Source: Candidatus Thorarchaeota archaeon
Lineage (GTDB): Archaea; Asgardarchaeota; Thorarchaeia; Thorarchaeales; Thorarchaeaceae
Direction of reading: 5' to 3'
DNA: 64,000 nt
Assembly (NCBI GenBank): GCA_019057475.1
Contig: DXJO01000041.1
Coordinates: forward strand, 96,001 to 160,000
This document shows positions 1-64,000 of the stretch, piece by piece. Position 1 is the stretch's first letter; every line of letters starts with the position of its first letter. The notes below the pieces were generated by a model. It was not told the origin of the DNA. It worked only from the letters and a program-made list of their open reading frames with translations, and did not search any database. Both the position numbers and the translations under genes were made by a program.

Positions 1-29
1 ACATGAAAGAGTATTAAGAGCTGAAAGTA

Positions 30-944
30 ATGATTCTGATTCCTCCAATACTGGCATTTGTTTTCGCTTTCCTTATTCCGATATTCATTTGCATTATTAC
101 TGGGTTGGCGATAAGATCTAAGAAACGCGGTTTCAATGATTGCTTTGGTACAATCGCCAGGATATTATACATACCAGAAGCAAAGGATATGGCTAGAGAT
201 GAGGGGACACATGAATCCAGCGGAATCAGTACATCGCTTCTCTTGATGTTTGTGGGAATCGTGATTTTCACCATCGCTAATCTTCTTGCTACATTCTATT
301 TGAGCTTGATTGATGTTATGCATGTAATAAGCGTGGATAATGCCGGAGTGGTTAGCAATGTTTCATTCATATCAATTGAAGACCCTTTTCATGGAGGATG
401 GTGGGGATACTTACCCTGGTATGGTGGATATCCTATGCCACTTCTCGGACAAGATGCACATCATGAAACATGGGAGTGGATTCTATTCACAGGTATTGCA
501 TGGAACAATGATGTCTTCCTGCAATGGAGAATCATTGACATAAATCTGGGGCTTATAATTGCAAGTCTTTTCTTCCTCACTCCCCTTCTATTCAAAGCAG
601 TTCGTGAAGCTGCAATACCATCGATTCTTCTCTTTCTATCAGGAACTCTGACAGCTATCAGAGGCTTCATCGGTATGCTTGGTAAAACAGTATCAATCCT
701 TTATTTTGGTGGAACTCTGGATATGGGATATGTCAGCTATGACCTAGCAGAAATTGGAACAGCAGGCTTCGTGCAAATAGTGATGATATCCTTACCTGTT
801 ATTCTAATTGGATTGGCAGTGTTTTCAATACTGGGATATTTCTATTGGAAATCACAACTTAAAGAAAGGGGAATCTCTGCCAAGTGGTTTATTCTCTTTG
901 TTATGGCAACTTACCTTGTACCATTATTCCTTTCCGTGTGGTGA
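30..944 (+). CDS. Hypothetical multi-pass membrane protein
   Basis: 304 aa ORF with about 6-7 hydrophobic segments; ends 4 nt before the next ATG (949). Confidence 0.7.
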   Translation: MILIPPILAFVFAFLIPIFICIITGLAIRSKKRGFNDCFGTIARILYIPEAKDMARDEGTHESSGISTSLLLMFVGIVIFTIANLLATFYLSLIDVMHVISVDNAGVVSNVSFISIEDPFHGGWWGYLPWYGGYPMPLLGQDAHHETWEWILFTGIAWNNDVFLQWRIIDINLGLIIASLFFLTPLLFKAVREAAIPSILLFLSGTLTAIRGFIGMLGKTVSILYFGGTLDMGYVSYDLAEIGTAGFVQIVMISLPVILIGLAVFSILGYFYWKSQLKERGISAKWFILFVMATYLVPLFLSVW

Positions 945-948
945 TAGA

Positions 949-2205
949 ATGACACGAAAATTACAAGTCATATCAGTCTTGGTTTGCTGTTGTATAATCA
1001 CACTCTCACTACCTCAGAATTCAGTGGAGTACAATTCAAGGGAATTACATAGCGAGTTCACAGTAAGTGACAGAAACTATTGGCCTACAGAAGGTTGGAG
1101 GAATTCAACTCCTGAAGAACAGGGGATGAGCTCTGAAGATATCAATAGAATGATGAACTTCATTGAGGCGGAAGATATCAATATCGATTCTGTGTTAATC
1201 ACAAGACACGGGTATATTGTGCATGAAGAGTATCCCAGTTCGTGGTATGATGAGGATAGAAAGCACGAGTTGCATTCAGCAACTAAGAGTTTCACATCAG
1301 CATTGGTAGGAATCGCAATAGACAATGGGTATATTGACAATGTTTCTCAACCCATGTTGCCGTTCTTTTCAGATTACAATATAACCAATATCGATGAACG
1401 AAGAGAAAGAATTTCAATTGAAGATCTGCTAACGATGCGAGCGGGTATGTTCTGGGATGAAATAAGTGCACCCTATCTTTCACCTGAGAATGATGTATAT
1501 TACATTCTAACAGGTGATGGAGTAGACCATTGTCTCAATCTTGATATGGTGGCAGAACCTGGGGAATTATGGCACTACAGCGGTGGAGCCTCACACCTAC
1601 TTGCAGCAATTGTACAAGTTGCAACTGGAACGGATTTTCTTGAATTTGCGACAGAGCACCTCTTTGATCCCTTAGGAATTGACGATTATTATTGGACATA
1701 CGATGGGAGTCATAACTGGTATACCGGAGCGTGGGGATTGAAGTTGAATTCTCGCAGTCTTGCAAAGTTCGGATATCTATTCTTGAACAATGGAACTTGG
1801 GATGGGCAACAGATAATCTCTGAAGAATGGGTAAATGTATCAACATCTAGCTATACTTTGTTTGAAGGTCATACGGGCTATGGATATCAATGGTGGACAC
1901 TTCCAAACTTTGGTGTATATTATGCAGCGGGAAGAAATGGTCAATTCATCCTCGTTGTTCCAGACCTAGATATTGTGGTTGTCTTCACATCAAGTATCTA
2001 TACTGAAAGCCATAATATACCAATCAGTCTACTCACGGACTTCATCTTAAATAATGATAATGTGCCTATTCCGGATTCAATCCGAAGCATTGTCATCAAT
2101 ATCATCATAGTTGCATTACTAGCGGTCCCAGTTGTGATTATGGGATATCAACGGATGAATGCTCGGAAACCCAACCTCAATCACAATTCCACTTCTAGCA
2201 TTTAG
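949..2205 (+). CDS. Serine hydrolase, beta-lactamase class C/AmpC family, with N-terminal signal and C-terminal membrane anchor
   Basis: SxxK motif (HSATKSF), LLTMRAG, PGELWHYS, GYGYQWW, AAGRNGQ; start moved to ATG 949 (MTRKLQ...). Confidence 0.88.
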   Translation: MTRKLQVISVLVCCCIITLSLPQNSVEYNSRELHSEFTVSDRNYWPTEGWRNSTPEEQGMSSEDINRMMNFIEAEDINIDSVLITRHGYIVHEEYPSSWYDEDRKHELHSATKSFTSALVGIAIDNGYIDNVSQPMLPFFSDYNITNIDERRERISIEDLLTMRAGMFWDEISAPYLSPENDVYYILTGDGVDHCLNLDMVAEPGELWHYSGGASHLLAAIVQVATGTDFLEFATEHLFDPLGIDDYYWTYDGSHNWYTGAWGLKLNSRSLAKFGYLFLNNGTWDGQQIISEEWVNVSTSSYTLFEGHTGYGYQWWTLPNFGVYYAAGRNGQFILVVPDLDIVVVFTSSIYTESHNIPISLLTDFILNNDNVPIPDSIRSIVINIIIVALLAVPVVIMGYQRMNARKPNLNHNSTSSI

Positions 2206-2423
2206 GACAATCTGGAACTCTCCCTTAGGTGGGAACCGAAGCCTTTAGAGTAGAAACAAAAAAACGGCAGAATCTACTCAGAGTTGCGCTTGAACGAATG
2301 GAGATGGGCTGAATCAAGAAATAGCTGCAGTTTCACATCCTGAAGTTTCCTTAAAACTTTGCTTCGACATCGGCAATATCTTATTACAAGTGAAAACACT
2401 CTGACAACGCTGGCTGAAGAACC

Positions 2424-2834
2424 ATGAAGAGAGTGCTTTTCCTATGTACAGGAAACTCAGCAAGGAGTCAGATGGCTGAGGCACTCCTGAGGTCGCTTGC
2501 GGGCGACAGTTACGAGGCGTATAGTGCCGGTACTGACATCGCTCCCGTTGTGAATCCATTCGCACTAGAGGTACTTGGGGAGGTAGGTGCAGATACAGAG
2601 GGGCTGCATTCGAAAAGCCTTGACATCTTCATGGACCAGTCCTTTGATTTGGTCATCACTGTCTGCGACAATGCTAGACAAACTTGTCCGTTCTTTCCGG
2701 GAGCCAAATCAATGGACCACTGGTCCTTGGAAGACCCTGCTGCATTCCAAGGTACTCGCGAAGAAATTCTCTTTAAGTTCAGGGAATCTAGGAACGAGAT
2801 TGAGAGGAGAATCAGGACTGCCTTTCTGATTTAG
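2424..2834 (+). CDS. arsC: Arsenate reductase, thioredoxin-coupled (LMW-PTP fold)
   Basis: FLCTGNSARSQMAE P-loop, ITVCD..A..CPFFPG, HWSLEDP. Confidence 0.9.
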   Translation: MKRVLFLCTGNSARSQMAEALLRSLAGDSYEAYSAGTDIAPVVNPFALEVLGEVGADTEGLHSKSLDIFMDQSFDLVITVCDNARQTCPFFPGAKSMDHWSLEDPAAFQGTREEILFKFRESRNEIERRIRTAFLI

Positions 2835-2857
2835 TAATAACGAGGCTTCCATGGGAC

Positions 2858-4864
2858 TCATCGCTCAACCCATGTGAACTTCCTCTGTAGTGTCGTGGGA
2901 TACACCTTACGCCAGTCATATTCCACCCTCTGACACCACTTGTACACAGTCCTAGGATGAATATAAGATTTCAAGGAGGTTCCCAAGTTCCACGTGCGAC
3001 AATTCCCAGCCAGAGCATAATCGACTTGAATCTTCTTTTTGGCAAGCTCCGCCTTCTTGACGCGATCTCTTGCCCCCTGCACTATTCGCTCTACTCGTGC
3101 AACACGCTCAATTGACTTCTCGCGGAACGTCGCGAGGATATTTTGCTTCCTCTCAAGGTTAGCTTTGCTCTTTCGATAACGTTCTCTTGCGTTGGCCAGC
3201 CCGGTTTCAGCTTTCTCTAGTCGGTTTCGAGCCCTCTCTATACTAGCTTGGGCACCTTCAAGGCGTTCTTTCTTGGTTGTCATGCCCTTGCGCTTGCTTC
3301 CCCTTGTGCGACGTTTGCGATCTCTGGCATTATCCCATGTGATTTTCGCTTTATCCCGCTTCTCTCGCCAAATCGCAACAGTGGCTTTGTTCTTTTCCAC
3401 AATCTGCTTCTGTCTAGTGACCAAGTCTTGCTTCTTCGTTCGCAATGTCTTCTCTTTTCTGGATACTGCCCTCAGGCGCTTTCTCTTGACAGCAAGTTGC
3501 GCTTTCGCTTTCTCAATGCGGACATCTGCTTTCTTCAGTCGCTCAAGATACCGTTCTGCAGTGCGATTCCAACCTTTGGGTGCTTGCTTGGTATGATTCA
3601 TCACTCGCGCAACTTCTAGGTTGGCACGCTTGAAAGCCGCTTTCTTGATGAAATTAGGGTCAGTTCGCTTTGTACGGCTGCGCGTCAATTCCTCTTGCAT
3701 CAACTTTGTGGCATGGTGTGTCCTGAACATTTTGGCTGTGAGGTCTGGATCCACTTCACTCAGGAATTTGTTGACGTGTGTGCTGCGAATGCTGGGGAAT
3801 ATCTGGGCTAGTTTCCTCGGGTCGGCGCTGGTTCTTCTGCCCGCTCGGGAAGAGAATGATTCTACTCGTTCTACGGCCCCTTCGTATATTTCTCTAAATA
3901 CTTCAAAGACTTCAGAAGGCACTTCCAGCTCCTTATGCCAAGAAACGCTATCCTTGCCCAAGAAGTCAAACACAATGGAGTTTCTCTTGAATGTCAGATG
4001 CTCAGCTCTGAGTGTCGTTGCACCAACAGTGTCTGCCTCGTCGGGGTCCTTTTCATCACCCACACGTAGACTGAGGTACTCGATCAGATAGCATGCAGCG
4101 GCAACCATTCTTCGCTTTGGTTTATCAGAATGCAGCCCCTCCATTATGTGGTCACGAATCACTTCTGTTAATCGTCCCATTCGAAGTGCTTTGTCGAACT
4201 TCGCAGCCTCGCGCTCCTGTTTGATGGGAGTGCTATCATGCAGCCAGATGTATTTCACCTTGCCCGTGAGCTCATCCATCCACTTGGCAATCCACATGGA
4301 ATCGTGGGACCACTCAAGTGCCCTCCAGTGACCTTCTGGTATCGGCGCATCGGGGCTAAGATTCAGCGTGATGTCTTTGTGTGTGACCCCTCGTTTCCAT
4401 CTTCCTCTGAAAGGATGTTTGCCCCGACCCATGAAAATGCCTGAGGGTTCCGTTTGGTAGTTTCCAAGCTCCATTCGCTCCCCGTCAACAAGAGCGTAGC
4501 CAAAGACCTCTTTCAAACGCTCGCGCTCAGCTTTCCTTGATTCCCGCGCGGCCTTCTTCTCCTCCTTGGTCATTGCCGCTTTGGCTGCACGTTCTCTCTC
4601 AACCACATCAACTGCTTCGCTGAAGTCTACCTCTTCGACTCTGAGGTTTGGCTCGATCTGGAGTGCATCGCTGAAATCGTTCATGAAGTTGCTTGCAAAC
4701 ACAGGGTCCTCAACATACGGCGTACCGAGCTTCTTCACCCAGGCAATTGCCATTGCTTCCTGCAACTGGTCAAGGGTGATGCTTTCACCTCTCGCTATTA
4801 TGGCAAGGCCAAGGGGTTCTGGCTGCTCGATGACTATTATGCCGTTGTGCTGTAGTGACTCCAT
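2858..4864 (-). CDS. topIB: DNA topoisomerase IB (eukaryote-type) with very long coiled-coil linker
   Basis: Catalytic pentad motifs LRVGDEKD, FLGKDS, AKMFRT, NHTK, GTSLKSYIHPR; also EPSGIFMGRGKHP.RGRWK. Confidence 0.93.
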   Translation of the reverse strand: MESLQHNGIIVIEQPEPLGLAIIARGESITLDQLQEAMAIAWVKKLGTPYVEDPVFASNFMNDFSDALQIEPNLRVEEVDFSEAVDVVERERAAKAAMTKEEKKAARESRKAERERLKEVFGYALVDGERMELGNYQTEPSGIFMGRGKHPFRGRWKRGVTHKDITLNLSPDAPIPEGHWRALEWSHDSMWIAKWMDELTGKVKYIWLHDSTPIKQEREAAKFDKALRMGRLTEVIRDHIMEGLHSDKPKRRMVAAACYLIEYLSLRVGDEKDPDEADTVGATTLRAEHLTFKRNSIVFDFLGKDSVSWHKELEVPSEVFEVFREIYEGAVERVESFSSRAGRRTSADPRKLAQIFPSIRSTHVNKFLSEVDPDLTAKMFRTHHATKLMQEELTRSRTKRTDPNFIKKAAFKRANLEVARVMNHTKQAPKGWNRTAERYLERLKKADVRIEKAKAQLAVKRKRLRAVSRKEKTLRTKKQDLVTRQKQIVEKNKATVAIWREKRDKAKITWDNARDRKRRTRGSKRKGMTTKKERLEGAQASIERARNRLEKAETGLANARERYRKSKANLERKQNILATFREKSIERVARVERIVQGARDRVKKAELAKKKIQVDYALAGNCRTWNLGTSLKSYIHPRTVYKWCQRVEYDWRKVYPTTLQRKFTWVER

Positions 4865-5451
4865 CAGGATGCCTCTTCCATTGCTAAGGTGGGATGTAAA
4901 GACAGATATCTATCAGGCGGCTCGCGGACTCCGCTTAGAGTCGTGGTCAACAGGGAGTGAACAAAAGCATTGTGCTAACGGTGGCCCACTAGGTGGTCAC
5001 CATACGATGATTCGCTGACCCCTGGAGCTGGAGGAAAGGGGAGGTTCACGATTATCTCATCAAGCTACACCTGGAGAGGTGAATCGAATGGAATCGGTCT
5101 GACTTGATGCTGCTTGTACAATTTTGACTTATTCGACATTGGGATGGTTGATTCAAACTATATCGTCGTTGAATCGGGAGTCCTTGCGGCTTCAGCCAGG
5201 TAGATCCTCAAAGTCTGCAACAGACCACGAAAATCTGATGGTGTCATGCTCCAGAGCGTGTCCATTCCACTCACAAACCATAGTCGGATTACTCATGACT
5301 GCGTTCCAGAGTAAGCTGATTAATAAGGTCATTTTCTCATTTTGAATAATGATTCATATGTTTCTTCTGTCGGCGAATGCAGGCATGCCGGCTAAGCTTC
5401 TTGATAACCCAGCATGGGTACAATGCTCAAGACGTTTTGACTGGAATTAAA

Positions 5452-5954
5452 ATGAGAACGAAGGGAAAAAAGGGAGGCAGACGAAAACGGAGAAAGCAAA
5501 AAACGGAGGAGTTACGACACCTTATGAAGAAGCTTTCAAACCAAGAATTATCGCATTCCTTTGCAATTGGTGTAGTTATGCAGGAGCGGATTTAGCAGGT
5601 ACAAGCCGTGTTCAGTATTCCCCCAATGTATACCCGGTCAGGGTCAACTGCTCGAGTCGGGTGGATCCTACTATCGTGATTAAAGCCATTTTGATGGGAG
5701 CAGATGGTGTACTCATAGCAGGCTGTCATCCAGGTGATTGCCACTACAAATCTGGTAACCTCTATACAAGAAGGAGGGTCATGATGCTAAAGACACTTCT
5801 TGAAACAATAGGGATAGCACCTGATAGATTGCGATTGGAGTGGATATCTGCATCGGAGGGCAATAAGTTTGGCAAAGTGGTTGACCAATTTGTGGAAGAG
5901 ATCAAAGAACTTGGTCCATATCCCATGGGGGGCTTATTGAATGATCGAGTATGA
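5452..5954 (+). CDS. mvhD: MvhD/FlpD [2Fe-2S] hydrogenase delta subunit; needs a -1 frameshift (programmed, mutational or sequencing error) near the 5' end
   Basis: Frame of ORF 5661..5954 is open back to 5451 and reads FKPRIIAFLCNWCSYAGADLAG...RVNCSSRVDP...GADGVLIAGCHPGDCHY...WISASEG; no in-frame ATG/GTG/TTG before the conserved N-terminus. Confidence 0.85.
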
Positions 5955-7968
5955 GTCAACCATTTGTCCATACTGCAGCTGCGGCTGCGGAATTTACTTA
6001 GTAATAAAGGATGGAAAGATCATCGGTCAGGAGCCGCAGCATGAACACCCTATAAATGAAGGGGGGAACTGTCCCAAGGGAAGGAATGCCTACCAATTTC
6101 TATATGCTGATGATAGACTGAAAACACCCTTGATAAAAAAAGATGGTAGGTTGGAAGAAAGCACATGGGATGAAGCGCTTGACCTCATTGCCGCCAAACT
6201 GAAGAAAGCAGACCCAGATGATTTCGGTCTGCTAGCATCGGGGAAGAATACAAATGAAGAGGCCTATGTACTGCAGAAGTTTGCACGTGTGATTATGGGT
6301 ACCAACAATGTAGAGTACTGTGGTCGTCTGTGTCATTCACCTACTGCGGCTGGACTCGGTCCTACAGTTGGGTCCGGCGTCATGCCAATTTCTCAGCTTG
6401 ATATTCAGAAAGCAGATTGCATCTTTCTAGTCGGAATCAATCCAAAAGAAACATTCCCTATGATGGCAAAGAGGATACTAAGGGCTAAGGAGAAAGGCGC
6501 AAAGGTAATCGTATTGGACCCAAGGAAAACAGTCACTGCAAGAGATATTGGAAACATCCACCTCCAGTTGGAGCCGGGAACAGACATAGCTGTACTCAAT
6601 TCTATGATGAAAGTCATTCTTGATGAGGGACTAGAAAGTAAAGAGTTTATAGAGTCCCGAACAGAAGGGATCGAAAGACTGCGCGATCATCTTGCTTCTC
6701 TAGACCTGAAGGAGATGGAAAAAATTTCTGGGGTTCCCCTGAAAGAACTAAAAAAGGCAGCTCGATGGCTTGCTAAGGCGGAAATTGGTTGTGTGTTATA
6801 TAACCAAGGGCTCAATCAACATTCTAAAGGAGCAGATAATGTCAAGGCTCTCGCTACACTGGCGTTGGTGACTGGTCAATACGGAAGACCGGGTACAGGT
6901 ATCAGCCCAACTCGTGGTCAGATCAACGGTGAAGGTACGGGAGATATGGGTTGCCTTAATGTGTTTTACCCTGGATTCCAGAGAGTTGGTACAGGTGCAT
7001 CTGAAAAGTTTGAGAAGCTCTGGGGTGTAGATAACCTTCCTTCTAAACCTGGATATCCGTATACCAAAATGCTCCAAGAAACTAAGTATCTGTGGGTGGT
7101 AGGAACAAATCCTATGATGGCGGCCCCAGATGTTGATAGTGTGCGAGAGGCGCTTGAGCGAAAAGAGCTGTTGATAGTCCAAGACATCTTTCCCACAGAA
7201 ACAGCCCAGTTGGCTGATGTCGTGCTCCCTGTGGCTACGTGGGTAGAAAGAGAAGGCATCCATGCTTATGTAGATCGGAGAGTACAGAAGATAAATAGAA
7301 TAATAGACCCACCAGCTGAAGCTAAACCAGATTGGTGGATTGTGTGTCAGTTGGCGGAAAGAATGGGATACAAGAGCAAATTCGACTTCTCATCTCCTGG
7401 TGAGATATTCGAAGAGATAAGAAGATGTGTTCCACCATATAAGGGAATAACCTATGAAAGACTCGAAAAGACTGTAGGAGGTATCCAATGGCCATGCCCT
7501 ACGGAGGATCATCCAGGCACCACTACTTTCTTCACAAAAAAGTTCAACACGCCTGATGGACTAGGCCATCTTCAAGTAGTAGACTACAGACCTCAAGCTG
7601 AACAGCCTGATGAAGATTATCCCTATGTTCTCACAACTGGAAGAAGTATATTCCATTATCACACTGGCTCGATGACCCGTAGGACGCCAAAGCTGAATGA
7701 TGAAACCCCAAAAGGTTTCTGCCAGATTAACCCTACTGATGCTGTTGCAGAGAAAATTAGAAACGGAGACAAAGTCATTCTGAAAACTAGACGTGGCAGT
7801 ATCGAAGCAGAAGCTCACGTAACCGATGAGGTTCCGAAGGGGCTTGTGTTTCTTCCTTTCCACTTCGGCGAGTCATGCGCCAACAAGCTCACTAATCCCG
7901 TATTGGACCCTGCTTGCGGGATGCCGGAGTATAAAGCATGTGCAGTCAAGATAGAGGTGAAAACATGA
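5941..7968 (+). CDS. fdhA: Formate dehydrogenase alpha subunit (Mo/W-bisPGD, Cys-type)
   Basis: CPYCSCGC...CPKG 4Fe-4S motif, CGRLCHSPT active-site Cys-His, RGQ.N..G, LTTGR...HYHTGSMTRR, PEYKACAV. Confidence 0.92.
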   Translation: MIEYESTICPYCSCGCGIYLVIKDGKIIGQEPQHEHPINEGGNCPKGRNAYQFLYADDRLKTPLIKKDGRLEESTWDEALDLIAAKLKKADPDDFGLLASGKNTNEEAYVLQKFARVIMGTNNVEYCGRLCHSPTAAGLGPTVGSGVMPISQLDIQKADCIFLVGINPKETFPMMAKRILRAKEKGAKVIVLDPRKTVTARDIGNIHLQLEPGTDIAVLNSMMKVILDEGLESKEFIESRTEGIERLRDHLASLDLKEMEKISGVPLKELKKAARWLAKAEIGCVLYNQGLNQHSKGADNVKALATLALVTGQYGRPGTGISPTRGQINGEGTGDMGCLNVFYPGFQRVGTGASEKFEKLWGVDNLPSKPGYPYTKMLQETKYLWVVGTNPMMAAPDVDSVREALERKELLIVQDIFPTETAQLADVVLPVATWVEREGIHAYVDRRVQKINRIIDPPAEAKPDWWIVCQLAERMGYKSKFDFSSPGEIFEEIRRCVPPYKGITYERLEKTVGGIQWPCPTEDHPGTTTFFTKKFNTPDGLGHLQVVDYRPQAEQPDEDYPYVLTTGRSIFHYHTGSMTRRTPKLNDETPKGFCQINPTDAVAEKIRNGDKVILKTRRGSIEAEAHVTDEVPKGLVFLPFHFGESCANKLTNPVLDPACGMPEYKACAVKIEVKT

Positions 7969-9233
7969 GTGGAAATATGCATATTGCCCGTTCCTCAGAC
8001 AAGAGCATACTAGAGAAGGCAGAATGTGGTGGAGCTGTTACTTCTATTCTCAAATTCGCTCTAGAAACAGGGAAGGTTGATGGTGTAGTCACGATAAGAG
8101 CAAAGAACGGCAATAGGTATGCAGGTGTACCTGTTTTGATTACAGAGCCAGAGGAATTGTCTGAAACTTCTGGTTCGCTCCATTGCTCTACTCCGAATAT
8201 TCCTCGGTTTGTGAAGGAATATCTTGATGGCGCTTCTACTATGAAATTGGCTGTCGTAGGCAAACCGTGTGACATTAGAGCAATTATAGAACTCCAGAAG
8301 AGGAAACAGATAGACAATGACAACTTGATTCTCATAGGCCTAAACTGTACTGGTACTCTCTCACCTACCACCGCCAAAGAGATGTTTATCGAGGAATTCG
8401 AGGTTGAACCAACTGAAGTCATGAGAGAAGACATCGATGAGGGGAAGCTCGTCATTATTCTAGAAGATGGGACTAGCAAATCCAAGGATCTTATAGAATT
8501 GGAGGAAAAGGGCGTCGGGCGTCGGGATAATTGTAGAAGATGTGAAATAAACATACCAATCTTCGCAGATCTGGCGTGTGGTAAATGGGGAGCTGAAACT
8601 GAGGAAAAAAAGAGCACGTTTATAGAAGTATGCTCAAACAAAGGCAAGGCGCTGATAGACGAAGCGATAGAAGAAGGATTCATCGAGGTTGAAGAACCCG
8701 ACAAGAGAAGTATCCAACTGCGAGAGGAAAAAGATAAGGCAGAAAAAGAACGTGCAAAGGAATGGAAAGGTCGTGATTTTGAGCCTCTATTGGAGCTTGC
8801 CCCATCAGAGAGATTGGATTATTGGATAAGGGAATTCAACAAGTGCATAAAGTGTTACGGATGCAGGGATGCGTGTCCGATATGTTATTGCGACCATTGT
8901 CTTTTAGAGGCAAATAGAGGGTTCGTGGAGGGTGGCAAAATACCTCCAGATGCGGTGTTTCCTCTTACAAGACTTGCACACGTTGCTGATTCTTGTATCA
9001 ATTGCGGACAGTGTCAAGATGCATGTCCAATGGAACTCCCATTATCTAAACTATTCAATCTTCTGAATACCAAACTCAGCGAGGTATTCGACTACACTCC
9101 TGGAGTCGATGTTGAGCAAGGTCCTCCACTGAGCGCAGTAATGATGGAGGAACTTCAGATAGAAGATACGTTCTTAGATATGTCATCAATTAATACTAGA
9201 TTGCGCGGAAGTGAGTCTTCGAACAGCAGTTAA
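7965..9233 (+). CDS. fdhB: Formate dehydrogenase beta subunit (FrhB/F420-binding family with 2x[4Fe-4S])
   Basis: ECGGAVT, VGKPCD.RA, IGLNCTGT, CRRC, ADLACGKWG, CIKCYGCRDACP, CINCGQCQDACP; ATGA overlap with the fdhA stop. Confidence 0.92.
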   Translation: MSGNMHIARSSDKSILEKAECGGAVTSILKFALETGKVDGVVTIRAKNGNRYAGVPVLITEPEELSETSGSLHCSTPNIPRFVKEYLDGASTMKLAVVGKPCDIRAIIELQKRKQIDNDNLILIGLNCTGTLSPTTAKEMFIEEFEVEPTEVMREDIDEGKLVIILEDGTSKSKDLIELEEKGVGRRDNCRRCEINIPIFADLACGKWGAETEEKKSTFIEVCSNKGKALIDEAIEEGFIEVEEPDKRSIQLREEKDKAEKERAKEWKGRDFEPLLELAPSERLDYWIREFNKCIKCYGCRDACPICYCDHCLLEANRGFVEGGKIPPDAVFPLTRLAHVADSCINCGQCQDACPMELPLSKLFNLLNTKLSEVFDYTPGVDVEQGPPLSAVMMEELQIEDTFLDMSSINTRLRGSESSNSS

Positions 9234-9297
9234 ATGAAGACCTAAGACTGCCAGACCTATTAATGAAGACCTAGTCAATGGGAGCGTATCCCGATGA

Positions 9298-9318
9298 TGG
9301 TGCGACCGCGGGAAATCG
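9298..9318 (-). repeat. Degenerate copy of a tRNA-Gly 3' end (att-like)
   Basis: tggtgcgaccgcgggaaatcg matches 17/21 nt of 10218-10238 (tRNA-Gly 3' end including CCA), same orientation. Confidence 0.55.
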
Positions 9319-9374
9319 GCTTGGCAGCATCCACAGACTCCACCCAGCAAGAATATGGTTCGTCAAGCTTCATG

Positions 9375-9782
9375 TCAATCCAACTGTTGAGGATCCTGCA
9401 ATGACTTCCTTGGCCGCGTGACTCTCAATCGTCCGCTGTGACATTCGTCACGGGCCCAGGTTCCCAGATTATTGAGTTTCGTAATGAGGACTAAGCCAAC
9501 ATCGGACAGTGAGTATTCCACGCGAGGTGGGACTTCATCAAAGCTCTTACGAGACAGGATGCCAAGCTTGGTCAATTCGGATAGCTTCTTCGATAATGTT
9601 GAGTCGCTAATCTCTCTCTTGCTAAGGCTCACCAGCTGCTCTCGTATCTCAGAGTATCTCATATCGGACCCAAACTCACTCAGGACAAGCATCAATGGGA
9701 TGGTCCAGCGACGCCCAAGCAATTGGACAACGCTCAAGAGTGGTGCAAGACAGGAACCCGAGGAAGTTGTAATATCACGCAT
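9375..9782 (-). CDS. HxlR-family winged-helix transcriptional regulator
   Basis: LLGRRWT, MRYSEI, ISDSTLSKKLSEL...RKSFDEVPPRVEYSLS. Confidence 0.9.
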   Translation of the reverse strand: MRDITTSSGSCLAPLLSVVQLLGRRWTIPLMLVLSEFGSDMRYSEIREQLVSLSKREISDSTLSKKLSELTKLGILSRKSFDEVPPRVEYSLSDVGLVLITKLNNLGTWARDECHSGRLRVTRPRKSLQDPQQLD

Positions 9783-9868
9783 TCTTCACACATCCGAAGC
9801 AACTTGCCTAAGGCGTAGCGAGAAGTTAAATCCAATGTTTATTCTCAGCAAGTGAAGGAGTCCTACGA

Positions 9869-10012
9869 TTGAACAAGTGCAAATGTGAGAAAGGCGACCA
9901 CCACAAGACCATGACCAAAACGGAGAGAATCAAGCATCTGGAAGATTGCATGGCGAGTATCATCCACAAGCTCGACTGCGTGAAGCAGGAATTAGGGGAA
10001 CTAAATGGATAG
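9869..10012 (+). CDS. Small (47 aa) Cys/His-rich coiled-coil protein, divergent from the HxlR gene (missed by the ORF track)
   Basis: TTG start 8 nt after AAGGAG; MNKCKCEKGDHHKTMTKTERIKHLEDCMASIIHKLDCVKQELGELNG with heptad pattern. Confidence 0.5.
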   Translation: MNKCKCEKGDHHKTMTKTERIKHLEDCMASIIHKLDCVKQELGELNG

Positions 10013-10217
10013 GCAGGAGTTCCCGATTTCGGCACCATGACGTGGTCCAATGACATAAGAGATAGTTACGGTCATCATGTCTAACAAAGAAACATGGTGA
10101 CCTAGCTGCGGAGAATGGCGTTTCTTTCACATGAAGCTGGGCAGAGTAAGGGCGGAACACAGAAGTCTGCAGATAGAGCTCACTCAACATGTAACAGAAC
10201 GGGTCTAGGGAAAGAAA

Positions 10218-10292
10218 TGGTGCGCCTGCCGGGAATCGAACCCGGGTTTCGAGCTTGGAAGGCTCGGGTCATAACCCCTAGACAACAGGCGC
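10218..10292 (-). tRNA. tRNA-Gly(TCC), intronless, CCA encoded
   Basis: Reverse complement GCGCCTG...CGAGC CTTCCAA GCTCG...CCGGG TTCGATT CCCGG CAGGCGC ACCA folds as a cloverleaf. Confidence 0.95.
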
Positions 10293-10465
10293 AAGTGTTC
10301 ACACGCGGGCAGTCATGGCTCACCATTGCATCGCGATTTAAGGATGTTGTTGCAGTGGGTCTATCAGGATGGTCAGTGGAAGGGTGCGTCATAGTGTGCA
10401 AAGCGCATGGTAACGGATTACCAATGGAAGGCTGAAACTCTTGAGGGTGCTCTAGCAAGCACGCC
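10285..10465. repeat. Intergenic mosaic repeat, copy 1
   Basis: 10345-10383 matches 13257-13295 at 37/39 nt; flanking blocks are also similar to 13121-13326. Confidence 0.75.
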
Positions 10466-10546
10466 CTCTTCGAGGGTCTTGTGGATTCCTGCCTAACCCA
10501 GTAAAAGACATCCTTAAGTCGATCCACATCGCTAGAAGTTGCGGGG

Positions 10547-10999
10547 GTGCGACCTGAAGTGACTGCTCGGGAAGACACAACAAGACCGTTCGGGATTCTT
10601 GTCCTTTGGATACTGAGTGTTATCCGCATTGCTTGCCTGTTTGCCTTTATGAACGCAACCCACCTTGAGTACTTGGAATGTATCAAAGGTCCCGGTCTCC
10701 CGCCTTTCCATCCGCCGTCCTGTCCCCACTATGAACCCTACCTTGCAGCACTTGGTTTCTTCGACATTGCAGTCCTCGCCTTGCTGCGAAAACCGGGTCA
10801 CTACAGGTTACTACTTGCGTCAGCCTTTGACGTGTTTCTGTATGCTGTTGGAACATTGACTGTAGTGACAGGCCTATGGCGCTTCTCATCTCTACAGTTC
10901 TACGCCATTGCTATATGGTTGCTATCCATAGGCCATGCCGCGATATTCCTTGTTCCAGTGGTACGAGAGTACTACAGAAAGCGGACTAATCAGAAATAG
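10547..10999 (+). CDS. Hypothetical membrane protein
   Basis: About 4 hydrophobic helices, N-terminal RPFGI and C-terminal VREYY; start uncertain. Confidence 0.6.
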   Translation: MRPEVTAREDTTRPFGILVLWILSVIRIACLFAFMNATHLEYLECIKGPGLPPFHPPSCPHYEPYLAALGFFDIAVLALLRKPGHYRLLLASAFDVFLYAVGTLTVVTGLWRFSSLQFYAIAIWLLSIGHAAIFLVPVVREYYRKRTNQK

Positions 11000-11092
11000 G
11001 GAATTTTAGGCCATCTTAGGACCTTGTGGCAAAAATGCGCAGTCACGGATGGTCAAATGGCTGCGTGTTAACGGATGATTCACCGCTTCGAT

Positions 11093-12205
11093 TCAAATAT
11101 ACCGTTGCAGTGATAGGCCAGAGATGACGCATAATGTACTGGTATGGTGGCATTGTTTGTCGGCTTTGAGAGACTGAAGCCAAGCTGCCAAAACAGTGGT
11201 GGCATTGGATTCGTCCAGAAGAAGAGGATAATGGTCTACACTCCCAGCTGATCCTGGGACTAGGTAGACTCCGCTGCCATCATAGTCGCACCAGTAGTTG
11301 CCCTGATTCACTCCGTTATCCCATTTGTTGTCTAGTCCATCATCTATGGCATTACTCATTTCATTCCAACCAAGGCGATTGTAAACCAATGAGATGTTTC
11401 CCGTCTGTTCACCAAGCCTAATGCCTACGCCCGTATTGTTCAACACTGTGTTGTATCGGATAGACCAGTTTGTGCAAAGGATTTGCACGTCAACTCCTTC
11501 CTGATTCTCTGAGATGGTGTTGTTCCACAGCTTGCAGGAGTCAGAGAACTGTGCTAGCACACCCCATTCGTTGTGACAAACTCTGTTGTGGGAGAGATCA
11601 ACACCCACGCTGCCAATGATAATAGCACCATAGGTACAGTTACGTATCTCGCTGTTCTCAAATCGGAGGTCGTGAGATTCCGTGGCGTTTACGCCTGCGC
11701 ACGATGCTTCGATCGTGCAGTTATGGACAGTACAATCACGGGAGAGGAAAAACTGCATACCATCATCATTAGAGTGTACAACACATGATTCCAGATACGC
11801 ATTCGAAGAATTGTATATCGAAATAGCTGCACAGTCTGCACTCAACTCAGGTGTGGAACTCAAGAAGCAGTTCCGTACGACGAAGTGGACTGTGATATCT
11901 GAGATGTCTACGCATTCTGCATCGCTTCTAATCCAGAGATTCTCAATCAGATACGGGCTGCTTGATGTGCCATTACCTTTCCAGCCTTCTTCAGCGGCCT
12001 GATTCGCAAATTCAGTGTTGCTCCTGAGAGTGATAGGAGGATGCTGCGTATATGTGCCCCCCTCAATCGTCGTTATGTCACCCCCGGGCGGCGTTTCGTC
12101 AAGGACTATCATCAGGAAGCCGACAGATGCGATTGCCATGACCACGACTACTACGACGAATATCTTTGCTGTCTGATGCGATGACACCTTCACCACGTCC
12201 CTCAT
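11093..12205 (-). CDS. NosD/CASH-type parallel beta-helix protein with N-terminal membrane anchor
   Basis: GNGT..SPYLIENL, repeated N.I..N..G beta-helix units, NKWD....GNYW.DY.G.G.Y.VPG..GSVDHYPL. Confidence 0.85.
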   Translation of the reverse strand: MRDVVKVSSHQTAKIFVVVVVVMAIASVGFLMIVLDETPPGGDITTIEGGTYTQHPPITLRSNTEFANQAAEEGWKGNGTSSSPYLIENLWIRSDAECVDISDITVHFVVRNCFLSSTPELSADCAAISIYNSSNAYLESCVVHSNDDGMQFFLSRDCTVHNCTIEASCAGVNATESHDLRFENSEIRNCTYGAIIIGSVGVDLSHNRVCHNEWGVLAQFSDSCKLWNNTISENQEGVDVQILCTNWSIRYNTVLNNTGVGIRLGEQTGNISLVYNRLGWNEMSNAIDDGLDNKWDNGVNQGNYWCDYDGSGVYLVPGSAGSVDHYPLLLDESNATTVLAAWLQSLKADKQCHHTSTLCVISGLSLQRYI

Positions 12206-12357
12206 AGATACTCATTGTGAGCATATTAGGTTTGACAAGATTCGATGTCACAAGCGAGTGGAGATTGTCTAAATGTGGCATCAATAAACAATTGAAAAAA
12301 GGTTTGCAGCAATTAATTATGATAGAAGATATGTAATGCCCGAACAGGTAATGAACC

Positions 12358-13098
12358 ATGACTGAAAGCAAACTGGGTTTTGATACTCACAGAAGCTCCC
12401 TGGCTATTCATTACTTCGCATTCACATTGGCGTATTGTGCGAGTATTGTCTTCGCAGTCATACTGGGAGCCACTTTTGGCCTAGTCCCGCCTATCGACTT
12501 CTGGTTACGAATTGCAGGGCCTTTTTTCATTCATGTTTCGATTATAGGACTGTGGCTCTTCATCGTATGTCTGCCGATCTTATTCGTGACTAACCTGAAC
12601 GTTATCTGGTTCGGACGGGTTCTCAAGCAGAGATTCGTTTCTACTTCCGATGCCATCAGGACTGTACTCGGGGTGATTGTTGCGGCTCCTTTGCTCATTA
12701 TCGCGGTGTGTATCTACATTCTTATGGGCCACATATTCATCTGGCCGGGCGTATTACTTGTCTTAGGCCCGATCCTGTCTGGGTTCCCTCTCGTCTATGT
12801 ACTCGTCATCATTGGGATTATGACCAAAAACACAAAACAACTCATCCTAGACTGTGTAAAGGACCCTCGTTTTTGGTTTGTGTCCCTCTTGTTGATTGTC
12901 ATTCTTCTCGTCCCCCTGGCCGCCCTAGGTCTCCCATTACAAAAGGGCTATTTCCAGTACTTCCAGTCAGAAGAGCTCTTCCTAATGAACATCCCTGGCC
13001 TCGTTGTCAGGGCACTGATGATAGCATCTGTCTTACCCGCCATACCACTTGCATTCCTTCGGCTCAGAGATGAAATTCTCTTTGACCCACCAGATTAG
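12358..13098 (+). CDS. Hypothetical multi-pass membrane protein
   Basis: 246 aa, about 6 TM segments. Confidence 0.7.
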   Translation: MTESKLGFDTHRSSLAIHYFAFTLAYCASIVFAVILGATFGLVPPIDFWLRIAGPFFIHVSIIGLWLFIVCLPILFVTNLNVIWFGRVLKQRFVSTSDAIRTVLGVIVAAPLLIIAVCIYILMGHIFIWPGVLLVLGPILSGFPLVYVLVIIGIMTKNTKQLILDCVKDPRFWFVSLLLIVILLVPLAALGLPLQKGYFQYFQSEELFLMNIPGLVVRALMIASVLPAIPLAFLRLRDEILFDPPD

Positions 13099-13120
13099 AT
13101 AAAGCGACCATTTAGTGGAT

Positions 13121-13326
13121 ACAGGCGCGATTGCCCATACGCGGGCGATCAGTGGAAGAGTCGAATCAGGTTGGATTGGAACGCGCTATCATGGATGGTC
13201 AGTGGAAGGGTGAATCTTGGCGGGCAAAGCGCGCAGTCAAGGACGGTCAGTAAGCGTGTTGTTGCAGTGAGTCTATCAGGACGGTCAGTGGAAGGCTGAG
13301 ATCCATGAGGGCTCCAACAGACACGC
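13121..13326. repeat. Intergenic mosaic repeat, copy 2 (with internal reiteration of GGA(T/C)GGTCAGTGGAAGG)
   Basis: Core motif near 13149, 13193, 13241 and 13279; matches 10285-10465. Confidence 0.75.
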
Positions 13327-13377
13327 TCGGTTCATTTTCGCTTTGTTTTATTAAGCAGTGTTTCCAAAGACACAAAC

Positions 13378-14775
13378 ATGGTGGAGGTTTCTTTGCATCA
13401 ACTCATTGCTCGATTCAGGGAGAACCTGTCGATCTTTTCCGCTTCAGCACTCAAGAGATGGTTCGCGATAGTGTTTGCCTCGTGTGCATTCTTCGTGCTT
13501 TGGATTAGTGGCAGCAGACCCGCGCTGGAAACCATCTATCGAATTGCAAACTATATCGGCTGGCTGCTTTTCACCGGGATTCCCTTTGTAGTTGGAGCCT
13601 CTCTTCTGTTTGGCTCACAAGAGTCGCACCGCAGCATTGCTGATTCCGCACAAAAGGGCAGCAAGGTGAATTTTGCTTCTCTTTTCATCACATATGTTGT
13701 ACTGACTCTGCTAGTGATGGCAGTTGCGGTTGTTATCGGTTTCGTGTTTGCCTTTGTGTTCTCAGATCCACTCTGGATTCTTGGTGCCCTCCCATATATG
13801 CTCGTTCTGACACTCGCCATTTCCCTACTACTTTGTCCTATTGCTGCGTTCTTAGCTCTGGCAATTGATCAATGGAAGACCAGTACAGTCCTAGGAATAT
13901 CGATATTCCTTGCTGTTGGGCTCGCCACAGGTCAGCCGGGATTCCCCGTGAATTACCCGGAGATTGCTTTGCTCGGACCTGTTCACCTTCTCACTGCTCT
14001 CTTGTTCATATTGGTTGCTGGTTCTGAATATCAAGGGGCTATCGATTATTATGTAGGCGTCAGCTTTGTACCAGGTCAACTCATACTACCAATCCTTCTA
14101 CTTATCTTTGCTTCAGCAATCTCCTATGTCTTTTCCAAGCGGATGTTCGAATCCAATCTACATCGCTGGACAATCGAGAGAAAACAATGGTTGTCAACTG
14201 AAGAGGGCATGCAGGACAAGCCTGAAGCTCAATCGAATGTCAATCTGCCAACTCTCTATGAAGAGCTGAAACTGAGAAGAAGGATAATAGCCGCTCTTGC
14301 AGTTGCAGCCATTCTTCTGATTCCACTTGCTGGAATGGGCTACGTGTCAGTAAGACAGGAGGAGTGGACCCAAGTTGTATACGAGAGTCCAGCGGGAGGC
14401 GAAATGGTCGAGGTAGGGCAGCAGTGGTTATACGGTGAATTCTTCGGAGTAAACCCTCCTGATAATGTGCACCTTGCAGTGGGCTGCCTGGGTGAGATAC
14501 TTAGCGGAGGTGGCGACTCCGACGTTGTGCGCATGAACTTTGAACACAGACAGATGTCACTGGATGAATTCCTACATCTAAACGATACAGAGATTGAAGA
14601 TATGTTTGGGCGTAGTGAATCTGGAAATTACGGCACTAGCGGGTCCTTCAGCACTGGCTGGGGCGGGCCCATTCACGCGGTACAGTATATCTGGGTTCTC
14701 AGATTCCTCGACGCGCTTGGGCAAACTGAGGGCAGCATCAGTATTTCGTTTCGCGTCATAATGAGAGCCACGTAG
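13378..14775 (+). CDS. Membrane protein (ABC-2 permease-like N-terminal region plus extracellular C-terminal domain)
   Basis: About 8 TM segments followed by a soluble domain of about 140 aa. Confidence 0.65.
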   Translation: MVEVSLHQLIARFRENLSIFSASALKRWFAIVFASCAFFVLWISGSRPALETIYRIANYIGWLLFTGIPFVVGASLLFGSQESHRSIADSAQKGSKVNFASLFITYVVLTLLVMAVAVVIGFVFAFVFSDPLWILGALPYMLVLTLAISLLLCPIAAFLALAIDQWKTSTVLGISIFLAVGLATGQPGFPVNYPEIALLGPVHLLTALLFILVAGSEYQGAIDYYVGVSFVPGQLILPILLLIFASAISYVFSKRMFESNLHRWTIERKQWLSTEEGMQDKPEAQSNVNLPTLYEELKLRRRIIAALAVAAILLIPLAGMGYVSVRQEEWTQVVYESPAGGEMVEVGQQWLYGEFFGVNPPDNVHLAVGCLGEILSGGGDSDVVRMNFEHRQMSLDEFLHLNDTEIEDMFGRSESGNYGTSGSFSTGWGGPIHAVQYIWVLRFLDALGQTEGSISISFRVIMRAT

Positions 14776-14799
14776 TTTCCCAGTTTGGTGTATGGAGGA

Positions 14800-15690
14800 A
14801 GTCCCTAACTGCGCAAGGATTTTGCTGTATGAATTGGCAAGGAAAAGGGAAATGAGCTGGCAGCATGTTCACTGCCAGACTCTGCGCGAATTACAGTTCA
14901 AATTCGTGATACTCGTAGTGTGTGAGCGGGAGTGCTTCACAGTCTGTAGTGTCTGCAATGTCATAACCCATTTCTTGCATCTCATGTGAGTGACACTCAA
15001 CTACAAGAAACTCCTGTGTTCCACCCTTCCCCTGCCAGATGTCGCCATCCTCCACTCTCCATCGGAGTCTGGAGTCAGCAGGGGCTTTGTCTGTCATCAT
15101 CGAGATGGAATCCCTCCCACAGACCTGGCTTCCTTCTCCTGTCTTGATGCTGGCATATCACTCCCAGCGACAGAGAGGGTCTTCACAGTTCTTGCCACGG
15201 CGAGGTCATTATCACCCATCCCAGATTCATCACTGAAACTGGGAAGACTCGTCTGAGCATGGTGAACAGCCGCGGACTCCCCTGAGTGGGATACACCACT
15301 CCTCATGGAGAGTAAGGACCTCCCTTGAGAAGAGACCTTCCCTCGGGCTTTCGGGAGCGAGTGTGTGCTGCGCGAAACAGCATTAGCCCACTTGCCTAGT
15401 CCTCTCATATAGTGAAGTACGCTTGTGAGAATAAAAGCTCGTACAGAATCTTGCTTTTTCAGCCCTGTATAGTTTGGGATCACACAGGATTCCACTTCCT
15501 CTAGATTCAGAGATGGTGAGGAGTGACCTTGACGAACTGAGGCTTGATGAGTCGATGCTGAAGGACATAATCAGGAGCTGTGTCCAAGCGCCGCAGGACC
15601 GGAGTATCAGGGTTTCCTGAGGAGGATATCAGGAATGAGATGGATTGACAGGGGTTCTGGCGATACAAGCACGTGTGGATGACTCCTACG
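14800..15690 (-). pseudogene. Possible decayed IS4/ISH3-like transposase remnant
   Basis: No long ORF over about 0.9 kb; minus-strand fragments RLRWRVEDG.IWQGK (resembling the Y-x2-R-x3-E-x6-K signature) and PDTPVLRRL. Confidence 0.3.
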
Positions 15691-15737
15691 TAATGTGATA
15701 ATATTGCATATTTCTTACATTTCTGTGTTCCAGATTA

Positions 15738-15917
15738 CTAGAGATGTGTAAGAATTCCATCGCTCATGATTCCTGCATTAGAAAGCAGAGCGATTCTGAT
15801 CGTGTCATTTTCCGCATTGGTTGGCACAAGGGATGCTGCAAATAGCCCCACCCCAATTACTCCTATCACTAGAACAACAACTACAGCAATAACTAGGGGT
15901 TTGTTCGTGGGTGCCAT
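15738..15917 (-). pseudogene. Truncated membrane-anchored protein (59 aa; resembles the start of an MBL-fold hydrolase)
   Basis: MAPTNKPLVIAVVVVLVIGVIGVGLFAASLVPTNAENDTIRIALLSNAGIM then an early stop next to the decayed region. Confidence 0.4.
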
Positions 15918-16152
15918 ATTTCCGAATTACCTAGGTAAACCAGTATTAAAGCACAGGTTTGACGCATGAGATGTTTGAACGCGGGTATTCTCTCAGATGT
16001 GTCTGTGAATGAATACAACGTCAGTCGCTCAAAGATTTGGAGTAGATTCCCATCATCACTTTCTCTCACATCGATGCTGTATTCATCTAGGAAGATCAAG
16101 ATTACAATTGCGCTAATCCTAGAATAGATATCAAGCGAGGCGCGATTTTCTC

Positions 16153-16977
16153 ATGGAGTCGGCAATTATGGAGGACTCAACTTCAACTAGTAGTCTGAAA
16201 CCCAAGACGTGGGGTGGATTCTGGGATATTTTTGGGGATATGCTTGTAGACTTGCTGGATATCAAAGAAGGAGCAAATGTTCTTGATATCGGGACTGGTG
16301 GCGGTGCCATACTCTACCCTGCAGCGAAGAGAGCTGGAAACTCAGGTCTTGTAACGGGAGTGGAGCTCTGTGATCATTGCGTCAAGGCCACAACCGATCA
16401 GATTGAGAGATGCGATATTAAAAATGTCAAGGTACTGCTCATGGATGCTAGCAATACAGGGTTCGATTATCACTCCTTCGATTATGTTACTGCAGGGTTC
16501 ATAGGATGGGATGACTACTTCGACTTTCAAGCCCACAAGTACACGAAGGAAGACCTGCTGATGGCTGAAATTGGCAGAGTCCTAAAGCCTGGAGGGTTGA
16601 TTGGCATCACTACGTGGCTTCTTCAGGAAGATTTGGACTGGATGTATCAGTTCCTAGAACGGCACTCTATCTTGTGCAAAAGGAATTATTCCATCGAGAA
16701 TGAAAAGGACTGGAGAGAGATTATGTCTGCTTCCGGATTCAAGGATGTCCAAGTCGCATCTGAATCTGCAACCTATACTTACGAATCCATTGAGGCATGG
16801 TGGAAAGAAATGAGGGACTATGATTGGGTTCTAGAGGGGAAGGACGATGATGTGATAACTGATTCCCTGAAGGATGATGCATTCTCATCCATTCACGCAC
16901 ATGTTACTGATGAGGGGGGAGTTCAGTTCAAGCGAGACGCCCTATTTGTAATCGGCAGGCAACCCATACCAAAATGA
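16153..16977 (+). CDS. Class I SAM-dependent methyltransferase (UbiE-like)
   Basis: VLDIGTGGG, VTGVEL, MDA, SFDYV, RVLKPGG. Confidence 0.88.
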   Translation: MESAIMEDSTSTSSLKPKTWGGFWDIFGDMLVDLLDIKEGANVLDIGTGGGAILYPAAKRAGNSGLVTGVELCDHCVKATTDQIERCDIKNVKVLLMDASNTGFDYHSFDYVTAGFIGWDDYFDFQAHKYTKEDLLMAEIGRVLKPGGLIGITTWLLQEDLDWMYQFLERHSILCKRNYSIENEKDWREIMSASGFKDVQVASESATYTYESIEAWWKEMRDYDWVLEGKDDDVITDSLKDDAFSSIHAHVTDEGGVQFKRDALFVIGRQPIPK

Positions 16978-17182
16978 CTTAGATTGTATTTGACTGAGAT
17001 CTCAATTCAACATGCAACCTAAGATGCTCTCCACATCTTCATAGATGTGCCAGTGCCTGAAGTCAATCTATGCGGGTCCATCCAGAGCTATTTCGACAAG
17101 AAATTGCCTGGTGCAGTTATGTTTGATATATGTCCCAGCAAAAGATGCTAGAACCAAAGAATGCTGGCTAATGAGATTCGGA

Positions 17183-17887
17183 CTACAATCTGCCGGTGAC
17201 GCCTACTTTCGAAGAGTACGTCCATAGGACTTCGGCACAGACATGCCAAGCCATCATTACTTCCTTGTCGAGTTCTAGGTGGGTGCTAAACAGCTCCTTT
17301 ACAGAGTTGGACATATCGCCGTGCGGAAAAGCCCCCACACCCAGGATAACAGGTATCGTGGAATCCTGTGGCAGTATGTTTCTCAACGATTCAGCTGAGG
17401 TCTTTGTGCCATCCTCTATTGCCAAGAGAACCAATGACTCACCAGAGCCAGCAGCGAAGTTGCTGACTAAATCGGGAAGGCTAGTATCAATCACTCTCGC
17501 CAATGGCTCACCCTCTGGAGGAATCCTGCCATTCATTAAGAGCTGCTCGAACAATCCAACGAACCGGTCATAGTTTCTAGGAAGCCGAACATCAGGGCTA
17601 ATCTCTATTACTCGACCATCTACGAGATGAAGATGAACAGTGAGTAACCCCGCTTTGCATAGGGGCGTTTCAAGTACTGACAGAAGACTGAGAAAGGTGA
17701 TGTCTGGACGGCCGCGCTTTTCCATGCTATCAAGGCGTGTCATTGCTCGCCCGTGAAGCGTCTGATCTAGCATCAACTGACCGGGTTTCTTACGTCTACG
17801 TCTAGCATGCGCCTGTATCTCTTTCAAACTAGTGAGTTCCCTAGGAACCAACTCGATTGCGCACTCGAGAAGAATCACGTGGAGCAT
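17183..17887 (-). CDS. nep1: Nep1/Emg1 SSU rRNA pseudouridine N1-methyltransferase
   Basis: RGRPDI, VRLPRNYDRFVGLFEQLL, VGAFPHGD. Confidence 0.92.
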   Translation of the reverse strand: MLHVILLECAIELVPRELTSLKEIQAHARRRRKKPGQLMLDQTLHGRAMTRLDSMEKRGRPDITFLSLLSVLETPLCKAGLLTVHLHLVDGRVIEISPDVRLPRNYDRFVGLFEQLLMNGRIPPEGEPLARVIDTSLPDLVSNFAAGSGESLVLLAIEDGTKTSAESLRNILPQDSTIPVILGVGAFPHGDMSNSVKELFSTHLELDKEVMMAWHVCAEVLWTYSSKVGVTGRL

Positions 17888-17964
17888 AATCAGACCTCTA
17901 TCAACGGATGGTTGCGAACGATTTAAGCGATGTGACTATCACTCGAAACAAGAGTTGTCCGTCC

Positions 17965-18288
17965 GTGAGGAGAAGAAGAGCACCAAGGGCTGAAACAAGA
18001 AGACTAGCTCGAGAAAGGATCGATATCCTGTGGGAACAGGCGAGCGATGTTGCCTCACAGAAACCACATCTTGCCCGGCAGAGAATGGCTAGCGCCAGGA
18101 AGATTGCACAGAAGGCGAGAATCAAGATACCACGCCATATAGGAAGACAGCTCTGTAGGAAATGCGGGACTGTGCTTGTGCTTGGTCAGAACTGCAGAGT
18201 AAGGCTGCGAAACAATAGATCAAGACATCTCACCGTTACCTGTTTGAACTGCGGTGCAATAAGACGGTTCTATAACAAGAAACAATGA
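17965..18288 (+). CDS. rnp4: RNase P protein component 4 (Rpp21)
   Basis: ARERIDIL, ARKIAQKARI, LCRKC..VLV.G.NCRVR, VTCLNCG.IRRF; start uncertain (17908-17965). Confidence 0.92.
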   Translation: MRRRRAPRAETRRLARERIDILWEQASDVASQKPHLARQRMASARKIAQKARIKIPRHIGRQLCRKCGTVLVLGQNCRVRLRNNRSRHLTVTCLNCGAIRRFYNKKQ

Positions 18289-18340
18289 TGCCACGTCAGA
18301 ACCTTAAAGAAGAGAACGACTGACGCTTCAATGAATCAAT

Positions 18341-18613
18341 ATGCCTAGCAAGCCCCATCTCGATTCCACAAGGATCAGTATCGCCTGGCAAGACCCAGTC
18401 ATGCTTCAGATAGGAAAGGCCGGTATCACGGATAACACCATATCAGAGGCAAGGCGACTTCTCAAGAAACACAAATGTTTCAAGGTTCGAGTGTTGCGCA
18501 GTGCCCTCGACGGAGAACTGACAAAACAGATGTTATTCGAAACTCTGTGTGAACGTTCTGGCGCAGAGCTGGCGGGTTTGCGCGGCAACACAGCTGTGGT
18601 CTACAAGAAATAA
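18341..18613 (+). CDS. yhbY: YhbY/CRM-domain RNA-binding protein
   Basis: P.LQIGKAGIT, KVRVLRSA, RGNTAVVYK; conserved rnp4-yhbY-S19e order. Confidence 0.85.
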   Translation: MPSKPHLDSTRISIAWQDPVMLQIGKAGITDNTISEARRLLKKHKCFKVRVLRSALDGELTKQMLFETLCERSGAELAGLRGNTAVVYKK

Positions 18614-18785
18614 TAAGTCGTCATGGTATAATCGGGTCCAAGCCGAGTTCTGTGGCTCTAATTGAAGCCGAATGCAACGACAACCTTTTATGCGGACTCT
18701 AGATTGCGGGGCCAGCCTTCTGGGGTAGGCTACCGGCCGACTCTAGGTAGGGTGAACGCACTTCAATGTGTACGGTGACAAACAT

Positions 18786-19238
18786 ATGCCCACGGTCTAT
18801 GATATTCCCGCCAACATCCTGATACGGCGTCTTGCACTTGACATAAAAGCTCGGAAAGAGATTACACCTCCGGAATGGGCTTCTTACGTCAAGACAGGCG
18901 CTCACAAGGAGAGAGCACCAGATCAAGAGGACTGGTGGTATACGCGGTGCGCGAGTATCATGAGGAAGATATACTTGCGAGGACCAGTCGGGATTGAGCG
19001 ATTGAGAGTCGAGTATGGTGGGAGAAAGAGGAGAGGCACAAAGCCTAACAAATTCCAACGAGGCAGTGGCGCGGTCATAAGGACTGCTTTACAGCAGCTG
19101 GAGAAGGTGGGCTTTGTCAAGAAACGTGGGAATAAGGGTCGAGAAATGACCAATGAGGGCAAGTCCTACATGGACAAGCTATCGGCCACATTGAAGACAG
19201 AACTCTCGAAGGCTATACCGGAACTGGAGAACTACTGA
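18786..19238 (+). CDS. rps19e: Ribosomal protein S19e (eS19)
   Basis: TVYDIP, PEWA.YVKTG.HKER.P...DWWY.R.ASI.RKIY, GSG.VIR.ALQQLE. Confidence 0.97.
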   Translation: MPTVYDIPANILIRRLALDIKARKEITPPEWASYVKTGAHKERAPDQEDWWYTRCASIMRKIYLRGPVGIERLRVEYGGRKRRGTKPNKFQRGSGAVIRTALQQLEKVGFVKKRGNKGREMTNEGKSYMDKLSATLKTELSKAIPELENY

Positions 19239-19266
19239 AGGAAGCCCCGGGCTAGGGGTGAGATGA

Positions 19267-19596
19267 TTGAGTGATGAAGAGCTTGAAGCAATTCGGCAGA
19301 GGAAGCTAGCGGCCCTCCAAGATCGGGCGATCCAAGAGCAGAGACATGAGCAACAGCTGTCCGAAGCGCAAACAAAGAAAGAGGCTCTTCTTCGTCAGAT
19401 ACTCACTCCAGAAGCACGACAACGGTTGACCAACGTAAAGATGGTGAAGCCACAGTTTGCTGAACAGATAGAGGCGCAGTTGATTCAGCTCGCCGCATCA
19501 GGCAGACTCAAGGGACGAGTGGATGACAATCAACTCAAGACACTCCTGCAACAGATCCAGGGAAGGGAGAGAGAACGAAAAGTCACGTTCAGATAG
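19267..19596 (+). CDS. PDCD5-like DNA-binding protein
   Basis: DEELEAIRQRKL, LLRQILTPEARQRL.NVKMVKP. Confidence 0.93.
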   Translation: MSDEELEAIRQRKLAALQDRAIQEQRHEQQLSEAQTKKEALLRQILTPEARQRLTNVKMVKPQFAEQIEAQLIQLAASGRLKGRVDDNQLKTLLQQIQGRERERKVTFR

Positions 19597-19618
19597 AAAA
19601 ACGCTATAGGTGATGCAA

Positions 19619-19774
19619 ATGGCAAGAAACAAGCCACTCGCGAAGAAACTGAGGATGGCAAGAGCTCTGAAATCGAATTCCTCGGTGCCTACATGGGCCG
19701 TTGTTAGGACAGGTGGAAAGGTACGAAGAACACCGACGCAACGGAACTGGCGTCAGACAAAACTAAAGCCATAA
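19619..19774 (+). CDS. rpl39e: Ribosomal protein L39e (not in the ORF track)
   Basis: [31 protein letters not shown]...[10 protein letters not shown]; conserved position. Confidence 0.95.
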
Positions 19775-19788
19775 ACAGGTGAGAATAG

Positions 19789-20211
19789 ATGCCTCCAAAA
19801 AAGAAGAAAGTGGTCAAAGAGACCAAGGATCTGCCTGAAGTAGAGGAAATAGAAGAGGTAAAAGAGGCAGAGGAGATGGATGAAGTCGAGGACGCCGAGG
19901 AAACGGTTGCTGAGGAGGCGGAAACTCCAGTAGAGGAAGTCCCAGAGGAAGAAATCATCGATGAACGAATTTACACAGTGCCACTCCGCAGAGCGTACTG
20001 GACTGGTAGCAGACTCCGCAGATCCAACAGAGCAGTAAGAATTCTCAGAAAGTTCGTAGAGAGGCACATGAAGCCGGAAGAGATTGTGATTCAGGCTGAA
20101 GTCAACGAGAAAATTTGGTCCCGTGGAATTCAGAAACCGCCCAGAAGAGTTAGGATTAGAGCCACTAAGAACTCAGATAATTTGGTCCGAGTTTACCTTG
20201 CGGAGGGATAG
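19789..20211 (+). CDS. rpl31e: Ribosomal protein L31e with acidic N-terminal extension
   Basis: ERIYTVPLR, RAVRILRKFVERHMK, VNEKIWSRGIQKPPRRVR. Confidence 0.95.
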   Translation: MPPKKKKVVKETKDLPEVEEIEEVKEAEEMDEVEDAEETVAEEAETPVEEVPEEEIIDERIYTVPLRRAYWTGSRLRRSNRAVRILRKFVERHMKPEEIVIQAEVNEKIWSRGIQKPPRRVRIRATKNSDNLVRVYLAEG

Positions 20212-20217
20212 CACGGT

Positions 20218-20883
20218 TTGATCGCCCGGACGGATTTCGAGGGCGATCCGAATGTCGGAGCCTTTGCTGTCATAACCAATGAGATTGCGTTCACATCTCC
20301 ACATATGAGCAAGAAGTCCATCGACACCCTCGGACGCGCCTTCAATACACAGTTAGTTCAGTCAACAGTAGCAACCCTGGACGTCGTAGGACTAATGTCC
20401 GTTGCGAACCGCAACGGGCTACTTCTGCCTTACACAACAAGGGATGAAGAGCTGGACATAATCAAGCGGAGCGTTGACATAACGGTAGACTGGCTGGACA
20501 ATAAGATGACTGCCCTAGGCAACATCATTCTGGCCAATGATAACGGCGCCATATGCCATCCGGATTTCGATTCAAAGGCAATAAAGAAAATCTCTGATGT
20601 CCTGGATGTCGAGGTGGTCCCCGGCACCGTGGCCAAGCTCCCTATCGTGGGTGTGAGCTCCGTAGTGACAAGTCAGGGGGCGGTCGTGCACCCCATGGCG
20701 ACCAGTGAGGAGATTGAACGCATATCAGAGATGTTAAGAGTGCATGTTGAAGTCGGTACAGTGAACAGAGGCAGCCCGTATGCCCGTCTCGGCGTGTTAG
20801 CCAATACCGACGGAATGATTGCCGGATCTGACACCACAGGTGTCGAACTCGCGCATATTTCACAGGTGTTGGGATATGTGTAA
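20218..20883 (+). CDS. eif6: Translation initiation factor 6 (aIF6)
   Basis: NVGAF, ALGNIILAND.GA..HP, GTVNRGS, TTG.EL. Confidence 0.95.
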   Translation: MIARTDFEGDPNVGAFAVITNEIAFTSPHMSKKSIDTLGRAFNTQLVQSTVATLDVVGLMSVANRNGLLLPYTTRDEELDIIKRSVDITVDWLDNKMTALGNIILANDNGAICHPDFDSKAIKKISDVLDVEVVPGTVAKLPIVGVSSVVTSQGAVVHPMATSEEIERISEMLRVHVEVGTVNRGSPYARLGVLANTDGMIAGSDTTGVELAHISQVLGYV

Positions 20884-20898
20884 TAGAGGTGCTTAGTT

Positions 20899-21144
20899 AT
20901 GGATACGAAAGTATGGCGAGCAATCGGAAAGTACAGGAAGAACAAGAGAACATTCACATTCACAAAGGAACTGATAGCTCTGAAGGAGTCGCATGTGAGA
21001 GAACGCATACTCTCTGATCTAGGCAGCCGCCACAGAGTTAAGAGAAGGGACATCGAGATTTCCGAGGTCATAGAGATAAAGCCTGAGGAAGTAGTTAGTC
21101 TCGAGTTGCGAACAATCCTAGGTGTGGAGAGCAAGATTGGATGA
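20899..21144 (+). CDS. rpl18a: Ribosomal protein LX/L18a (eL20)
   Basis: FTKELIA, ERILSDLGSRHRVKRRDIEI. Confidence 0.92.
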   Translation: MDTKVWRAIGKYRKNKRTFTFTKELIALKESHVRERILSDLGSRHRVKRRDIEISEVIEIKPEEVVSLELRTILGVESKIG

Positions 21145-21575
21145 GTGAGGAGCAGGAGAATCTTCTGCGGAGAGTATATGCAGAACAGCAGATGGCTTCC
21201 ACCACCATAGAGCGTAAGGGACAGCAAATGATTCGTGTGCAGTCATACTTGGACAACTACCAAGTTGGCTTGCTGGTTCTGGAAGAGTTGCTGGGGAAGA
21301 AGACGGGAGAAGAGATACTCATGAATGTTGGTGGTGAAATCTATGTCCACGCCAAGCTCGTTGACTCAAAGAAGGTTACCAGACACATCGGAAAAGGCAT
21401 CAGCATAGAACAGGACATAGCAGATGCCAAGAAGAGTATTGAGGAGATTATTTCGAGCCTAAAAAAGCAGTATGACTCCCTTGCTCAGGAGTATCAGCAG
21501 CTGCTTGGTTGGTCGTCAAAGTTGGGCACACAGTTCCAGCAATTAGCCGCGGAGATGCAGAAAAAGGAGGAGTAG
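21141..21575 (+). CDS. pfdA: Prefoldin alpha subunit
   Basis: Coiled coils flanking EILMNVGGEIYVHAK...IGKGISIE; conserved position. Confidence 0.88.
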   Translation: MSEEQENLLRRVYAEQQMASTTIERKGQQMIRVQSYLDNYQVGLLVLEELLGKKTGEEILMNVGGEIYVHAKLVDSKKVTRHIGKGISIEQDIADAKKSIEEIISSLKKQYDSLAQEYQQLLGWSSKLGTQFQQLAAEMQKKEE

Positions 21576-21579
21576 CAGA

Positions 21580-22491
21580 GTGTTTGACAAGCTCCGTGGC
21601 GCCATTAGCAATGCTGTGACCAAGGCGACCACAAAAGAGCTTACAGACAAGAATCTCTCCGATGCAGTATGGGAACTACAGCTAGTCCTCATACAGAATG
21701 ATGTAGCAGTGGAAGTGGCAGAACACATTTGTGAACTCACAAAGGAAAAAATGCTCGGTTCTAGAACTGGGCGCTTGGAAAACCTTACGAAGCTCTTCCA
21801 TTCAGCATTGCACGATTCAATAATCGAAGTTCTTACTCCTGAATACCCCCTAGACCTTCTAGAATTCGCCAAGAAAAGAAGAGATGAAGGTGACCCGACA
21901 ACAATTCTCTTCGTAGGTGTCAACGGAACGGGGAAGACAACAACACTAGCGAAACTGGCACACCTCTACAAGAAGAACGGGTTCTCGGTAGTCATTGCCG
22001 CTGGAGATACATTCCGGGCTGGAAGCATTGAGCAGCTTGAGAAGCATGCTGAGAAACTGGAGATTAGGGTCATCAAGCAGGGCTATGGTTCAGATGCTGC
22101 GGCAGTCGCATATGATGCAGTTGCTCACGCAAAGGCCAGACACATTGATGTTGTGCTCATTGACTCCGCGGGAAGGATGCAGAGCAACAAGAATCTCCTA
22201 GCAGAGATGAAGAAGATGGCCCGCGTTGCAGAGCCAGATCTTAAAATCTTCGTGGGAGATGCTTTAGCAGGGAACGATGCATTGTCTCAAGCGAAGGAGT
22301 TCAATGATGCAATTGGTATCGACGGGGCAATTCTCACCAAGATTGATGCGGATCCATCAGGAGGCGCTGCCCTATCAGTGACATTCATCACTGGGCGGCC
22401 CGTTGTCTACGTGGGTATAGGCCAAGGCTACGAGGACTTGCATCGATTCGATCCCGAGTGGCTTGCACAAAGGCTCATGTCAGAGAAGTGA
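21580..22491 (+). CDS. ftsY: SRP receptor FtsY
   Basis: GVNGTGKTTT, DTFRAG, DSAGR, TKID, GIGQGYEDL. Confidence 0.96.
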   Translation: MFDKLRGAISNAVTKATTKELTDKNLSDAVWELQLVLIQNDVAVEVAEHICELTKEKMLGSRTGRLENLTKLFHSALHDSIIEVLTPEYPLDLLEFAKKRRDEGDPTTILFVGVNGTGKTTTLAKLAHLYKKNGFSVVIAAGDTFRAGSIEQLEKHAEKLEIRVIKQGYGSDAAAVAYDAVAHAKARHIDVVLIDSAGRMQSNKNLLAEMKKMARVAEPDLKIFVGDALAGNDALSQAKEFNDAIGIDGAILTKIDADPSGGAALSVTFITGRPVVYVGIGQGYEDLHRFDPEWLAQRLMSEK

Positions 22492-22556
22492 CTGAGTGGA
22501 CAGTTTTATTACTGAGGGCTTCTGATGTCGCTCGCGTTTGCATATAGCAACCAGAG

Positions 22557-23489
22557 GTGGTCAGGTTGAGCCTAAAGGGCAGACATCTGGTAGACTTGTC
22601 AGACTTTGAAACACAAGAACTCCGTAAAATACTGGATACTGCTCATGATCTCAAGCAGAAACAGAAGAAAGGAAAGCCACATGAGATCCTTAAGGGCAAG
22701 TCCCTTGCAATGATATTCATGAAGTCCTCAACAAGGACTCGAGTTTCTTTTGAGGTAGGAATGACTCAACTGGGTGGACATGCACTCTATCTTCAACCCA
22801 GTGGAACACAGCTCGGGCGGGGTGAAACAATAGGTGACACAGCCCAGGTTCTCAGCAGATACTGTGATGTTATTATGGCGAGGGTGTATGCCCATAGCGA
22901 GGTTGCTGGTCTAGCCAAGTATGCTACTGTACCTGTGATAAATGGGCTTTCAGACTTTCTGCATCCCTGCCAAATTATGGCAGACATGCTGACTATAGAG
23001 GAACACAAGGGAGGCCTTGAAGGTCTCAAAATCACCTACGTCGGGGACTCGAACAATGTTAGTAACTCGATTATGCAGGGCTGCACGATGATGGGCATGG
23101 ATGTTACAATTGGGTCGCCCAAGGGTTATACACCGATTGAGGAAATAATGACGAGAGCGGATAGACTCAGCAAGAAGCACGGCACGACACTCGAGGTTGT
23201 GAATACTCCCGCCGAGGCCGTAAAAAACGCGGATGTCATCTACACAGACACGTTCTTCTCGATGGGCCAAGAGAAGTCAAAGGAGAAGGAGAGTGCACTG
23301 ATGCAATTCCAAGTGAACAAGGGACTGGTTGGAAAGGCGAAATCCGATGTCATTGTAATGCATTGCTTGCCTGCGCATCGAGATGAGGAACTTACTTCAG
23401 AAGTCATGGATGGCCCCCATTCAGTTGTCTTCGATCAAGCAGAGAACCGCTTGCATGCGCAAAAGGCGATACTTGCACTCATCGTATAA
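22557..23489 (+). CDS. argF: Ornithine carbamoyltransferase
   Basis: SSTRTR, HPCQ, SMG, HCLP, QAENRLH. Confidence 0.95.
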   Translation: MVRLSLKGRHLVDLSDFETQELRKILDTAHDLKQKQKKGKPHEILKGKSLAMIFMKSSTRTRVSFEVGMTQLGGHALYLQPSGTQLGRGETIGDTAQVLSRYCDVIMARVYAHSEVAGLAKYATVPVINGLSDFLHPCQIMADMLTIEEHKGGLEGLKITYVGDSNNVSNSIMQGCTMMGMDVTIGSPKGYTPIEEIMTRADRLSKKHGTTLEVVNTPAEAVKNADVIYTDTFFSMGQEKSKEKESALMQFQVNKGLVGKAKSDVIVMHCLPAHRDEELTSEVMDGPHSVVFDQAENRLHAQKAILALIV

Positions 23490-23501
23490 GAGGCGGAGCA
23501 G

Positions 23502-24470
23502 TTGGTCAACGAAATCATTGCCATCGGCAGAATAAACATTGACATGGTCATGTATGTTGACACGCTTCCGGGTCGCATTCAGCATGTTGTATCAGACAAG
23601 GGACATATCTCATTTGGTGGCTCTGCTGCAAACTTCGCAGTGGAAGCAACGCTACTGGGTGTGAAGACGGGGCTAGTGAGCTGTGTTGGTGATGATATCT
23701 ACGGCAAGATGGTTCTGAAACAGCTGTCAAAGTTTGGTGTAGATACGAGTAATGTACTGGTGCTGGGCAAGCAGGCGACAGGGCTCTTCTTCATGGCGCG
23801 CCATCCAACGGATGGAAACATAGTGGTGGCCAACCCGGGGGCAAACCGCTTCCTTGAGAAACATGTGCTTGATGAGGAATACGTTGCACGTGCAAGTAGC
23901 ATTCATGTGGCTGGCGGCTTCCCAATGATGACTAGCAGGGCGTTAGAGATCGCCTCAACCAATGGGATGATTTTTTCGTTTGATCCGGGTCATGCTGCAG
24001 ATACAGTGGACTTCTCGAAGATACTACCTGGGACTGACCTGCTTTTCGTGAACCAGTACGAACTGAAGAAGTACTTCAAGATTAGTCTGTCAGAGAAGGC
24101 GCTCAAGACCTTTGCAAAGGGATTTCCGGGCATGGTCATAGTGAAGACCGGGAGTAAGGGTGCAATAGCGACTGACGGGTTTGAGTATCACACATCGGAC
24201 ATATTCGAGGTGCCAGTAGTAGACACCGTTGGCGCGGGTGATGCTTTTGCTGCAGGATTCCTAACGGCATGGACTCGATCAGAGAAAATAGCGCAGGCAC
24301 TTCATTTCGCTAATGCGGTGGCCGCACTTGCAATAACGAAAAGCGGAGCTCAGACTGGACCCACATTGGATGAAACTGCGAGTCTTCTGGCTAAGCATGG
24401 GGTTTCCATTGAGCCTATTCTTCGTTCTTTTCGGAAAGGCATGAAGAAGAAACGGTACCGACATAACTGA
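23502..24470 (+). CDS. PfkB-family carbohydrate/nucleoside kinase
   Basis: GGSAAN, VGDD.YG, VDTVGAGDAF. Confidence 0.92.
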   Translation: MVNEIIAIGRINIDMVMYVDTLPGRIQHVVSDKGHISFGGSAANFAVEATLLGVKTGLVSCVGDDIYGKMVLKQLSKFGVDTSNVLVLGKQATGLFFMARHPTDGNIVVANPGANRFLEKHVLDEEYVARASSIHVAGGFPMMTSRALEIASTNGMIFSFDPGHAADTVDFSKILPGTDLLFVNQYELKKYFKISLSEKALKTFAKGFPGMVIVKTGSKGAIATDGFEYHTSDIFEVPVVDTVGAGDAFAAGFLTAWTRSEKIAQALHFANAVAALAITKSGAQTGPTLDETASLLAKHGVSIEPILRSFRKGMKKKRYRHN

Positions 24471-24548
24471 GTATTACCGGTGTAGTATTCTCCTTTTTGT
24501 GCACATAATACGCCCGTAATAACAGCGAACTGCAGGTGTGAGTGAATT

Positions 24549-25682
24549 ATGCATCCCATCTTAGAAGAGGTCCTGAAGTCATCAAACGCAGGACGAAAGG
24601 CGCAAGTTAGTAGGGCGGCGAAACGAACCATCAAGAATACTACATCAGATGAAGAGATAGCAGCCATTCTTGAGGAAGTTAGTGCCAGAATCTTGGTTGT
24701 GGGCGTAGGTGGAGCCGGTAATAATGCCGTGACCCGCTTGATGGATGTTGGAGTAGAGGGGGCTGAAACTCTTGCGGCAAACACGGATGCGCAAGACCTC
24801 TATTTCTGTAACTCGCATCATAAGCTGCTCCTTGGTAGGGACACCTGTGGAGGTTTGGGAGCAGGTAATGATCCTGATGTAGGAGAAGCTGCTGCAGTTG
24901 AATCGTACGAAACAGTCAAGGATGTCGTAAGAGGGGACCTTGTCTTCATTACCGCGGGGATGGGTGGAGGTACAGGTACCGGTGCGGCACCAATCATAGC
25001 AAAGGCTGCAAGAGAGAACGGCGCATTGACTGTGGCCATAGTATGCCTTCCTTTTGAGGTGGAAGGCAAAACAAGGAAGAAGAACGCTACCAGAGGGCTC
25101 AACGCACTGATGGAGCACGTGGATACGCTGATAGCGATTCCCAATGAGAAGCTCTTAGAGATTGCTCCTGACCTCTCGATGCCAGAAGCCTTCATGGTTG
25201 CAGACGAAGTTCTGGTCCGAGCAGTCAAAGGAATTGCAGAGTTGATTTCGAAGCCGGGGCTGGTGAATCTTGATTTCGCAGATGTCCGGACGACGATGAA
25301 GAACGGTGGGGTTTCACTAATTGCGCTCGGTGAGGGTCAAGGAGAGGAACGGGCCGATGAAGCAGTATATAATGCTCTGAGGAACCCACTGATTGATGTG
25401 TCAATAGACAATGCAAGGAACATCCTAGTCAATGTGAGTGGGAGCATGGACATGCAGCTTATCGAAGCCAAGAGGGTAGTAGAGCTCGTTACAGAACAGG
25501 TCAATCCGGGTGCAGAGGTAATATGGGGAGCACTCATTGTACCAGAGCTGGAAGACAGAATCAGAGTAACGATTATTGCCTCAGGCGTGAGTTCCCCCTA
25601 TGTGTTTGACTCTGAAACAACACCGGTCACACCTCTTGCAGATGATCTCAAGACGGACCTCGGAATACCTCGCTTGAGCTAG
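24549..25682 (+). CDS. ftsZ: Cell division protein FtsZ (FtsZ1-type context)
   Basis: GVGGAGNN, NTD, GLGAG.DP.VG, GMGGGTGTG, NLDFAD. Confidence 0.96.
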   Translation: MHPILEEVLKSSNAGRKAQVSRAAKRTIKNTTSDEEIAAILEEVSARILVVGVGGAGNNAVTRLMDVGVEGAETLAANTDAQDLYFCNSHHKLLLGRDTCGGLGAGNDPDVGEAAAVESYETVKDVVRGDLVFITAGMGGGTGTGAAPIIAKAARENGALTVAIVCLPFEVEGKTRKKNATRGLNALMEHVDTLIAIPNEKLLEIAPDLSMPEAFMVADEVLVRAVKGIAELISKPGLVNLDFADVRTTMKNGGVSLIALGEGQGEERADEAVYNALRNPLIDVSIDNARNILVNVSGSMDMQLIEAKRVVELVTEQVNPGAEVIWGALIVPELEDRIRVTIIASGVSSPYVFDSETTPVTPLADDLKTDLGIPRLS

Positions 25683-25783
25683 TCCGATAGCCGACACTCA
25701 GCAAGGGTTAAAAGCGCACTAGACTGCTTGCAGTCGATTTAAGAAACTGCTAAGGCAGTTTTATTCAGGGAAGTGAAACCACT

Positions 25784-25960
25784 ATGGGCATTGGCAGCTT
25801 CATCAGGGATGGCAGACGAATATTGAAATTGGCCACGAAACCATCCAGAAAGGAGTTATGGATGAGTGCGAAGATTAGTCTGCTTGCAATGTTCCTCGTA
25901 GGATTGCTTAGCTTTGGCATACAATACCTGATGACAGTACTCACTTACACCTGGCAATAG
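25784..25960 (+). CDS. secE: SecE/Sec61-gamma (not in the ORF track)
   Basis: RILKLATKPSRKEL followed by one TM helix; located between ftsZ and spt5. Confidence 0.9.
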   Translation: MGIGSFIRDGRRILKLATKPSRKELWMSAKISLLAMFLVGLLSFGIQYLMTVLTYTWQ

Positions 25961-26015
25961 TAGTTTCAGCCAGACTACTAGACACAAGCGTTTCGTGCTT
26001 AACGGAGGCATTTAG

Positions 26016-26705
26016 TTGCAATCAAGAACCAGCGTATATGCAGTGCGTACAACGATTTCACAGGAGAGATCTGTAGCTGATCTCATCACTACAGCAGTGG
26101 TTGGTGAAACTGACATATGGGAATGCCCATTCTGCTCGGAGCAGTTTGCGTCAGACAAAAGCACTAAGAAGCATATGAAGAAGAGCTGCAAGAAAGCGAA
26201 AAAGAAGAAAGGAGAACCAAAACTAATCTCCCGGAATCAGTTGCTTGGTCGTGTCAAGGCGATACTGGTTCCCGAAACTCTCCGAGGTTATGTTTTTCTG
26301 GAAACGCTAGAGTTCAGGGACGTTGAGTTAGCCATCTCCGGAGTGCCGCACGTGCGCGGTAGAGTCAGCGGAAAGGTGAGCTTTGAGGAAATCGACAAGT
26401 GGTTGAAGCCAAAGCCCGCTGCTGAAGGTATCATGATAGGCGATGTGGTCGAGATTATCTCAGGGCCATTCAAGGGAGAAAGAGCACGGGTTGCGCGAGT
26501 AGACGCAGCCAAGGAAGAGCTCATACTGGAGTTGCTGGACAGTCCACACACCATTCCCATTCGTGTGCATGCTGACTTCGCGAAGATCGTCGAGAAAGCA
26601 CACAGAGAGGAACCGAAAGAAGGTGACGAGACTGATGAATCCGGGGAGAAGAAAGATGAGCTCGATGATGATTCTTTCTGGGCGCATCAACCAGACTTAG
26701 CCTGA
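26016..26705 (+). CDS. spt5: Transcription elongation factor Spt5 with inserted zinc-finger-like segment
   Basis: NGN (YAVRTT.SQERSV...LRGYVFLE) plus KOW (GDVVEIISGPFKGERARV). Confidence 0.93.
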   Translation: MQSRTSVYAVRTTISQERSVADLITTAVVGETDIWECPFCSEQFASDKSTKKHMKKSCKKAKKKKGEPKLISRNQLLGRVKAILVPETLRGYVFLETLEFRDVELAISGVPHVRGRVSGKVSFEEIDKWLKPKPAAEGIMIGDVVEIISGPFKGERARVARVDAAKEELILELLDSPHTIPIRVHADFAKIVEKAHREEPKEGDETDESGEKKDELDDDSFWAHQPDLA

Positions 26706-26849
26706 AAGCACAAGTCAACAACCTGACTGGTCAAACGCACGGGCGACCCAACGCAATGCTTAAAACCAGTTCTCCATGGGGGAGGTCTGCTCCTTAATCT
26801 GACATGAGCGCATAGACGCCGTGTCCGGGGTGAAAACAGTTGAAATTGA

Positions 26850-26934
26850 ATGCAGTAGATCTTGTGGGATGTAAAGCTGATTTTGTCCTGCAGGTCGACC
26901 CAAACGGTACAGCGATGTGCCAATTGCACTGCAT
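26850..26934 (+). promoter_or_regulatory. Putative structured leader upstream of the L11-L1-P0-P1 genes
   Basis: ATGCAGT/ACTGCAT closing stem enclosing an imperfect hairpin and a GGTACA-GCGA-TGTGCC GNRA hairpin, immediately before AGGAG. Confidence 0.4.
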
Positions 26935-26951
26935 CAGGAGAAGTGACAAAT

Positions 26952-27455
26952 TTGAGTAGTCAGAAAATAACTGTTGAGGCCATGGTAGAGGGTGGTAAAG
27001 CTTCAGGTGGGCCTCCAATTGGTCCCGCGCTGGGGCCGACCGGAGTGAACATCTTCCAAGTGGTCACCAAGATCAATGAGGTGACTGCACCTTTTGCAGG
27101 ACTCAAGGTACCCGTGAAAATAATCGTTGACCAAGACACGAAGCAGTTCGAGGTTGAGGTTGGCACTCCACCTACCAGTGCCCTAATTCTAAAGGAAATC
27201 GGAGCAGAGAAGGGCTCAGGTGAGCCAAATACAAACATAGTTGGTAATCTTACGATTGACCAGATTAAGACCATTGCCAAGGGAAAAGCAGACCACCTGT
27301 CGGCGTTGACAGTGAAGAATGCAGTCATGATTGTTTCAGGCACCTGTGTTTCAATGGGCGTGACAGTTGAAGGCAAGGCACCCAAGGAGTTCCAGCAGGA
27401 AGTCCGAGAGGGTCTTTGGGATAGCCAGCTTGAAGGCGTGCTGAAGGAGGAATAG
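26952..27455 (+). CDS. rpl11: Ribosomal protein L11 (uL11)
   Basis: GGKASGGPPIGPALGP, GTPPTSALI, GTCVSMGVTV; start at TTG 26952. Confidence 0.95.
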   Translation: MSSQKITVEAMVEGGKASGGPPIGPALGPTGVNIFQVVTKINEVTAPFAGLKVPVKIIVDQDTKQFEVEVGTPPTSALILKEIGAEKGSGEPNTNIVGNLTIDQIKTIAKGKADHLSALTVKNAVMIVSGTCVSMGVTVEGKAPKEFQQEVREGLWDSQLEGVLKEE

Positions 27456-27458
27456 ACA

Positions 27459-28115
27459 ATGTCATTAAACATCGAGTCTATCGAGGCTTCAGTTGCCAGG
27501 GCAAGGTCAGAGGGAAAGAAGAGAAAGATCAAATTCAAGCAGAGCTTTGATATTGCAGTCAGCTTCAGGAAGAAGGAGCTGGACGTAACAAAACCTGAGA
27601 ATAGAATCAACCAGGAACTCGTCCTACCCAATGCTCTCTTTCCTCCAGCCAAGGTATGTGCCTTTGGCGATGGTGATTTCGCAGAGAATGCCAAAGCAGC
27701 CGGAGTAGAACATATAGTATCCAAGGATGATATTCCCAAGATTGGGGAGGAGAAGAAAGAGAGGAAATCACTCGCCAAGACTTATGATTTCTTCATTGCT
27801 TCCGTTGATACCATGCCGCTTGTTGGTCGATACTTAGGGCAGGCGCTCGGTCCTAGAGGGAAGATGCCTAGACCATTCCCGCCACAGGCTGACCTTGCTC
27901 CCGTCGTAAGTCAATACCAGCGGACGGTCCGGTTGAAGATGAAAAACACACCGACAATCCATGTCAAAGTAGGTCATGAAACGATGAGCGATAGAGAAGT
28001 GGCAGACAATATTATTGCGGTCCTCAACTTCGTTGAAAGCAAGGAATTGCTTGGGAAGTTAAGCTCTATTGTGGTGAAGCTTACTATGGGACCACCAGTG
28101 CCTGTATCCATCTAG
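27459..28115 (+). CDS. rpl1: Ribosomal protein L1 (uL1)
   Basis: FKQSFDI, GRYLGQALGPRGKMP, VKLTMGP. Confidence 0.95.
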   Translation: MSLNIESIEASVARARSEGKKRKIKFKQSFDIAVSFRKKELDVTKPENRINQELVLPNALFPPAKVCAFGDGDFAENAKAAGVEHIVSKDDIPKIGEEKKERKSLAKTYDFFIASVDTMPLVGRYLGQALGPRGKMPRPFPPQADLAPVVSQYQRTVRLKMKNTPTIHVKVGHETMSDREVADNIIAVLNFVESKELLGKLSSIVVKLTMGPPVPVSI

Positions 28116-28127
28116 AGGTGAAAAGAA

Positions 28128-29150
28128 GTGTCAGTATACAAAAGCGAGTGCCCCCAATGGAAACTGGATGCAGTGGAAAAGATAGTGTCGTCAATCGATG
28201 GCAGCTTGATGGTTGGACTCGTCAATATAGAGGGTGTAGGTGCCAGACAGCTCCAAGGTATCAGGGATAGCCTAAGAGGATCTGCTGTCATACACATGGC
28301 ACGGAACACCCTGATGATTCGAGCATTAGAGAAATCTGACAAAAAGGGCGTAAAGAAATTGGTCGAGTATGTCACCGGCCCGATTGTGTTCATATTCAGC
28401 AATGAGGACCCGTTTGCTCTGAGCAAGTTCCTCAGTGATAACAAGGCAGCAGCTCCAGCGAAGGGAGGTCAAATTGCTCCCAAGGACATAGTCATTCCTG
28501 CAATGAATACCGGCGTGGCACCCGGGCCGTTCATTAGTGAGCTTGCAGCTCTCAAAATTCCATCCCGAGTGAAGACTGGTGTTATCCACATCACTGACGA
28601 CTCTGTGGCTGTGAAAGCCGGAGATGTTGTATCCAACGCCATGGCACAGATGCTGAACAGACTTGGTATTGAACCAATGGAGCTTCAGCTCAAGCTAATC
28701 GCTGCCTATACGGACGGGAAAGTGCTTACAGCAGAGATTCTCGACATTGACATTGAATCCTTGTTCAATGAGGTCATTCTGGGTCATCAGTACGCAGTCA
28801 ACCTCTCCGTCAATGCCGGTATTCCAACGGCAGACACAATTCCGTTGATCATAGTCAAGGCGAACATGGAGGCAAAGAGCTTGGTTATGGAGATTGGTTT
28901 CTTCACACCAGACATGCTCGATGTCTACCTGGCCAAGGCCAACTCGCAGGCGCTTGCACTTGCTGCAGCGCTCTCCGAGAGAGATCCAGAAGCAATACCT
29001 TCGGAAATGCTTAATCAGGTCCAAGCCGCTGCTGCATCGTCAGCAGCAGCTGCACCGGCCTCAGATGAGGCGGAGCAGAAAGAAAAACCAGAGGAAGAAC
29101 CCGAAGAGGAAGAAGAAGCAGTAGCAGGTCTAGGAGGCCTGTTCGGATAA
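28128..29150 (+). CDS. rplP0: Ribosomal protein P0 (uL10)
   Basis: LQGIRDSLRG, ARNTLM, AKGGQIAP.DIVIP..NTG..PGP, acidic tail ending GLGGLFG. Confidence 0.96.
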   Translation: MSVYKSECPQWKLDAVEKIVSSIDGSLMVGLVNIEGVGARQLQGIRDSLRGSAVIHMARNTLMIRALEKSDKKGVKKLVEYVTGPIVFIFSNEDPFALSKFLSDNKAAAPAKGGQIAPKDIVIPAMNTGVAPGPFISELAALKIPSRVKTGVIHITDDSVAVKAGDVVSNAMAQMLNRLGIEPMELQLKLIAAYTDGKVLTAEILDIDIESLFNEVILGHQYAVNLSVNAGIPTADTIPLIIVKANMEAKSLVMEIGFFTPDMLDVYLAKANSQALALAAALSERDPEAIPSEMLNQVQAAAASSAAAAPASDEAEQKEKPEEEPEEEEEAVAGLGGLFG

Positions 29151-29171
29151 AATAGCAACGAGGTAAGAATT

Positions 29172-29498
29172 ATGGAATACGTATACTCAGCACTTCTGCT
29201 CCACAAAGCGGGCAAGAAAATGACTGCCAAGGCAATGGATGGCATTCTCACTGCTGCAGGTGTTGACCCTGACAAGAACAGGATCAAGGCCTTGCTGGCG
29301 GCTCTGAAGGATGTCGATATCGATGAGGCACTGAAAGGTGCCGCAATGCCGATGGCAGTTGCAGCTCCTGCGGGCGTAACCGCGGCTGCTGCAGAACCTG
29401 CTGCAAAGGGGAAGAAGAAGGGGAAGAAGAAGGGGAAGAAGGAAGAGGAAGAGAAGGAAGAAGAGTTCACTGCTGGACTTGGCAGTCTCTTTGGCTAA
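29172..29498 (+). CDS. rpl12: Ribosomal stalk protein P1 (L12p)
   Basis: MEYVYSALLLH, Ala-rich hinge, GLGSLFG. Confidence 0.96.
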   Translation: MEYVYSALLLHKAGKKMTAKAMDGILTAAGVDPDKNRIKALLAALKDVDIDEALKGAAMPMAVAAPAGVTAAAAEPAAKGKKKGKKKGKKEEEEKEEEFTAGLGSLFG

Positions 29499-29535
29499 GG
29501 TGGGTATTTCGCCCCCCTCTTAATCTTAAAACAGA

Positions 29536-29586
29536 GGGCAATAGGCCATGCGCCTGCTGCCCACTGCAACTTCTTTTTTCATTTTT
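29536..29586 (+). terminator. Hairpin plus T-tract after the ribosomal operon
   Basis: GGGCA...TGCCC stem followed by ttcttttttcattttt. Confidence 0.5.
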
Positions 29587-29929
29587 ATCAGGCTGATATA
29601 GCTGAAAAGCTATAACACGCTCTGAGTACATTCATAGACAGGAAGAATCTGATGACCTTCTATCCGGGAAAGGAATGACCAAGATGAAGATAGTGTATCA
29701 TCCTCTGATGAGAGAAAGCTATGACCGTACACCCGCAGGAGCCCCTGGGAGATTGGAGACCTCTGTGAAAATCCTGAGCAAACACCCAGACTACGAGTTT
29801 GTAAAGGCAAGGTCTGCGACCGAAGAAGAGATCAATCGAGCTCATGCTCCGGGTCACATCGAGAGGGTGAGGCGGGACTATGACTCAACAAGGGAGGACC
29901 TACTGTATCAGGTAGCGACCTTGGCGGCA
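29572..29929 (+). repeat. Left copy of ~360 bp diverged direct repeat (promoter region plus first ~85 codons of the deacetylase)
   Basis: Colinear with 43622-43979 at a constant offset of 14050 nt with scattered substitutions. Confidence 0.93.
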
Positions 29930-29995
29930 ACACTATCGGTTATTATCGATCATGCTGATGAGCTTAATTCAGAAATATCGAAGTTCATCGGTTAA
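29675..29995 (+). pseudogene. Truncated HDAC-family gene fused to the C-terminal tail of an alpha/beta hydrolase
   Basis: First ~85 aa nearly identical to 43725..44516; then VIIDHADELNSEISKFIG, resembling hydrolase ends such as FVIIEKYEEFNNEVMNFI (38438 ORF). Confidence 0.85.
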
Positions 29996-30004
29996 AATAC
30001 AGAT

Positions 30005-30433
30005 CTAGAGTGACATAATCTTGATGAGGGCTTCACCTTCAATGACAACTTCTTGGTTCTGATTTGTACATAAGGTCTTCAAAGTGACTCGTTGCTTCTC
30101 ATCGTTAAGAGAAGCTACCTCGACCCTAGCAGTTATTGTGTCACCAATTCTGACTGGCCCCATGAAATTCATACTCTGTCCTAAATATATCGTCCCGGGA
30201 CCGGGTAATTTCATGCCGATGGCAGCACTGATGAACGAAGCAGTGAGCAGTCCATGAGCAATTCGTCCATTAAACATCGTAGTCTTAGCCCATTCTTCAT
30301 CGAAGTGCAATGGATTGTAATCTCCACTAAGGTCTCCGAATGTCTGAATATCCTCCTCTGTGATAGTATGTGTTACCTCTGCAAATTGTCCAATGTGAAG
30401 ATCAGAATATTTTGTCGCTTTTATTTCATTCAC
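30005..30433 (-). CDS. MaoC-family (R)-specific enoyl-CoA hydratase
   Basis: F...SGDYNPLH.D...A....F.GRIAHG, LPGPGTIY..Q...F..PV.IGD; start at GTG 30433. Confidence 0.92.
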   Translation of the reverse strand: MNEIKATKYSDLHIGQFAEVTHTITEEDIQTFGDLSGDYNPLHFDEEWAKTTMFNGRIAHGLLTASFISAAIGMKLPGPGTIYLGQSMNFMGPVRIGDTITARVEVASLNDEKQRVTLKTLCTNQNQEVVIEGEALIKIMSL

Positions 30434-31451
30434 CTTTCCACATTCCCCATTTGATTGTAATCGCATTCCATGACCAGCCAATCCCAGCAGCGGTCAAAAC
30501 AACAATGTTCCCATCCTTTATCTTTCCATCCTTTAGACCTTCTTCAACTGACACAATCGAATCGTTTTGACCCATATGTCCCCATTCATCGAAATATGTT
30601 GCTTGATTATATGGATGAACACCTAGTTCATTTGCTACGAACTCAAAGGCACTTCTCTTCATTCTGATGAGCCCAAGATAGTCAATATTCTTTCGAGTAT
30701 ATCCACTCTTCTCTAATGATTCATCTACGACTTTCAAGAAATTGGTCATTGATAGTCTATCAAGACGGTCTTTCAACCCTGGAGGATCAGTGACATCCAA
30801 GTACTGCATGCGTTTCTCAATCGCCTCACATGTGATAGGAATGACAGTGCCACCTGCAGGTACATAGACATCTTCTGAAAATTGGCCATCTGTGATGACG
30901 CTTCCCTCTAGGATGACATTTTGTGGATAATCATTACGAAGAATCATGGCGACTCCACTGGCAGCTAAATCATGCATGAATCGTGTCCGGATATTCGAGT
31001 AGTCTATGAGATCACAGTTCCTGTATCCACTGCCAATTAGAACCCGTTTGTATCCTTGGGTTTCCATTAAAGACTTGGCAATGATCATGGCAACAACAAT
31101 TGTGCCGCATCTCTGGTTGACATCAAACGCCCAAGCTTTTGTTGCACCCACCTCGTTTTGGAACTTGATGGCATAGGTTTGCATAGGATGCTCTGCGTAA
31201 ACCTCGCCAGCCCAAATCACTAAGTCAATATCCTTTGCAGGATCTAGCCCCGCTCGTTCTATAGCAATCTTTGCAGCCTTCACGCCCATTGCCACAGTGT
31301 GATCATCTGGACCAGGCACAGCCTTACTCTTCATACCCATCTTCGTTTCAATTATCTCTGCTGGAGTTCCAGATTGTTCAGATATGTATTGAGCAGTATG
31401 CCTCTCAGGAGGTATATAGGTGCCAATCGCTTCAATTCCAATCTTTCTCAT
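30426..31451 (-). CDS. 3-oxoacyl-ACP synthase III (FabH/KASIII)-like enzyme 1, non-canonical active site
   Basis: IGTYIP, AFDVNQRCG catalytic Cys, LIRMKRS, WGHMGQND, VLTAAGIGWSW. Confidence 0.88.
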   Translation of the reverse strand: MRKIGIEAIGTYIPPERHTAQYISEQSGTPAEIIETKMGMKSKAVPGPDDHTVAMGVKAAKIAIERAGLDPAKDIDLVIWAGEVYAEHPMQTYAIKFQNEVGATKAWAFDVNQRCGTIVVAMIIAKSLMETQGYKRVLIGSGYRNCDLIDYSNIRTRFMHDLAASGVAMILRNDYPQNVILEGSVITDGQFSEDVYVPAGGTVIPITCEAIEKRMQYLDVTDPPGLKDRLDRLSMTNFLKVVDESLEKSGYTRKNIDYLGLIRMKRSAFEFVANELGVHPYNQATYFDEWGHMGQNDSIVSVEEGLKDGKIKDGNIVVLTAAGIGWSWNAITIKWGMWKGE

Positions 31452-32983
31452 TTCGCATCCTCCAACTCTCTTTTCAGAATTTTGCCTGTTGCGCTTTTGG
31501 GTAGGTTTCCACGAAATTCGTAATGCTTAGGAATCTTATAACTTGCAAGTTTATCATCCATATACTGTCTTATTTCGTCCTCTGCTAGTGATTCTCCATC
31601 CTTCAAGACAATGAACACCTTTCCGACTTCTCCCCACTTTTCATGTGGCACTCCAATTACAGCAGCCTCAAGTATTGCAGGGTGCTTGTATAGTACATCT
31701 TCAATCTCTGAGGGAAATACATTTTCTCCCCCTGAAATGAACATATCTTTCTTGCGACCAACTATATAGTAGAACCCATCACTATCACGCATGACGAGGT
31801 CTCCTGTATGCACCCATCCATCAGATTCAATGACTTTTGCTGACTCTTCAGGTTCCTCCCAATAACCACTGAATGTATGAGGTCCTCTCAACATCAACTC
31901 ACCTACCTCCTCATCTGACAGCGTTACATTGTCATCATCAACTATCTTCATATCACAGTGGAATGCAGGAAAACCAACAGATGTTGGTCTTTCCTTAACA
32001 GCATCATCAGGTAAGTAGAAATTATTAGGTCCTACTTCAGTGAGTCCATACCCCATTTTTAGAATCTTACCTCTCTCCCAGTATTTTTCCATTATCGCAA
32101 CAGGACATGGAGCACCTCCACTGATGAACGATCTAACATGTTCAAAGTTTGTCTTCTTGAAATTCGATGATTGAGATATCATGTTAAACACGGTAGGGAC
32201 GCCAATCACGATTGTGCATCTCTCGCTCTCAACTACTCTCAGTGTTTCTTCAGGATCAAAGTCGCCCATGATTATACTTAATGCTCCAAGATGATAGAAT
32301 GGTATGAGAAGTACATTGATTCCTCCTGTATGAAAGAGTGGAAAGAGTAGTGGTTGAATATCATCTGGTCTAAGTCCCCATGAAACAATCGTATTAACTG
32401 AGTTCCAGAATACCAATCTGTGTGATAGAACAGCACCTTTGGGTAGGCCTGTAGTTCCGCCTGTGAAGACGATCAAGAAAGGATCATCCATTGTGATTGC
32501 TGGTCGTTCTACTGCACTGGAGGATTTTCTGGTCATGAGCGAATAAATATCGGGGTCAGTATCAAACATCTTATTTCCCATGACGACTACAAGCTGTTTT
32601 TCAAGGAGCGGACGGATTTTCCCAAACTGGATTCTCAAATTGGGGTCATAGAATACTATAGAGGGGTTTGTCTTTTTCAAAAGGTATTCAGTTTCGGGTG
32701 TGGTAAGCCGAATGTTAAACGGAGTCAGAATGGCTCCTATCTTTCCACAAGCAAAGAGGATGTCAAGAAATTCGAACCTGTTCTTAGAGTAGATGCCTAC
32801 TCGGTTTCCCTTTTGTACTCCTGAATCAAGTAATAATCTTGCTACTTGATTCGCTCGTTTATCCATTTCTTCGAATGTGTATCTCTTATTCTGGATGTTG
32901 TCAACTATTGCTTCCTTTTTTGGAGTCAAGAGCGCTCTTCTTCCAGTCCAATCTCCTATCCAAGACCAATCTTTCAGGTTCAT
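31448..32983 (-). CDS. Acyl-CoA synthetase (AMP-forming, FadD/MenE-like) 1
   Basis: FTGGTTGLPKG, GYGLTE, TGDL, GRKKDMFISGGENV, KSATGKI. Confidence 0.93.
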   Translation of the reverse strand: MNLKDWSWIGDWTGRRALLTPKKEAIVDNIQNKRYTFEEMDKRANQVARLLLDSGVQKGNRVGIYSKNRFEFLDILFACGKIGAILTPFNIRLTTPETEYLLKKTNPSIVFYDPNLRIQFGKIRPLLEKQLVVVMGNKMFDTDPDIYSLMTRKSSSAVERPAITMDDPFLIVFTGGTTGLPKGAVLSHRLVFWNSVNTIVSWGLRPDDIQPLLFPLFHTGGINVLLIPFYHLGALSIIMGDFDPEETLRVVESERCTIVIGVPTVFNMISQSSNFKKTNFEHVRSFISGGAPCPVAIMEKYWERGKILKMGYGLTEVGPNNFYLPDDAVKERPTSVGFPAFHCDMKIVDDDNVTLSDEEVGELMLRGPHTFSGYWEEPEESAKVIESDGWVHTGDLVMRDSDGFYYIVGRKKDMFISGGENVFPSEIEDVLYKHPAILEAAVIGVPHEKWGEVGKVFIVLKDGESLAEDEIRQYMDDKLASYKIPKHYEFRGNLPKSATGKILKRELEDAK

Positions 32984-33345
32984 TGTTCAATCTCTTTTGA
33001 TTCAGAATGAAAACATTCTCAAGTATTAGTCTTACTGAAGATAGAGTTACTATTAGACACTTATTACTTTGAAAATCTATTAGAGTCTTGCATAAGAGAA
33101 CTATCTGATTGACTCTTTGTTCCATATCCTCGAATGCGTATCTTGCAAGAATGTCACCTCTCCGCCTATTCCTCTCCTTAGAATCAATGGTGTCTTTCAT
33201 TTCATTCTCCCGAGGTGCTTTACTATTTGTTCCAGATTTGCATTAAGAGGCAAAATCTGTCCAAAAGACATATTATTGGCTGAAATCAAACTCCTTAAGG
33301 ATAACCAACCTTTGATGTATCATATCAGTTCAGGAGGAAGTTGAA

Positions 33346-34140
33346 TTGTCCTCAACGAATGAGTTCATCCTTAGCACAAGTGGGTTAACCAAGAATTTTG
33401 ATGGTCTAATTGCCGTTGATGATGTAAGTCTAGATGTCGAAAGAGGTTCGATAAAATCAATCATCGGCCCGAATGGTTCAGGCAAAACTACTTTTTTTAA
33501 TCTCATTACAGGAGCCCTCCCTCCTTCGTCTGGAAAGATATATTTCGAAGGTCAAGATATAACTCGATTTTCAATGCATCAACGTACACGACAAGGTATA
33601 TCACGATCGTATCAGATCACGAATATTTTCCCATATCAGACAACATTTGAAAATATACGGTTGGCAGCTCAGGGCTGTAGTGGTGCAAAAGTAAATTTCT
33701 TTGGAATGTTAAAGAAAGCAGGCTCATTTAGCGAGTTTCATGAGAAAGTAATTGATATAGCAACACTTGTGGGTCTTAATCCTGCGAGACTCTATGTCCC
33801 AGCCGCTTTGATCCCACATGCCGAACAAAGAAAACTTGAAATCGCGATGGCCCTCGCTACCGAGCCGAAACTCCTCTTACTTGACGAACCTGCTGCTGGA
33901 ATATCAATAGAAGAGATACCAGATGTTATTGATGCTATTTTGCGGGTCAAAGAATCCTATGGGGATCAACTAACGCTATTAGTAGTTGAACATAAAATGG
34001 ACATTGTTATGAAACTCAGTGAGGAGATTGTTGTTCTTTCAGAAGGAAAAATGATTGCAAAAGGTTCTCCAAAGGAGATCCAAGAAAATGAACAAGTATT
34101 GACAGCTTATCTCGGTGGTACAGATGAAAAACTTGCTTGA
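33346..34140 (+). CDS. livG: Liv-type ABC transporter ATPase
   Basis: IIGPNGSGKTT, RSYQITNIF, LLLLDEPAAG, VEHKM. Confidence 0.9.
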   Translation: MSSTNEFILSTSGLTKNFDGLIAVDDVSLDVERGSIKSIIGPNGSGKTTFFNLITGALPPSSGKIYFEGQDITRFSMHQRTRQGISRSYQITNIFPYQTTFENIRLAAQGCSGAKVNFFGMLKKAGSFSEFHEKVIDIATLVGLNPARLYVPAALIPHAEQRKLEIAMALATEPKLLLLDEPAAGISIEEIPDVIDAILRVKESYGDQLTLLVVEHKMDIVMKLSEEIVVLSEGKMIAKGSPKEIQENEQVLTAYLGGTDEKLA

Positions 34141-34843
34141 AATACAAAATGCTCACGTATACATTGGTTCCTTCTACATTCTGCAAGGAATCTCACTAGT
34201 CGTGCCTAAAGGAGAAGTTACTCTATTACTGGGTAGGAACGGCTCTGGAAAAACTACTACAATGAAATCAATACTCGGTATATATCCACCAAAAGAAGGA
34301 AAGATTGTCTTCAAGGGTGAGGAGATATCCAATCTCCCTACCCATAAGATAGTCAACAAAGGCATGGGATATGTCCCTGATACAAGAAGGATATTTGGAA
34401 CACTGACGGTTGAACAGAATCTAGTTGTGTCAATGAGGAAGGGAAGCTCGCGAGAAGACATGCAAAAACGATTGGATCTAATCTTCGATTTGTTTCCTGA
34501 CATGAAAGGGTTTCTGAAACAGAGAGCAGGTACTCTATCAGGTGGTCAACAGCAAATGCTAGCTGTTGCCCGTGCATTGATGAATGAAAATGATTTGTTG
34601 CTCATCGACGAACCTACAGAGGGCTTGAGTCCCCTTTTAGCTAAGAACCTTATCGACTCTCTTGACAGACTAAAGGAATTTGCTACTATCTTACTGGTTG
34701 AACAGAACTTTCGGACAGTGTCTAAGCTGGGTGATAACTACTACATTTTCGATAATGGAAAAATCGTTCATGAGGGCACCAACATGTCTGAGTTAATAGA
34801 CGACAAGGCACTTGTTGCACAATACTTGGGGGTAAGCATTTAA
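34124..34843 (+). CDS. livF: Liv-type ABC transporter ATPase
   Basis: LGRNGSGKTT, AGTLSGGQQQML, DEPTEGLSP, LVEQN. Confidence 0.9.
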   Translation: MKNLLEIQNAHVYIGSFYILQGISLVVPKGEVTLLLGRNGSGKTTTMKSILGIYPPKEGKIVFKGEEISNLPTHKIVNKGMGYVPDTRRIFGTLTVEQNLVVSMRKGSSREDMQKRLDLIFDLFPDMKGFLKQRAGTLSGGQQQMLAVARALMNENDLLLIDEPTEGLSPLLAKNLIDSLDRLKEFATILLVEQNFRTVSKLGDNYYIFDNGKIVHEGTNMSELIDDKALVAQYLGVSI

Positions 34844-35955
34844 TGACTATGCAAACAAAGAGATTCTCTCCTCGGGACTACTTGGAGGAAAACCCACAGG
34901 TTCGCAAATTGTTGAGGATTACAGTGGTGATTGCACTCATAATAATAGGGGGTCTATTGGTTTTAGCTGCGATAGACGTCTATACATGGAACGGATTCGT
35001 TGTAAGGGCTAGCAAATCACTAGTTAATGGTCTTGCACTCAGCATGTTGCTCTTCTTGATGGTCTCTGGTTTCTTCTTGATCTTTGGTCTATGCGACGTA
35101 ATCAATTTCGCGCACGGCGCGTTCTTTATGTTGGGAGGTTTCATGGGTTTCGTAATCTATCTCGGAACCGAGGCTGTTTTCCTAGACCCAGCCCTACCGT
35201 TCTATCTTATCTTCGGAGCTAATCAATTTGCCTTGTCAGTCACGGCCTTTATTGTAAGTGCCCTTGGAGCCGCAGCAGTTCTGGCTCTTATTGGTGGAGG
35301 AATAGAGTTCTTTACAATTCGGCGGCTTTACGGTAATCCTATCGCTCAGATACTGCTGACAGTTGGTTTTATGTTCGTTATCACTCAGATTGTCGAGATT
35401 ATCTGGGGGCCTTCACAGTTTTCCTATTTCATTATTTCCAATTCGCAAATAACCTACTTCTTCATTAGTGGTTTACTTGATTTTGGCGGAGGGCTGCAAT
35501 TTGCTGTTTACCGTATTTTCTTGATTTTTCTAGGGTTAGCAGTTGCTGGATTAATGTTTATAGGGTTCAGAAAGACACGTATCGGACTCCTGGTACAAGC
35601 AGGTATAGAAGATTCAGAGATGGTTGAAGCATTAGGGACTGATATCAGAAAATTGTTTACAATTGTATTTATGTTGGGTGCAGGTCTTGCGGGACTATCA
35701 GGGGCTGTCCTAGTCCCGTGGATTGGAGCAAACTCGGGTCATGGTCTCACATACCTCATATTCGCATTTGTCATAGTTGTCGTTGGAGGCGCCCATTATG
35801 GTCGCCTTGAAGGGACTTTCTTTGGTGCACTTATAGTCGGTCTATCAATTCAATTTACATCATATTTCATTCCATTTCTTGAGAACATTATTGTATTCAT
35901 AATTATGGCGATTATTCTGATAGTAAGACCAGGAGGATTAACGGGTCATGAATAA
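34843..35955 (+). CDS. livH: Liv-type ABC transporter permease
   Basis: VINFAHGAFFMLG, TRIGL.V.A, VVVGG, RPGGL.G. Confidence 0.9.
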   Translation: MTMQTKRFSPRDYLEENPQVRKLLRITVVIALIIIGGLLVLAAIDVYTWNGFVVRASKSLVNGLALSMLLFLMVSGFFLIFGLCDVINFAHGAFFMLGGFMGFVIYLGTEAVFLDPALPFYLIFGANQFALSVTAFIVSALGAAAVLALIGGGIEFFTIRRLYGNPIAQILLTVGFMFVITQIVEIIWGPSQFSYFIISNSQITYFFISGLLDFGGGLQFAVYRIFLIFLGLAVAGLMFIGFRKTRIGLLVQAGIEDSEMVEALGTDIRKLFTIVFMLGAGLAGLSGAVLVPWIGANSGHGLTYLIFAFVIVVVGGAHYGRLEGTFFGALIVGLSIQFTSYFIPFLENIIVFIIMAIILIVRPGGLTGHE

Positions 35956-37552
35956 TGAAAGAAATATCGTAAGGAGACTGAAAGTAATTATCCTTAGGAT
36001 ACCCTCCATGCTGTCGAACAATAGAGCAGTAATAGCTGTTCTTGCGTTTTTGTATCTACTCCCATTGGGTACAGCAGCAAGTACGTCCCCCGTTCGAGCT
36101 TTGCTCTTCCTCATTACTCAGATAATGGTTTTTAGTCTTCTTGCAATGTCTTTTGATCTACAATTAGGACGTGCATCGCTTCTGAATTTCGGACATGTTG
36201 CACTTTTTGGTGTGGGCGCCTATTTCATGGCATTTACTTTGGACGCAGATTTTCTCCCCCCGCCCTTTAATCTCATAGCTGCGATTCCATTTCCCCTTAC
36301 ATTAGTTGTGGCAATGATGATTGGCGGTGGTCTCGGGCTCATAATGGGACTGACGACGAGCCGCATGAGAGGCACAGCGTTTGCATTTATTGGTTTAGCG
36401 ATAGCGATGTTCATCTATAATTTCTTCGCTGAAAATCCTGGTCTTTCTGGGGGAGAAACAGGACTGAGGGTACCAACTCCTGATATCATTAGGACTGCTC
36501 CTTTCTATCTGCTCTTTGTCACACTTGCATTTGTATTCCTTGCCGCATTTATTGGAATGGTCGTCCTTTACATAAAGAAGCGGACAGAACCTATTGGTCT
36601 AATCCTGGTCACTCCAGTTATGGTAGCCTTTACAGGTGTCCTATTGATTTTTGGGACAAATGTCTTTGGACCTGTGTTAGTATTCATTGCCTTTCTTGGG
36701 ATGATTTTCCTCTTCTGGATTGAACGGAGCAAATCCATTAGTGACCCTCTTCAATATTCTGAGAACCGAACATTCACAGGGGAAGTAAAACCAACTAACA
36801 AACTGACTACCTACGTATTACCTTTCATTATCATAATAATCGTCCTAATTGGCGTGGTTGTTAGTTTTGGTTCAAACATTGCTCAAATGGTAACACTGTG
36901 GATTGAAGATAGCTCCACATTTTACTTCACTATTCCAGTGCAATTCTATCTAGTATTGACTTGTCTTGTGATAACCTATGTTTTCATAAAACGATTAATT
37001 GCATCACCATTCGGGAGAATGGTTACTGCGGTCGCTCAAAATGAAGAACGGGCTGAAGCTTTAGGCTACAATAGTTATCGTGCCAAAATAGTTGTGCTTG
37101 TTATAAGTGGGGCAATTGCCGGCCTTGCAGGGGCGTTGTATGCACCATTCATTAGAATTATTGATCCGCATACCACATTAGGAGTCGAAATAACAATCAA
37201 TGCAATGTTGTACACCATTATCGGAGGAATTGGTACACTACTGGGTCCAATACTCGGAACAGGAGTAGTGGTGTACTCTGAGCTAAATCTAGTGGACTTC
37301 ATAAGGGAGGGGCTAGGCCTACCTGGACAATTATGGTTGGTCGGGCTAGGAGTGATGTACATATTCATTGTCCTATTCATGCCTCTTGGTATCGTTGGTT
37401 CTATTGGACGAAGGGCTGGCTCTATCAAAGATAGATTACGACAATTAAAATTAGGTCAATTTGAGTTTGGAATAAAGGATACCGATTATTGGGTCTTTGG
37501 ATTACTGGGTACAATAGGTTTGTTCCTATTGTTGTTGATCGTCAGTCTTTAG
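35948..37552 (+). CDS. livM: Liv-type ABC transporter permease with large membrane insertion
   Basis: LNFGHVALFGVGAY, GGETGL, SPFGR...AVAQNE.RAEALG, IIGGIGTL.GP. Confidence 0.88.
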   Translation: MNNERNIVRRLKVIILRIPSMLSNNRAVIAVLAFLYLLPLGTAASTSPVRALLFLITQIMVFSLLAMSFDLQLGRASLLNFGHVALFGVGAYFMAFTLDADFLPPPFNLIAAIPFPLTLVVAMMIGGGLGLIMGLTTSRMRGTAFAFIGLAIAMFIYNFFAENPGLSGGETGLRVPTPDIIRTAPFYLLFVTLAFVFLAAFIGMVVLYIKKRTEPIGLILVTPVMVAFTGVLLIFGTNVFGPVLVFIAFLGMIFLFWIERSKSISDPLQYSENRTFTGEVKPTNKLTTYVLPFIIIIIVLIGVVVSFGSNIAQMVTLWIEDSSTFYFTIPVQFYLVLTCLVITYVFIKRLIASPFGRMVTAVAQNEERAEALGYNSYRAKIVVLVISGAIAGLAGALYAPFIRIIDPHTTLGVEITINAMLYTIIGGIGTLLGPILGTGVVVYSELNLVDFIREGLGLPGQLWLVGLGVMYIFIVLFMPLGIVGSIGRRAGSIKDRLRQLKLGQFEFGIKDTDYWVFGLLGTIGLFLLLLIVSL

Positions 37553-37619
37553 GATGGAGTTGATGGTATGATCAAGATTTCATCAAGAAAGAAGGTTGAA
37601 CGAAAAGTGGGTGATTGTC

Positions 37620-38438
37620 TTGCCATATGAAACTATCGGAGACATCGATATCTATTACGAGATTCATGGACCACCTGAGGCTCCACCACTTGTGTTGATA
37701 GGAGGATGGGCTAGTTATCGTTGGATATGGTTTCGACAAATTCCTGCCTTCAAAGAAAGATACAGATGTGTTGTGTTTGATAATCGTGGAGCAGGAAGAA
37801 GTTCCAAGCCTGACCATCCATATACTATGGAAATGTTCGCTGATGATGTTGTTGGTCTGATAGAAGCATTGGATATCGAAAACGCACATATCATAGGGAT
37901 TTCAATGGGTGGATTCATTGCGCAGCAAATTGCGATTTCCTATCCCGAAAAGGTTCGAAGCTTGATCATTGTTTCTAGCAGCTTTGGAGGGCCTAATTCT
38001 ATTCCTATGGATGATAAAACAATGGCCATGTTAATTGCTCTTCCAACTGAAACAATATCAAAAGAGCAAGCGAGGGAGATGCGCTATAAAGCTACTTTCA
38101 GTACACAATTCCTCCAAGAAAACAGGTTAGTGATAGATCAGATAGATGAATGGGCTGAACGGCATCCTACGCCGGTATATGCACAAGTGCATCAAAGCTC
38201 AGCAGCAAAATCGTTTAATGCTGAATCGGAAGTGAAACAAATATCTACACCGACACTTATCTTACACGGAGATAGTGACCTTTGTTTTCCACCTAAGAAT
38301 GCAGAACTGCTAGCTAATAGCATATCCACATCGAAATTGAAAATTATAGAGGGCGCATCACATTTTGTCATCATTGAAAAGTATGAAGAGTTCAATAATG
38401 AGGTAATGAATTTTATAGACGAAGTGGAAAAAGGATGA
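37620..38438 (+). CDS. Alpha/beta hydrolase
   Basis: FDNRGAGRS, GISMGG nucleophile elbow, HGDSD, ASH. Confidence 0.9.
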   Translation: MPYETIGDIDIYYEIHGPPEAPPLVLIGGWASYRWIWFRQIPAFKERYRCVVFDNRGAGRSSKPDHPYTMEMFADDVVGLIEALDIENAHIIGISMGGFIAQQIAISYPEKVRSLIIVSSSFGGPNSIPMDDKTMAMLIALPTETISKEQAREMRYKATFSTQFLQENRLVIDQIDEWAERHPTPVYAQVHQSSAAKSFNAESEVKQISTPTLILHGDSDLCFPPKNAELLANSISTSKLKIIEGASHFVIIEKYEEFNNEVMNFIDEVEKG

Positions 38439-38511
38439 CTTATTCCTGAGCCCAAAAGGAAGGTGATTTGGCAAGGAAAAGAATGTTGGGCCCGATAAGC
38501 AAACTTAGAGG

Positions 38512-39531
38512 ATGATGTTTATGGTTCGTTCAGCTGTGGTCACAGGTCTGGGAATGTATGTTCCTGAAAAGATGTTGACAAATGAAGAAATTGAGCTAGT
38601 GCTTGATCGTCCTGGAACAGCAGATTGGTTGGTGGAGAATGTTGGCATCAGACAACGTCACGTCATGGCTGAAGATGAGGTGACATCTGATCTTGCTCTT
38701 CATGCTGGTCGTGAAGCATTAGAAAATGCAGGATTGGAAGCAGACGATCTCGACCTAATCATTTTGAGTACTGACACACCGGACTATCTATCTCCAGCAA
38801 CATCAGTAGTGGTTCAGCACAAACTCGGTGCGAAGAATGCAGGTACTTTTGACGTCAATTGTGCTTGTGCAGGTCTGGTTACTTCTTTGGACATAGCCTC
38901 CCGCTATATTAGAACAGATTTTGACATCAATTCGGTTTTGGTGATTGGGGCATACGGAATGACCAAATTTGTTGATTGGACAGACCATTATACTTGTACT
39001 TTGTTTGCGGATGCTGCAGGAGCAATGGTACTGCAGGCCAGTGAGGATAGAGAAGGATTCATTGCCTCTGAATTAATAGCGGATGGCTCATTCCATGACC
39101 ATTTGGGGATATTTGTCGGAGGAACGGCAGAACCCCCAACAGTTGAAGCGATCCAGAATCACAGGCACCATCTAGCTTTTCGCAAACGCTTTCCGGCCGA
39201 TACAAACCTTCAACATTGGCCAACTATGACAAGAGATTGTGTATCAAAGGCTAATCTGTCCATCGAGGATATCGACTGGATTTTCTTCACTCAGGTGAAC
39301 ATACGAACTATTGAGGCGGTAATGAAGGAACTAGGTATGCCACTTGAGAAGACTCACAATGTTCTGGATAAATGGGGGTACACGGGTTCAGCTTGTATTG
39401 CATTGGCGATGTACGATGCCATTGAACAAGGGAAACTTCCACCTCCCGGACAGGGAAACGGCGAGAATATAGCACTCTGCTCATCCGGGGGAGGTTTCAA
39501 CATGGCTGCCGCCGTTCTAAGATGGTGGTAA
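38512..39531 (+). CDS. 3-oxoacyl-ACP synthase III (FabH/KASIII)-like enzyme 2, non-canonical active site
   Basis: GLGMYVPE..LTN, GIRQRH, FDVNCACAG, FFTQVN, WGYTGSAC, SSGGG. Confidence 0.88.
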   Translation: MMFMVRSAVVTGLGMYVPEKMLTNEEIELVLDRPGTADWLVENVGIRQRHVMAEDEVTSDLALHAGREALENAGLEADDLDLIILSTDTPDYLSPATSVVVQHKLGAKNAGTFDVNCACAGLVTSLDIASRYIRTDFDINSVLVIGAYGMTKFVDWTDHYTCTLFADAAGAMVLQASEDREGFIASELIADGSFHDHLGIFVGGTAEPPTVEAIQNHRHHLAFRKRFPADTNLQHWPTMTRDCVSKANLSIEDIDWIFFTQVNIRTIEAVMKELGMPLEKTHNVLDKWGYTGSACIALAMYDAIEQGKLPPPGQGNGENIALCSSGGGFNMAAAVLRWW

Positions 39532-39617
39532 TGGATTTTTATTTTGGTTGTGGCTGATTACACAAGAAGCGATTATGCCTATTGAGCAAGAATAGAACTC
39601 ATATCGAGGGGATACTA

Positions 39618-41168
39618 ATGGTTAATCAGTTTGACTATCTATCCAAGAGAGATATCTTCTCTCCCGAGGCTGAAGCTCTAGTTGATGTAGAAACCGGGAA
39701 AAGATATTCGTATAGAGCGTTCAACAAACGCGCGAATAAGGTTGCCAACTTCCTTCAACAAGTAGTTGAATTTCAAAAGGGGGATCGTTTATGCATTCTT
39801 GCTCAAAATAGCTTGGAATACTGGGAAGCATTTTTCGGATGTCAGAAGTGCGGAGGTATTTTCAGTCCACTCAACTGGCGTTTGGTCGCCCGAGAATTAG
39901 CAGGTTTGGTCAATGATCTTAATCCCTCCGTGTTACTCTATGATTCAGACTTAGCTAATGTTGCATCAGAGTTGAAGCAAGAAGTCACGGTTGATCACTG
40001 GATCTCATTGGATTCAAAAGGAACAGAAGTGGAAGGTTCTCTATGCTATGAGGAAGTTATGAATAAAGCAGCATCCAGTCCATCTAATGCTGTAGATCTC
40101 TCTTATGAAGATCCAATGGGCATCGTGTTTACCGGGGGGACAACGGGACTACCAAAAGGTGCAATGATTACTTACAATCAAGTTGCATTCAATACTCTTA
40201 GTACCATTAGGGACATCCTTCCAGGTGATGTCTACATAAATCATCTACCCCTATTCCATGTCGGTGGACTCTATGTGTATGCCATTCCACTCTTCATTTT
40301 GGGCGGAAAAGTAGTCCAGATGAAGAGATGGGATCTTGACACCTTAGTGGGTGTGATCAACAAGGAAAATCCCAACTTCTTCTTTGCCGTGCCCACGCAA
40401 TACCGTATGCTGATGAACCATCCCGATTTTCGATCAATTGACTTCAGTAACGTTCGGTTCTTGACTTCTGGAGGTGAACCCTTACCTCTGGACATCATCA
40501 AGACATACAGGGAGGCACATGGTGTCAAATTCAAACAAGGGTTTGGAATGACAGAAGTTGGACCAGGATGTTTTGCTCTTGACCCATGGGACGCTGAGCG
40601 AAAGATTGGCAGCATTGGTACTCCTAACTTCTTCATTGATGCAAAAGTAGTTGATCCTGAAACTGGAAAGGATTGTGATGCAAATGAGGTGGGTGAACTT
40701 CAATTTAGAGGGCCCACGGTGACTATCGGTTACTGGAATCGTCCAGAGTTGAATAAGACACTCCTAGATGAAGGCGGCTGGTTTCGGACAGGTGATATGG
40801 TGTATTTTGATGAGGAAGGGTATTACTACGTAGTTGATCGAGTGAAGGACATGTTCATCTCTGGGGGTGAGAATATCTATCCAAGAGAGATTGAGAAGCT
40901 CTTAGAAGAACACCCAAAGATTGCTCAAGTACAGGTGATTGGAGTACCTGATTCCAAATGGGGGGAGGTAGGACGCGCCATTGTTGTCTTGAAGGAAGGA
41001 CAAGAAGCCTCGGAGGAAGAGATAATCGACTATTGTGGAAGGAAATTGGCCAGATTTAAGATTCCAAAATCAGTACGCTTCGCAGAAAGTTTCACACAAT
41101 ATATCTCAGGGGCCGGAAAGATTCTGAAGCGAAGATTAAGGGAAGATTTTGGCCAAGAGGAGAAATGA
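39618..41168 (+). CDS. Acyl-CoA synthetase (AMP-forming) 2
   Basis: FTGGTTGLPKG, QGFGMTE, TGDM, DRVKDMFISGGENIYP, GKILKR. Confidence 0.93.
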   Translation: MVNQFDYLSKRDIFSPEAEALVDVETGKRYSYRAFNKRANKVANFLQQVVEFQKGDRLCILAQNSLEYWEAFFGCQKCGGIFSPLNWRLVARELAGLVNDLNPSVLLYDSDLANVASELKQEVTVDHWISLDSKGTEVEGSLCYEEVMNKAASSPSNAVDLSYEDPMGIVFTGGTTGLPKGAMITYNQVAFNTLSTIRDILPGDVYINHLPLFHVGGLYVYAIPLFILGGKVVQMKRWDLDTLVGVINKENPNFFFAVPTQYRMLMNHPDFRSIDFSNVRFLTSGGEPLPLDIIKTYREAHGVKFKQGFGMTEVGPGCFALDPWDAERKIGSIGTPNFFIDAKVVDPETGKDCDANEVGELQFRGPTVTIGYWNRPELNKTLLDEGGWFRTGDMVYFDEEGYYYVVDRVKDMFISGGENIYPREIEKLLEEHPKIAQVQVIGVPDSKWGEVGRAIVVLKEGQEASEEEIIDYCGRKLARFKIPKSVRFAESFTQYISGAGKILKRRLREDFGQEEK

Positions 41169-41977
41169 CAATGCCAGTCAGCAAAGTAAATGGAATAGAC
41201 ATCTATTATGAAATCCATGGTGAAGGTGAACCAGTTATCTTTGGAAATGGTGTTTTTTCTAATACATTAGGTTGGATTAATCAAGTCCCAGTTTTCTCCA
41301 AAGAGTATCAAGTCATTCTGTACGATATGCGTGGGCAAGGACAGAGCGACAAGCCAGAATCTCCCTATTCCTTTGATATCCATGCCGAAGATCAAAAGGC
41401 ACTTCTTGAAGACATTGGCATTTCCAAAGTTCATCATGTTGGAATTAGCTACGGAGCCGAACTCGGTCTGGTCTTTGCGCTGAAGTATCCTGAAATGTTG
41501 AAGAGCCTCGTTGCTTGTAGTGCCGTTTCGCATGTGGGTCCCTTGCTCAATGAGATGTGTCAATTATGGAGATATGCCTGTGAGCTTGGAGATCCTGAGT
41601 TATTTTATCACGCTACTGTCCCCTTAAATTTTGGAGAAACTTTCATTCGAGAAAATACCGCTATTTTGGAACAGGCGAAGGTTCGTTATACTCAACTAGA
41701 TTATCCACCACTTGTGAGATTATGTGATGCTTTCCTCATGCTTAATATCACAGACCAACTATCAAAGATCAAAACACCCACCTGTGTTATCGGGGGTGAG
41801 AAGGACATCGTAAAACCGGTTTATCCGTATTCGCGTATGATTCATGATAAATTGCCTAATTCGGAAATGGTCATTGTTCGTGATTCGGGTCATGCTGTAA
41901 CATTCGAAAAACCTGAAGAGTTCAACAGCATAGTTCTAGGGTTCTTACACAAACAATCCCAGAAACACACTCTTTAG
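41165..41977 (+). CDS. Alpha/beta hydrolase
   Basis: YDMRGQGQS, GISYG, GEKD, SGH. Confidence 0.9.
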   Translation: MTMPVSKVNGIDIYYEIHGEGEPVIFGNGVFSNTLGWINQVPVFSKEYQVILYDMRGQGQSDKPESPYSFDIHAEDQKALLEDIGISKVHHVGISYGAELGLVFALKYPEMLKSLVACSAVSHVGPLLNEMCQLWRYACELGDPELFYHATVPLNFGETFIRENTAILEQAKVRYTQLDYPPLVRLCDAFLMLNITDQLSKIKTPTCVIGGEKDIVKPVYPYSRMIHDKLPNSEMVIVRDSGHAVTFEKPEEFNSIVLGFLHKQSQKHTL

Positions 41978-42051
41978 AGAAAAGCAGTTCTTCGTTTCTT
42001 CTTAATTTGCTAAGAGATAAATAGTAGCAAACCCACCATAATGGTTACGCA

Positions 42052-42070
42052 TAGAACATTCTATGTTCTA
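42052..42070. promoter_or_regulatory. Perfect 8-bp inverted repeat, candidate operator upstream of the substrate-binding protein gene
   Basis: TAGAACAT-tct-ATGTTCTA, 50 nt upstream of ATG 42120. Confidence 0.5.
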
Positions 42071-42119
42071 ACTCTAACAGTATTCTCGCAAAAGAAGTAC
42101 TGTTTAGGGAGGATAGAAG

Positions 42120-43574
42120 ATGAAAAAAATAAGAACGATATCTCTATCTCTTTCGTTGCTATTATTAGTATCCATTTTCCTACCTTGTTTCTTTGTTAAA
42201 CCAGCTGCTGCACAAACAACTCCAATTAAGATTGGAATTTTCACCCCCGAAACAGCAGGTCTGACAGCTTATGGACCTTGGACAAAACAAGGCTTCGAGT
42301 TGGGAATGGTGTATGCAACCACGATGATGGGATATGACAATGAGAACATGACCGAAGCAGGTCGGCCCTATGAACTTCATTATTATGATACGAAAGGTTC
42401 AGTGGTCGATGCAGCAACCAAAGCAGTAGAAGCTATCGAAACCGATGGTATTGACATTCTCGTCGGAGCAACTTCTAGTGCAGTTGCCGCAGCAATAGCA
42501 CCTATTGCCGAAGATTACGAGAAGCTATATTTCATATCTCCAGCTGCTGCTTCTTCGCTAACTGCAGAGGACTTTAATCCGTACATTTTCCGTATCGCCA
42601 GAAATAACTGGCATGATGCCTATGCAGGCGTCACGTATGCTATGGATGAAAATTACCTCAACTATTCGAGATTTGCCTTTCTTGCTGCTGATTATTCCTT
42701 TGGATATAGTGGCGTTCAATCAATGAAAAGTGTAATAGAGGACAGGGGAGGATCGGTGCACAGTATCCAGTATGCATCTCTTTGGGATACTGATTTCTCT
42801 CAAGAGATTGATGCTCTCAAAGCTGCTGATGCAATATGGGGTATTGAGTATTTGTTCATCATTTGGGCTGGAAACTTCGCTTATCTATACAATGATTTAG
42901 CAACATACAATCTTGCAGCTGACATGGAAATTGCTGGAGCATGTATTGATATCCTTTCCATGAACTCCATTGAAGCGAGTTTGACTGCTCCAGGTGCGAC
43001 CTACATCAATTCCACTGGGCTCTGTCTATATGGTTATGAACTACCAAACAATGCGGTTAATGACTGGATGGTGGATCAACATGTCACCAGAAACATTAAG
43101 CCAAATGGTCAATATGGACTCCAATATAAAGTTCCAGAGCTTTTCACTGCAAGTGGGTTTGCTACGGCACAATTCTTGGTAGATGTGACGAATGCTATCC
43201 CGGACCTTAATACTGGTTTGATGATCAACTATCTCGAAAGTGGTGTTACCATCAACACCCCGAAGGGACCAACATACTTGAGACCAGAGGATCATCAAGG
43301 GCTTGCGGAGATGTATATCGCGAAAGCTGTGAATGATACCCGACCTGGGTCTGAAACAGAAAATCTCATCATTGCCGAATTGGTTGAGATCCTCGACCGT
43401 AACGCGGTTGCACCTCCAATTGCGTCTGGTTATACACCAGGTGGATTTGCACCAACAACAACAACAACAACAACAGCACCACCCCCAGCATTTGATTACT
43501 TGACTATCACAGTGATTGGTGGACTTGGAGTAGTAATAATCGTGCTCATTGTGCTTTTAGTGCGGAAAAAGTAA
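42120..43574 (+). CDS. Liv-type ABC substrate-binding protein with Thr-rich linker and C-terminal TM anchor
   Basis: Signal peptide, IKIGI, DILVGATSSAVAAA, YIFR, TPKG...RPEDHQ, poly-Thr, TM plus RKK. Confidence 0.88.
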   Translation: MKKIRTISLSLSLLLLVSIFLPCFFVKPAAAQTTPIKIGIFTPETAGLTAYGPWTKQGFELGMVYATTMMGYDNENMTEAGRPYELHYYDTKGSVVDAATKAVEAIETDGIDILVGATSSAVAAAIAPIAEDYEKLYFISPAAASSLTAEDFNPYIFRIARNNWHDAYAGVTYAMDENYLNYSRFAFLAADYSFGYSGVQSMKSVIEDRGGSVHSIQYASLWDTDFSQEIDALKAADAIWGIEYLFIIWAGNFAYLYNDLATYNLAADMEIAGACIDILSMNSIEASLTAPGATYINSTGLCLYGYELPNNAVNDWMVDQHVTRNIKPNGQYGLQYKVPELFTASGFATAQFLVDVTNAIPDLNTGLMINYLESGVTINTPKGPTYLRPEDHQGLAEMYIAKAVNDTRPGSETENLIIAELVEILDRNAVAPPIASGYTPGGFAPTTTTTTTAPPPAFDYLTITVIGGLGVVIIVLIVLLVRKK

Positions 43575-43586
43575 TGGTACAACTTG

Positions 43587-43636
43587 AAGGTTCAAGCTGG
43601 TTTAACTTGAACCTTTACTCCTTTTTTTTATTTTTT
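43587..43636 (+). terminator. Hairpin plus T-tract ending the island operon
   Basis: AAGGTTCAAG/CTTGAACCTT 10-bp stem followed by long T runs. Confidence 0.65.
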
Positions 43637-43979
43637 GTCAAGTTGATGTGGCTGAAAAGCTATAACACGCTCTGAGTACATTCATAGACAGGAAGAAGCT
43701 GATGCCCGTCTATCCGGAAAAGGAATGGCCAAGATGAAGATAGTGTATCATCCTTTGATGAGTGAAAGCTATGACCGTACACCTGCAGGAGCCCCTGGAA
43801 GGCTGGATACCTCTGTGGAAATCCTGAGCAAACACGCAGATTATGAGTTTGTGGAGGCAAGGCCTGCAACCGAAGAAGAGCTCAATCGAGCTCATGCTCT
43901 GAGTCACATCGAGAGGGTGAAGCGGGACTATGACTCAACAAGGGAGAACCTATTGTATCAGGTAGCGACCCTGGCCGCA
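43622..43979 (+). repeat. Right copy of ~360 bp diverged direct repeat
   Basis: Colinear with 29572-29929. Confidence 0.93.
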
Positions 43980-44516
43980 GGAGGCGCAATCATGACCGCG
44001 GAGATAGCGGTTCAAGGTGAGCCCGCCTTCGGTCTCATAAGACCTCCGGGGCATCATGCTTCTCACTCCTCGTACTGGGGATTTTGCTACGTGAATAATA
44101 TTGCAGTTTCGCTGTTGCACCTCAAGGCAAAAGGGCTGATAGAATCGGCCTACATTCTAGATTTTGATTTGCATACAGGAGATGGTAACATCAATATCCT
44201 GGGTGATGAGAAGGGGATTATCATCCATAATCCAAGCGGAAATGGCGATGACGCATTCTTGGCAGATGTGAAGCGGGGGCTGGAAGCGGCTCCAGATGTT
44301 GACATTATCGTCGCCTCAGCCGGGTTTGATCAGTACGAACACTGTTGGGGTGGAAACATATCCACTGACGCATTCAAACGAATTGGGTGTCTGATGCACG
44401 AGTTTGCTGCGGAGCGATGCGAGGGACGCAGATATGGACTACTTGAGGGGGGGTACAACTTCGAGGATCTGGGCAAGAATGTCCTTGCATTCTGTGAGGG
44501 CTTGAGAGGCAAGTGA
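43725..44516 (+). CDS. Zn-dependent histone deacetylase/AcuC-family deacetylase (intact copy)
   Basis: RPPGHH, GFC, DFDLHTGDG, SAGFD, LEGGY. Confidence 0.93.
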   Translation: MAKMKIVYHPLMSESYDRTPAGAPGRLDTSVEILSKHADYEFVEARPATEEELNRAHALSHIERVKRDYDSTRENLLYQVATLAAGGAIMTAEIAVQGEPAFGLIRPPGHHASHSSYWGFCYVNNIAVSLLHLKAKGLIESAYILDFDLHTGDGNINILGDEKGIIIHNPSGNGDDAFLADVKRGLEAAPDVDIIVASAGFDQYEHCWGGNISTDAFKRIGCLMHEFAAERCEGRRYGLLEGGYNFEDLGKNVLAFCEGLRGK

Positions 44517-44535
44517 CCCTGCCCCGTGACCATGA

Positions 44536-44850
44536 CTATTCCGGAATCTCATCGAGAACCTGCTGCATGACCTTCCTGTAACTCTGAAAGGCTGCCCTGC
44601 CTTTCTTAGTGAGCGCGAGAATTGTGTGTGGTTTCTTGTCGACAAACTCCTTCTCGACTTCTATGTAACCTGCAGTTTCAAGTTTACTCATGTGAGAAGA
44701 TAGGTTTCCCCAAGTCAGTTGAGTTCGACGCATCAGGAAGATGAAGTCCGCACTCTCAACTACGTATAGCTGTGCCATTATCTTCAATCGTGCGGGCTCG
44801 TGGATGAGCTTATCAATATCAGGTGAACGAGTATCCTCATCATTGCTCAC
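44536..44850 (-). CDS. Winged-helix transcriptional regulator (ArsR/MarR-like)
   Basis: IDKLIHEPARLKIM, LTWGNLSSH..KLE.AGYI, LT.KGR.AF. Confidence 0.88.
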   Translation of the reverse strand: MSNDEDTRSPDIDKLIHEPARLKIMAQLYVVESADFIFLMRRTQLTWGNLSSHMSKLETAGYIEVEKEFVDKKPHTILALTKKGRAAFQSYRKVMQQVLDEIPE

Positions 44851-45511
44851 TTGCTTCCACCTCATCCGGTTCGATGATGGGGTGCTTGCGGATGAACCGT
44901 ATGAATGTAGTCAGACCAACCAAGATGATTACGACACCCCACCCAAGGAGGTAGAGGACTATACCTGCCATTGGAGGTTCAAACTCCAGCAGAGCAAAGA
45001 TAAGCCCGGTTGTCACTCCCAGAAGTCCAAACGCAAAGTACCGACGGTCACCTGTCTTTTCTACAAGTGAGAAACTAGCAGGAATCATCAACATACCAAG
45101 AGAAACTTGGAAGTATTTCCATAATGTATCGTAGATGGGGATGTCACTGGGAATTAAGACCAGTGCAAGGGAAACTACGGCTGAAATCGCCAATACGAAA
45201 AGAAGCACTACCGTGACAGGCTGGGATGGCTCATCCTGACGAACCTTTACATAGCCAATCCTTGGGTATGTAACCTTTCGCCTCAATTTCTCCAATATTG
45301 GTGTTCTGAAGACAATCAGCAATATGAAAATGACAGGCGAGGAGAAAAAGCCATACGATCTGATGTCTTGAGACTCAATCATCCATGCTATTATAATAAG
45401 ACCCAGTCCAACAAAAATCTCGGTTAGTCCATCTTGCATGGAGTATCTGTAAGTTTCTTGTTCCAATTCGAGGATATCTGCATTGTCAGACATTCTGAGC
45501 ATCTGTTTCAT
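44840..45511 (-). CDS. Membrane protein coupled to the wHTH regulator
   Basis: About 6 TM, QDGL.EI..G, VTYPRIGYVK; overlaps the regulator start. Confidence 0.75.
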   Translation of the reverse strand: MKQMLRMSDNADILELEQETYRYSMQDGLTEIFVGLGLIIIAWMIESQDIRSYGFFSSPVIFILLIVFRTPILEKLRRKVTYPRIGYVKVRQDEPSQPVTVVLLFVLAISAVVSLALVLIPSDIPIYDTLWKYFQVSLGMLMIPASFSLVEKTGDRRYFAFGLLGVTTGLIFALLEFEPPMAGIVLYLLGWGVVIILVGLTTFIRFIRKHPIIEPDEVEASEQ

Positions 45512-45620
45512 TCATGCAATCATCCGCTTATGTACTTTGCGTTACAAAGTACTTTGTTCGATATTGGTTACCAATCCTGAAACGCTCAGAAGTTTATATC
45601 CGGTGCAATGAGTGAAACAG

Positions 45621-45926
45621 ATGAGCCTACTCCAAGTTTTCAGCCCACTGACTGACTTCATGACATTGATCTCAATGTACTTCGCAGAGATCTGGGACTT
45701 TCTCATATTCATCGGCGGATCCTTAGGGGTCATCATCGTCCTAGGGGGAGTAATTCTCTGGTTCACAGAGACCATTATGAAACGGGGAAAGGGACTTGTC
45801 TTCGTTGGCATCCTACTGTCAACCATAATTCGGTACTTCATGATGTGTCCGCCTTCATTCGCTGTGACCTACATTCCCCGGCTCAATCTTCTGAATCTGG
45901 GCGGCCAGAGAAAGGAAAGCGATTGA
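45621..45926 (+). CDS. Small hypothetical membrane protein
   Basis: 2-3 hydrophobic segments, RGKGLV. Confidence 0.5.
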   Translation: MSLLQVFSPLTDFMTLISMYFAEIWDFLIFIGGSLGVIIVLGGVILWFTETIMKRGKGLVFVGILLSTIIRYFMMCPPSFAVTYIPRLNLLNLGGQRKESD

Positions 45927-45980
45927 CTGCTGTTGTCAGTCGGAAAACTTTATGACCTCACGGACACGACCCAAGGAACA

Positions 45981-46110
45981 GGGCCCGTTGCCTAGCCCGG
46001 CATTATACACAATCCGTGTATTTTGTGGTTCATAGGGCGCCAGCCTTCTATAGACATGCATGTCTGAAGATAGTTGGAGTTCGTGTGTTCAAATCACACC
46101 GGGCCCGCCA
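45981..46110 (+). tRNA. tRNA-Arg(TCT) with canonical 37/38 intron (46051-46071) and an additional ~30-nt D-loop insertion (~46004-46033)
   Basis: GGGCCCG/CGGGCCC acceptor, CCAGC/GTTGG anticodon stem, BHB (CTTC/GAAG with TAT and ATA bulges), GTGTG TTCAAAT CACAC, CCA. Confidence 0.88.
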
Positions 46111-46142
46111 TAATACTCATTCTCGTGGCGTCAGTTTCAATA

Positions 46143-47891
46143 CTAATCTCCAGCGAATCTCAGAGAACGCGTAAGCCAGCTCGGTAACTCAAGCTCTAAC
46201 AGGCCTTCAAGCTGCTCCGCACTTACTATGGTCTTTGCTCCCTTTATGCGAGCTGCTCGTTTTGCGCCCACCCCCGGAACCGCTTTCCATTGTGCCAGGG
46301 AGGCCTTCGAGACCTCAAGAGGGTATGGCAGGACTGAGAGGGATCGTGGACCGTGATCGACCACAAAGACATCTACGAGTTCATCGATTTTTCGACCAAC
46401 TGGCATGAAGCAGAGTGGAGGATAAGTTCCAAGGGGTCGCAGAAGATGGGTATTGCCCTGCTCTTGCTCCACGAAAGCTGAGCGGATGATGGTTCCGTAC
46501 GGAGCGACCCTTCTAATCATCTCATAGTCTATCGATTCGCGAATCTGTTTCTTATGTCGGAAGAATTCGTGTCGTTTCAAGGTTGATTTTCTCTTAGACC
46601 TCATCCGAGTTCCTGGAAAACCAATGACTTGTCTTATGTTTATGCGGCGTACAATGAGGTTTTCATTCAGAAGTCGTTCTAGGAAAGATAGATTGTAATC
46701 CAGTGTCCTCTTGCTCTCACCAGGTAGTCCATAGAGGAGATTGATGCCCGGCAGTAGGTGAGGCAACTCCCAAGGCGGACGATGACCTCCAACTTCGTTG
46801 AGAAGCCGAATGGCACGCATCACATCCTCCTCGTTGGCTTTCAGGTTGTTCTGTTGCATGACTTCAGGATCTAGTGATTCCACTCCAAAAGCTGCTACAT
46901 CGCCACTTGTATGATGCTTGATGATGATACGAGCAATACTTCTGCTTTCATCAGGATGCCGCGCGATTGTCCCCGGGTTGACATTATCAATGTGCAAGAC
47001 CTTCAGTTGTGGAGCAGCCTGTCGAATCTTTGAGAAGAGCTTCTGGATTGTATCAGGATTGGGTTTTGGAAACTCCTCGTCCCCAATCTCCTTTGACCCA
47101 TAGGTGAATAGATCTGCTTGATTGCCGATTCGAAATGCTTGCACACCTTCTCTGTAGAGCGCTTCAATCTCCTTGGCAACATCCGATGGATGCCGTTGCT
47201 TTGGATGTCCGTAGAGAGGTTCAGTGCAGAATGAACAGCCGCCAGTGATGTAACGTGGACAGCCCCGGTAGGTCTCAATCTCACATATGATGTGTCCACG
47301 TGAGTACCCCGGGTGCTGGGGAATCAGGTGCGCCCCTCGAACGGCATACTCTTCCATATCCTGAGGGGTCTCTCGTGTCGCAGATAGATCCACAGCAGAG
47401 AGGTTTCCATTATCACTCATGACTGATGCAAGGACCACCTCAGGGTCTCCGGGGACTATGAAGTCGAAAGGGGGCAGGAGAACGTCTGAACTTACAGCCA
47501 TACGGCCGCCCTCAAGACCACAGCCGAAGCGTGCCCACGGACCTACGAGAAGCTTAGGGATGTCGTCAAGCCGCACGTCAGAAAAGAAGCGCTTGGCTTC
47601 CTTGACTGATACCGGCGTACCTCCAAGATACTTGCCAGGCACAATCATGCCCGCAATTAGTAGAAGCATATTAGCGGTAGACCATAGACGTTGAGGATCC
47701 TCCATTCTTCGGACCTGATCAATCGTCTGATAGAGTACTTCTGTATGAGGGGATTTTGTCCAGATGGCACCCGCGATATATCTCGGGTAGGGACTGACAT
47801 ACGGTGGCACACCTAGACATGTGGGTTCGTCCACGTAACCATCAACTATGACGACCCTATCCAGGTCAGTCCCACTCCTTGAAGTTGTCAT
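46143..47891 (-). CDS. Radical SAM protein with C-terminal helix-hairpin-helix (conserved uncharacterised family)
   Basis: DGYVDEP.CLGVPPY, ETYRGCPRYITGGCSFC (CX7CX2C), HIDNVNP, VPGVGAKRA; start uncertain. Confidence 0.85.
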   Translation of the reverse strand: MTTSRSGTDLDRVVIVDGYVDEPTCLGVPPYVSPYPRYIAGAIWTKSPHTEVLYQTIDQVRRMEDPQRLWSTANMLLLIAGMIVPGKYLGGTPVSVKEAKRFFSDVRLDDIPKLLVGPWARFGCGLEGGRMAVSSDVLLPPFDFIVPGDPEVVLASVMSDNGNLSAVDLSATRETPQDMEEYAVRGAHLIPQHPGYSRGHIICEIETYRGCPRYITGGCSFCTEPLYGHPKQRHPSDVAKEIEALYREGVQAFRIGNQADLFTYGSKEIGDEEFPKPNPDTIQKLFSKIRQAAPQLKVLHIDNVNPGTIARHPDESRSIARIIIKHHTSGDVAAFGVESLDPEVMQQNNLKANEEDVMRAIRLLNEVGGHRPPWELPHLLPGINLLYGLPGESKRTLDYNLSFLERLLNENLIVRRINIRQVIGFPGTRMRSKRKSTLKRHEFFRHKKQIRESIDYEMIRRVAPYGTIIRSAFVEQEQGNTHLLRPLGTYPPLCFMPVGRKIDELVDVFVVDHGPRSLSVLPYPLEVSKASLAQWKAVPGVGAKRAARIKGAKTIVSAEQLEGLLELELPSWLTRSLRFAGD

Positions 47892-48858
47892 ATCCTGTAG
47901 ATGGTATTTCGAAATTCCCATCTGGGGACTCGTAGCACACTCCGCTCCCCTTCTTTGCTTTACCAATCGCATGGAGAGCCACATGCTGCTTCTGCGCTAC
48001 ATCCAAGGCGTCATCCCATCTATCAGTAGGGACTGTCAACACAATGATGAACTCCTCGCCGCCTTGCATTACCAGCTTCTTCGTATCCAGCAGGTTGTTT
48101 CTAGTGAAGTGCTCTACACCCTTTGCGACTGGAAGGTCGTCAATCACGAAACGAAGATTACTCGAATTCGCCATTGTATGAAGCGTGATTCCAAGACCGT
48201 CACTGCTATCCATTGAGGCGGTTATTGCGCCCTTCTTAGCCAATGACGATACGAATCCGTAGTGAATCCTTGGCTTGTATGCCGCACCAAGTGCATCATC
48301 ACGAAGGCCGCTTTCAGCCTTGAGATCGTTTATCAGAATCTCGAAGGCAACAGAAGTGAGACCGAAGAGGTCAGTTACAGCAATCATGTCGCCCTCCTTG
48401 GTTCCACTCCTTGTCACAATAGTTTCAGGGGCCGCAATTCCAATGGCAACCCCGGTGAGAACCACCTCAGATGATGAACCAAGGTCGCCGCCAATGAATG
48501 GAATGCCTGACTTGAAACAGTACTGAGAATAGCCTCTGATAAGCTCCTGGCTAGCACTCACATCATAGTCATTCGGAACGCATAATGACAACATTGTGGC
48601 CACTGGAGTTGCACCCTTGGCAACTATGTCACTCAGTGCCATAATCGCAGTCTTTCGACCCACTTGTGCCTCGGTCATGCCAGACAGCCAGTCGGTCTTG
48701 GAGGTGAACGTATCCACATTCACCACGATGCTCTTGTTGCTAGTGAGAGGAATGTCAGATGCATCTTCGTCAAAGCCCAGTTTTGCACCGTCAATCTCGC
48801 CAACCAAGTGCTGAATGCTCTTGAGAAAGTCACGTTCGCCAATGTCGCCAGTCCTCAT
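47866..48858 (-). CDS. thiL: Thiamine-monophosphate kinase
   Basis: GE.DF, DEDAS, LSDIVAKGA.P, IGGD, MDSSDGL, GGEEF. Confidence 0.9.
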   Translation of the reverse strand: MRTGDIGERDFLKSIQHLVGEIDGAKLGFDEDASDIPLTSNKSIVVNVDTFTSKTDWLSGMTEAQVGRKTAIMALSDIVAKGATPVATMLSLCVPNDYDVSASQELIRGYSQYCFKSGIPFIGGDLGSSSEVVLTGVAIGIAAPETIVTRSGTKEGDMIAVTDLFGLTSVAFEILINDLKAESGLRDDALGAAYKPRIHYGFVSSLAKKGAITASMDSSDGLGITLHTMANSSNLRFVIDDLPVAKGVEHFTRNNLLDTKKLVMQGGEEFIIVLTVPTDRWDDALDVAQKQHVALHAIGKAKKGSGVCYESPDGNFEIPSTGYDNFKEWD

Positions 48859-48964
48859 TGGTAGGCCTCCAAAGGTTGTCAACCCATGTTGATGATATAG
48901 TTCTTTACTATGAAGTAGACATTGTTCTTAACGTAAGGCATCAAGCGGACTGTGTGAAGTTTGT

Positions 48965-50743
48965 TTAGTCTACTCTCTTTGTTGAAGCCGCCATCTTGTC
49001 TGGATCCACAATAACCTCAACTATCGAGGGCGTACCTGAATCAAAGGCTTCTCGCAGAGCTGCATCCAAATCCTCAGCTTTCTCAACCCTAATGCCATGA
49101 CCACCGCAGGTTTTTGCAAACTCAGCAAAGTTCGGGTTGGGAAAGCTAACCCCGTACTCAGGAAACCCTTCATGGAGCTGTTCTTTCTTGATATTCTTCA
49201 GCTTGCCGTCATTGAAGACAATCGCTGTGATATCCAGATTCTCTCGAACTGCTGTTGTGAAGTCAGCCATGAGCATCGCAAAACCGCCATCTCCGGAAAC
49301 ACAAATCACTTGTTTTTCAGGAAAGTCAAGCTTGGCGGATAATGCTGCAGGCAGACCAAAACCCATGCTGGCCATATTTGCGCTCAGATAGGGTCTCTGA
49401 CCCTCACAGATGAACTTCTTGTAGAACCAGTAGGTGTGATCCCCTACATCTACAGTGATAATGGCATCATCACTCACATTTCTCTTCAGAGCCTGAATGA
49501 CGTAACCTGGATTTATCGGAGAAGAGAGGTCTTTGGATTCATCCTCAAGCTCCTTGAAGTGTTGCTCACGTATCTTCAGAGCATTGGCAAGAAACTCTTC
49601 ATCTTCTTGCTTCTCCTTTACTAATGGGACCAGTTCCTTGAGGATCTCTTTTGCGTCGCCCACCAGTCCTACATCGACATCGAATGTCTTCCCCACACGT
49701 GTTGGATCGTTATCAATCTGAAGTATCTTGATCCCCGCTGGAACCAGATTTGCTTGTCTAAATCCTGAACCGATAATGATGATGAGTTCAGAATCGCGTA
49801 TTGCCTGAGCAGAATGCTTTGTACCTATTGAACCTAATACACCAAGGGCATACTTGTGGGTTTCATTCACTACTCCTTTTGCTCGTGATGTTGTAACTAT
49901 CGGAGCCTTTAGCTTCTCTGCAAGTTCGACCAATAATTCTCCGGCATGTCTTGCCCCCCAACCTCCAAATACAACAGGTCGTTTGCAGCTATCAATTAGT
50001 TTAGCAGCGGCTTCCAGTTTCTCTCGTGGTGAAACGGTCGGACTCTTGAAGAGTCTTCGATCTGGAGCAATGATTGGTTCGTCGAGGGAATCTACTAGAA
50101 CATCCGTAGGACAACTCAGGACTACAACTCCAGGTTTCTTCAACGCATACTTTGCAGCCATCATGGTAAGTTTTAGTGCTTGATTCGCTCGCGCTATAGT
50201 TTCTGCGTATTCAGAAAAGGGACGAAAGAGTTCAATCTGATCTATTTCTTGAAATGCTTCACTCCCTAGATATACTTCAGGAACCTGGCCAACCAAGGCG
50301 AGTACAGGAGTTCTATCGGTAGCTGAGTCCATCAGTCCAGTGATGAGATTGGTTGCTCCTGGTCCAGCTATAGATATACAGACTCCCAATTCATCCGTAA
50401 TTTTGCCGTGAGCTGCAGCCATGAATGCCGCTGTTTCTTCGTGTCGAGTCAGGATAAACGAGATGCTGTCGTTTGTCCGGATGGCATTGATAAGAGGAAG
50501 ATTAGAGGTTCCGGGAATACCATAGACCTTGTTGACACCAAGGGCAACAAGTTGTTCAATGATCTTCTCTGCAACGTTGGTTTCCCCCTTGCTCTCACTT
50601 TTCACGCCTTCAGCAGGGACAAAGGCAGATTTCGGTGCCCCACACACAGGACACGCGTATGAGTGAGGAAGACCTGGGAAGGGTTTGCCCTCAACATTCT
50701 CATCATAGACCCAGTTGCACACGGTACATCGATATTTTCCCAT
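48965..50743 (-). CDS. Rubredoxin fused to a TPP-dependent pyruvate oxidase/acetolactate synthase-like enzyme
   Basis: N-terminal YRCTVCNWVYD...CPVCGAPKSAF; YGIPG, TRHEETAAF, GPGATN, SGDGGFAM...FND TPP motif. Confidence 0.9.
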   Translation of the reverse strand: MGKYRCTVCNWVYDENVEGKPFPGLPHSYACPVCGAPKSAFVPAEGVKSESKGETNVAEKIIEQLVALGVNKVYGIPGTSNLPLINAIRTNDSISFILTRHEETAAFMAAAHGKITDELGVCISIAGPGATNLITGLMDSATDRTPVLALVGQVPEVYLGSEAFQEIDQIELFRPFSEYAETIARANQALKLTMMAAKYALKKPGVVVLSCPTDVLVDSLDEPIIAPDRRLFKSPTVSPREKLEAAAKLIDSCKRPVVFGGWGARHAGELLVELAEKLKAPIVTTSRAKGVVNETHKYALGVLGSIGTKHSAQAIRDSELIIIIGSGFRQANLVPAGIKILQIDNDPTRVGKTFDVDVGLVGDAKEILKELVPLVKEKQEDEEFLANALKIREQHFKELEDESKDLSSPINPGYVIQALKRNVSDDAIITVDVGDHTYWFYKKFICEGQRPYLSANMASMGFGLPAALSAKLDFPEKQVICVSGDGGFAMLMADFTTAVRENLDITAIVFNDGKLKNIKKEQLHEGFPEYGVSFPNPNFAEFAKTCGGHGIRVEKAEDLDAALREAFDSGTPSIVEVIVDPDKMAASTKRVD

Positions 50744-50884
50744 GCAGAAACCTCAGACTAGATCCCCTAGTTGTGAAGGGGATTTTCTCCCTACATACTG
50801 CATCTAATAAACAGAGTGCATAAGGAGACACTTATAACAAAATTAACCATTGTTAACTTATCGTTAGTTTTGGAGAAGATAATA

Positions 50885-51298
50885 ATGGATGACATGGTTA
50901 AGATGCTTGCTGACGCGCCTCAAGAACAGAGAATGCAGATGATAACTGAACGTCTGAAAATGATGGCGGGTCAACCAGAACCTCAGAGAATTGAGTCGGT
51001 GAAAGGTCTAGTGATGGCAATTTCAAAGCTCGATGATAAGAAGAAGGCTCCTTTCGTTGCTGATCGTACAATGTGCATTGCACGGTTACCTGATGAGCAG
51101 AAGAGTGCCATACTTACAGCGAGAGTAAAAATTGGTTCTCAGATTCCTGAGAATGTTAACAATCTGGACATGAAGCAAACTGTGATGGCTGTTAACCAAT
51201 GGCCAGAAGAGAAACGTAACATGTTCATGCAGGGGCTCAAGAAGGCTTTCGAGGCTGTCAATGTCCCAATGCCAGATCTTAAGGCACTGATGAAATAG
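50885..51298 (+). CDS. Hypothetical all-helical protein
   Basis: Repeated [LA]P.E.R/K helix-turn units; start at ATG 50885. Confidence 0.7.
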   Translation: MDDMVKMLADAPQEQRMQMITERLKMMAGQPEPQRIESVKGLVMAISKLDDKKKAPFVADRTMCIARLPDEQKSAILTARVKIGSQIPENVNNLDMKQTVMAVNQWPEEKRNMFMQGLKKAFEAVNVPMPDLKALMK

Positions 51299-51383
51299 TA
51301 GGTGCAATGGGCATCCATCTGGCACGTTCAGAACCAGGTGGAGCCTCTTGCATTGTTTTGTTTCCCGATTTTGTGGGGGTTTT

Positions 51384-52877
51384 ATGATTATGATGGATGG
51401 ATTAGTAAAAAGATACAGAACAATACTGATGGTCGGTATGTTACTGGTAGTAGTTTCCTTCTTTGTCGGAATCTGGAGGTTGATTAACCAGGCCACACTA
51501 GAAAGCATAATTGATACATCATCTGCGGCGTATCTGTCTGCTTCTGCTATTGAGGCCATTCTGCATGCGTATGCAGAGATTGTGCCGCTATTTGGACTTG
51601 GCATTCTCAAGCTTGGAATAGGGTTCGCGATTGTAACGATAGTTGTCAGCCTTAGAACAACTGGTGAGAACGCACGGACAAGTCTTGCGAGAATTGACTT
51701 GCAACCGCCGGAGGTGAAGCCACCTCTCTTCGCGCGGATATTCGCAAAAATGTTAGTCTTGGGCATATTGATAGAATTGGTTGCCGTGTTCATCACCATA
51801 GCATGGATGGCAGCCGAGGTCGCTATCATTGATCCAGGTTTGGCACACCTCCTTGAGATATTTGCCGAACCTCTTGAGGGCTTAGGAGTTTCATTGCTGA
51901 TTGGGGGTATAGCTTTAGGCCTTGCAACAATTGTACTGAATCTTATGACACAAGCGATTGTTCTACCGGGCAGACTCATTCATATGGCAACAGGAAAGGA
52001 ATCAAAGCCTGGGAACATCAAGGATTTATTCCCAAAGCGGACACTGATGGTCACGTACCTAGGAATGATCATCACAGCGACTGGCCTTATTCCACTAGCC
52101 TTCATTAGACTGTTCATAGACATTCCAACTCCAACCTGGGAAAACTGGATGTTCGTCGGAATTGGAATCATGCTGTTCTCTATTGCATACTGGCTCCTCA
52201 CCATAATCAAATGGTTGAGAGCACAGAGGGTCAATCTTGGCAAAGCTGTTGCCGAGTCAGCTGGAATAGATGTCCCAGAGATAGAATCGCCTCTGTCAAT
52301 TACTAAACTAGTTCCGATACTGGCGTTCATTGGATTACTCTGGATGATATCCTTCGCGATACTGGGTCTGCTATTCCCAACTGGGTTGCTTAGTCCATTT
52401 GGACCATTGGTTAGGCCTGGCAAAGCCATTGGAATGGCTACTATCTTTCTTGGAATCGGGTTGGCTTTGATGACAATTGTAGTGAATCTCAGACTCACTG
52501 CATTCATGCTTCCTGGGTCGTTCTCTAAAATCGTCAGCGCCATTAAGGGTGAGAAGGTTGAAGGTGCACCTGGTTTCTCTGTTGGGAACCCGATGTCACT
52601 TGCACCGAAGAAACTCTTTGCGGGGATGATAGCGGGAGCAATCATTGCAGCCATGGGCACAGTTCCGCTGGCATGGATCAGGATAGCTATTCCAGACCTG
52701 TTCTTCATTGCTGAACGCATGATTGGAACAACTGTCGCACTAGGTATTGGGATGATCTTCTTCTTCATAGGTCTCTTCTTCGGTACGATAGTGACCTTCG
52801 TGAGCGGAAGGCGGACAATGATCAGTGAAGGCATTGAAACCTGTGTCTACTATGTAGCTGAAAAGCGAGATAAATAG
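51384..52877 (+). CDS. Membrane protein built from five internal two-helix repeats
   Basis: Five copies of a G.G.....I...L.TIV..L motif spaced about 85-95 aa. Confidence 0.75.
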   Translation: MIMMDGLVKRYRTILMVGMLLVVVSFFVGIWRLINQATLESIIDTSSAAYLSASAIEAILHAYAEIVPLFGLGILKLGIGFAIVTIVVSLRTTGENARTSLARIDLQPPEVKPPLFARIFAKMLVLGILIELVAVFITIAWMAAEVAIIDPGLAHLLEIFAEPLEGLGVSLLIGGIALGLATIVLNLMTQAIVLPGRLIHMATGKESKPGNIKDLFPKRTLMVTYLGMIITATGLIPLAFIRLFIDIPTPTWENWMFVGIGIMLFSIAYWLLTIIKWLRAQRVNLGKAVAESAGIDVPEIESPLSITKLVPILAFIGLLWMISFAILGLLFPTGLLSPFGPLVRPGKAIGMATIFLGIGLALMTIVVNLRLTAFMLPGSFSKIVSAIKGEKVEGAPGFSVGNPMSLAPKKLFAGMIAGAIIAAMGTVPLAWIRIAIPDLFFIAERMIGTTVALGIGMIFFFIGLFFGTIVTFVSGRRTMISEGIETCVYYVAEKRDK

Positions 52878-52890
52878 ATGAAACAATAGG

Positions 52891-52927
52891 GGTGGTGACC
52901 ACTTGGTCACTGCCGCTCTTTTCTTTG
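52891..52927 (+). terminator. Hairpin plus T-rich tract
   Basis: GGTGGTGACC-actt-GGTCACTGCC followed by ctcttttcttt. Confidence 0.55.
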
Positions 52928-53036
52928 GCAAGACTTAATGTGGAGAGAGAAGTATTTGCTAGACCTGCTGTTACTAGTCTAGCTGACTTATGTGAATAGT
53001 TTTATATCGACTCCAGAGGCAAGCGGCTTTAGTTGA

Positions 53037-53142
53037 GCCTCGGTGGCCAAGCGGCTAAGGCGTTTCCCTCGTAAGGAAGAGATCGCGGGTTCAAAAAGAG
53101 TTGCGACTTCTGCAGCTTTTGAAAATCCCGCCCGGGGCTCCA
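53037..53142 (+). tRNA. tRNA-Thr(CGT) with T-loop intron at position 59/60 (53096-53125)
   Basis: GCCTCGG/CCGGGGC acceptor; TTTCC CTCGTAA GGAAG; strict BHB TTCA/TGAA with AAA and AAT bulges; splicing restores TTCAAAT. Confidence 0.92.
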
Positions 53143-53248
53143 TTCCTTTTCTTCGCTTCAAGCCTATAGAGCACAGATAACAAGTCAGCTGGTTTTATCA
53201 GCGAATAGCTGCCTATATTACTTGGAATCGTGAAAGGAGAGTACGAAG

Positions 53249-53611
53249 TTGTCACGCAAAGCTACGGGCGTGGAAATCTGGGCCATTCTGATGATCCTAG
53301 TCGGGCTCATGTATCTAATAACGGGCATTGATGTAGTGATATTCAGCTACATCATTGGATATGACACTACGGGTCCTCTTCTGTGGCTATTGTACCCGAT
53401 TTTCATGATTGTTGTGGGATGGGAGCTTACAAATCTCAAGTACTGGGCGTGGGTGTGTACGATTGCATTAATTGTAATCGGGATTTTCAGAACTGTTAAC
53501 GACCTGATTATTTACGGATATTGGCAAAGCATTCCGGGGGTGGCAACCCTCACCGTAATTCTCGTGTACTTCCTAGCAGCGAAGACCCGAAGCCAGTTCA
53601 CGTGGCACTGA
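53249..53611 (+). CDS. Small 4-TM hypothetical membrane protein
   Basis: AGGAG plus TTG start, four hydrophobic helices. Confidence 0.7.
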   Translation: MSRKATGVEIWAILMILVGLMYLITGIDVVIFSYIIGYDTTGPLLWLLYPIFMIVVGWELTNLKYWAWVCTIALIVIGIFRTVNDLIIYGYWQSIPGVATLTVILVYFLAAKTRSQFTWH

Positions 53612-53645
53612 GCTCGTGGTTCCTGAACAGAGAGTTCTAATCATA

Positions 53646-53659
53646 CCGGGGACTCCATT
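53646..53659 (+). repeat. Possible degenerate copy of tRNA-Thr 3' end
   Basis: ccggggactccatt vs ccggggctccatt (53132-53144); short. Confidence 0.35.
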
Positions 53660-54007
53660 ACTCCCTTTTCATGCAGAATGCTCAGCAACTTGTGCAGGTT
53701 TCAACAACCTTATTGGGAGTCGGAAACCATTTTTGAGGAACAGGTGAAAAAGAAATGAAAAATAAGAAACCAAGAAAGGTCTACATCAAGGCCTCAAAAC
53801 CAGCCCTATTTGAGTGGCTGGCCGGAACTACCAGATAATCAAGGTAGTTCACAACAAGAGAACAGATCGGATTGTCACTTCGAAGTGACTCCCTCTGTTC
53901 CGAAGATACATTCTCTCTTTTCCGAAGCAATCTTCTTCCTACAGAAATCCTTATCACAGGTTTCAAAATCGATTGCGATAACCCTCTTGAGATGAACTCT
54001 TACAATT

Positions 54008-54125
54008 GCGGAGGTTGCCCAGCCAGGTTAAAGGCGCTAGGTTGAGGGCCTAGTCTCGTAGGAGTTCGCGAGACTTCGAGCCGAATCGACTCGGAGCGAC
54101 AATTCAAATCTCGCCCTCCGCACCA
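54008..54125 (+). tRNA. tRNA-Leu(GAG) with ~30-nt intron at about position 53/54 (54073-54102)
   Basis: GCGGAGG/CCTCCGC acceptor, CTAGG TTGAGGG CCTAG, variable arm, GCGAG-[hairpin insert]-TTCAAAT-CTCGC, CCA. Confidence 0.9.
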
Positions 54126-54174
54126 CTTCTCTATGTGTTTCCAAGGCTAGGCATCAACAGAGTCGTGCTCGTAC

Positions 54175-55182
54175 CTAAGCATTTTCCGGCACATGCGCTC
54201 TGAGAAACGTGAGTAGTTCTGAATTCATCTGTTCCACGTGGTTTCCCAACCAGACAATATGCCCTACACTCTCAAGTCTGCATAGTTTCGCGTCGGGAAT
54301 TGCGGCGGCCGTGAATTCTGCATTTGAAAACGCCACATCTCTATCTGCTGTTCCATGAATGACGAGTGTTGGACATACTATGGCGTCCAGATGATGCATA
54401 GATACCTGTGTGAGACGCTTCAGATCATTCCGCAGACCCACCTTGCGGGGGCTGAGAGGAGAAGCCGTGCGAATGAGCCTCTTGTACCACTCGACCTGCT
54501 CAGGTGTTCTAGTTACTCGTTCAACATAGTTGTCAATTTCTTTTGATTGCAGTGCCAGGTTCTCTTTGAACATCTGTTTCAGGGAGATTGATGGCCAGTA
54601 CTCTGTCAACACATTGAACATCCAAATCCCTATGTCCATGAATGCGTCTGAGAGAATCACACTACCAAGTAGTGAACTCCTTTGACTCTTCTTTGCCCCG
54701 TACTGTTCACTGACCGCGGATATCATGACCAAGGCCCATATGCGGTCTGGATAGCGCAATGCGAATTGCAGTGCAGGCGGGCCTCCGGCAGAAACGCCAA
54801 GAACAGCAACTCTAGAGATGCCCAAGGAATCCAGTAGGGCTGCTATGGCATCGGCTTGCTCCTCATATGTTTCGCCTGATGTTAGAGGTGTTTGCAGGTA
54901 TCCAGGTCTGGAACAGGCAAGGACCGAGAAGCCTTTGCCCGGCCACTTCTCCATCACAAGCAAGCTTTGGTCATATCCGCCAGGTGCACCATGAATCGGT
55001 AATAGTACTGGGCCCGCTCCTTGAAGAGCATATTCGATTGGACCAACAGACGTGTTCGCAATGCTGCCTCCCATGTGCAGGTCAGAGAGAAGGTTTCTCT
55101 TCCAGCGTCTGAAGCCAGATATCAACCGCATGGAGAGGACTATCAAAAAGACCAACACTATTGCGAAGATTTCCGCTGGCAT
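54175..55182 (-). CDS. Membrane-anchored alpha/beta hydrolase
   Basis: N-terminal TM, HGAPGGYDQ, SRPGYL.TP, GVSAGG, HGTAD, GH. Confidence 0.9.
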   Translation of the reverse strand: MPAEIFAIVLVFLIVLSMRLISGFRRWKRNLLSDLHMGGSIANTSVGPIEYALQGAGPVLLPIHGAPGGYDQSLLVMEKWPGKGFSVLACSRPGYLQTPLTSGETYEEQADAIAALLDSLGISRVAVLGVSAGGPPALQFALRYPDRIWALVMISAVSEQYGAKKSQRSSLLGSVILSDAFMDIGIWMFNVLTEYWPSISLKQMFKENLALQSKEIDNYVERVTRTPEQVEWYKRLIRTASPLSPRKVGLRNDLKRLTQVSMHHLDAIVCPTLVIHGTADRDVAFSNAEFTAAAIPDAKLCRLESVGHIVWLGNHVEQMNSELLTFLRAHVPENA

Positions 55183-55255
55183 AATGAACCCGTCTGCTGG
55201 TCAACCCTAGCGGGCTAAGAATCTTCTTTTCTGTTCTTGCGTCCTAACTCGTATA

Positions 55256-55278
55256 TTCGAATCCCGCCCTCCGCACCA
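55256..55278 (+). repeat. Duplicated tRNA-Leu 3' end (att-like)
   Basis: ttcgaatcccgccctccgcacca vs 54103-54125, 21/23 identical. Confidence 0.8.
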
Positions 55279-55353
55279 TTCAATTTCATTGTAAGGCCAA
55301 TAAGAAAAGTGTCCAGTCAATACTTGCCAGTAAGAAGTCAAGATGTCTTCGGG

Positions 55354-55510
55354 GGACCCACCCCCATGCAAGGGGGGAGGGGCTGCATATGCGGGGATGG
55401 GTCCGTGATGTGAGAAGCTTCATCTGGAGCGCAACGAATCCCTGTTGAGGCCGCTGGGAGGTGTGGTGGTAATCAGCGCCTCAAAGGAAGCCAGAGCTGC
55501 TCACATTGAT
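55354..55510. ncRNA. Candidate structured non-coding RNA of unknown class
   Basis: GC-rich intergenic stretch with stems GGACCCA/TGGGTCC, ATGCA/TGCAT, ATGTGAG/CTCACAT, CTGG/CCAG, TGAGG/CCTCA, CGCTG/CAGCG. Confidence 0.4.
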
Positions 55511-55710
55511 TGTTATTCATAGATCAGTTCTTTGCAATTTAAGCGCCTCATGCCAGTAGTTGACCAAATGTGATGCATAATCCATACAAGACCGGACATC
55601 CAGTCAACTCAGCCGGAAAAATCACACCAAGTGGGAAAAACACTCCGTTGAGGACAATGTATAAAGGCATCATTGGGCGGGTGCTCCTAGACTCCAAGGG
55701 GCGAGCTCTT

Positions 55711-56712
55711 ATGACATCTCTAAGGATTGGAATCATCGGCGCGGGCAATATGGGTGGAATACACGCCCGAATTCTTAGTGACTTGCGTCTATTGGCTGGC
55801 ATCACAGACACGGACCAAGACAGAGCCAAGGAAGTCGCCAGTAGGCATGGGGTTGAGTTCTTTGAAAGCTATGAGGCAATGATCGAGTCAACCTCAGTCG
55901 ATGGCGTGATTATCGCCACACCTACGTCAACTCACGCAATAATCACGGAGAGCATAGCCCGCAAATATGAAAATATTCGAGGCATTCTGATAGAGAAGCC
56001 CCTTGCAAGCAACCTCAAGGACGCAAAGAAAGTGGCGAAGTTGCTGAAGGAAAAGGGCATCGCCGCTGTAGTTTCGCACTCAGAGATTTACAACCCAGTG
56101 GTCGGCCGAGCTTTAGCTCTGATTAGATCTGGCGCAATCGGCATACCCCAGACCATCATCCATGATAGAAGAGGGTTCGTTCAGCCAAGCAGAATCCCGT
56201 CACTTGGTGATGTCTTCGAGGACATAGGAGTGCATGATTTCGACATCATGGCCAGGATAAGCAGTGGGCCTGCAACGCTTTACGCGCAATGCAATGATGT
56301 AAGTGGCATATACAATGCTGGTACTGTGATGGTGAAGTTCGAAAGTGGTGCACAACACTTCTTCCACCTATCTAGGCAATACGCAGGCAGAAAACGCTCG
56401 ATGGATGTTTCTGGCACAAAGGGAGCGTTGGTTCTGGACCTGTTCGGGCAGATCATTAAAGTTATGGACCTTGACCAGGAGCCATCTGCGGGAAGAGGGG
56501 CAATCAGACTTCCTGAGAGAGGTGCAACCATCAAAGTCTATGGGGAGCCTCTTGGAGAGGTGATCAGTGACTTTCTAATCTGCATCGAAACAGGTGTTGC
56601 ACCCAAGGTGAGTGTTGATGATGGCGTTGCCGCCTTGGAAGTTGTGGAAGCAGCAAGAAAGAGCGCTAGTACTGGCCGGATTGTCGACGTTGATGTCAAA
56701 CCTAGGGAATGA
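55711..56712 (+). CDS. Gfo/Idh/MocA-family oxidoreductase
   Basis: IGIIGAGNMG, IATPT..H, IEKP, DIGVHDFD. Confidence 0.9.
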   Translation: MTSLRIGIIGAGNMGGIHARILSDLRLLAGITDTDQDRAKEVASRHGVEFFESYEAMIESTSVDGVIIATPTSTHAIITESIARKYENIRGILIEKPLASNLKDAKKVAKLLKEKGIAAVVSHSEIYNPVVGRALALIRSGAIGIPQTIIHDRRGFVQPSRIPSLGDVFEDIGVHDFDIMARISSGPATLYAQCNDVSGIYNAGTVMVKFESGAQHFFHLSRQYAGRKRSMDVSGTKGALVLDLFGQIIKVMDLDQEPSAGRGAIRLPERGATIKVYGEPLGEVISDFLICIETGVAPKVSVDDGVAALEVVEAARKSASTGRIVDVDVKPRE

Positions 56713-57994
56713 CTGTAGCAGCTAGATGCGTTCGATGAGTCATTGTAATTTCTACATCAACAGTGCTTCCCGGCGTCAGCTGTTTCTGAATAATAACCGC
56801 CTTGTACGAGGTGTTCCTGCAAAGCGTTCCACCTTTCGAAGCAGCACCTACTACTAGGACTGGGCCGGTCCATCCGAGCCAAGTCGCATTCTGCTCGGTT
56901 ATGACCTCTGTAACAAGTGCAGATAGCTGTCGGCTTCTATCTTTTTTGACAGATGTATTGACCTTGTTCTTGGCCCGCGAGGCTACTGTGCCAGGGCGAT
57001 CCCCATATTTCGATATGTTAACGATAGGGGGCTTTAGGTTGCTAATGACTTCAAGCGTCTTGTTGAAGTCTTCGTCAGTTTCACCAGGAAAGCCTACAAT
57101 GATGTCCGTGGCGATTGTAGCCAGTGGAATCTTCCTTTGGATTGAGCGCACAGCTGATTGCCAATCTTCAACCGAGTAGCGCCGCTCCATGTCACCGAGG
57201 ATGCTGTTGCTGCCTGATTGTAGTGGTATATGGAAGAACTTGAAGAAACGAGGGGAACTCATGACCTGCAGAAACTCATCGATTGAGGCTAGGATATGAT
57301 GGGGGTTAAACATGCCCAGCCTGAACATGTGAGCCCCCTTAATGGCCTCTAAAACCTGCAGAAGCTCTACAAGGGTTTCTCCGGTCTCATGTCCGTAGAC
57401 TCCTGTGTCTTGGCCTGTTAGGCGAATCTCCCGGTAGCCTTGGTGAACACATCGACAAACCACATCGTGCAGTGATTTGATTGAATAGCTTTTCACATTG
57501 CCCCTAGCGAATTTGACTGCGCAATACGTACAGCTGCCCAAGCAGCCTTCGCAGAGGGGAACTGTACACACGACACTGCCGGGTGGACCTTTGAAGAACT
57601 GGAGCTTGGAGCCAGTATCGGGTTCAAGGTGAAGAAGGCCGCGTTCACCTTTCATCACACGGTCAACAATCAAGCCTAGAGTTTCAATCGATTGGGGACC
57701 AAGAATAGCCGCGTAGTTGGGGATTGCCCTCTGCACTCTTCTAAGAGATATTATTGGCAAACACCCAGCAACAATTACGAGCCTTGCCATCTTCGAAAGT
57801 TCTTCCAAACGATGAATGATCCTGTCCTCTGTTGGCTCCTTGACACCACATGTGTTCAATATGATGACATGAGCCTCATCGGGACTGAGAACTCGCTTGA
57901 CGCCCCGATCGCTAAGATGGCCTGCAATCATGTCTGAGTCTGCAGTGTTTAGGGCGCACCCGTAGGTTTCCAAGTAGTATGATGTTGCGCCCAA
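56702..57994 (-). CDS. mtaB: tRNA t6A37 methylthiotransferase (MtaB/CDKAL1-like; UPF0004, radical SAM, TRAM)
   Basis: ETYGC.LN.ADS, NTC.VK, AGCLP, GCLGSCTYC, HIPLQSGS, DIIVGFPGET. Confidence 0.85.
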   Translation of the reverse strand: MGATSYYLETYGCALNTADSDMIAGHLSDRGVKRVLSPDEAHVIILNTCGVKEPTEDRIIHRLEELSKMARLVIVAGCLPIISLRRVQRAIPNYAAILGPQSIETLGLIVDRVMKGERGLLHLEPDTGSKLQFFKGPPGSVVCTVPLCEGCLGSCTYCAVKFARGNVKSYSIKSLHDVVCRCVHQGYREIRLTGQDTGVYGHETGETLVELLQVLEAIKGAHMFRLGMFNPHHILASIDEFLQVMSSPRFFKFFHIPLQSGSNSILGDMERRYSVEDWQSAVRSIQRKIPLATIATDIIVGFPGETDEDFNKTLEVISNLKPPIVNISKYGDRPGTVASRAKNKVNTSVKKDRSRQLSALVTEVITEQNATWLGWTGPVLVVGAASKGGTLCRNTSYKAVIIQKQLTPGSTVDVEITMTHRTHLAATVIP

Positions 57995-58005
57995 ATGTAT
58001 GTCAC

Positions 58006-58287
58006 CTATCCGCCTTGCACGTGAGGAAGAATGGAAACCACATCATCCTCACTCACCAAGGTGGCCTCTCCGTTCAGAGTGGCCACGTCCTTCTTATTCA
58101 ACAGCACTATAAGGTTCCCGCTGATGCGTGACCCATTCATTATCAGGCGGTTCACATCAGGGCCTCCTATCTTGATGACCCGGGATATCACTTCCCGAAC
58201 TGTGGAGTCAGAAGGAACCTCAATCTCAATCAGACTCCCTTTCAGCAGTCGTCTGAGTGGCCCAAAGGACTTGAACATGACACGCAT
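58006..58287 (-). CDS. MoaD/ThiS/SAMP ubiquitin-like protein
   Basis: Beta-grasp pattern, IVLLN, C-terminal LPHVQGG. Confidence 0.88.
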   Translation of the reverse strand: MRVMFKSFGPLRRLLKGSLIEIEVPSDSTVREVISRVIKIGGPDVNRLIMNGSRISGNLIVLLNKKDVATLNGEATLVSEDDVVSILPHVQGG

Positions 58288-58319
58288 ATGTCGGACCTGT
58301 TGGAACGCCCGCCTGTATG

Positions 58320-58691
58320 CTATTCAGCCTTTTGATACTGGGCAATCAGGTCCTCCACCATAGCATCCACTGTTCTCACTACATCATCGATTTCCTCTCT
58401 GGTAGCTCTATCAATGTGAATTCCAACTGTTACGACAACAGGAACTCCTATAGAACTGCAAATCTTCTCCGCTGCAGAGTTGGCTACAACGTAGTCCTTG
58501 TGCCCCGGGAACGTGAGCGTGTTGACACTAACAGTAGTAGCGTTTCTGTAGTGGCTCTTTGCAGAATGCGCTACTGCAACCCCTCCAATGTGATGTTCAT
58601 CTCCGCCGTAGATGGTCACGAGAAGGTCTTTGCCAATTGTAACGGCCTTCAGGATGATGTCGTGTTTTCCGGCCTTTCTTTCGATTATCAT
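58320..58691 (-). CDS. LpdD-like small protein (prenylated-flavin chaperone-like family)
   Basis: GKDLLV.I.GG...HIG.VA, PGHKD.VVA, VVVTVGIHID; start ATG 58691 after AGGTG. Confidence 0.6.
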   Translation of the reverse strand: MIIERKAGKHDIILKAVTIGKDLLVTIYGGDEHHIGGVAVAHSAKSHYRNATTVSVNTLTFPGHKDYVVANSAAEKICSSIGVPVVVTVGIHIDRATREEIDDVVRTVDAMVEDLIAQYQKAE

Positions 58692-58746
58692 CGCACCTAC
58701 CGTATGTGAGAAGATACCTGTAATGCTTTCGGTAGTCCTCAGCGAT

Positions 58747-60306
58747 CTATTTCGCCGTCCGTTTCTGGTGCATCCTCCAAGACAATGTGAGAGTCTTGGG
58801 GTGTGCTGCTCGGTATTCGTCCAAGTCGTGGAGTGCTGTCGAATGTGGCGCACTCTTGACAATATCCGGGTTGCTGTATGCCTCGTTGGATATCTGCTTG
58901 AATGCGCCTATCAAGAGGTCAAGATCTTCTTTTGATTCGGATTCCGTGGGTTCAATCATGAGTGCCTCTGGAACAATCAGTGGGAAGTACATAGTGGGAG
59001 AATGAAGACCAAGATCAAGAAGTCGCTTTGCCACATGCATTGCGGTCACTCCGGTTTCTTCTGCAAGATTCTCGGCCGATATGACACACTCGTGCATGCG
59101 TGGCGTATTGGGAGAATAAGGTAGACTGAATCCTCGAATCTGACTGATGTGATGCGCGATATAGTTCGCATTGAGCACTGCGATTTCAGAAGTTCTACGA
59201 AGTCCCTCCTTACCTAAGGCACAGATGTATGTGTAAGCTCTCACAAGAACGCCGAAGTTGCCGTAGAAGCCATGGACTTTTCCGATAGATCGAGGTAGAT
59301 TGTAGTTCAGGTCGAATCTGCCTTCTTTTACCTTAACAATACACGGTACGGGGAGCAGCTCGATCAACTTCTCCTTCACACCCACAGCTCCGGATCCTGG
59401 ACCACCCCCACCATGAGGGGTCGAGAAGGTTTTGTGCAAATTCATGTGCATGACGTCGAAGCCCATATCGCCCGGTCGACTTATCCCCATTATTGCATTA
59501 AGGTTGGCTCCATCGTAGTATAGAAGCCCTCCAGAGTCATGGACTATGCCTGCAATTTCGCCGATATCTTTCTCGAATACTCCAATGGTGTTCGGGTTGG
59601 TGAGCATAAGACCTGCGGTCTGCGGACCTGAAGCTGCCTTGAGCGCATCAAGGTCAACAAGACCTTCGTTACTGGATGGGAGAACGACTATCTTGAAGCC
59701 AGCCATCGCAGCCGAGGCAGGGTTAGTTCCGTGAGCCGCATCCGGAATAAGCATCTCCTTGCGTTGATCGCCCTCATCCATGACATGCTTGTGATAGGCC
59801 CGGATAATCATAACACCTGCGAACTCACCTGCGGCACCCGCGGGTGGTTGAAGAGTTACTGCGTCCATTCCTGAGAGCTCGGCCAACCACTGCTCAAGCT
59901 CCCACATCAACTCTAAGGCACCTTGGCATGTGGAAACATCTTGGTATGGATGAAGCCATGCCAGACCAGGGTTCAGCGCAGCCTGTTCATTGATGAGGGG
60001 GTTATACTTCATTGTGCAGCTGCCAAGCGGATAGATGCCTGAAGACACAGAGAAGTTCATTTGGGACAATCGGGTGAAGTGACGAACTACTTGAAGCTCT
60101 GACATCTCTGGTAGGTTAGGGCTCTGTTTCCTACGCATCCCTGCGGGGATCATTGCATCCAGTGATCCTGCTAATCTCTTCACTTCATCCTCTACAGCAG
60201 GAAGTCGGTGGGCTATCTTGCCTGACACGGACATCTCGAAGAGGAGAGGCTCGTTCCAATTGGCCTGGCGGTATTTGGAATCTTGAGAGTCGCGTTGGCG
60301 GTTCAT
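58747..60306 (-). CDS. gcvPB: Glycine dehydrogenase (decarboxylating) subunit 2
   Basis: YPLGSCTMKYNP, AHGTNPASA, NLHKTFSTPHGGGGPG, MIEPTESE. Confidence 0.96.
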   Translation of the reverse strand: MNRQRDSQDSKYRQANWNEPLLFEMSVSGKIAHRLPAVEDEVKRLAGSLDAMIPAGMRRKQSPNLPEMSELQVVRHFTRLSQMNFSVSSGIYPLGSCTMKYNPLINEQAALNPGLAWLHPYQDVSTCQGALELMWELEQWLAELSGMDAVTLQPPAGAAGEFAGVMIIRAYHKHVMDEGDQRKEMLIPDAAHGTNPASAAMAGFKIVVLPSSNEGLVDLDALKAASGPQTAGLMLTNPNTIGVFEKDIGEIAGIVHDSGGLLYYDGANLNAIMGISRPGDMGFDVMHMNLHKTFSTPHGGGGPGSGAVGVKEKLIELLPVPCIVKVKEGRFDLNYNLPRSIGKVHGFYGNFGVLVRAYTYICALGKEGLRRTSEIAVLNANYIAHHISQIRGFSLPYSPNTPRMHECVISAENLAEETGVTAMHVAKRLLDLGLHSPTMYFPLIVPEALMIEPTESESKEDLDLLIGAFKQISNEAYSNPDIVKSAPHSTALHDLDEYRAAHPKTLTLSWRMHQKRTAK

Positions 60307-61709
60307 CTTGTGCCACCCCCTTTAGTCACGACATCACGAACCACTTCCACAAGCTGATCAATAGCAGTCTTGCCATGGAGTTCAGTTACGCATAACAGCA
60401 TTGATTCCCCAAATTCAGGGTATTCCTCAGTTAGAATCTTGCCACCATGTAAATCACGCTTCAGTAGAGATTCATGAACCAGCTGGGCAGAAGCGTCACC
60501 CTCAAACCTAACAACAAACTCCTTCCAGAATGAGGCACCAAAAGCGGGCGCCGTTACGCCAGAAATCTTGTTGAGTTGTTTCGCAGCGTAATGCGATCTG
60601 TGGGCAATTATTTCACCCAAATGCCGGAATCCCTCAGGCCCAAGTGTGGATGTGTAGACAGCGGCTGTCACTGCGACAAGTGCTTGATTTGAGCAGATGT
60701 TACTGGTGGCCTTCTCCCTTCGGATATGCTGTTCGCGAGGAACGAGAGTCAGAACAAATCCGCGCTTGTAAGGTTCGTTGGATGTTCTTGTCATCCCCAC
60801 GAGACGGCCTGGAAGTTGACGGATTATCTTCATGCGATCCCTGCAGCCGAACACTCCAAGGTATGGCCCTCCATAGGATACTGCAGAACCCAAGTACTGT
60901 CCTTCACCAACGATTATGTCCGCTCCGTAGTTTCCCGGGGGCCGTAGAATACCAAGAGAGAGCACGTCCACCCCTACAACCAAGAGAGAGCCAGCATCGT
61001 GCACGATACGGTTGATCTCATCAACTTGGGGTTCAATGAAACCTAGGTAGCTGGGATTCTCAACATAGACTCCTGCAACTTGGCTGTCCAGTTTCGACTT
61101 CAAGTCTGCAAGGTCAAGAAGCATACTCTTCTGGTCATGTCCGACCCGCTCAATCGTGATGCCTGCAGGCTCTGCAAACGTATTGATTACCTGCCAATGG
61201 ACTGGATTGATCGTGTCAGGCACAAGGAATTTACTTCGCTTCTTGTTCACCCTTGCGGCCATCAAGACTGCTTCCGCCAGTCCGGTGGCCATGTCGTACA
61301 TGCTACTGTTTACGACATCAATCCCAAGTAGCTCGGCCATCATACTCTGATACTCGAACAGTGTTTGCAGCATTCCCTGACTGATTTCAGGTTGATAGCT
61401 TGTATAGGAAGTGAGGAATTCAGACCGTGTGGCAAGTGCAGGTACTACTGAAGGGATGTAATGTATTCCTGCGCCTGCACCCAAGAAGACACGTCCTGTA
61501 TCAGCTGGTTTGTTCTTTGAGGCCAGTTCTTGCACTCGTTGTGCTACTTCGAGCTCAGTTCTCGAGGTGGGAATATTGAGATCCCGTTTCAGCCGATAGT
61601 CCTCGGGAATATTACTAAAAAGATCCTCCAGACTCCTCTTGCCAAAGGAGCTCAGCATCTCGCTTTCGATTTCTTTTGTGATTGGGAGATAGGGATGCTT
61701 GAATTCCAT
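60303..61709 (-). CDS. gcvPA: Glycine dehydrogenase (decarboxylating) subunit 1
   Basis: FLGAG, YTSYQPEISQG.LQ, NSSMYD, REQHIRREKATSNICSNQAL. Confidence 0.96.
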   Translation of the reverse strand: MEFKHPYLPITKEIESEMLSSFGKRSLEDLFSNIPEDYRLKRDLNIPTSRTELEVAQRVQELASKNKPADTGRVFLGAGAGIHYIPSVVPALATRSEFLTSYTSYQPEISQGMLQTLFEYQSMMAELLGIDVVNSSMYDMATGLAEAVLMAARVNKKRSKFLVPDTINPVHWQVINTFAEPAGITIERVGHDQKSMLLDLADLKSKLDSQVAGVYVENPSYLGFIEPQVDEINRIVHDAGSLLVVGVDVLSLGILRPPGNYGADIIVGEGQYLGSAVSYGGPYLGVFGCRDRMKIIRQLPGRLVGMTRTSNEPYKRGFVLTLVPREQHIRREKATSNICSNQALVAVTAAVYTSTLGPEGFRHLGEIIAHRSHYAAKQLNKISGVTAPAFGASFWKEFVVRFEGDASAQLVHESLLKRDLHGGKILTEEYPEFGESMLLCVTELHGKTAIDQLVEVVRDVVTKGGGTR

Positions 61710-61862
61710 TCGTAGCCCCACCGAACACGGTTGTCAGTGACTGATGGCGCAACCTAAGCGATAAAGAGCCTTTCTGTATACTCCACAAAGCTGGTCTGGA
61801 ACCTAAGAATCATTTTTATGCTGACATCAATTGACGATGCTCAAATCAATGGAGAAACCGAA

Positions 61863-62177
61863 ATGAAGCGCTGGCTGATGGATATCTTGGCTTGCCCTGC
61901 CCCAGAATGCAAGAACGAACTGCACCTTGAAGTCTACAAGTCACACATGGTGGAGTCTGATGGGGAGGATGTCGAAGAAATTGACGAAGCCTTGATTACA
62001 TGTCCAAAGTGTGACCGGTGGTATCCTGTTATTGACGGGATTGCCTGCATGCTTCCTGACGACCTGAGAATGACTGGAAAACAGCGAATAGAAGAAGAAG
62101 CATTCCTTGAGCGTTGGAAAGATAAGGTCGCGCCCAATATCCTCAACAACGGCATTCCATTTGGTGTCAAACCATAA
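61863..62177 (+). CDS. trm112: Trm112-family methyltransferase activator
   Basis: MKRWLMDILACP..CK..L, CPKC.RWYPVIDGI..MLPD. Confidence 0.85.
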   Translation: MKRWLMDILACPAPECKNELHLEVYKSHMVESDGEDVEEIDEALITCPKCDRWYPVIDGIACMLPDDLRMTGKQRIEEEAFLERWKDKVAPNILNNGIPFGVKP

Positions 62178-62212
62178 TCCTGAAGTAGTCACCTGATAGG
62201 TGCGCTATCATA

Positions 62213-62289
62213 AGCCCCGTAGTGTAGCTGGTCAAGCATAGGAGGTTTTGGTCCTTCTGACCCAGGTTCGAGTCCTGGCGGGGCTACCA
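62213..62289 (+). tRNA. tRNA-Gln(TTG), intronless
   Basis: AGCCCCG/CGGGGCT acceptor, GGAGG TTTTGGT CCTTC, CCAGG TTCGAGT CCTGG, CCA. Confidence 0.93.
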
Positions 62290-63144
62290 TTACTTCGATT
62301 TGATGTCCAAATCATCTGGAGGATCAGTGATCTGTACTTTGAAGAGACGTTTGACGTGTGAGAGAACAAGCCTCTCGCCGTTGACAAGCACGTCTATTGT
62401 GACATGATCACGTAGGCCCGAAGTGCGAATCTTCTTCTCTAGGACAGCCTGCACTTGAAAGACTCCTGCAGGATTATCCATTGCCACGGTAATGCGAAGG
62501 GGCTTCTTCTTACCTTTCTCAAGAATGACATTGTTGATGGCAAGTGCACTCACTGAATGGATGTCGACCTTGCCTTTGTGATAGGGCACTATGGTGCGCC
62601 CTTTCGTTAGGTCGCTGCCATCACCTAGCTTTGTAATTCCGGCCTCAAGCGTCAGACACTGAGTATCATCATCGTGGGAGTAGATGCCGTGCATTATGAA
62701 GGACATTATATCAGTCGCCAATGACAAATCCGAGTATACGGATTCTAGCTTTGGCTCAAGGATTGGAACCGCTAGTTGGAGTGAGGCTTGGTAGTGTTCT
62801 TCTCGGTGTACCGTCATTCCAATGTCATGCAAATATGTCGATGCTAGCACGATTAGGCGAGCATCATCAGTGTCACCTATGCCCTCAGCCACAACATTGG
62901 GCCTGAAGGTGTCGTCGAGAATGTTGAATATCTTAATGGCGTTCCAAGTTGCCACCTCTGCATGAACAGGCCCGTGGTCTGTGTAGCCCAGTCGAGAAAC
63001 AGCCATTCTGTTCGCCGTTCGGAGGTAGGATTGGACCTTTGGCGAATTCTTGAGGTACTGATACATCTCTAGAGCCTTTGAGTTGGGCTCGAGTAAATCA
63101 CTGACGGTGACCTCATCTCTGTTGAAAACTTGATGCTCGTTCAT
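62290..63144 (-). CDS. HD-domain phosphohydrolase
   Basis: RLGYTDHGPVH, YLHDIG, SHD, DGSD.TKGR, IHSVSALAI. Confidence 0.88.
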   Translation of the reverse strand: MNEHQVFNRDEVTVSDLLEPNSKALEMYQYLKNSPKVQSYLRTANRMAVSRLGYTDHGPVHAEVATWNAIKIFNILDDTFRPNVVAEGIGDTDDARLIVLASTYLHDIGMTVHREEHYQASLQLAVPILEPKLESVYSDLSLATDIMSFIMHGIYSHDDDTQCLTLEAGITKLGDGSDLTKGRTIVPYHKGKVDIHSVSALAINNVILEKGKKKPLRITVAMDNPAGVFQVQAVLEKKIRTSGLRDHVTIDVLVNGERLVLSHVKRLFKVQITDPPDDLDIKSK

Positions 63145-63215
63145 GACTAGGCCCCCAGGGGGACATTCTCTTGTGACGGTTCATTTGATAAGACTTGCGA
63201 AGTGGAAGGAGGTGG

Positions 63216-64000
63216 CTAGATGTCTCCAGCCTCTTCCTGAATCGAAAGCAGAATGCGGTCTGTAGCGCTGGTGCTCTTTTTGATGACCTTTAGATAGTCC
63301 TGTCGCGCCTTCTCGAAGGCTGCACGACTAATCCTCTGCTTCTTCTTCCTGAGAAGGAGCTGACGGAGACCGGCCTTTGCGCCCTCGATTCGTTCTTCGT
63401 GAAGCTCGAGCTGAGCTACGATGTCTCTGTATCTCGGGCCTTCGCTGACGAGCTTATCCTTTAACGAGGGGAGCTGAGAGTCAATCTTTTCCATCTGCGA
63501 CTTGATATCCTTCTGACGAATCATGAACTCCCTCTTCTTGACCTTTCCTCTTCTTCGAGATGCTTCAATCTTTTCAAGATCCATGTTCAAAGTGGTCTTC
63601 TTGGAATAGAGCGTAGCAAACTCCCTCAGAAGCTCTGGAGGCGCACCCGTAGATTTGGCTTCAATTGCAGTTGGTTCTTCTTCGCCCGAACCGACTATCT
63701 CCTCTGGTAAGTCTACTTTTCTGTACATTACATAAATGAGGGCAATGAAACCTGCCATCAGTGCAAAGAGGATAGGTCGAGCAGCAGCTCCTATCGAAAC
63801 TTGGTATACCAACACGATGTTGGGTGGGTTCTCCTGTGTTGTGTTATAGACTGTGTAACTAATCGATGTGTCGAATACACCGTAAATGAGTTGATAATCG
63901 CCTGAGGTTTCTACGAGGTTGGTTGAGATTGGAAACACAATATCGATTGTATGCTTGCTGACGAGTATATCACCGAACGCGGCTATCGGAACCTTCAGCT
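63216..64000 (-). CDS. C-terminal part of a ribophorin-I (OST1)-like membrane protein; gene runs off the window
   Basis: Frame open to the window edge (LKVPIAAFGDILVSKHTIDIVFP...), beta-rich exterior segment, single TM, long cytoplasmic coiled coil. Confidence 0.55.
   Translation of the reverse strand, partial: LKVPIAAFGDILVSKHTIDIVFPISTNLVETSGDYQLIYGVFDTSISYTVYNTTQENPPNIVLVYQVSIGAAARPILFALMAGFIALIYVMYRKVDLPEEIVGSGEEEPTAIEAKSTGAPPELLREFATLYSKKTTLNMDLEKIEASRRRGKVKKREFMIRQKDIKSQMEKIDSQLPSLKDKLVSEGPRYRDIVAQLELHEERIEGAKAGLRQLLLRKKKQRISRAAFEKARQDYLKVIKKSTSATDRILLSIQEEAGDI

What the first reader, a model, noticed from the sequence alone, without database searches (positions are those of the whole stretch)
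30005..43574. ACP-independent dual-KASIII / dual acyl-CoA ligase / Liv-importer cluster in an archaeon: candidate undescribed acyl-metabolite system
Seen: two divergent transcription units encode ligase-KASIII-MaoC on the minus strand and livGFHM-hydrolase-KASIII-ligase-hydrolase-SBP on the plus strand. There is no ACP, FabD, FabG or thiolase in the cluster. Known: archaea build isoprenoid lipids and lack the FAS-II context in which FabH normally acts. CoA ligase plus FabH-like proteins plus a thioesterase is the logic of small-molecule pathways such as Pseudomonas PqsABCDE and Ole hydrocarbon synthesis. Inference: the cluster imports a hydrophobic acid or ester, activates two different acids and joins or transfers them, making or recycling a lipid-like or signalling molecule. 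From memory, similar gene sets occur uncharacterised in some bacteria, so the novelty may lie in its function and archaeal occurrence.
Basis: partly seen in the sequence, partly recalled or inferred. Interest (0 to 1): 0.82.

Follow-up and report, generated by a model that had tools for sequence, protein, structure and literature searches.

The report
Asgard acid-uptake cluster, rewired FabH-likes
A 14-kb gene cassette in a Thorarchaeota (Asgard) genome joins a nutrient importer to two CoA ligases, two esterases, a hydratase and two FabH-like enzymes that lack the residues needed for fatty-acid synthesis. The same cassette is common in anaerobic Bacillota, so it is most likely a bacteria-derived uptake-and-breakdown pathway of unknown substrate, not an archaeal lipid or signal factory.

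Summary
All 12 genes are present as described, in a Thorarchaeota genome with no ACP or FabD.

- **Active sites.** Neither KASIII has the FabH Cys-His-Asn triad. KAS1 (NCBIfam PRK06840 family) reads Cys-Arg-His plus an invariant Asp. KAS2 reads Cys-Thr-Tyr plus a second invariant Cys. Decarboxylative FabH chemistry is therefore unlikely.
- **Not archaeal-specific.** The cluster is conserved across Thor and Heimdall lineages. The same two-module divergent layout occurs in Natranaerobius, and related operons occur in Anaerobranca, Proteinivorax, Anaerosporomusa and other Bacillota.
- **Bacterial versions look catabolic.** A butyryl-CoA:acetate-type CoA-transferase usually replaces the ligase. 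Its partners include Liv, SSF or MFS importers, sigma-54 activators, chemoreceptors, FabG-type reductases, PhaJ-type hydratases and sometimes thiolases.
- **Origin.** In a quick tree, Asgard KAS1 nests inside bacterial diversity.
- **Mobility.** In this genome the cassette is a low-GC 14.05-kb insertion between the ribosomal P1 gene and a deacetylase gene, bracketed by a ~350-bp duplication. Sister genomes show the empty site.

My best reading (0.55) is a bacteria-derived, mobile uptake and CoA-activation pathway for a short or medium carboxylate or its ester. An (R)-3-hydroxyalkanoate-type substrate is possible. The substrate and the KASIII chemistry remain unknown. The scan noted this cluster before on other Asgard DNA.

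The parts
29574..29995 (+). Left copy of the ~350-bp direct repeat: duplicated promoter and first ~90 codons of the deacetylase gene, read as a truncated chimeric ORF (29675-29995, 106 aa). It marks the left island border.
   Evidence: Alignment with 43610-44100 is ~90% identical over ~350 nt. It is the only long repeat in 28.5-45.5 kb, with 14,050 nt spacing. The ORF has no Pfam hit as a whole.
30005..30481 (-). PhaJ-type (R)-specific enoyl-CoA hydratase (MaoC). The start is uncertain; a likely internal start lies near 30433.
   Evidence: PF01575, 92.7 bits. Best PDB matches are PhaJ 5cpg (1.9e-34) and 1iq6 (1e-29). The hydratase motif (SGDYNPLH) is intact.
30426..31451 (-). KAS1: KASIII-fold enzyme of the uncharacterised PRK06840 family. 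Its active site reads Cys115 / Arg263 / His292 / Asp297 instead of Cys-His-Asn.
   Evidence: NF005308, 412.5 bits against a cut-off of 315. Alignment to E. coli FabH. Family motifs. AF2 model pLDDT 96, nearest to FabH with TM 0.84-0.93 and 20-23% identity.
31448..32983 (-). LIG1: acyl-CoA ligase (ANL family), translationally coupled to KAS1.
   Evidence: PF00501 and PF13193. Nearest NCBIfam models are PRK06839 and PRK06187, both below cut-off. Best PDB matches are 8wev/8weu and FadD13. The TGGTTGLPKG motif and C-terminal Lys motif are intact.
32984..33345 (.). AT-rich divergent intergenic region of 362 bp, presumably holding the promoters of both transcription units. The cluster contains no regulator gene.
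   Evidence: Sequence read. The ORF at 32901-33200 has no Pfam hit.
33346..34843 (+). livG (33346-34140) and livF (34115-34843): the two ATPases of the ABC importer.
   Evidence: PF00005 and PF12399.
34843..37552 (+). livH (34843-35955) and a long livM (35948-37552, 534 aa): the two permeases. They score closer to UrtB/UrtC models than to LivH/LivM models.
   Evidence: PF02653. UrtB 126 bits and UrtC 112 bits against LivH 40 and LivM 51 bits, all below cut-off. Multiple TM segments.
37596..38438 (+). ABH1: cytoplasmic serine alpha/beta hydrolase (esterase or lactonase type).
   Evidence: PF00561, 128.7 bits. The best NCBIfam hit is PcaD-like, 144 bits, below cut-off. Best PDB match is esterase Est1 6eb3 (1e-43). 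GISMG nucleophile elbow present and no signal peptide.
38512..39531 (+). KAS2: FabH-like enzyme reading Cys119 / Thr260 / Tyr290 plus invariant Asp88 and Cys295. The likely start is 38521.
   Evidence: Alignment to five FabH structures. Family invariants. The same motifs occur in Bacillota homologues. AF2 pLDDT 90.6.
39582..41168 (+). LIG2: second acyl-CoA ligase, 39% identical to LIG1.
41165..41977 (+). ABH2: second cytoplasmic serine alpha/beta hydrolase, 30% identical to ABH1.
   Evidence: GISYG motif present and no signal peptide.
42120..43574 (+). Substrate-binding protein (Peripla_BP_6) with a signal peptide, a Thr/Pro linker and a C-terminal membrane anchor.
   Evidence: PF13458, 134.8 bits. 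Best PDB matches are R. palustris 3nnd/3n0x (2e-38). The N- and C-terminal hydrophobic segments were found.
43624..44516 (+). Right copy of the direct repeat (43624 to about 43980), running into the intact deacetylase gene (43725-44516). It marks the right island border.
   Evidence: In 23 of 24 other Thor-family genomes this gene lies next to ribosomal P1.

Best explanation
This is a self-contained, horizontally acquired, mobile cassette that takes up a small organic acid or its ester or lactone and turns it into CoA thioesters for the cell's own beta-oxidation or fermentation. It has two modules.

**Module B** (livGFHM, ABH1, KAS2, LIG2, ABH2, SBP). An anchored extracellular binding protein and an ABC importer bring the compound in. 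The cytoplasmic serine hydrolases open ester or lactone bonds, and LIG2 makes a CoA thioester.

**Module A** (LIG1, KAS1, MaoC). It activates a second acid or the same product. The PhaJ-type hydratase interconverts (R)-3-hydroxyacyl-CoA and enoyl-CoA.

**The two KASIII-fold proteins** are not FabH. They keep the acyl-accepting Cys but have replaced the decarboxylation pair. Each has gained another invariant acid/base candidate on the same loop (Asp297 in KAS1, Cys295 in KAS2). I therefore infer non-decarboxylative, thiolase-like chemistry on CoA substrates: either C-C cleavage or condensation of a beta-oxoacyl-CoA, or acyl transfer between an ester and CoA.

**Substrate.** The best guess, at about 0.25, is an (R)-3-hydroxyalkanoate or beta-oxo acid of roughly C4-C6, or its oligomeric esters.

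**Shown:** gene content, motif changes, conservation, bacterial counterparts and the insertion. **Inferred:** direction (catabolic), substrate class and the chemistry of KAS1 and KAS2.
For: **Importer.** There is an SBP with a signal peptide and membrane anchor plus four ABC components, while all the enzymes are cytoplasmic.

**Accessory enzymes.** All have intact catalytic motifs.

**KASIII active sites.** KAS2 has Thr and Tyr at FabH His244 and Asn274. KAS1 has Arg and His there. The family invariants are H292/D297 for KAS1 and D88/C119/Y290/C295 for KAS2.

**No ACP route.** No ACP or FabD was found in a 96%-complete genome.

**Neighbourhoods of KAS1-family genes in 20 Bacillota loci**:
- a butyryl-CoA:acetate-type CoA-transferase in 16, or a LIG1-like ligase in 3
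- Liv ABC genes in 14
- an alpha/beta hydrolase in 11
- a FabG-type SDR in 9
- KAS2 in 7
- a sigma-54 activator in 7
- MaoC in 5
- a thiolase in 3
- chemoreceptors in 3
- in single loci, an SSF symporter with its small subunit, or an NHL/SGL lactonase-like propeller

**Same architecture in a cultured bacterium.** Natranaerobius thermophilus has the same divergent two-module layout, with two hydrolases.

**(R)-stereochemistry and PHA link.** MaoC is PhaJ-like, and its alternates in bacteria are FabG/PhaB-like reductases. These are the two known ways to connect (R)-3-hydroxyacyl-CoA to central metabolism (established knowledge). A deltaproteobacterial KAS1 sits with a PhaC-like synthase, PhaR and PHB-depolymerase-type genes.

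**Downstream capacity.** The genome has 3-hydroxyacyl-CoA and acyl-CoA dehydrogenases elsewhere to take up the products.

**Origin and mobility.** In a quick tree Asgard KAS1 nests inside bacterial sequences. The island has lower GC, a flanking duplication, and an empty site in sister genomes.
Against: - No member of either KASIII family has been characterised, so the direction of the chemistry is inferred only from gene context.
- The deltaproteobacterial locus (KAS1, FabG-like reductase and PhaC-like synthase) fits synthesis of 3-ketoacyl-CoA as well as breakdown.
- True thiolases sit beside KAS1 in three bacterial operons. KAS1 is therefore probably not simply a thiolase substitute.
- The Asgard version uses ATP-consuming ligases rather than CoA-transferases and carries no regulator, so bacterial regulation cues do not transfer to it.
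- The permeases score nearer urea/amide (Urt) models, and a PepF peptidase is adjacent in some Bacillota. An amino-acid- or amide-derived substrate is therefore possible.
- The genome has no PHB depolymerase.
- The binding-protein ligand is unknown.
Confidence: 0.55

Rival explanations
1. CoA-based (ACP-free) condensing pathway. KAS1 acts as a 3-ketoacyl-CoA synthase on ligase-activated primers. FabG-type reductases or PhaJ-type hydratases then process the product, to elongate acids or to supply (R)-3-hydroxyacyl-CoA for storage polyester or lipid.
For: Across genomes KAS1 is found with a ketoreductase (FabG-type, above the FabG cut-off), a dehydratase (MaoC), an NMO/FabK-like gene (L041), and in one deltaproteobacterium a PhaC-like synthase and PhaR. 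Most of the KAS1 family keeps a Cys-His-His arrangement like KAS I/II.
Against: The Thor copies have Arg at the first His position, and some Bacillota copies have Lys. The genome has no PhaC-III, PlsY or ACP. High-affinity importers, CoA-transferases, sigma-54 activators and chemoreceptors are typical of nutrient use rather than biosynthesis. No enoyl reductase lies in the window.
Confidence: 0.15
2. One reading: a Pqs- or Ole-like small-molecule pathway in which two activated acids are joined head-to-head by the two KASIII proteins and released by a hydrolase, giving a signal or lipid-like product.
For: The parts list (AMP-ligase family, KASIII fold, alpha/beta hydrolase, and an SDR in some relatives) parallels OleC/OleA/OleB/OleD and PqsA/PqsD/PqsBC by my own knowledge of those systems. 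Both KAS families carry an acidic residue near the position of the catalytic Glu of HMG-CoA synthase.
Against: Neither protein is close to OleA. OleA is absent from the KAS1 hits at E <= 1e-5 and appears only as a partial N-terminal match for KAS2. There is no OleD and no PqsE-type gene in the window. KAS1 and KAS2 occur independently of each other. The cassette carries an importer, not an exporter, and the bacterial context looks catabolic.
Confidence: 0.1
3. The logic is the same (catabolic), but the substrate is nitrogenous: an amino acid, a beta- or gamma-amino acid, a short amide or a small peptide ester. It is imported by a Liv/Urt-type system, trimmed by the S33-type hydrolases and fermented through CoA esters.
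For: The transporter belongs to the Liv/Urt superfamily, with the permeases scoring nearest UrtB and UrtC. The hydrolases also hit proline-iminopeptidase-type models. An M3 oligopeptidase lies next to KAS2 in Proteinivorax- and Anaerobranca-like loci. Several hosts named are, to my knowledge, protein- or amino-acid-fermenting anaerobes. That is outside knowledge and was not tested here.
Against: There is no aminotransferase, deaminase or amidase in the window. In some bacteria the ABC system is replaced by monocarboxylate-type SSF symporters with a small subunit, or by MFS carriers. MaoC is a typical PhaJ hydratase.
Confidence: 0.15
4. KAS1 and KAS2 form an obligate PqsBC-like heterodimer in which one subunit is catalytic and the other structural.
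For: Both have degenerate triads, and they are co-located here. In seven Bacillota loci both occur together, five of them as a KAS1-CoA-transferase-KAS2 operon. KAS2 paralogues also occur in tandem.
Against: KAS1 is found without KAS2 in most Asgard families searched and in many Bacillota. Both keep the nucleophilic Cys and their own invariant residues. This suggests that each is catalytic.
Confidence: 0.1

Closest known systems
FabH (beta-ketoacyl-ACP synthase III, FAS-II initiation)
   Same: Same fold and the same nucleophilic Cys position. The KAS1 model superposes on FabH structures with TM 0.84-0.93. KAS2 is about 35% identical to FabH by HMMER, with E values down to 7e-54. In the quick tree the KAS2 clade is sister to canonical FabH representatives.
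   Different: His244 and Asn274 are replaced (KAS2 Thr/Tyr; KAS1 Arg/His). There are extra invariant Asp or Cys residues. The genome has no ACP or FabD. The genes sit in an importer/CoA-activation operon rather than a fab cluster.
PRK06840 / NF005308 '3-oxoacyl-ACP synthase' family (uncharacterised)
   Same: KAS1 scores 412.5 bits against a cut-off of 315. It shares the family signature GHxGxxD and the nearly invariant Lys of the HMKR motif.
   Different: The Thor-family copies have Arg where most of the family has His (LIRMKR against LLHMKR). No function is known for any member.
E. coli atoDAEB and pcaIJF-type operons (CoA-transferase, thiolase and transporter under sigma-54 or other activators)
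   Same: The operon logic in the Bacillota relatives matches: importer, CoA-transferase, a thiolase-superfamily enzyme and a sigma-54 activator. This is a resemblance in how it works, based on my own knowledge of ato and pca.
   Different: The thiolase-superfamily member is KASIII-fold, not a thiolase. The CoA-transferase belongs to a different family (PF02550/PF13336). The Asgard version uses AMP-forming ligases.
OleABCD / lipstatin-type head-to-head condensation
   Same: It combines a KASIII-like enzyme, an ANL-family enzyme and an alpha/beta hydrolase, plus an SDR in some relatives.
   Different: No specific similarity to OleA. The OleA catalytic set is not conserved. There is no OleD in the window. 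An importer is present.
PqsABCDE (alkylquinolone synthesis)
   Same: It has a CoA ligase, two kinds of FabH-like proteins that include a non-canonical one, and a hydrolytic step.
   Different: PqsD keeps Cys-His-Asn. PqsE is a metallo-beta-lactamase-fold enzyme, absent here. KAS1 and KAS2 are not obligate partners. No anthranilate-type ligase signal stands out.
PhaJ and PHA mobilisation enzymes
   Same: MaoC is a close PhaJ relative. The hydrolases give weak hits to scl-PHA depolymerase models. A bacterial KAS1 lies in a PHA locus.
   Different: No PHA synthase or PHB depolymerase was found in this genome with the models tried (PhaC-III, Esterase_PHB). The link is contextual only.

Membership tests
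FabH / KASIII (decarboxylating condensing enzyme) | Cys-His-Asn catalytic triad (E. coli C112/H244/N274) | tested here: not met
   KAS2 reads Cys/Thr/Tyr. KAS1 reads Cys/Arg/His. The substitutions are conserved in each family.
FabH / KASIII (decarboxylating condensing enzyme) | Thiolase-type alpha-beta-alpha-beta-alpha fold with ACP_syn_III domains | tested here: met
   PF08545 and PF08541 match in both proteins. AF2 models have pLDDT 96 and 90.6. The KAS1 model matches FabH with TM 0.84-0.93.
FabH / KASIII (decarboxylating condensing enzyme) | ACP and malonyl-CoA:ACP transacylase partners in the genome | tested here: not met
   No PF00550 and no PF00698 match in the 96%-complete genome.
FabH / KASIII (decarboxylating condensing enzyme) | Score above the curated FabH model cut-offs | tested here: inconclusive
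   KAS2 passes the broad subfamily model NF006829 (268.5 against 249) but fails TIGR00747 (241.6 against 292.1). KAS1 fails both.
PRK06840 (NF005308) family | Score above the curated cut-off, plus the family signature GHxGxxD and the HMKR motif | tested here: met
   KAS1 scores 412.5 against 315. G291, H292 and D297 are invariant and K265 is nearly invariant. The His of HMKR is Arg in the Thor copies.
Thiolase (acetyl-CoA C-acyltransferase) | Thiolase_N and Thiolase_C domains with the Cys/His/Cys catalytic set | tested here: not met
   The only match is a sub-threshold Thiolase_N hit for KAS2 (21 bits against 26.4). The resemblance is functional only: a second invariant Cys in KAS2 and a GH motif in KAS1.
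OleABCD | OleA-type thiolase, OleD reductase, OleC and OleB | tested here: not met
   OleA structures match only the N-terminal third of KAS2 (about 1e-16) and are not among the KAS1 hits. There is no SDR in the window.
PqsABCDE | PqsD with Cys-His-Asn, a PqsBC heterodimer and the PqsE thioesterase | tested here: not met
   No canonical triad. No metallo-beta-lactamase-fold gene in the window. KAS1 and KAS2 occur independently.
PhaJ-type (R)-specific enoyl-CoA hydratase | MaoC hot-dog domain with the hydratase-2 motif (Asp/His) | tested here: met
   PF01575. PDB 5cpg and 1iq6 are the best matches. The motif SGDYNPLH is present.
Binding-protein-dependent Liv/Urt-type ABC importer | Two ATPases, two BPD_transp_2 permeases and a secreted Peripla_BP_6 protein | tested here: met
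   The signal peptide and anchor were found. Substrate specificity was not testable.
ANL acyl-CoA ligase | AMP-binding core motifs and the C-terminal catalytic Lys | tested here: met
   TGGTTGLPKG, TGD and GKILK motifs in both ligases. Both fall just below the PRK06187 subfamily cut-off. Substrate was not testable.

The most novel reading that the evidence does not exclude
The cassette is an ACP-free acyl-building system. Imported acids are activated by the two ligases and then condensed or elongated by the two rewired KASIII enzymes on CoA. This would give Asgard archaea a route to fatty-acyl or lipid-like products, which bears on proposals that Loki- and Thorarchaeota may make ester-linked or chimeric lipids (PMC6737245).
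Probability: 0.1. Interest if true: 0.85.

Novelty: new variant of a known kind. Interest (0 to 1): 0.55.

Why it matters
Two sizeable KASIII-fold families have rewired active sites. They are embedded in importer and CoA-activation operons of many anaerobic Bacillota and several Asgard lineages, and none has an assigned reaction. Automatic annotation calls them 3-oxoacyl-ACP synthases. In Asgard genomes this can be misread as evidence for fatty-acid synthesis, a point that bears on debates about archaeal and eukaryotic lipids. Showing what they do (thiolase-like cleavage, ester-to-CoA acyl transfer or condensation) would add a new reaction type to a well-studied fold. It would also define a nutrient used by sediment Asgard archaea. 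The empty-site evidence documents a whole metabolic cassette moving within Thorarchaeota without a recognisable integrase.

Tried and rejected
- **Canonical FabH or FAS.** Rejected on the triad and on the absence of ACP and FabD.
- **Recent bacterial transfer into this genome, suggested by the low GC.** Refined rather than accepted. The cluster is old within Asgard, but its position here is a recent insertion.
- **An archaeal thiolase/HMG-CoA-synthase/DUF35-like complex.** The small ORFs next to KAS1 in Bacillota are hydrophobic symporter subunits, not DUF35. A conserved HMGCS-like Glu is only loosely conserved across the KAS1 family.
- **Structure search for a functional clue.** The KAS1 model simply matches FabH, BioZ and PqsD, which is uninformative.
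- **ESM Atlas.** It returned only generic KASIII clusters.
- **Literature searches.** Searches for the cluster, for KASIII in Asgard and for the PDB codes of the SBP relatives found nothing relevant.
- **Short metagenome contigs for distant KAS1 representatives.** They gave little context.
- **ARAGORN.** It found no tRNA in 27-48 kb, so a tRNA-targeted integration could not be supported.

Full report
**Observation**

- On the minus strand lie a MaoC hydratase (30005-30481), KASIII-1 (30426-31451) and an AMP-ligase (31448-32983).
- Across a 362-bp AT-rich spacer, the plus strand carries livG, livF, livH, a long livM, alpha/beta hydrolase-1, KASIII-2, a second AMP-ligase, alpha/beta hydrolase-2 and a Peripla_BP_6 binding protein (33346-43574).
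- No ACP, FabD, FabG or thiolase domain is present in the cluster.
- The host is an archaeon. L1, L10P and P1 ribosomal genes lie just upstream, and the closest homologues of KAS1 (80-97% identity) are all in Thorarchaeota MAGs.
- The genome is 3.34 Mb and 96% complete. It has no PP-binding (ACP) or Acyl_transf_1 (FabD) match, while the same searches found these in 10-11 control genomes.

**The two KASIII proteins are not FabH**

I aligned KAS2 to five FabH structures. It keeps the nucleophilic Cys (NCACAG), but has Thr at the His244 position (FTQVN against HQAN) and Tyr at the Asn274 position (GYTGSAC against GNTSAAS).

KAS1 keeps Cys (NQRCG). It reads LIRMKR in the His region and GHMGQND at the Asn position.

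Family-wide alignments show that these are family signatures, not accidents.
- **KAS2 family.** Asp88, Cys119, Thr260, Gln261, Asn263, Tyr290 and a second Cys295 are invariant from Asgard to Bacillota.
- **KAS1 family.** Gly291, His292 and Asp297 are invariant, and Cys115 and Lys265 are nearly so.
- **Variation within the KAS1 family.** Most members have His in an HMKR motif. The Thor family has Arg there and one Bacillota clade has Lys. A ligase-linked subclade has Ser instead of the nucleophilic Cys.

KAS1 belongs to NCBIfam NF005308 (PRK06840; 412.5 bits against a cut-off of 315). This model carries only a generic name, and ten diverse relatives match nothing more specific.

The AlphaFold models are confident (pLDDT 96 and 90.6). 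The KAS1 model superposes on FabH, BioZ and PqsD at TM about 0.85-0.92 but only 17-23% identity.

The position five residues after the former Asn carries an invariant Asp in KAS1 and an invariant Cys in KAS2. Thiolases use a second Cys as acid/base, and HMG-CoA synthase and OleA use a Glu. From this I infer non-decarboxylative chemistry. This is an inference from sequence and has not been shown.

**Conservation and modularity**

A tblastn survey of 31 Thorarchaeota loci shows the complete arrangement in at least 13 contigs. The LIG1-KAS1-MaoC triplet stands without the liv module next to it in several others. Heimdallarchaeota LC_3 has both modules.

Of 151 genomes sampled from the phylum, 40 carry KAS1 above the model cut-off. 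A KAS2-type second hit appears mainly in the Thor family. In other Asgard families the ligase and KAS1 remain adjacent, usually with an alpha/beta hydrolase. One such genome has KAS1 but no KAS2.

The cluster is therefore two separable modules:
- A: ligase, KAS1 and MaoC
- B: importer, hydrolase and KAS2, with a second ligase and hydrolase

**Bacterial counterparts**

KAS2-type proteins with the same Thr/Tyr/Cys signature occur in Anaerosporomusa, Anaerobranca, Proteinivorax, Sporosalibacterium, Serpentinicella, Natranaerobius, Treponema and uncultured Clostridia.

In Natranaerobius thermophilus and Anaerosporomusa subterranea the KAS2 gene follows SBP-livHMGF-hydrolase. In Anaerosporomusa a KAS1-family gene with a CoA-transferase and a second Liv system lies 14 kb upstream.

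NF005308 is above cut-off in 25 of 301 genomes of that phylum. I fetched 20 neighbourhoods and labelled them by BLASTP and Pfam. KAS1 sits beside:
- a butyryl-CoA:acetate-type CoA-transferase in 16, or a LIG1-like ligase in 3
- Liv ABC genes in 14
- alpha/beta hydrolases in 11
- FabG-type reductases in 9
- KAS2 in 7, five of them as a KAS1-CoA-transferase-KAS2 operon
- sigma-54 activators in 7
- MaoC in 5
- BTAD/STAND regulators in 4
- thiolases in 3
- chemoreceptors in 3

One locus has an SSF symporter with its small membrane subunit. Another has an NHL/SGL lactonase-like propeller in the hydrolase's place. On that basis N. thermophilus has the same divergent two-module layout as the window, including two hydrolases.

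A deltaproteobacterial KAS1 (63% identical) lies with a ligase, a FabG-like reductase, a PhaC-like synthase, PhaR and PHB-depolymerase-type genes.

**Origin and mobility**

A quick ML tree (SH-aLRT only; the careful search did not finish) gives three results:
- The KAS2 clade is sister to canonical FabH representatives.
- Asgard KAS2 is sister to Bacillota KAS2.
- Asgard KAS1 lies inside a Bacillota-rich bacterial radiation, with the deltaproteobacterial sequences nested among the Asgard ones.

This fits acquisition from bacteria. Rooting and sampling caveats apply.

In this genome the cluster has GC about 0.42 against about 0.49 in the flanks. It is bracketed by the only long repeat of the region, 29574-29873 against 43624-43923 at 90% identity and 14,050 nt apart. 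The repeat is the promoter and first ~90 codons of a deacetylase gene.

In 23 of 24 other Thor-family genomes, including three of the same genus, L10, P1 and this deacetylase gene lie together on the fetched ~3.8-kb stretches. Two of these have about 1.2 kb between P1 and the deacetylase gene. None carries the cluster at that site. The whole 14-kb cassette was therefore inserted here, with a ~350-bp duplication and no recognisable integrase.

**What it most likely does**

The binding protein has a signal peptide, a Thr/Pro linker and a C-terminal anchor. All the enzymes are cytoplasmic, and all have intact catalytic motifs. MaoC is a close PhaJ relative.

Together with the catabolic hallmarks of the bacterial operons, the best reading is uptake of a small carboxylate or its ester or lactone, followed by three steps:
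1. hydrolysis by the esterases
2. CoA activation
3. processing by the hydratase and the two rewired KASIII enzymes

The products would feed the dehydrogenases encoded elsewhere in the genome.

The alternation of PhaJ-type hydratases with FabG/PhaB-type reductases, the short-chain CoA-transferases, the monocarboxylate-type symporters and the PHA-locus homologue all point weakly to (R)-3-hydroxy or 3-oxo acids of short chain. This remains a guess, at about 0.25.

Several rivals cannot be excluded: a condensing (synthetic) role for KAS1, a nitrogenous substrate, a Pqs- or Ole-like product, and a KAS1/KAS2 heterodimer. They are scored in the rival list.

**Comparison with the known, and novelty**

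The proteins have the FabH fold but fail the defining triad and lack the ACP partner. They are not OleA, PqsD, PqsBC or thiolase members. In operon logic the system resembles ato- or pca-type acid-utilisation operons.

No paper describing the cluster was found. One paper notes that Loki- and Thorarchaeota carry bacterial-type lipid genes and that fatty-acid synthesis genes have been proposed (PMC6737245). This genome has no PlsY.

The scan had already noted the same cluster on other Asgard DNA and reached a similar nutrient-salvage reading. My evidence from Bacillota neighbourhoods and the empty site adds to that.

Noticed in passing
window 29574-29995 and 43624-44516: The 14.05-kb cluster is an insertion between the ribosomal P1 gene and a deacetylase gene. 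About 350 bp of the deacetylase promoter and 5' end are duplicated, leaving a truncated 106-aa chimeric ORF on the left. In 23 of 24 other Thor-family genomes L10, P1 and the deacetylase gene lie together without the cluster. No integrase or transposase is visible.
   Followed up: yes
window 30001-44000: GC content drops to about 0.40-0.44 inside the cluster, against about 0.49 on both sides.
   Followed up: partly
L037:1-17275 (deltaproteobacterial metagenome contig): A KAS1 homologue (63% identical) sits in a polyhydroxyalkanoate-type locus with a PhaC-like synthase (TIGR01836, 258 bits), PhaR, DUF3141/PHB_depo_C, Esterase_PHB, a FabG-like SDR, a ligase and a long SSF symporter.
   Followed up: partly
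L046:3816-7514 (Natranaerobius thermophilus): The livF gene of the homologous operon is cut short (116 aa) next to two IS110-family transposase genes. The importer of that copy may be inactivated.
   Followed up: no
L060, L061, L065 (Bacillota) and representatives P0246, P0257, P0260, P0261: A subclade of the KAS1 family has Ser instead of the nucleophilic Cys (motifs PLHTKR and GHMSALDP). In the three loci with context it is linked to a LIG1-like ligase rather than a CoA-transferase.
   Followed up: partly
L045:327-2319: Two KAS2-type paralogues, both with the Thr/Tyr/Cys signature, lie in tandem directly after an alpha/beta hydrolase gene. Several long contigs also carry two KAS2-type genes.
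   Followed up: no
window 35948-37552: The livM permease is unusually long (534 aa), with about 200 extra N-terminal residues containing additional hydrophobic segments. Heimdall LC_3 (510 aa) and one Bacillota locus (575 aa) share this.
   Followed up: no
I could not confirm or refute that note.
   Followed up: partly

Follow-up and report, generated by a model that had tools for sequence, protein, structure and literature searches.

Two KASIII-fold enzyme families with rebuilt active sites in an importer, ligase and hydrolase gene cluster of a Thorarchaeota archaeon

The analysed window, a stretch of 64,000 nucleotides from a Candidatus Thorarchaeota archaeon, encodes two KASIII-fold proteins, here termed KAS1 and KAS2, which retain the nucleophilic cysteine of FabH and lack its His/Asn pair. 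On balance, we favour the view that they represent two separate and functional enzyme families which combine the FabH fold with rebuilt active sites and act within one operon on CoA thioesters. Most likely, both enzymes form a covalent acyl-cysteine and use CoA thioesters, not ACP thioesters, as substrates, and neither is a decayed FabH or a starter enzyme of fatty-acid synthesis. No paper describing the KAS1 or the KAS2 family was found in the literature.

KAS1 (341 residues; 30426–31451, minus strand) matches NCBIfam NF005308/PRK06840 (412.5 bits; cut-off 315), and KAS2 (339 residues; 38512–39531, plus strand) is likely to start at Met4 (coordinate 38521), the start used by most homologues. 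The acyl-CoA ligase Lig1 (AMP-binding; 31448–32983, minus strand) lies in the same operon directly upstream of KAS1, and a MaoC-type (R)-specific enoyl-CoA hydratase with a GDYNPLH hydratase motif (30005–30481, minus strand) downstream of it. The plus strand carries two ABC ATPases of the LivG/LivF (UrtD/UrtE) type (33346–34140 and 34115–34843), two Liv-type permeases (BPD_transp_2; 34843–35955 and 35948–37552), the α/β-fold serine hydrolase Hyd1 (GISMGG; 37596–38438) directly upstream of KAS2, the acyl-CoA ligase Lig2 (39582–41168) directly downstream of KAS2, a second α/β-fold serine hydrolase, Hyd2 (GISYGA; 41165–41977), and a Liv/HAAT-type substrate-binding protein (Peripla_BP_6; 42120–43574). 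The nearest solved relatives are the esterase Est1 for Hyd1, and fatty-acyl-CoA synthetases, feruloyl-CoA synthetases and FadD13 for Lig2; those of the binding protein and the ligases are uninformative with respect to the imported substrate. Direct repeats with 90% identity are found on both sides of the cluster, the left copy (300 nt; 29574–29873) extending over the beginning of a truncated ORF for a deacetylase (29675–29995) and the right copy (43624–43923) that of a deacetylase-domain gene (43725–44516). The GC content of the 14-kb cluster between the copies is 42.2%, compared to 47.8% and 48.6% in the flanks.

Alignments by HMMER against PDB 1hn9 and by MAFFT against the fabH product of strain MG1655 equate Cys112, His244 and Asn274 of E. 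coli FabH with Cys115 (codon TGC, 31107–31109), Ile262 (ATC, 30666–30668) and His292 (CAT, 30576–30578; all minus strand) in KAS1 and with Cys119 (TGT, 38866–38868), Thr260 (ACT, 39289–39291) and Tyr290 (TAC, 39379–39381; all plus strand) in KAS2. The motifs named in a preliminary description of this DNA, NQRCG, LIRMKR and GHMGQND in KAS1 (from residues 112, 261 and 291) and NCACAG, FTQVN and GYTGSAC in KAS2 (from residues 116, 259 and 289), are all present, and the alignments bear out its statement that both proteins are devoid of the FabH His/Asn pair and keep the cysteine. AlphaFold models of KAS1 and KAS2 (pLDDT 97 and 91, respectively) both adopt the KASIII fold. They share fold and dimer-type architecture with FabH/KAS III (1hn9/6x7r; B. 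subtilis FabHA, 8vd9), BioZ and PqsD, the latter two being CoA-using relatives of FabH, and the cysteine sits at the same helix N-terminus as that of FabH. According to the predicted secondary structures, Ile262 of KAS1 and Thr260 of KAS2 occupy the same place (strand +1 residue, helix −4), and, at the level of secondary structure and overall fold, comparison with FabH gave no sign of His/Asn equivalents placed elsewhere. The substitutions in KAS1 and KAS2 are not due to sequencing errors or decay: all 78 KAS2 homologues share Thr260 and Tyr290, and His292 and Asp297 are 98–100% conserved in 83 KAS1 relatives. The earlier notion of a lost triad is thus correct as far as the absence of the canonical His/Asn pair is concerned, but not as a loss as such, since both sites are rebuilt and strictly conserved in large families.

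In the KAS1 family (n = 83), Cys115 is conserved to 90%, with serine in its place in six members, His292 to 98%, and both Gly291 and Asp297 (30561–30563, minus strand) to 100%. A gap-free alignment matches His292 and Asp297 with His297 and Asp302 of DpsC, whose Cys/Ser-His-Asp triad has been described as that of acyltransferases (PMC12308425), and the residue spacing of KAS1 matches the site Cys113/Phe266/His296/Asp301 of ChlB3, a triad likewise ascribed to acyltransferases (PMC9573744). The His-x4-Asp spacing is common to the DpsC/CerJ/ChlB3/ChlB6/OxaC-type acyltransferases (Ser/Cys-His-Asp triad), the nucleophilic serine of DpsC recurs in the six family members mentioned, and the position of FabH His244 is hydrophobic in KAS1 (Ile262) as in ChlB3 (Phe266). 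However, KAS1 lacks the ACP, polyketide or sugar-tailoring context of these enzymes, and its distribution over Asgard archaea and many bacterial phyla resembles that of primary metabolism. The triad shared with DpsC and ChlB3 may be convergent and need not imply the same reaction, because KAS1 is nearer to FabH in sequence (E 1e-21 to 1e-25, versus about 1e-5 for DpsC or ChlB3) and slightly nearer in fold (Z 38–40 for BioZ, FabH and PqsC; 35–36 for DpsC/ChlB-type acyltransferases). The non-decarboxylative OleA and HMG-CoA synthases, which use a Glu base, belong to the same superfamily (Z 36 and 31–35, respectively); KAS1 has an acidic residue at position 87 (Glu87; acidic in 98% of the family) that might reach the active site, but OleA and HMG-CoA synthase retain the His of the canonical site, which KAS1 does not. 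At position 83, whose Glu had earlier been put forward as the HMG-CoA-synthase-like one, only 25 of the 83 family members have Glu.

The active site of KAS2 is of a different kind, and the likeness to CerJ/ChlB-type enzymes put forward in the preliminary description applies to the active-site residues of KAS1, while KAS2 does not share that triad. Cys119, Thr260, Tyr290 and Cys295 (39394–39396, plus strand) are invariant across the 78 homologues, which are 52–96% identical and stem from Asgard archaea, Chloroflexota, Myxococcota, Acidobacteriota and others. These sequences form their own clade, split off from the His/Asn-containing FabH-like outgroup by a fully supported (100%) branch with a length of 2.04. 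KAS2 is 31–35% identical to FabH, its model superimposes on E. coli FabH with 1.6 Å over 317 residues (FabH matches overall: Z 46, rmsd 1.5–1.8 Å), and Trp39 is the retained equivalent of the FabH tryptophan that stacks on the adenine of CoA. No precedent for a Cys/Thr/Tyr site was found, which makes any mechanism for KAS2 a conjecture.

Unlike FabH, KAS1 and KAS2 are encoded in an operon of importer, ligase and hydrolase genes and not in a fab cluster. In the genome from which the window derives, which is 96% complete, no PP-binding match for an ACP was detected, the KAS I/II model yields just weak thiolase matches, and no FabH exceeds the TIGR00747 cut-off of 292 bits, KAS1 (120) and KAS2 (242) both scoring below it. 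Given the AcpS-like phosphopantetheinyl transferase present in the genome, a divergent carrier protein may exist.

Consistent with these data we propose the following scenario. The Liv-type ABC system would import an organic acid or ester, the two serine hydrolases could cleave esters, the two ligases would form CoA thioesters, and MaoC, together with an SDR in bacteria, would process 3-hydroxy/enoyl-CoA intermediates. The acyl-CoA made by Lig1 would acylate Cys115 of KAS1, activated by the His292-Asp297 pair in analogy to CerJ and ChlB3, and the acyl group would then pass to an acceptor other than a His/Asn-stabilised malonyl-derived carbanion. This acceptor is quite conceivably an O- or S-nucleophile, implying ester or thioester exchange; making or breaking of C-C bonds on 3-oxoacyl-CoA in a non-decarboxylative manner is also plausible, and some other acceptor is less probable. 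The neighbouring SDR and MaoC are no less compatible with 3-oxoacyl (Claisen/thiolase-like) chemistry than with O-acyl transfer. More speculatively, Cys119 of KAS2 might be acylated by the product of Lig2, and the hydroxyls of Thr260 and Tyr290 might stand in for His and Asn as hydrogen-bond donors, with the invariant Cys295, which takes the place of the KAS1 aspartate, lying behind Tyr290. Both enzymes are expected to act as their own homodimers.

Among the alternatives, one or both enzymes might still be condensing, joining the ligase product with malonyl-CoA or acetyl-CoA to a 3-oxoacyl-CoA, with the alternative residues serving as oxyanion hole or base; an ACP-independent elongation with SDR reduction and MaoC dehydration would then lead to a fatty-acyl or small lipid product. 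The retained KASIII fold, cysteine and FTQVN/Asn263 context accord with such a reaction, as does a His at the KAS1 position 263 (Arg263 here, 30663–30665, minus strand) in 53% of the family. KAS1 adjoins a MaoC gene in Asgard archaea, its homologues lie beside a FabG/KR-type SDR gene in three bacterial contexts unrelated to one another, and a carboxyltransferase encoded in the genome could provide malonyl-CoA. Nevertheless, we regard this possibility as unlikely: the decarboxylation pair is missing from both enzymes, the residue at the His244 position of KAS1 is hydrophobic like that of an acyltransferase, the cluster contains no enoyl reductase, and the importer, the esterase-type hydrolases and the IclR/TetR regulators of the bacterial cluster versions suggest a catabolic or salvage function instead of a biosynthetic one.

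A catabolic role might also be fulfilled if KAS1 and/or KAS2 replaced a thiolase in a β-oxidation-like route without acyl-CoA dehydrogenase. For a substrate that is unsaturated or 3-hydroxylated from the outset, for example hydroxycinnamate esters or (R)-3-hydroxyalkanoate oligomers, ester hydrolysis would be followed by CoA ligation, MaoC hydration and SDR oxidation, and the 3-oxoacyl-CoA would be split by a retro-Claisen reaction via an acyl-cysteine. Hydrolases, ligases, MaoC and the bacterial SDR are at hand, and an acyl-CoA dehydrogenase is indeed absent from the cluster. Further hints are the feruloyl-CoA synthetase among the Lig2 relatives, the Liv-type binding proteins beside CoA ligases, a combination typical of aromatic/organic-acid uptake, weak matches of Hyd1 to PHA depolymerase models, and the PhaR and PHB-esterase genes around a deltaproteobacterial KAS1 homologue. 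Yet the resemblances seen for the ligases and the binding protein are of a generic kind, PHA-type genes occur near just two of the 47 bacterial KAS2 loci, five of these 47 already contain a true thiolase with a DUF35 protein, and we know of no KASIII-fold enzyme that serves as a thiolase, all of which renders this route rather doubtful.

The preliminary description had raised the possibility of a complementary heterodimer; in its obligate form, each of the subunits KAS1 and KAS2 would supply the deficit of the other. A known heterodimer of this type is PqsBC of the Pseudomonas quinolone pathway, which likewise comprises two KASIII-fold proteins with incomplete triads and a CoA ligase and hydrolase in the cluster; moreover, KASIII enzymes are dimeric, PqsC ranks among the best structural matches to KAS1 (Z 38.6), and both genes share one Asgard cluster and recur together in distant bacteria, as in loci L059 and L109, the latter with a CoA transferase in place of Lig2. 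We consider this arrangement improbable and do not maintain it, as the families often occur apart: of 151 Asgard genomes, 40 contain a KAS1-family match above the cut-off, KAS2-type matches are found in about 10, seven of the 18 bacterial KAS2 loci whose flanks are complete over 10 kb have no KAS1 within that distance, and locus L013 carries two tandem KAS2-type genes with no KAS1 in view. In addition, KAS1 and KAS2 each retain the cysteine and a conserved site, unlike PqsB, which has no cysteine, and in this window their genes are not adjacent: they lie on opposite strands, 7 kb separates them, and each adjoins its own ligase.

That one protein is a non-catalytic scaffold of a multi-component acyltransferase, like PhlA in PhlABC or the KASIII-like subunit of the archaeal thiolase/HMG-CoA synthase/DUF35 complex, is highly improbable in spite of PhlA, MucABC and the archaeal complex being among the structural matches (Z 34–35.5) and of the thiolase/DUF35 pair in some bacterial cluster versions, since the cysteine and its surroundings are invariant in both families, which speaks for catalysis, and that pair is missing from Asgard clusters and most bacterial ones.

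The preferred assignment to two separate enzyme families in one operon is in line with the conservation of the cluster. The same gene set is found in Heimdallarchaeota, in at least 30 Thorarchaeota loci and in Chloroflexota loci; the Lig1-KAS1 pairing is kept in Asgard and bacterial loci, and KAS2-Lig2 is the most conserved adjacency. We infer that the substrate of this operon, which is common to Asgard archaea and bacteria, is probably an organic acid or ester that is taken up and processed in the form of CoA thioesters.

The window encodes two KASIII-fold proteins, KAS1 (341 aa, minus strand, 30426-31451) and KAS2 (339 aa, plus strand, 38512-39531; its homologues mostly begin at Met4, coordinate 38521), which both match the Pfam families ACP_syn_III and ACP_syn_III_C and yielded AlphaFold models with pLDDT values of 97.1 and 91.2, respectively. 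The KAS2 model superimposes onto experimental FabH structures with deviations of 1.5-1.8 Å over 310-320 residues (Z about 46), and the KAS1 model reaches Z values of 38-40 against BioZ, FabH, PqsC and PqsD. Residue equivalences were derived from a HMMER alignment to PDB 1hn9 and a MAFFT alignment to the fabH gene product of strain MG1655. Cys112 of E. coli FabH corresponds to Cys115 in KAS1 and Cys119 in KAS2, His244 to Ile262 and Thr260, Asn274 to His292 and Tyr290, and Ser279 to Asp297 and Cys295. Ile262 and Thr260 occupy the equivalent spot in the secondary structure of both models, one residue behind a strand and four residues ahead of a helix. The motifs quoted in the preliminary description are all found in the two proteins, and its central observation, the loss of the FabH His/Asn pair from both enzymes, stands, as neither the alignments nor the secondary structure of the models reveal a displaced His or Asn equivalent. 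Judged from their sequences, KAS1 and KAS2 are not decayed genes.

KAS1 belongs to the NCBIfam family NF005308 (PRK06840), which it matches with 412.5 bits (curated cut-off 315) in an alignment spanning positions 4-336 of 339; KAS2 scores 188.7 bits and is not a member. The family is uncharacterised and its label '3-oxoacyl-ACP synthase' is a generic name. Against the FabH model TIGR00747, KAS1 attains 120.3 bits, far from the curated cut-off of 292.1. An exhaustive HMMER search returned 783 representative clusters matching KAS1 at E<=1e-10, the weaker of which include ordinary FabH. Among 83 full-length relatives taken from this search and from the close Asgard homologues, no exchange occurs at Gly291 or Asp297, His292 is conserved in 98%, position 87 is acidic in 98%, and Cys115 is found in 90%, with Ser instead in six sequences. 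Position 263 is more variable: 53% of the family members have His there and 29% have Gln, and the Thor/Loki subclade, including 12 of 12 Thorarchaeota loci read, uses Arg, apart from one Thorarchaeota homologue (P0077) with Lys. This position aligns to Gln245 of FabH and not to His244; a one-residue shift that would make Arg263 the His244 equivalent was considered and dropped, since the secondary structure predicted by the two models and the family members of the TNQVK/PHQAN type, which align without gaps, put Ile262 at that position. Glu83 was considered as a counterpart of the HMG-CoA-synthase Glu and rejected as a family feature, being Glu in only 25 of the 83 sequences. Many PRK06840 matches in one Asgard genus (g25 of family f12, e.g. 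the loci L018, L019, L020 and L023-L025) are reported with one in-frame TAA/TAG inside the match, which may be no more than the terminal stop or may have another origin.

The active site of KAS1 shares its key feature with the DpsC/CerJ/ChlB3-type acyltransferases, namely a Ser/Cys nucleophile, a His at the position of the FabH Asn and an Asp five residues further on. The triad of DpsC is Ser118-His297-Asp302, and the DpsC-like clade comprises loading acyltransferases, with CerJ acting as an O-malonyl transferase (PMC12308425). In ChlB3, the triad consists of Cys113, His296 and Asp301, where the His activates the Cys and is backed by the Asp, and Phe266 lines the pocket (PMC9573744). Residues 289-333 of KAS1 align without gaps to DpsC chain positions 314-358 of a 373-residue construct and 297-341 of a 356-residue construct; after correction for a tag of 20 residues, inferred from the chain lengths of 373 versus 353, His292 and Asp297 fall on His297 and Asp302 of DpsC. 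Because the offsets between Cys115, Ile262, His292 and Asp297 match those in ChlB3 and DpsC, KAS1 appears to possess the alternative triad of the acyltransferases together with a hydrophobic residue at the FabH His position; that His292 touches Cys115 is a prediction from the sequence. The likeness to CerJ/ChlB-type enzymes, which the preliminary description had extended to both proteins, thus holds for KAS1 and fails for KAS2, where Tyr and Cys stand at the positions of the His and Asp. Despite the shared triad, KAS1 is by sequence nearer to FabH (phmmer E-values of 1e-21 to 1e-25) than to DpsC (about 8e-6) or ChlB3 (4e-5), and the fold comparison gives a small difference in the same direction, with Z values of 36.1 for ChlB3 and 35.0 for CerJ versus 38-39.6 for BioZ, FabH and PqsC. 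The triad of KAS1 may be convergent with that of the acyltransferases.

KAS2 is otherwise close to FabH, with an identity of 31-35%, a Trp39 retained where FabH has its CoA-stacking Trp32, and a FabH-like context of Gln261 and Asn263. Invariant differences are a Thr in place of the His, a Tyr in place of the Asn, a Cys instead of Ser279 and a Ser/Thr instead of Phe304. KAS2 falls short of the TIGR00747 cut-off (241.6 versus 292.1 bits) but exceeds that of NCBIfam NF006829 (268.5 versus 249 bits; PRK09352 subfamily, 'beta-ketoacyl-ACP synthase 3'), and annotation pipelines would therefore name it an ordinary KAS III despite the missing His and Asn; the matching ESM Atlas clusters likewise carry generic KAS III names only. 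The family comprises 441 genomic relatives. Of 80 genomic loci, 78 provided the homologues for an alignment; in these sequences, which are 52-96% identical and originate from Thor-, Heimdall- and Hodarchaeota, Chloroflexota, Myxococcota, Acidobacteriota, Ignavibacteriota and Actinomycetota, the residues Cys119, Thr260, Tyr290 and Cys295 are invariant (78 of 78), the latter at the same alignment position as Asp297 of KAS1. A quick maximum-likelihood tree separates this Thr/Tyr clade by a branch of 2.04 with 100% support from an outgroup of six FabH-like representatives with His and Asn plus E. coli FabH. The Asgard KAS2 sequences form one clade therein, also with 100% support; its bacterial sister is not resolved by this tree and, as the order of the Asgard and bacterial clades is not fixed, we name no donor. 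A site comparable to the Cys/Thr/Tyr/Cys set of KAS2 was not found described for the KASIII fold in the searchable literature. Two tandem KAS2-type genes lie directly behind an alpha/beta hydrolase gene on a Logan contig (SRR28019974_49741; locus L013:327-2319); both proteins carry FTQIN and GYTGSAC, are about 45-48% identical to KAS2, and their arrangement represents a duplicated form of the hydrolase-KAS2 pair.

KAS1 and KAS2 had also been suspected to form a complementary heterodimer. In PqsBC, a known case, one subunit lacks the catalytic Cys and the two subunits always occur together, whereas KAS1 and KAS2 both retain the Cys and their families are frequently found apart. Among 151 sampled Asgard genomes, the PRK06840 model exceeds its cut-off in 40 and KAS2-type matches are present in about 10, all within the family of the window's own genome; KAS1 accompanies KAS2 in nine of these 10 and occurs without it in 31 further genomes. 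A KAS1-like gene is present in 11 and absent from seven of the 18 bacterial KAS2 loci whose 10-kb flanks are complete. The distribution thus argues against a heterodimer, and the two families appear to be linked in a pathway in many genomes with neither needing the other.

The genes surrounding KAS1 and KAS2 are arranged in two operons. On the minus strand, KAS1 is located between the genes of an acyl-CoA ligase (Lig1) and of a MaoC enoyl-CoA hydratase with the hydratase motif; on the plus strand, two ABC ATPases, two Liv-type permeases, the hydrolase Hyd1, KAS2, a second ligase (Lig2), the hydrolase Hyd2 and a substrate-binding protein follow each other. Both alpha/beta-fold hydrolases contain the GxSxG serine. 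Solved relatives of the binding protein, Lig2 and Hyd1 are generic and offer no clue to the substrate. An equivalent gene set is found in Heimdallarchaeota LC_3, in most of the 33 Asgard loci and, with parts 33-58% identical, in many Chloroflexota loci, where the order is KAS1-like, (SDR), Lig1, hydrolase, KAS2, Lig2, (hydrolase, thiolase, DUF35), MaoC, binding protein and ABC. No pair is more constant than KAS2-Lig2. Among 47 bacterial loci, 15 have an SDR gene and five a thiolase/DUF35 pair at a distance of no more than 10 kb from KAS2, and the bacterial versions are flanked by IclR- and TetR-type regulators. The layout is, as read from gene content, that of an operon which takes up and processes an organic acid or an ester of it, presumably in the form of CoA thioesters.

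Two of the related bacterial loci deviate from this scheme. In L109 (GCA_964399355.1, CAYNQL010000003.1, 4210-17035), a CoA transferase of the acetyl-CoA hydrolase/transferase family stands in place of Lig2 beside the KAS2-type gene, and after the KAS1-type gene come an SDR, the genes of a Liv importer, two hydrolases and a thiolase of the SCP-x type. In L009, from a Deltaproteobacteria MAG (Ga0366837_1001082, 4378-13019), a KAS1 homologue of 63% identity occurs with an SDR next to a PhaR-like regulator and PHB-depolymerase-type esterases, a polyhydroxyalkanoate (PHA) link absent from most other loci. Salvage of PHA or 3-hydroxybutyrate oligomers, a function prompted by L009, was demoted to a minor rival, since PHA-type genes lie near KAS2 in only two of the 47 bacterial loci; a class III PhaC was not detected in the window's own genome.

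The whole cluster is bracketed by a direct repeat of 300 nt (29574-29873 and 43624-43923), whose two copies share 90% identity at a spacing of 14,050 nt. The repeated stretch includes the beginning of a histone-deacetylase-family gene, and its left copy heads a truncated ORF of 106 aa (29675-29995). The GC content is 42.2% between the repeats versus 47.8% and 48.6% in the flanks. Such a low-GC insert between direct repeats is consistent with the operon having been acquired as a whole; the ORFs that were annotated include no recognised integrase. The host itself is archaeal, as the genes just upstream of the region encode Spt5 (NGN-KOW) and the ribosomal proteins L1, L10 (archaeal P0 type with insertion domain) and L12, and the close homologues of KAS1 and KAS2 stem almost entirely from Thorarchaeota and other Asgard archaea.

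In public records both proteins are named "3-oxoacyl-ACP synthase III", a label that might be taken as a sign that Asgard archaea synthesise fatty acids in the bacterial way and that touches the "lipid divide" debate. The window's own genome (3.34 Mb, 56 contigs, 96% complete) gave no PF00550 (PP-binding) match, although short ACPs can be missed by this search, no KAS I/II, as PF00109 produced only weak thiolase matches, and no FabH over the TIGR00747 cut-off. An AcpS-type phosphopantetheinyl transferase (G000:C42:322725-323039, 58.7 bits) and an acyl-CoA carboxyltransferase are encoded in the same genome, and the former qualifies the lack of an ACP match. Another of its contigs carries an HMG-CoA-synthase-like gene followed by a thiolase (G000:C7:27524-28952), which we take to be the usual archaeal mevalonate-pathway pair; beyond it, the only other notable KASIII/thiolase-like condensing enzymes are several thiolases. 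The altered active sites, the lack of a detectable ACP or KAS I/II and the operon context together argue against understanding the names in this way, and a decarboxylative, FabH-type priming of fatty-acid synthesis is the function least to be expected of KAS1 or KAS2.

Most likely, KAS1 and KAS2 would act as covalent acyl-cysteine enzymes supplied by the adjoining ligases. For KAS1 we favour, in analogy to CerJ and ChlB3, a ping-pong acyl transfer via Cys115, which would be activated by His292 and Asp297. The acceptor could be an oxygen or sulfur nucleophile, resulting in ester or thioester exchange, or the reaction could involve carbon chemistry on a 3-oxoacyl-CoA, as suggested by the SDR and MaoC neighbours. 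In KAS2, the hydroxyl groups of Thr and Tyr, standing in place of His and Asn, probably serve as hydrogen-bond donors to a carbonyl. A more far-reaching view, to which we attach only tentative weight and which we consider rather doubtful, is that KAS2 embodies a new catalytic solution of the thiolase superfamily, composed of a Cys nucleophile, the paired hydroxyl groups of Thr and Tyr and another Cys in the second shell, and that it defines, together with the Cys-His-Asp KAS1 family, a pathway that relies on CoA alone and does without ACP, has spread between Chloroflexota-type bacteria and Asgard archaea and employs FabH-fold enzymes in catabolism. If so, this pathway might, for instance, split 3-oxoacyl-CoAs or transfer the acyl groups of imported esters to CoA with conservation of the ester bond energy.

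KASIII homologues with altered triads are already well known, and no study of the KAS1 (PRK06840) and KAS2 families was found in the searchable literature. What KAS1 adds is a large family with a Cys-His-Asp variant and a distribution resembling that of primary metabolism, and KAS2 adds a residue set for which no description was found in this fold. In practical terms, neither gene should be taken to indicate that Asgard archaea make fatty acids by the bacterial route. From the evolutionary point of view, bacteria and several Asgard lineages share the complete operon of 14 kb, which behaves like a single unit.
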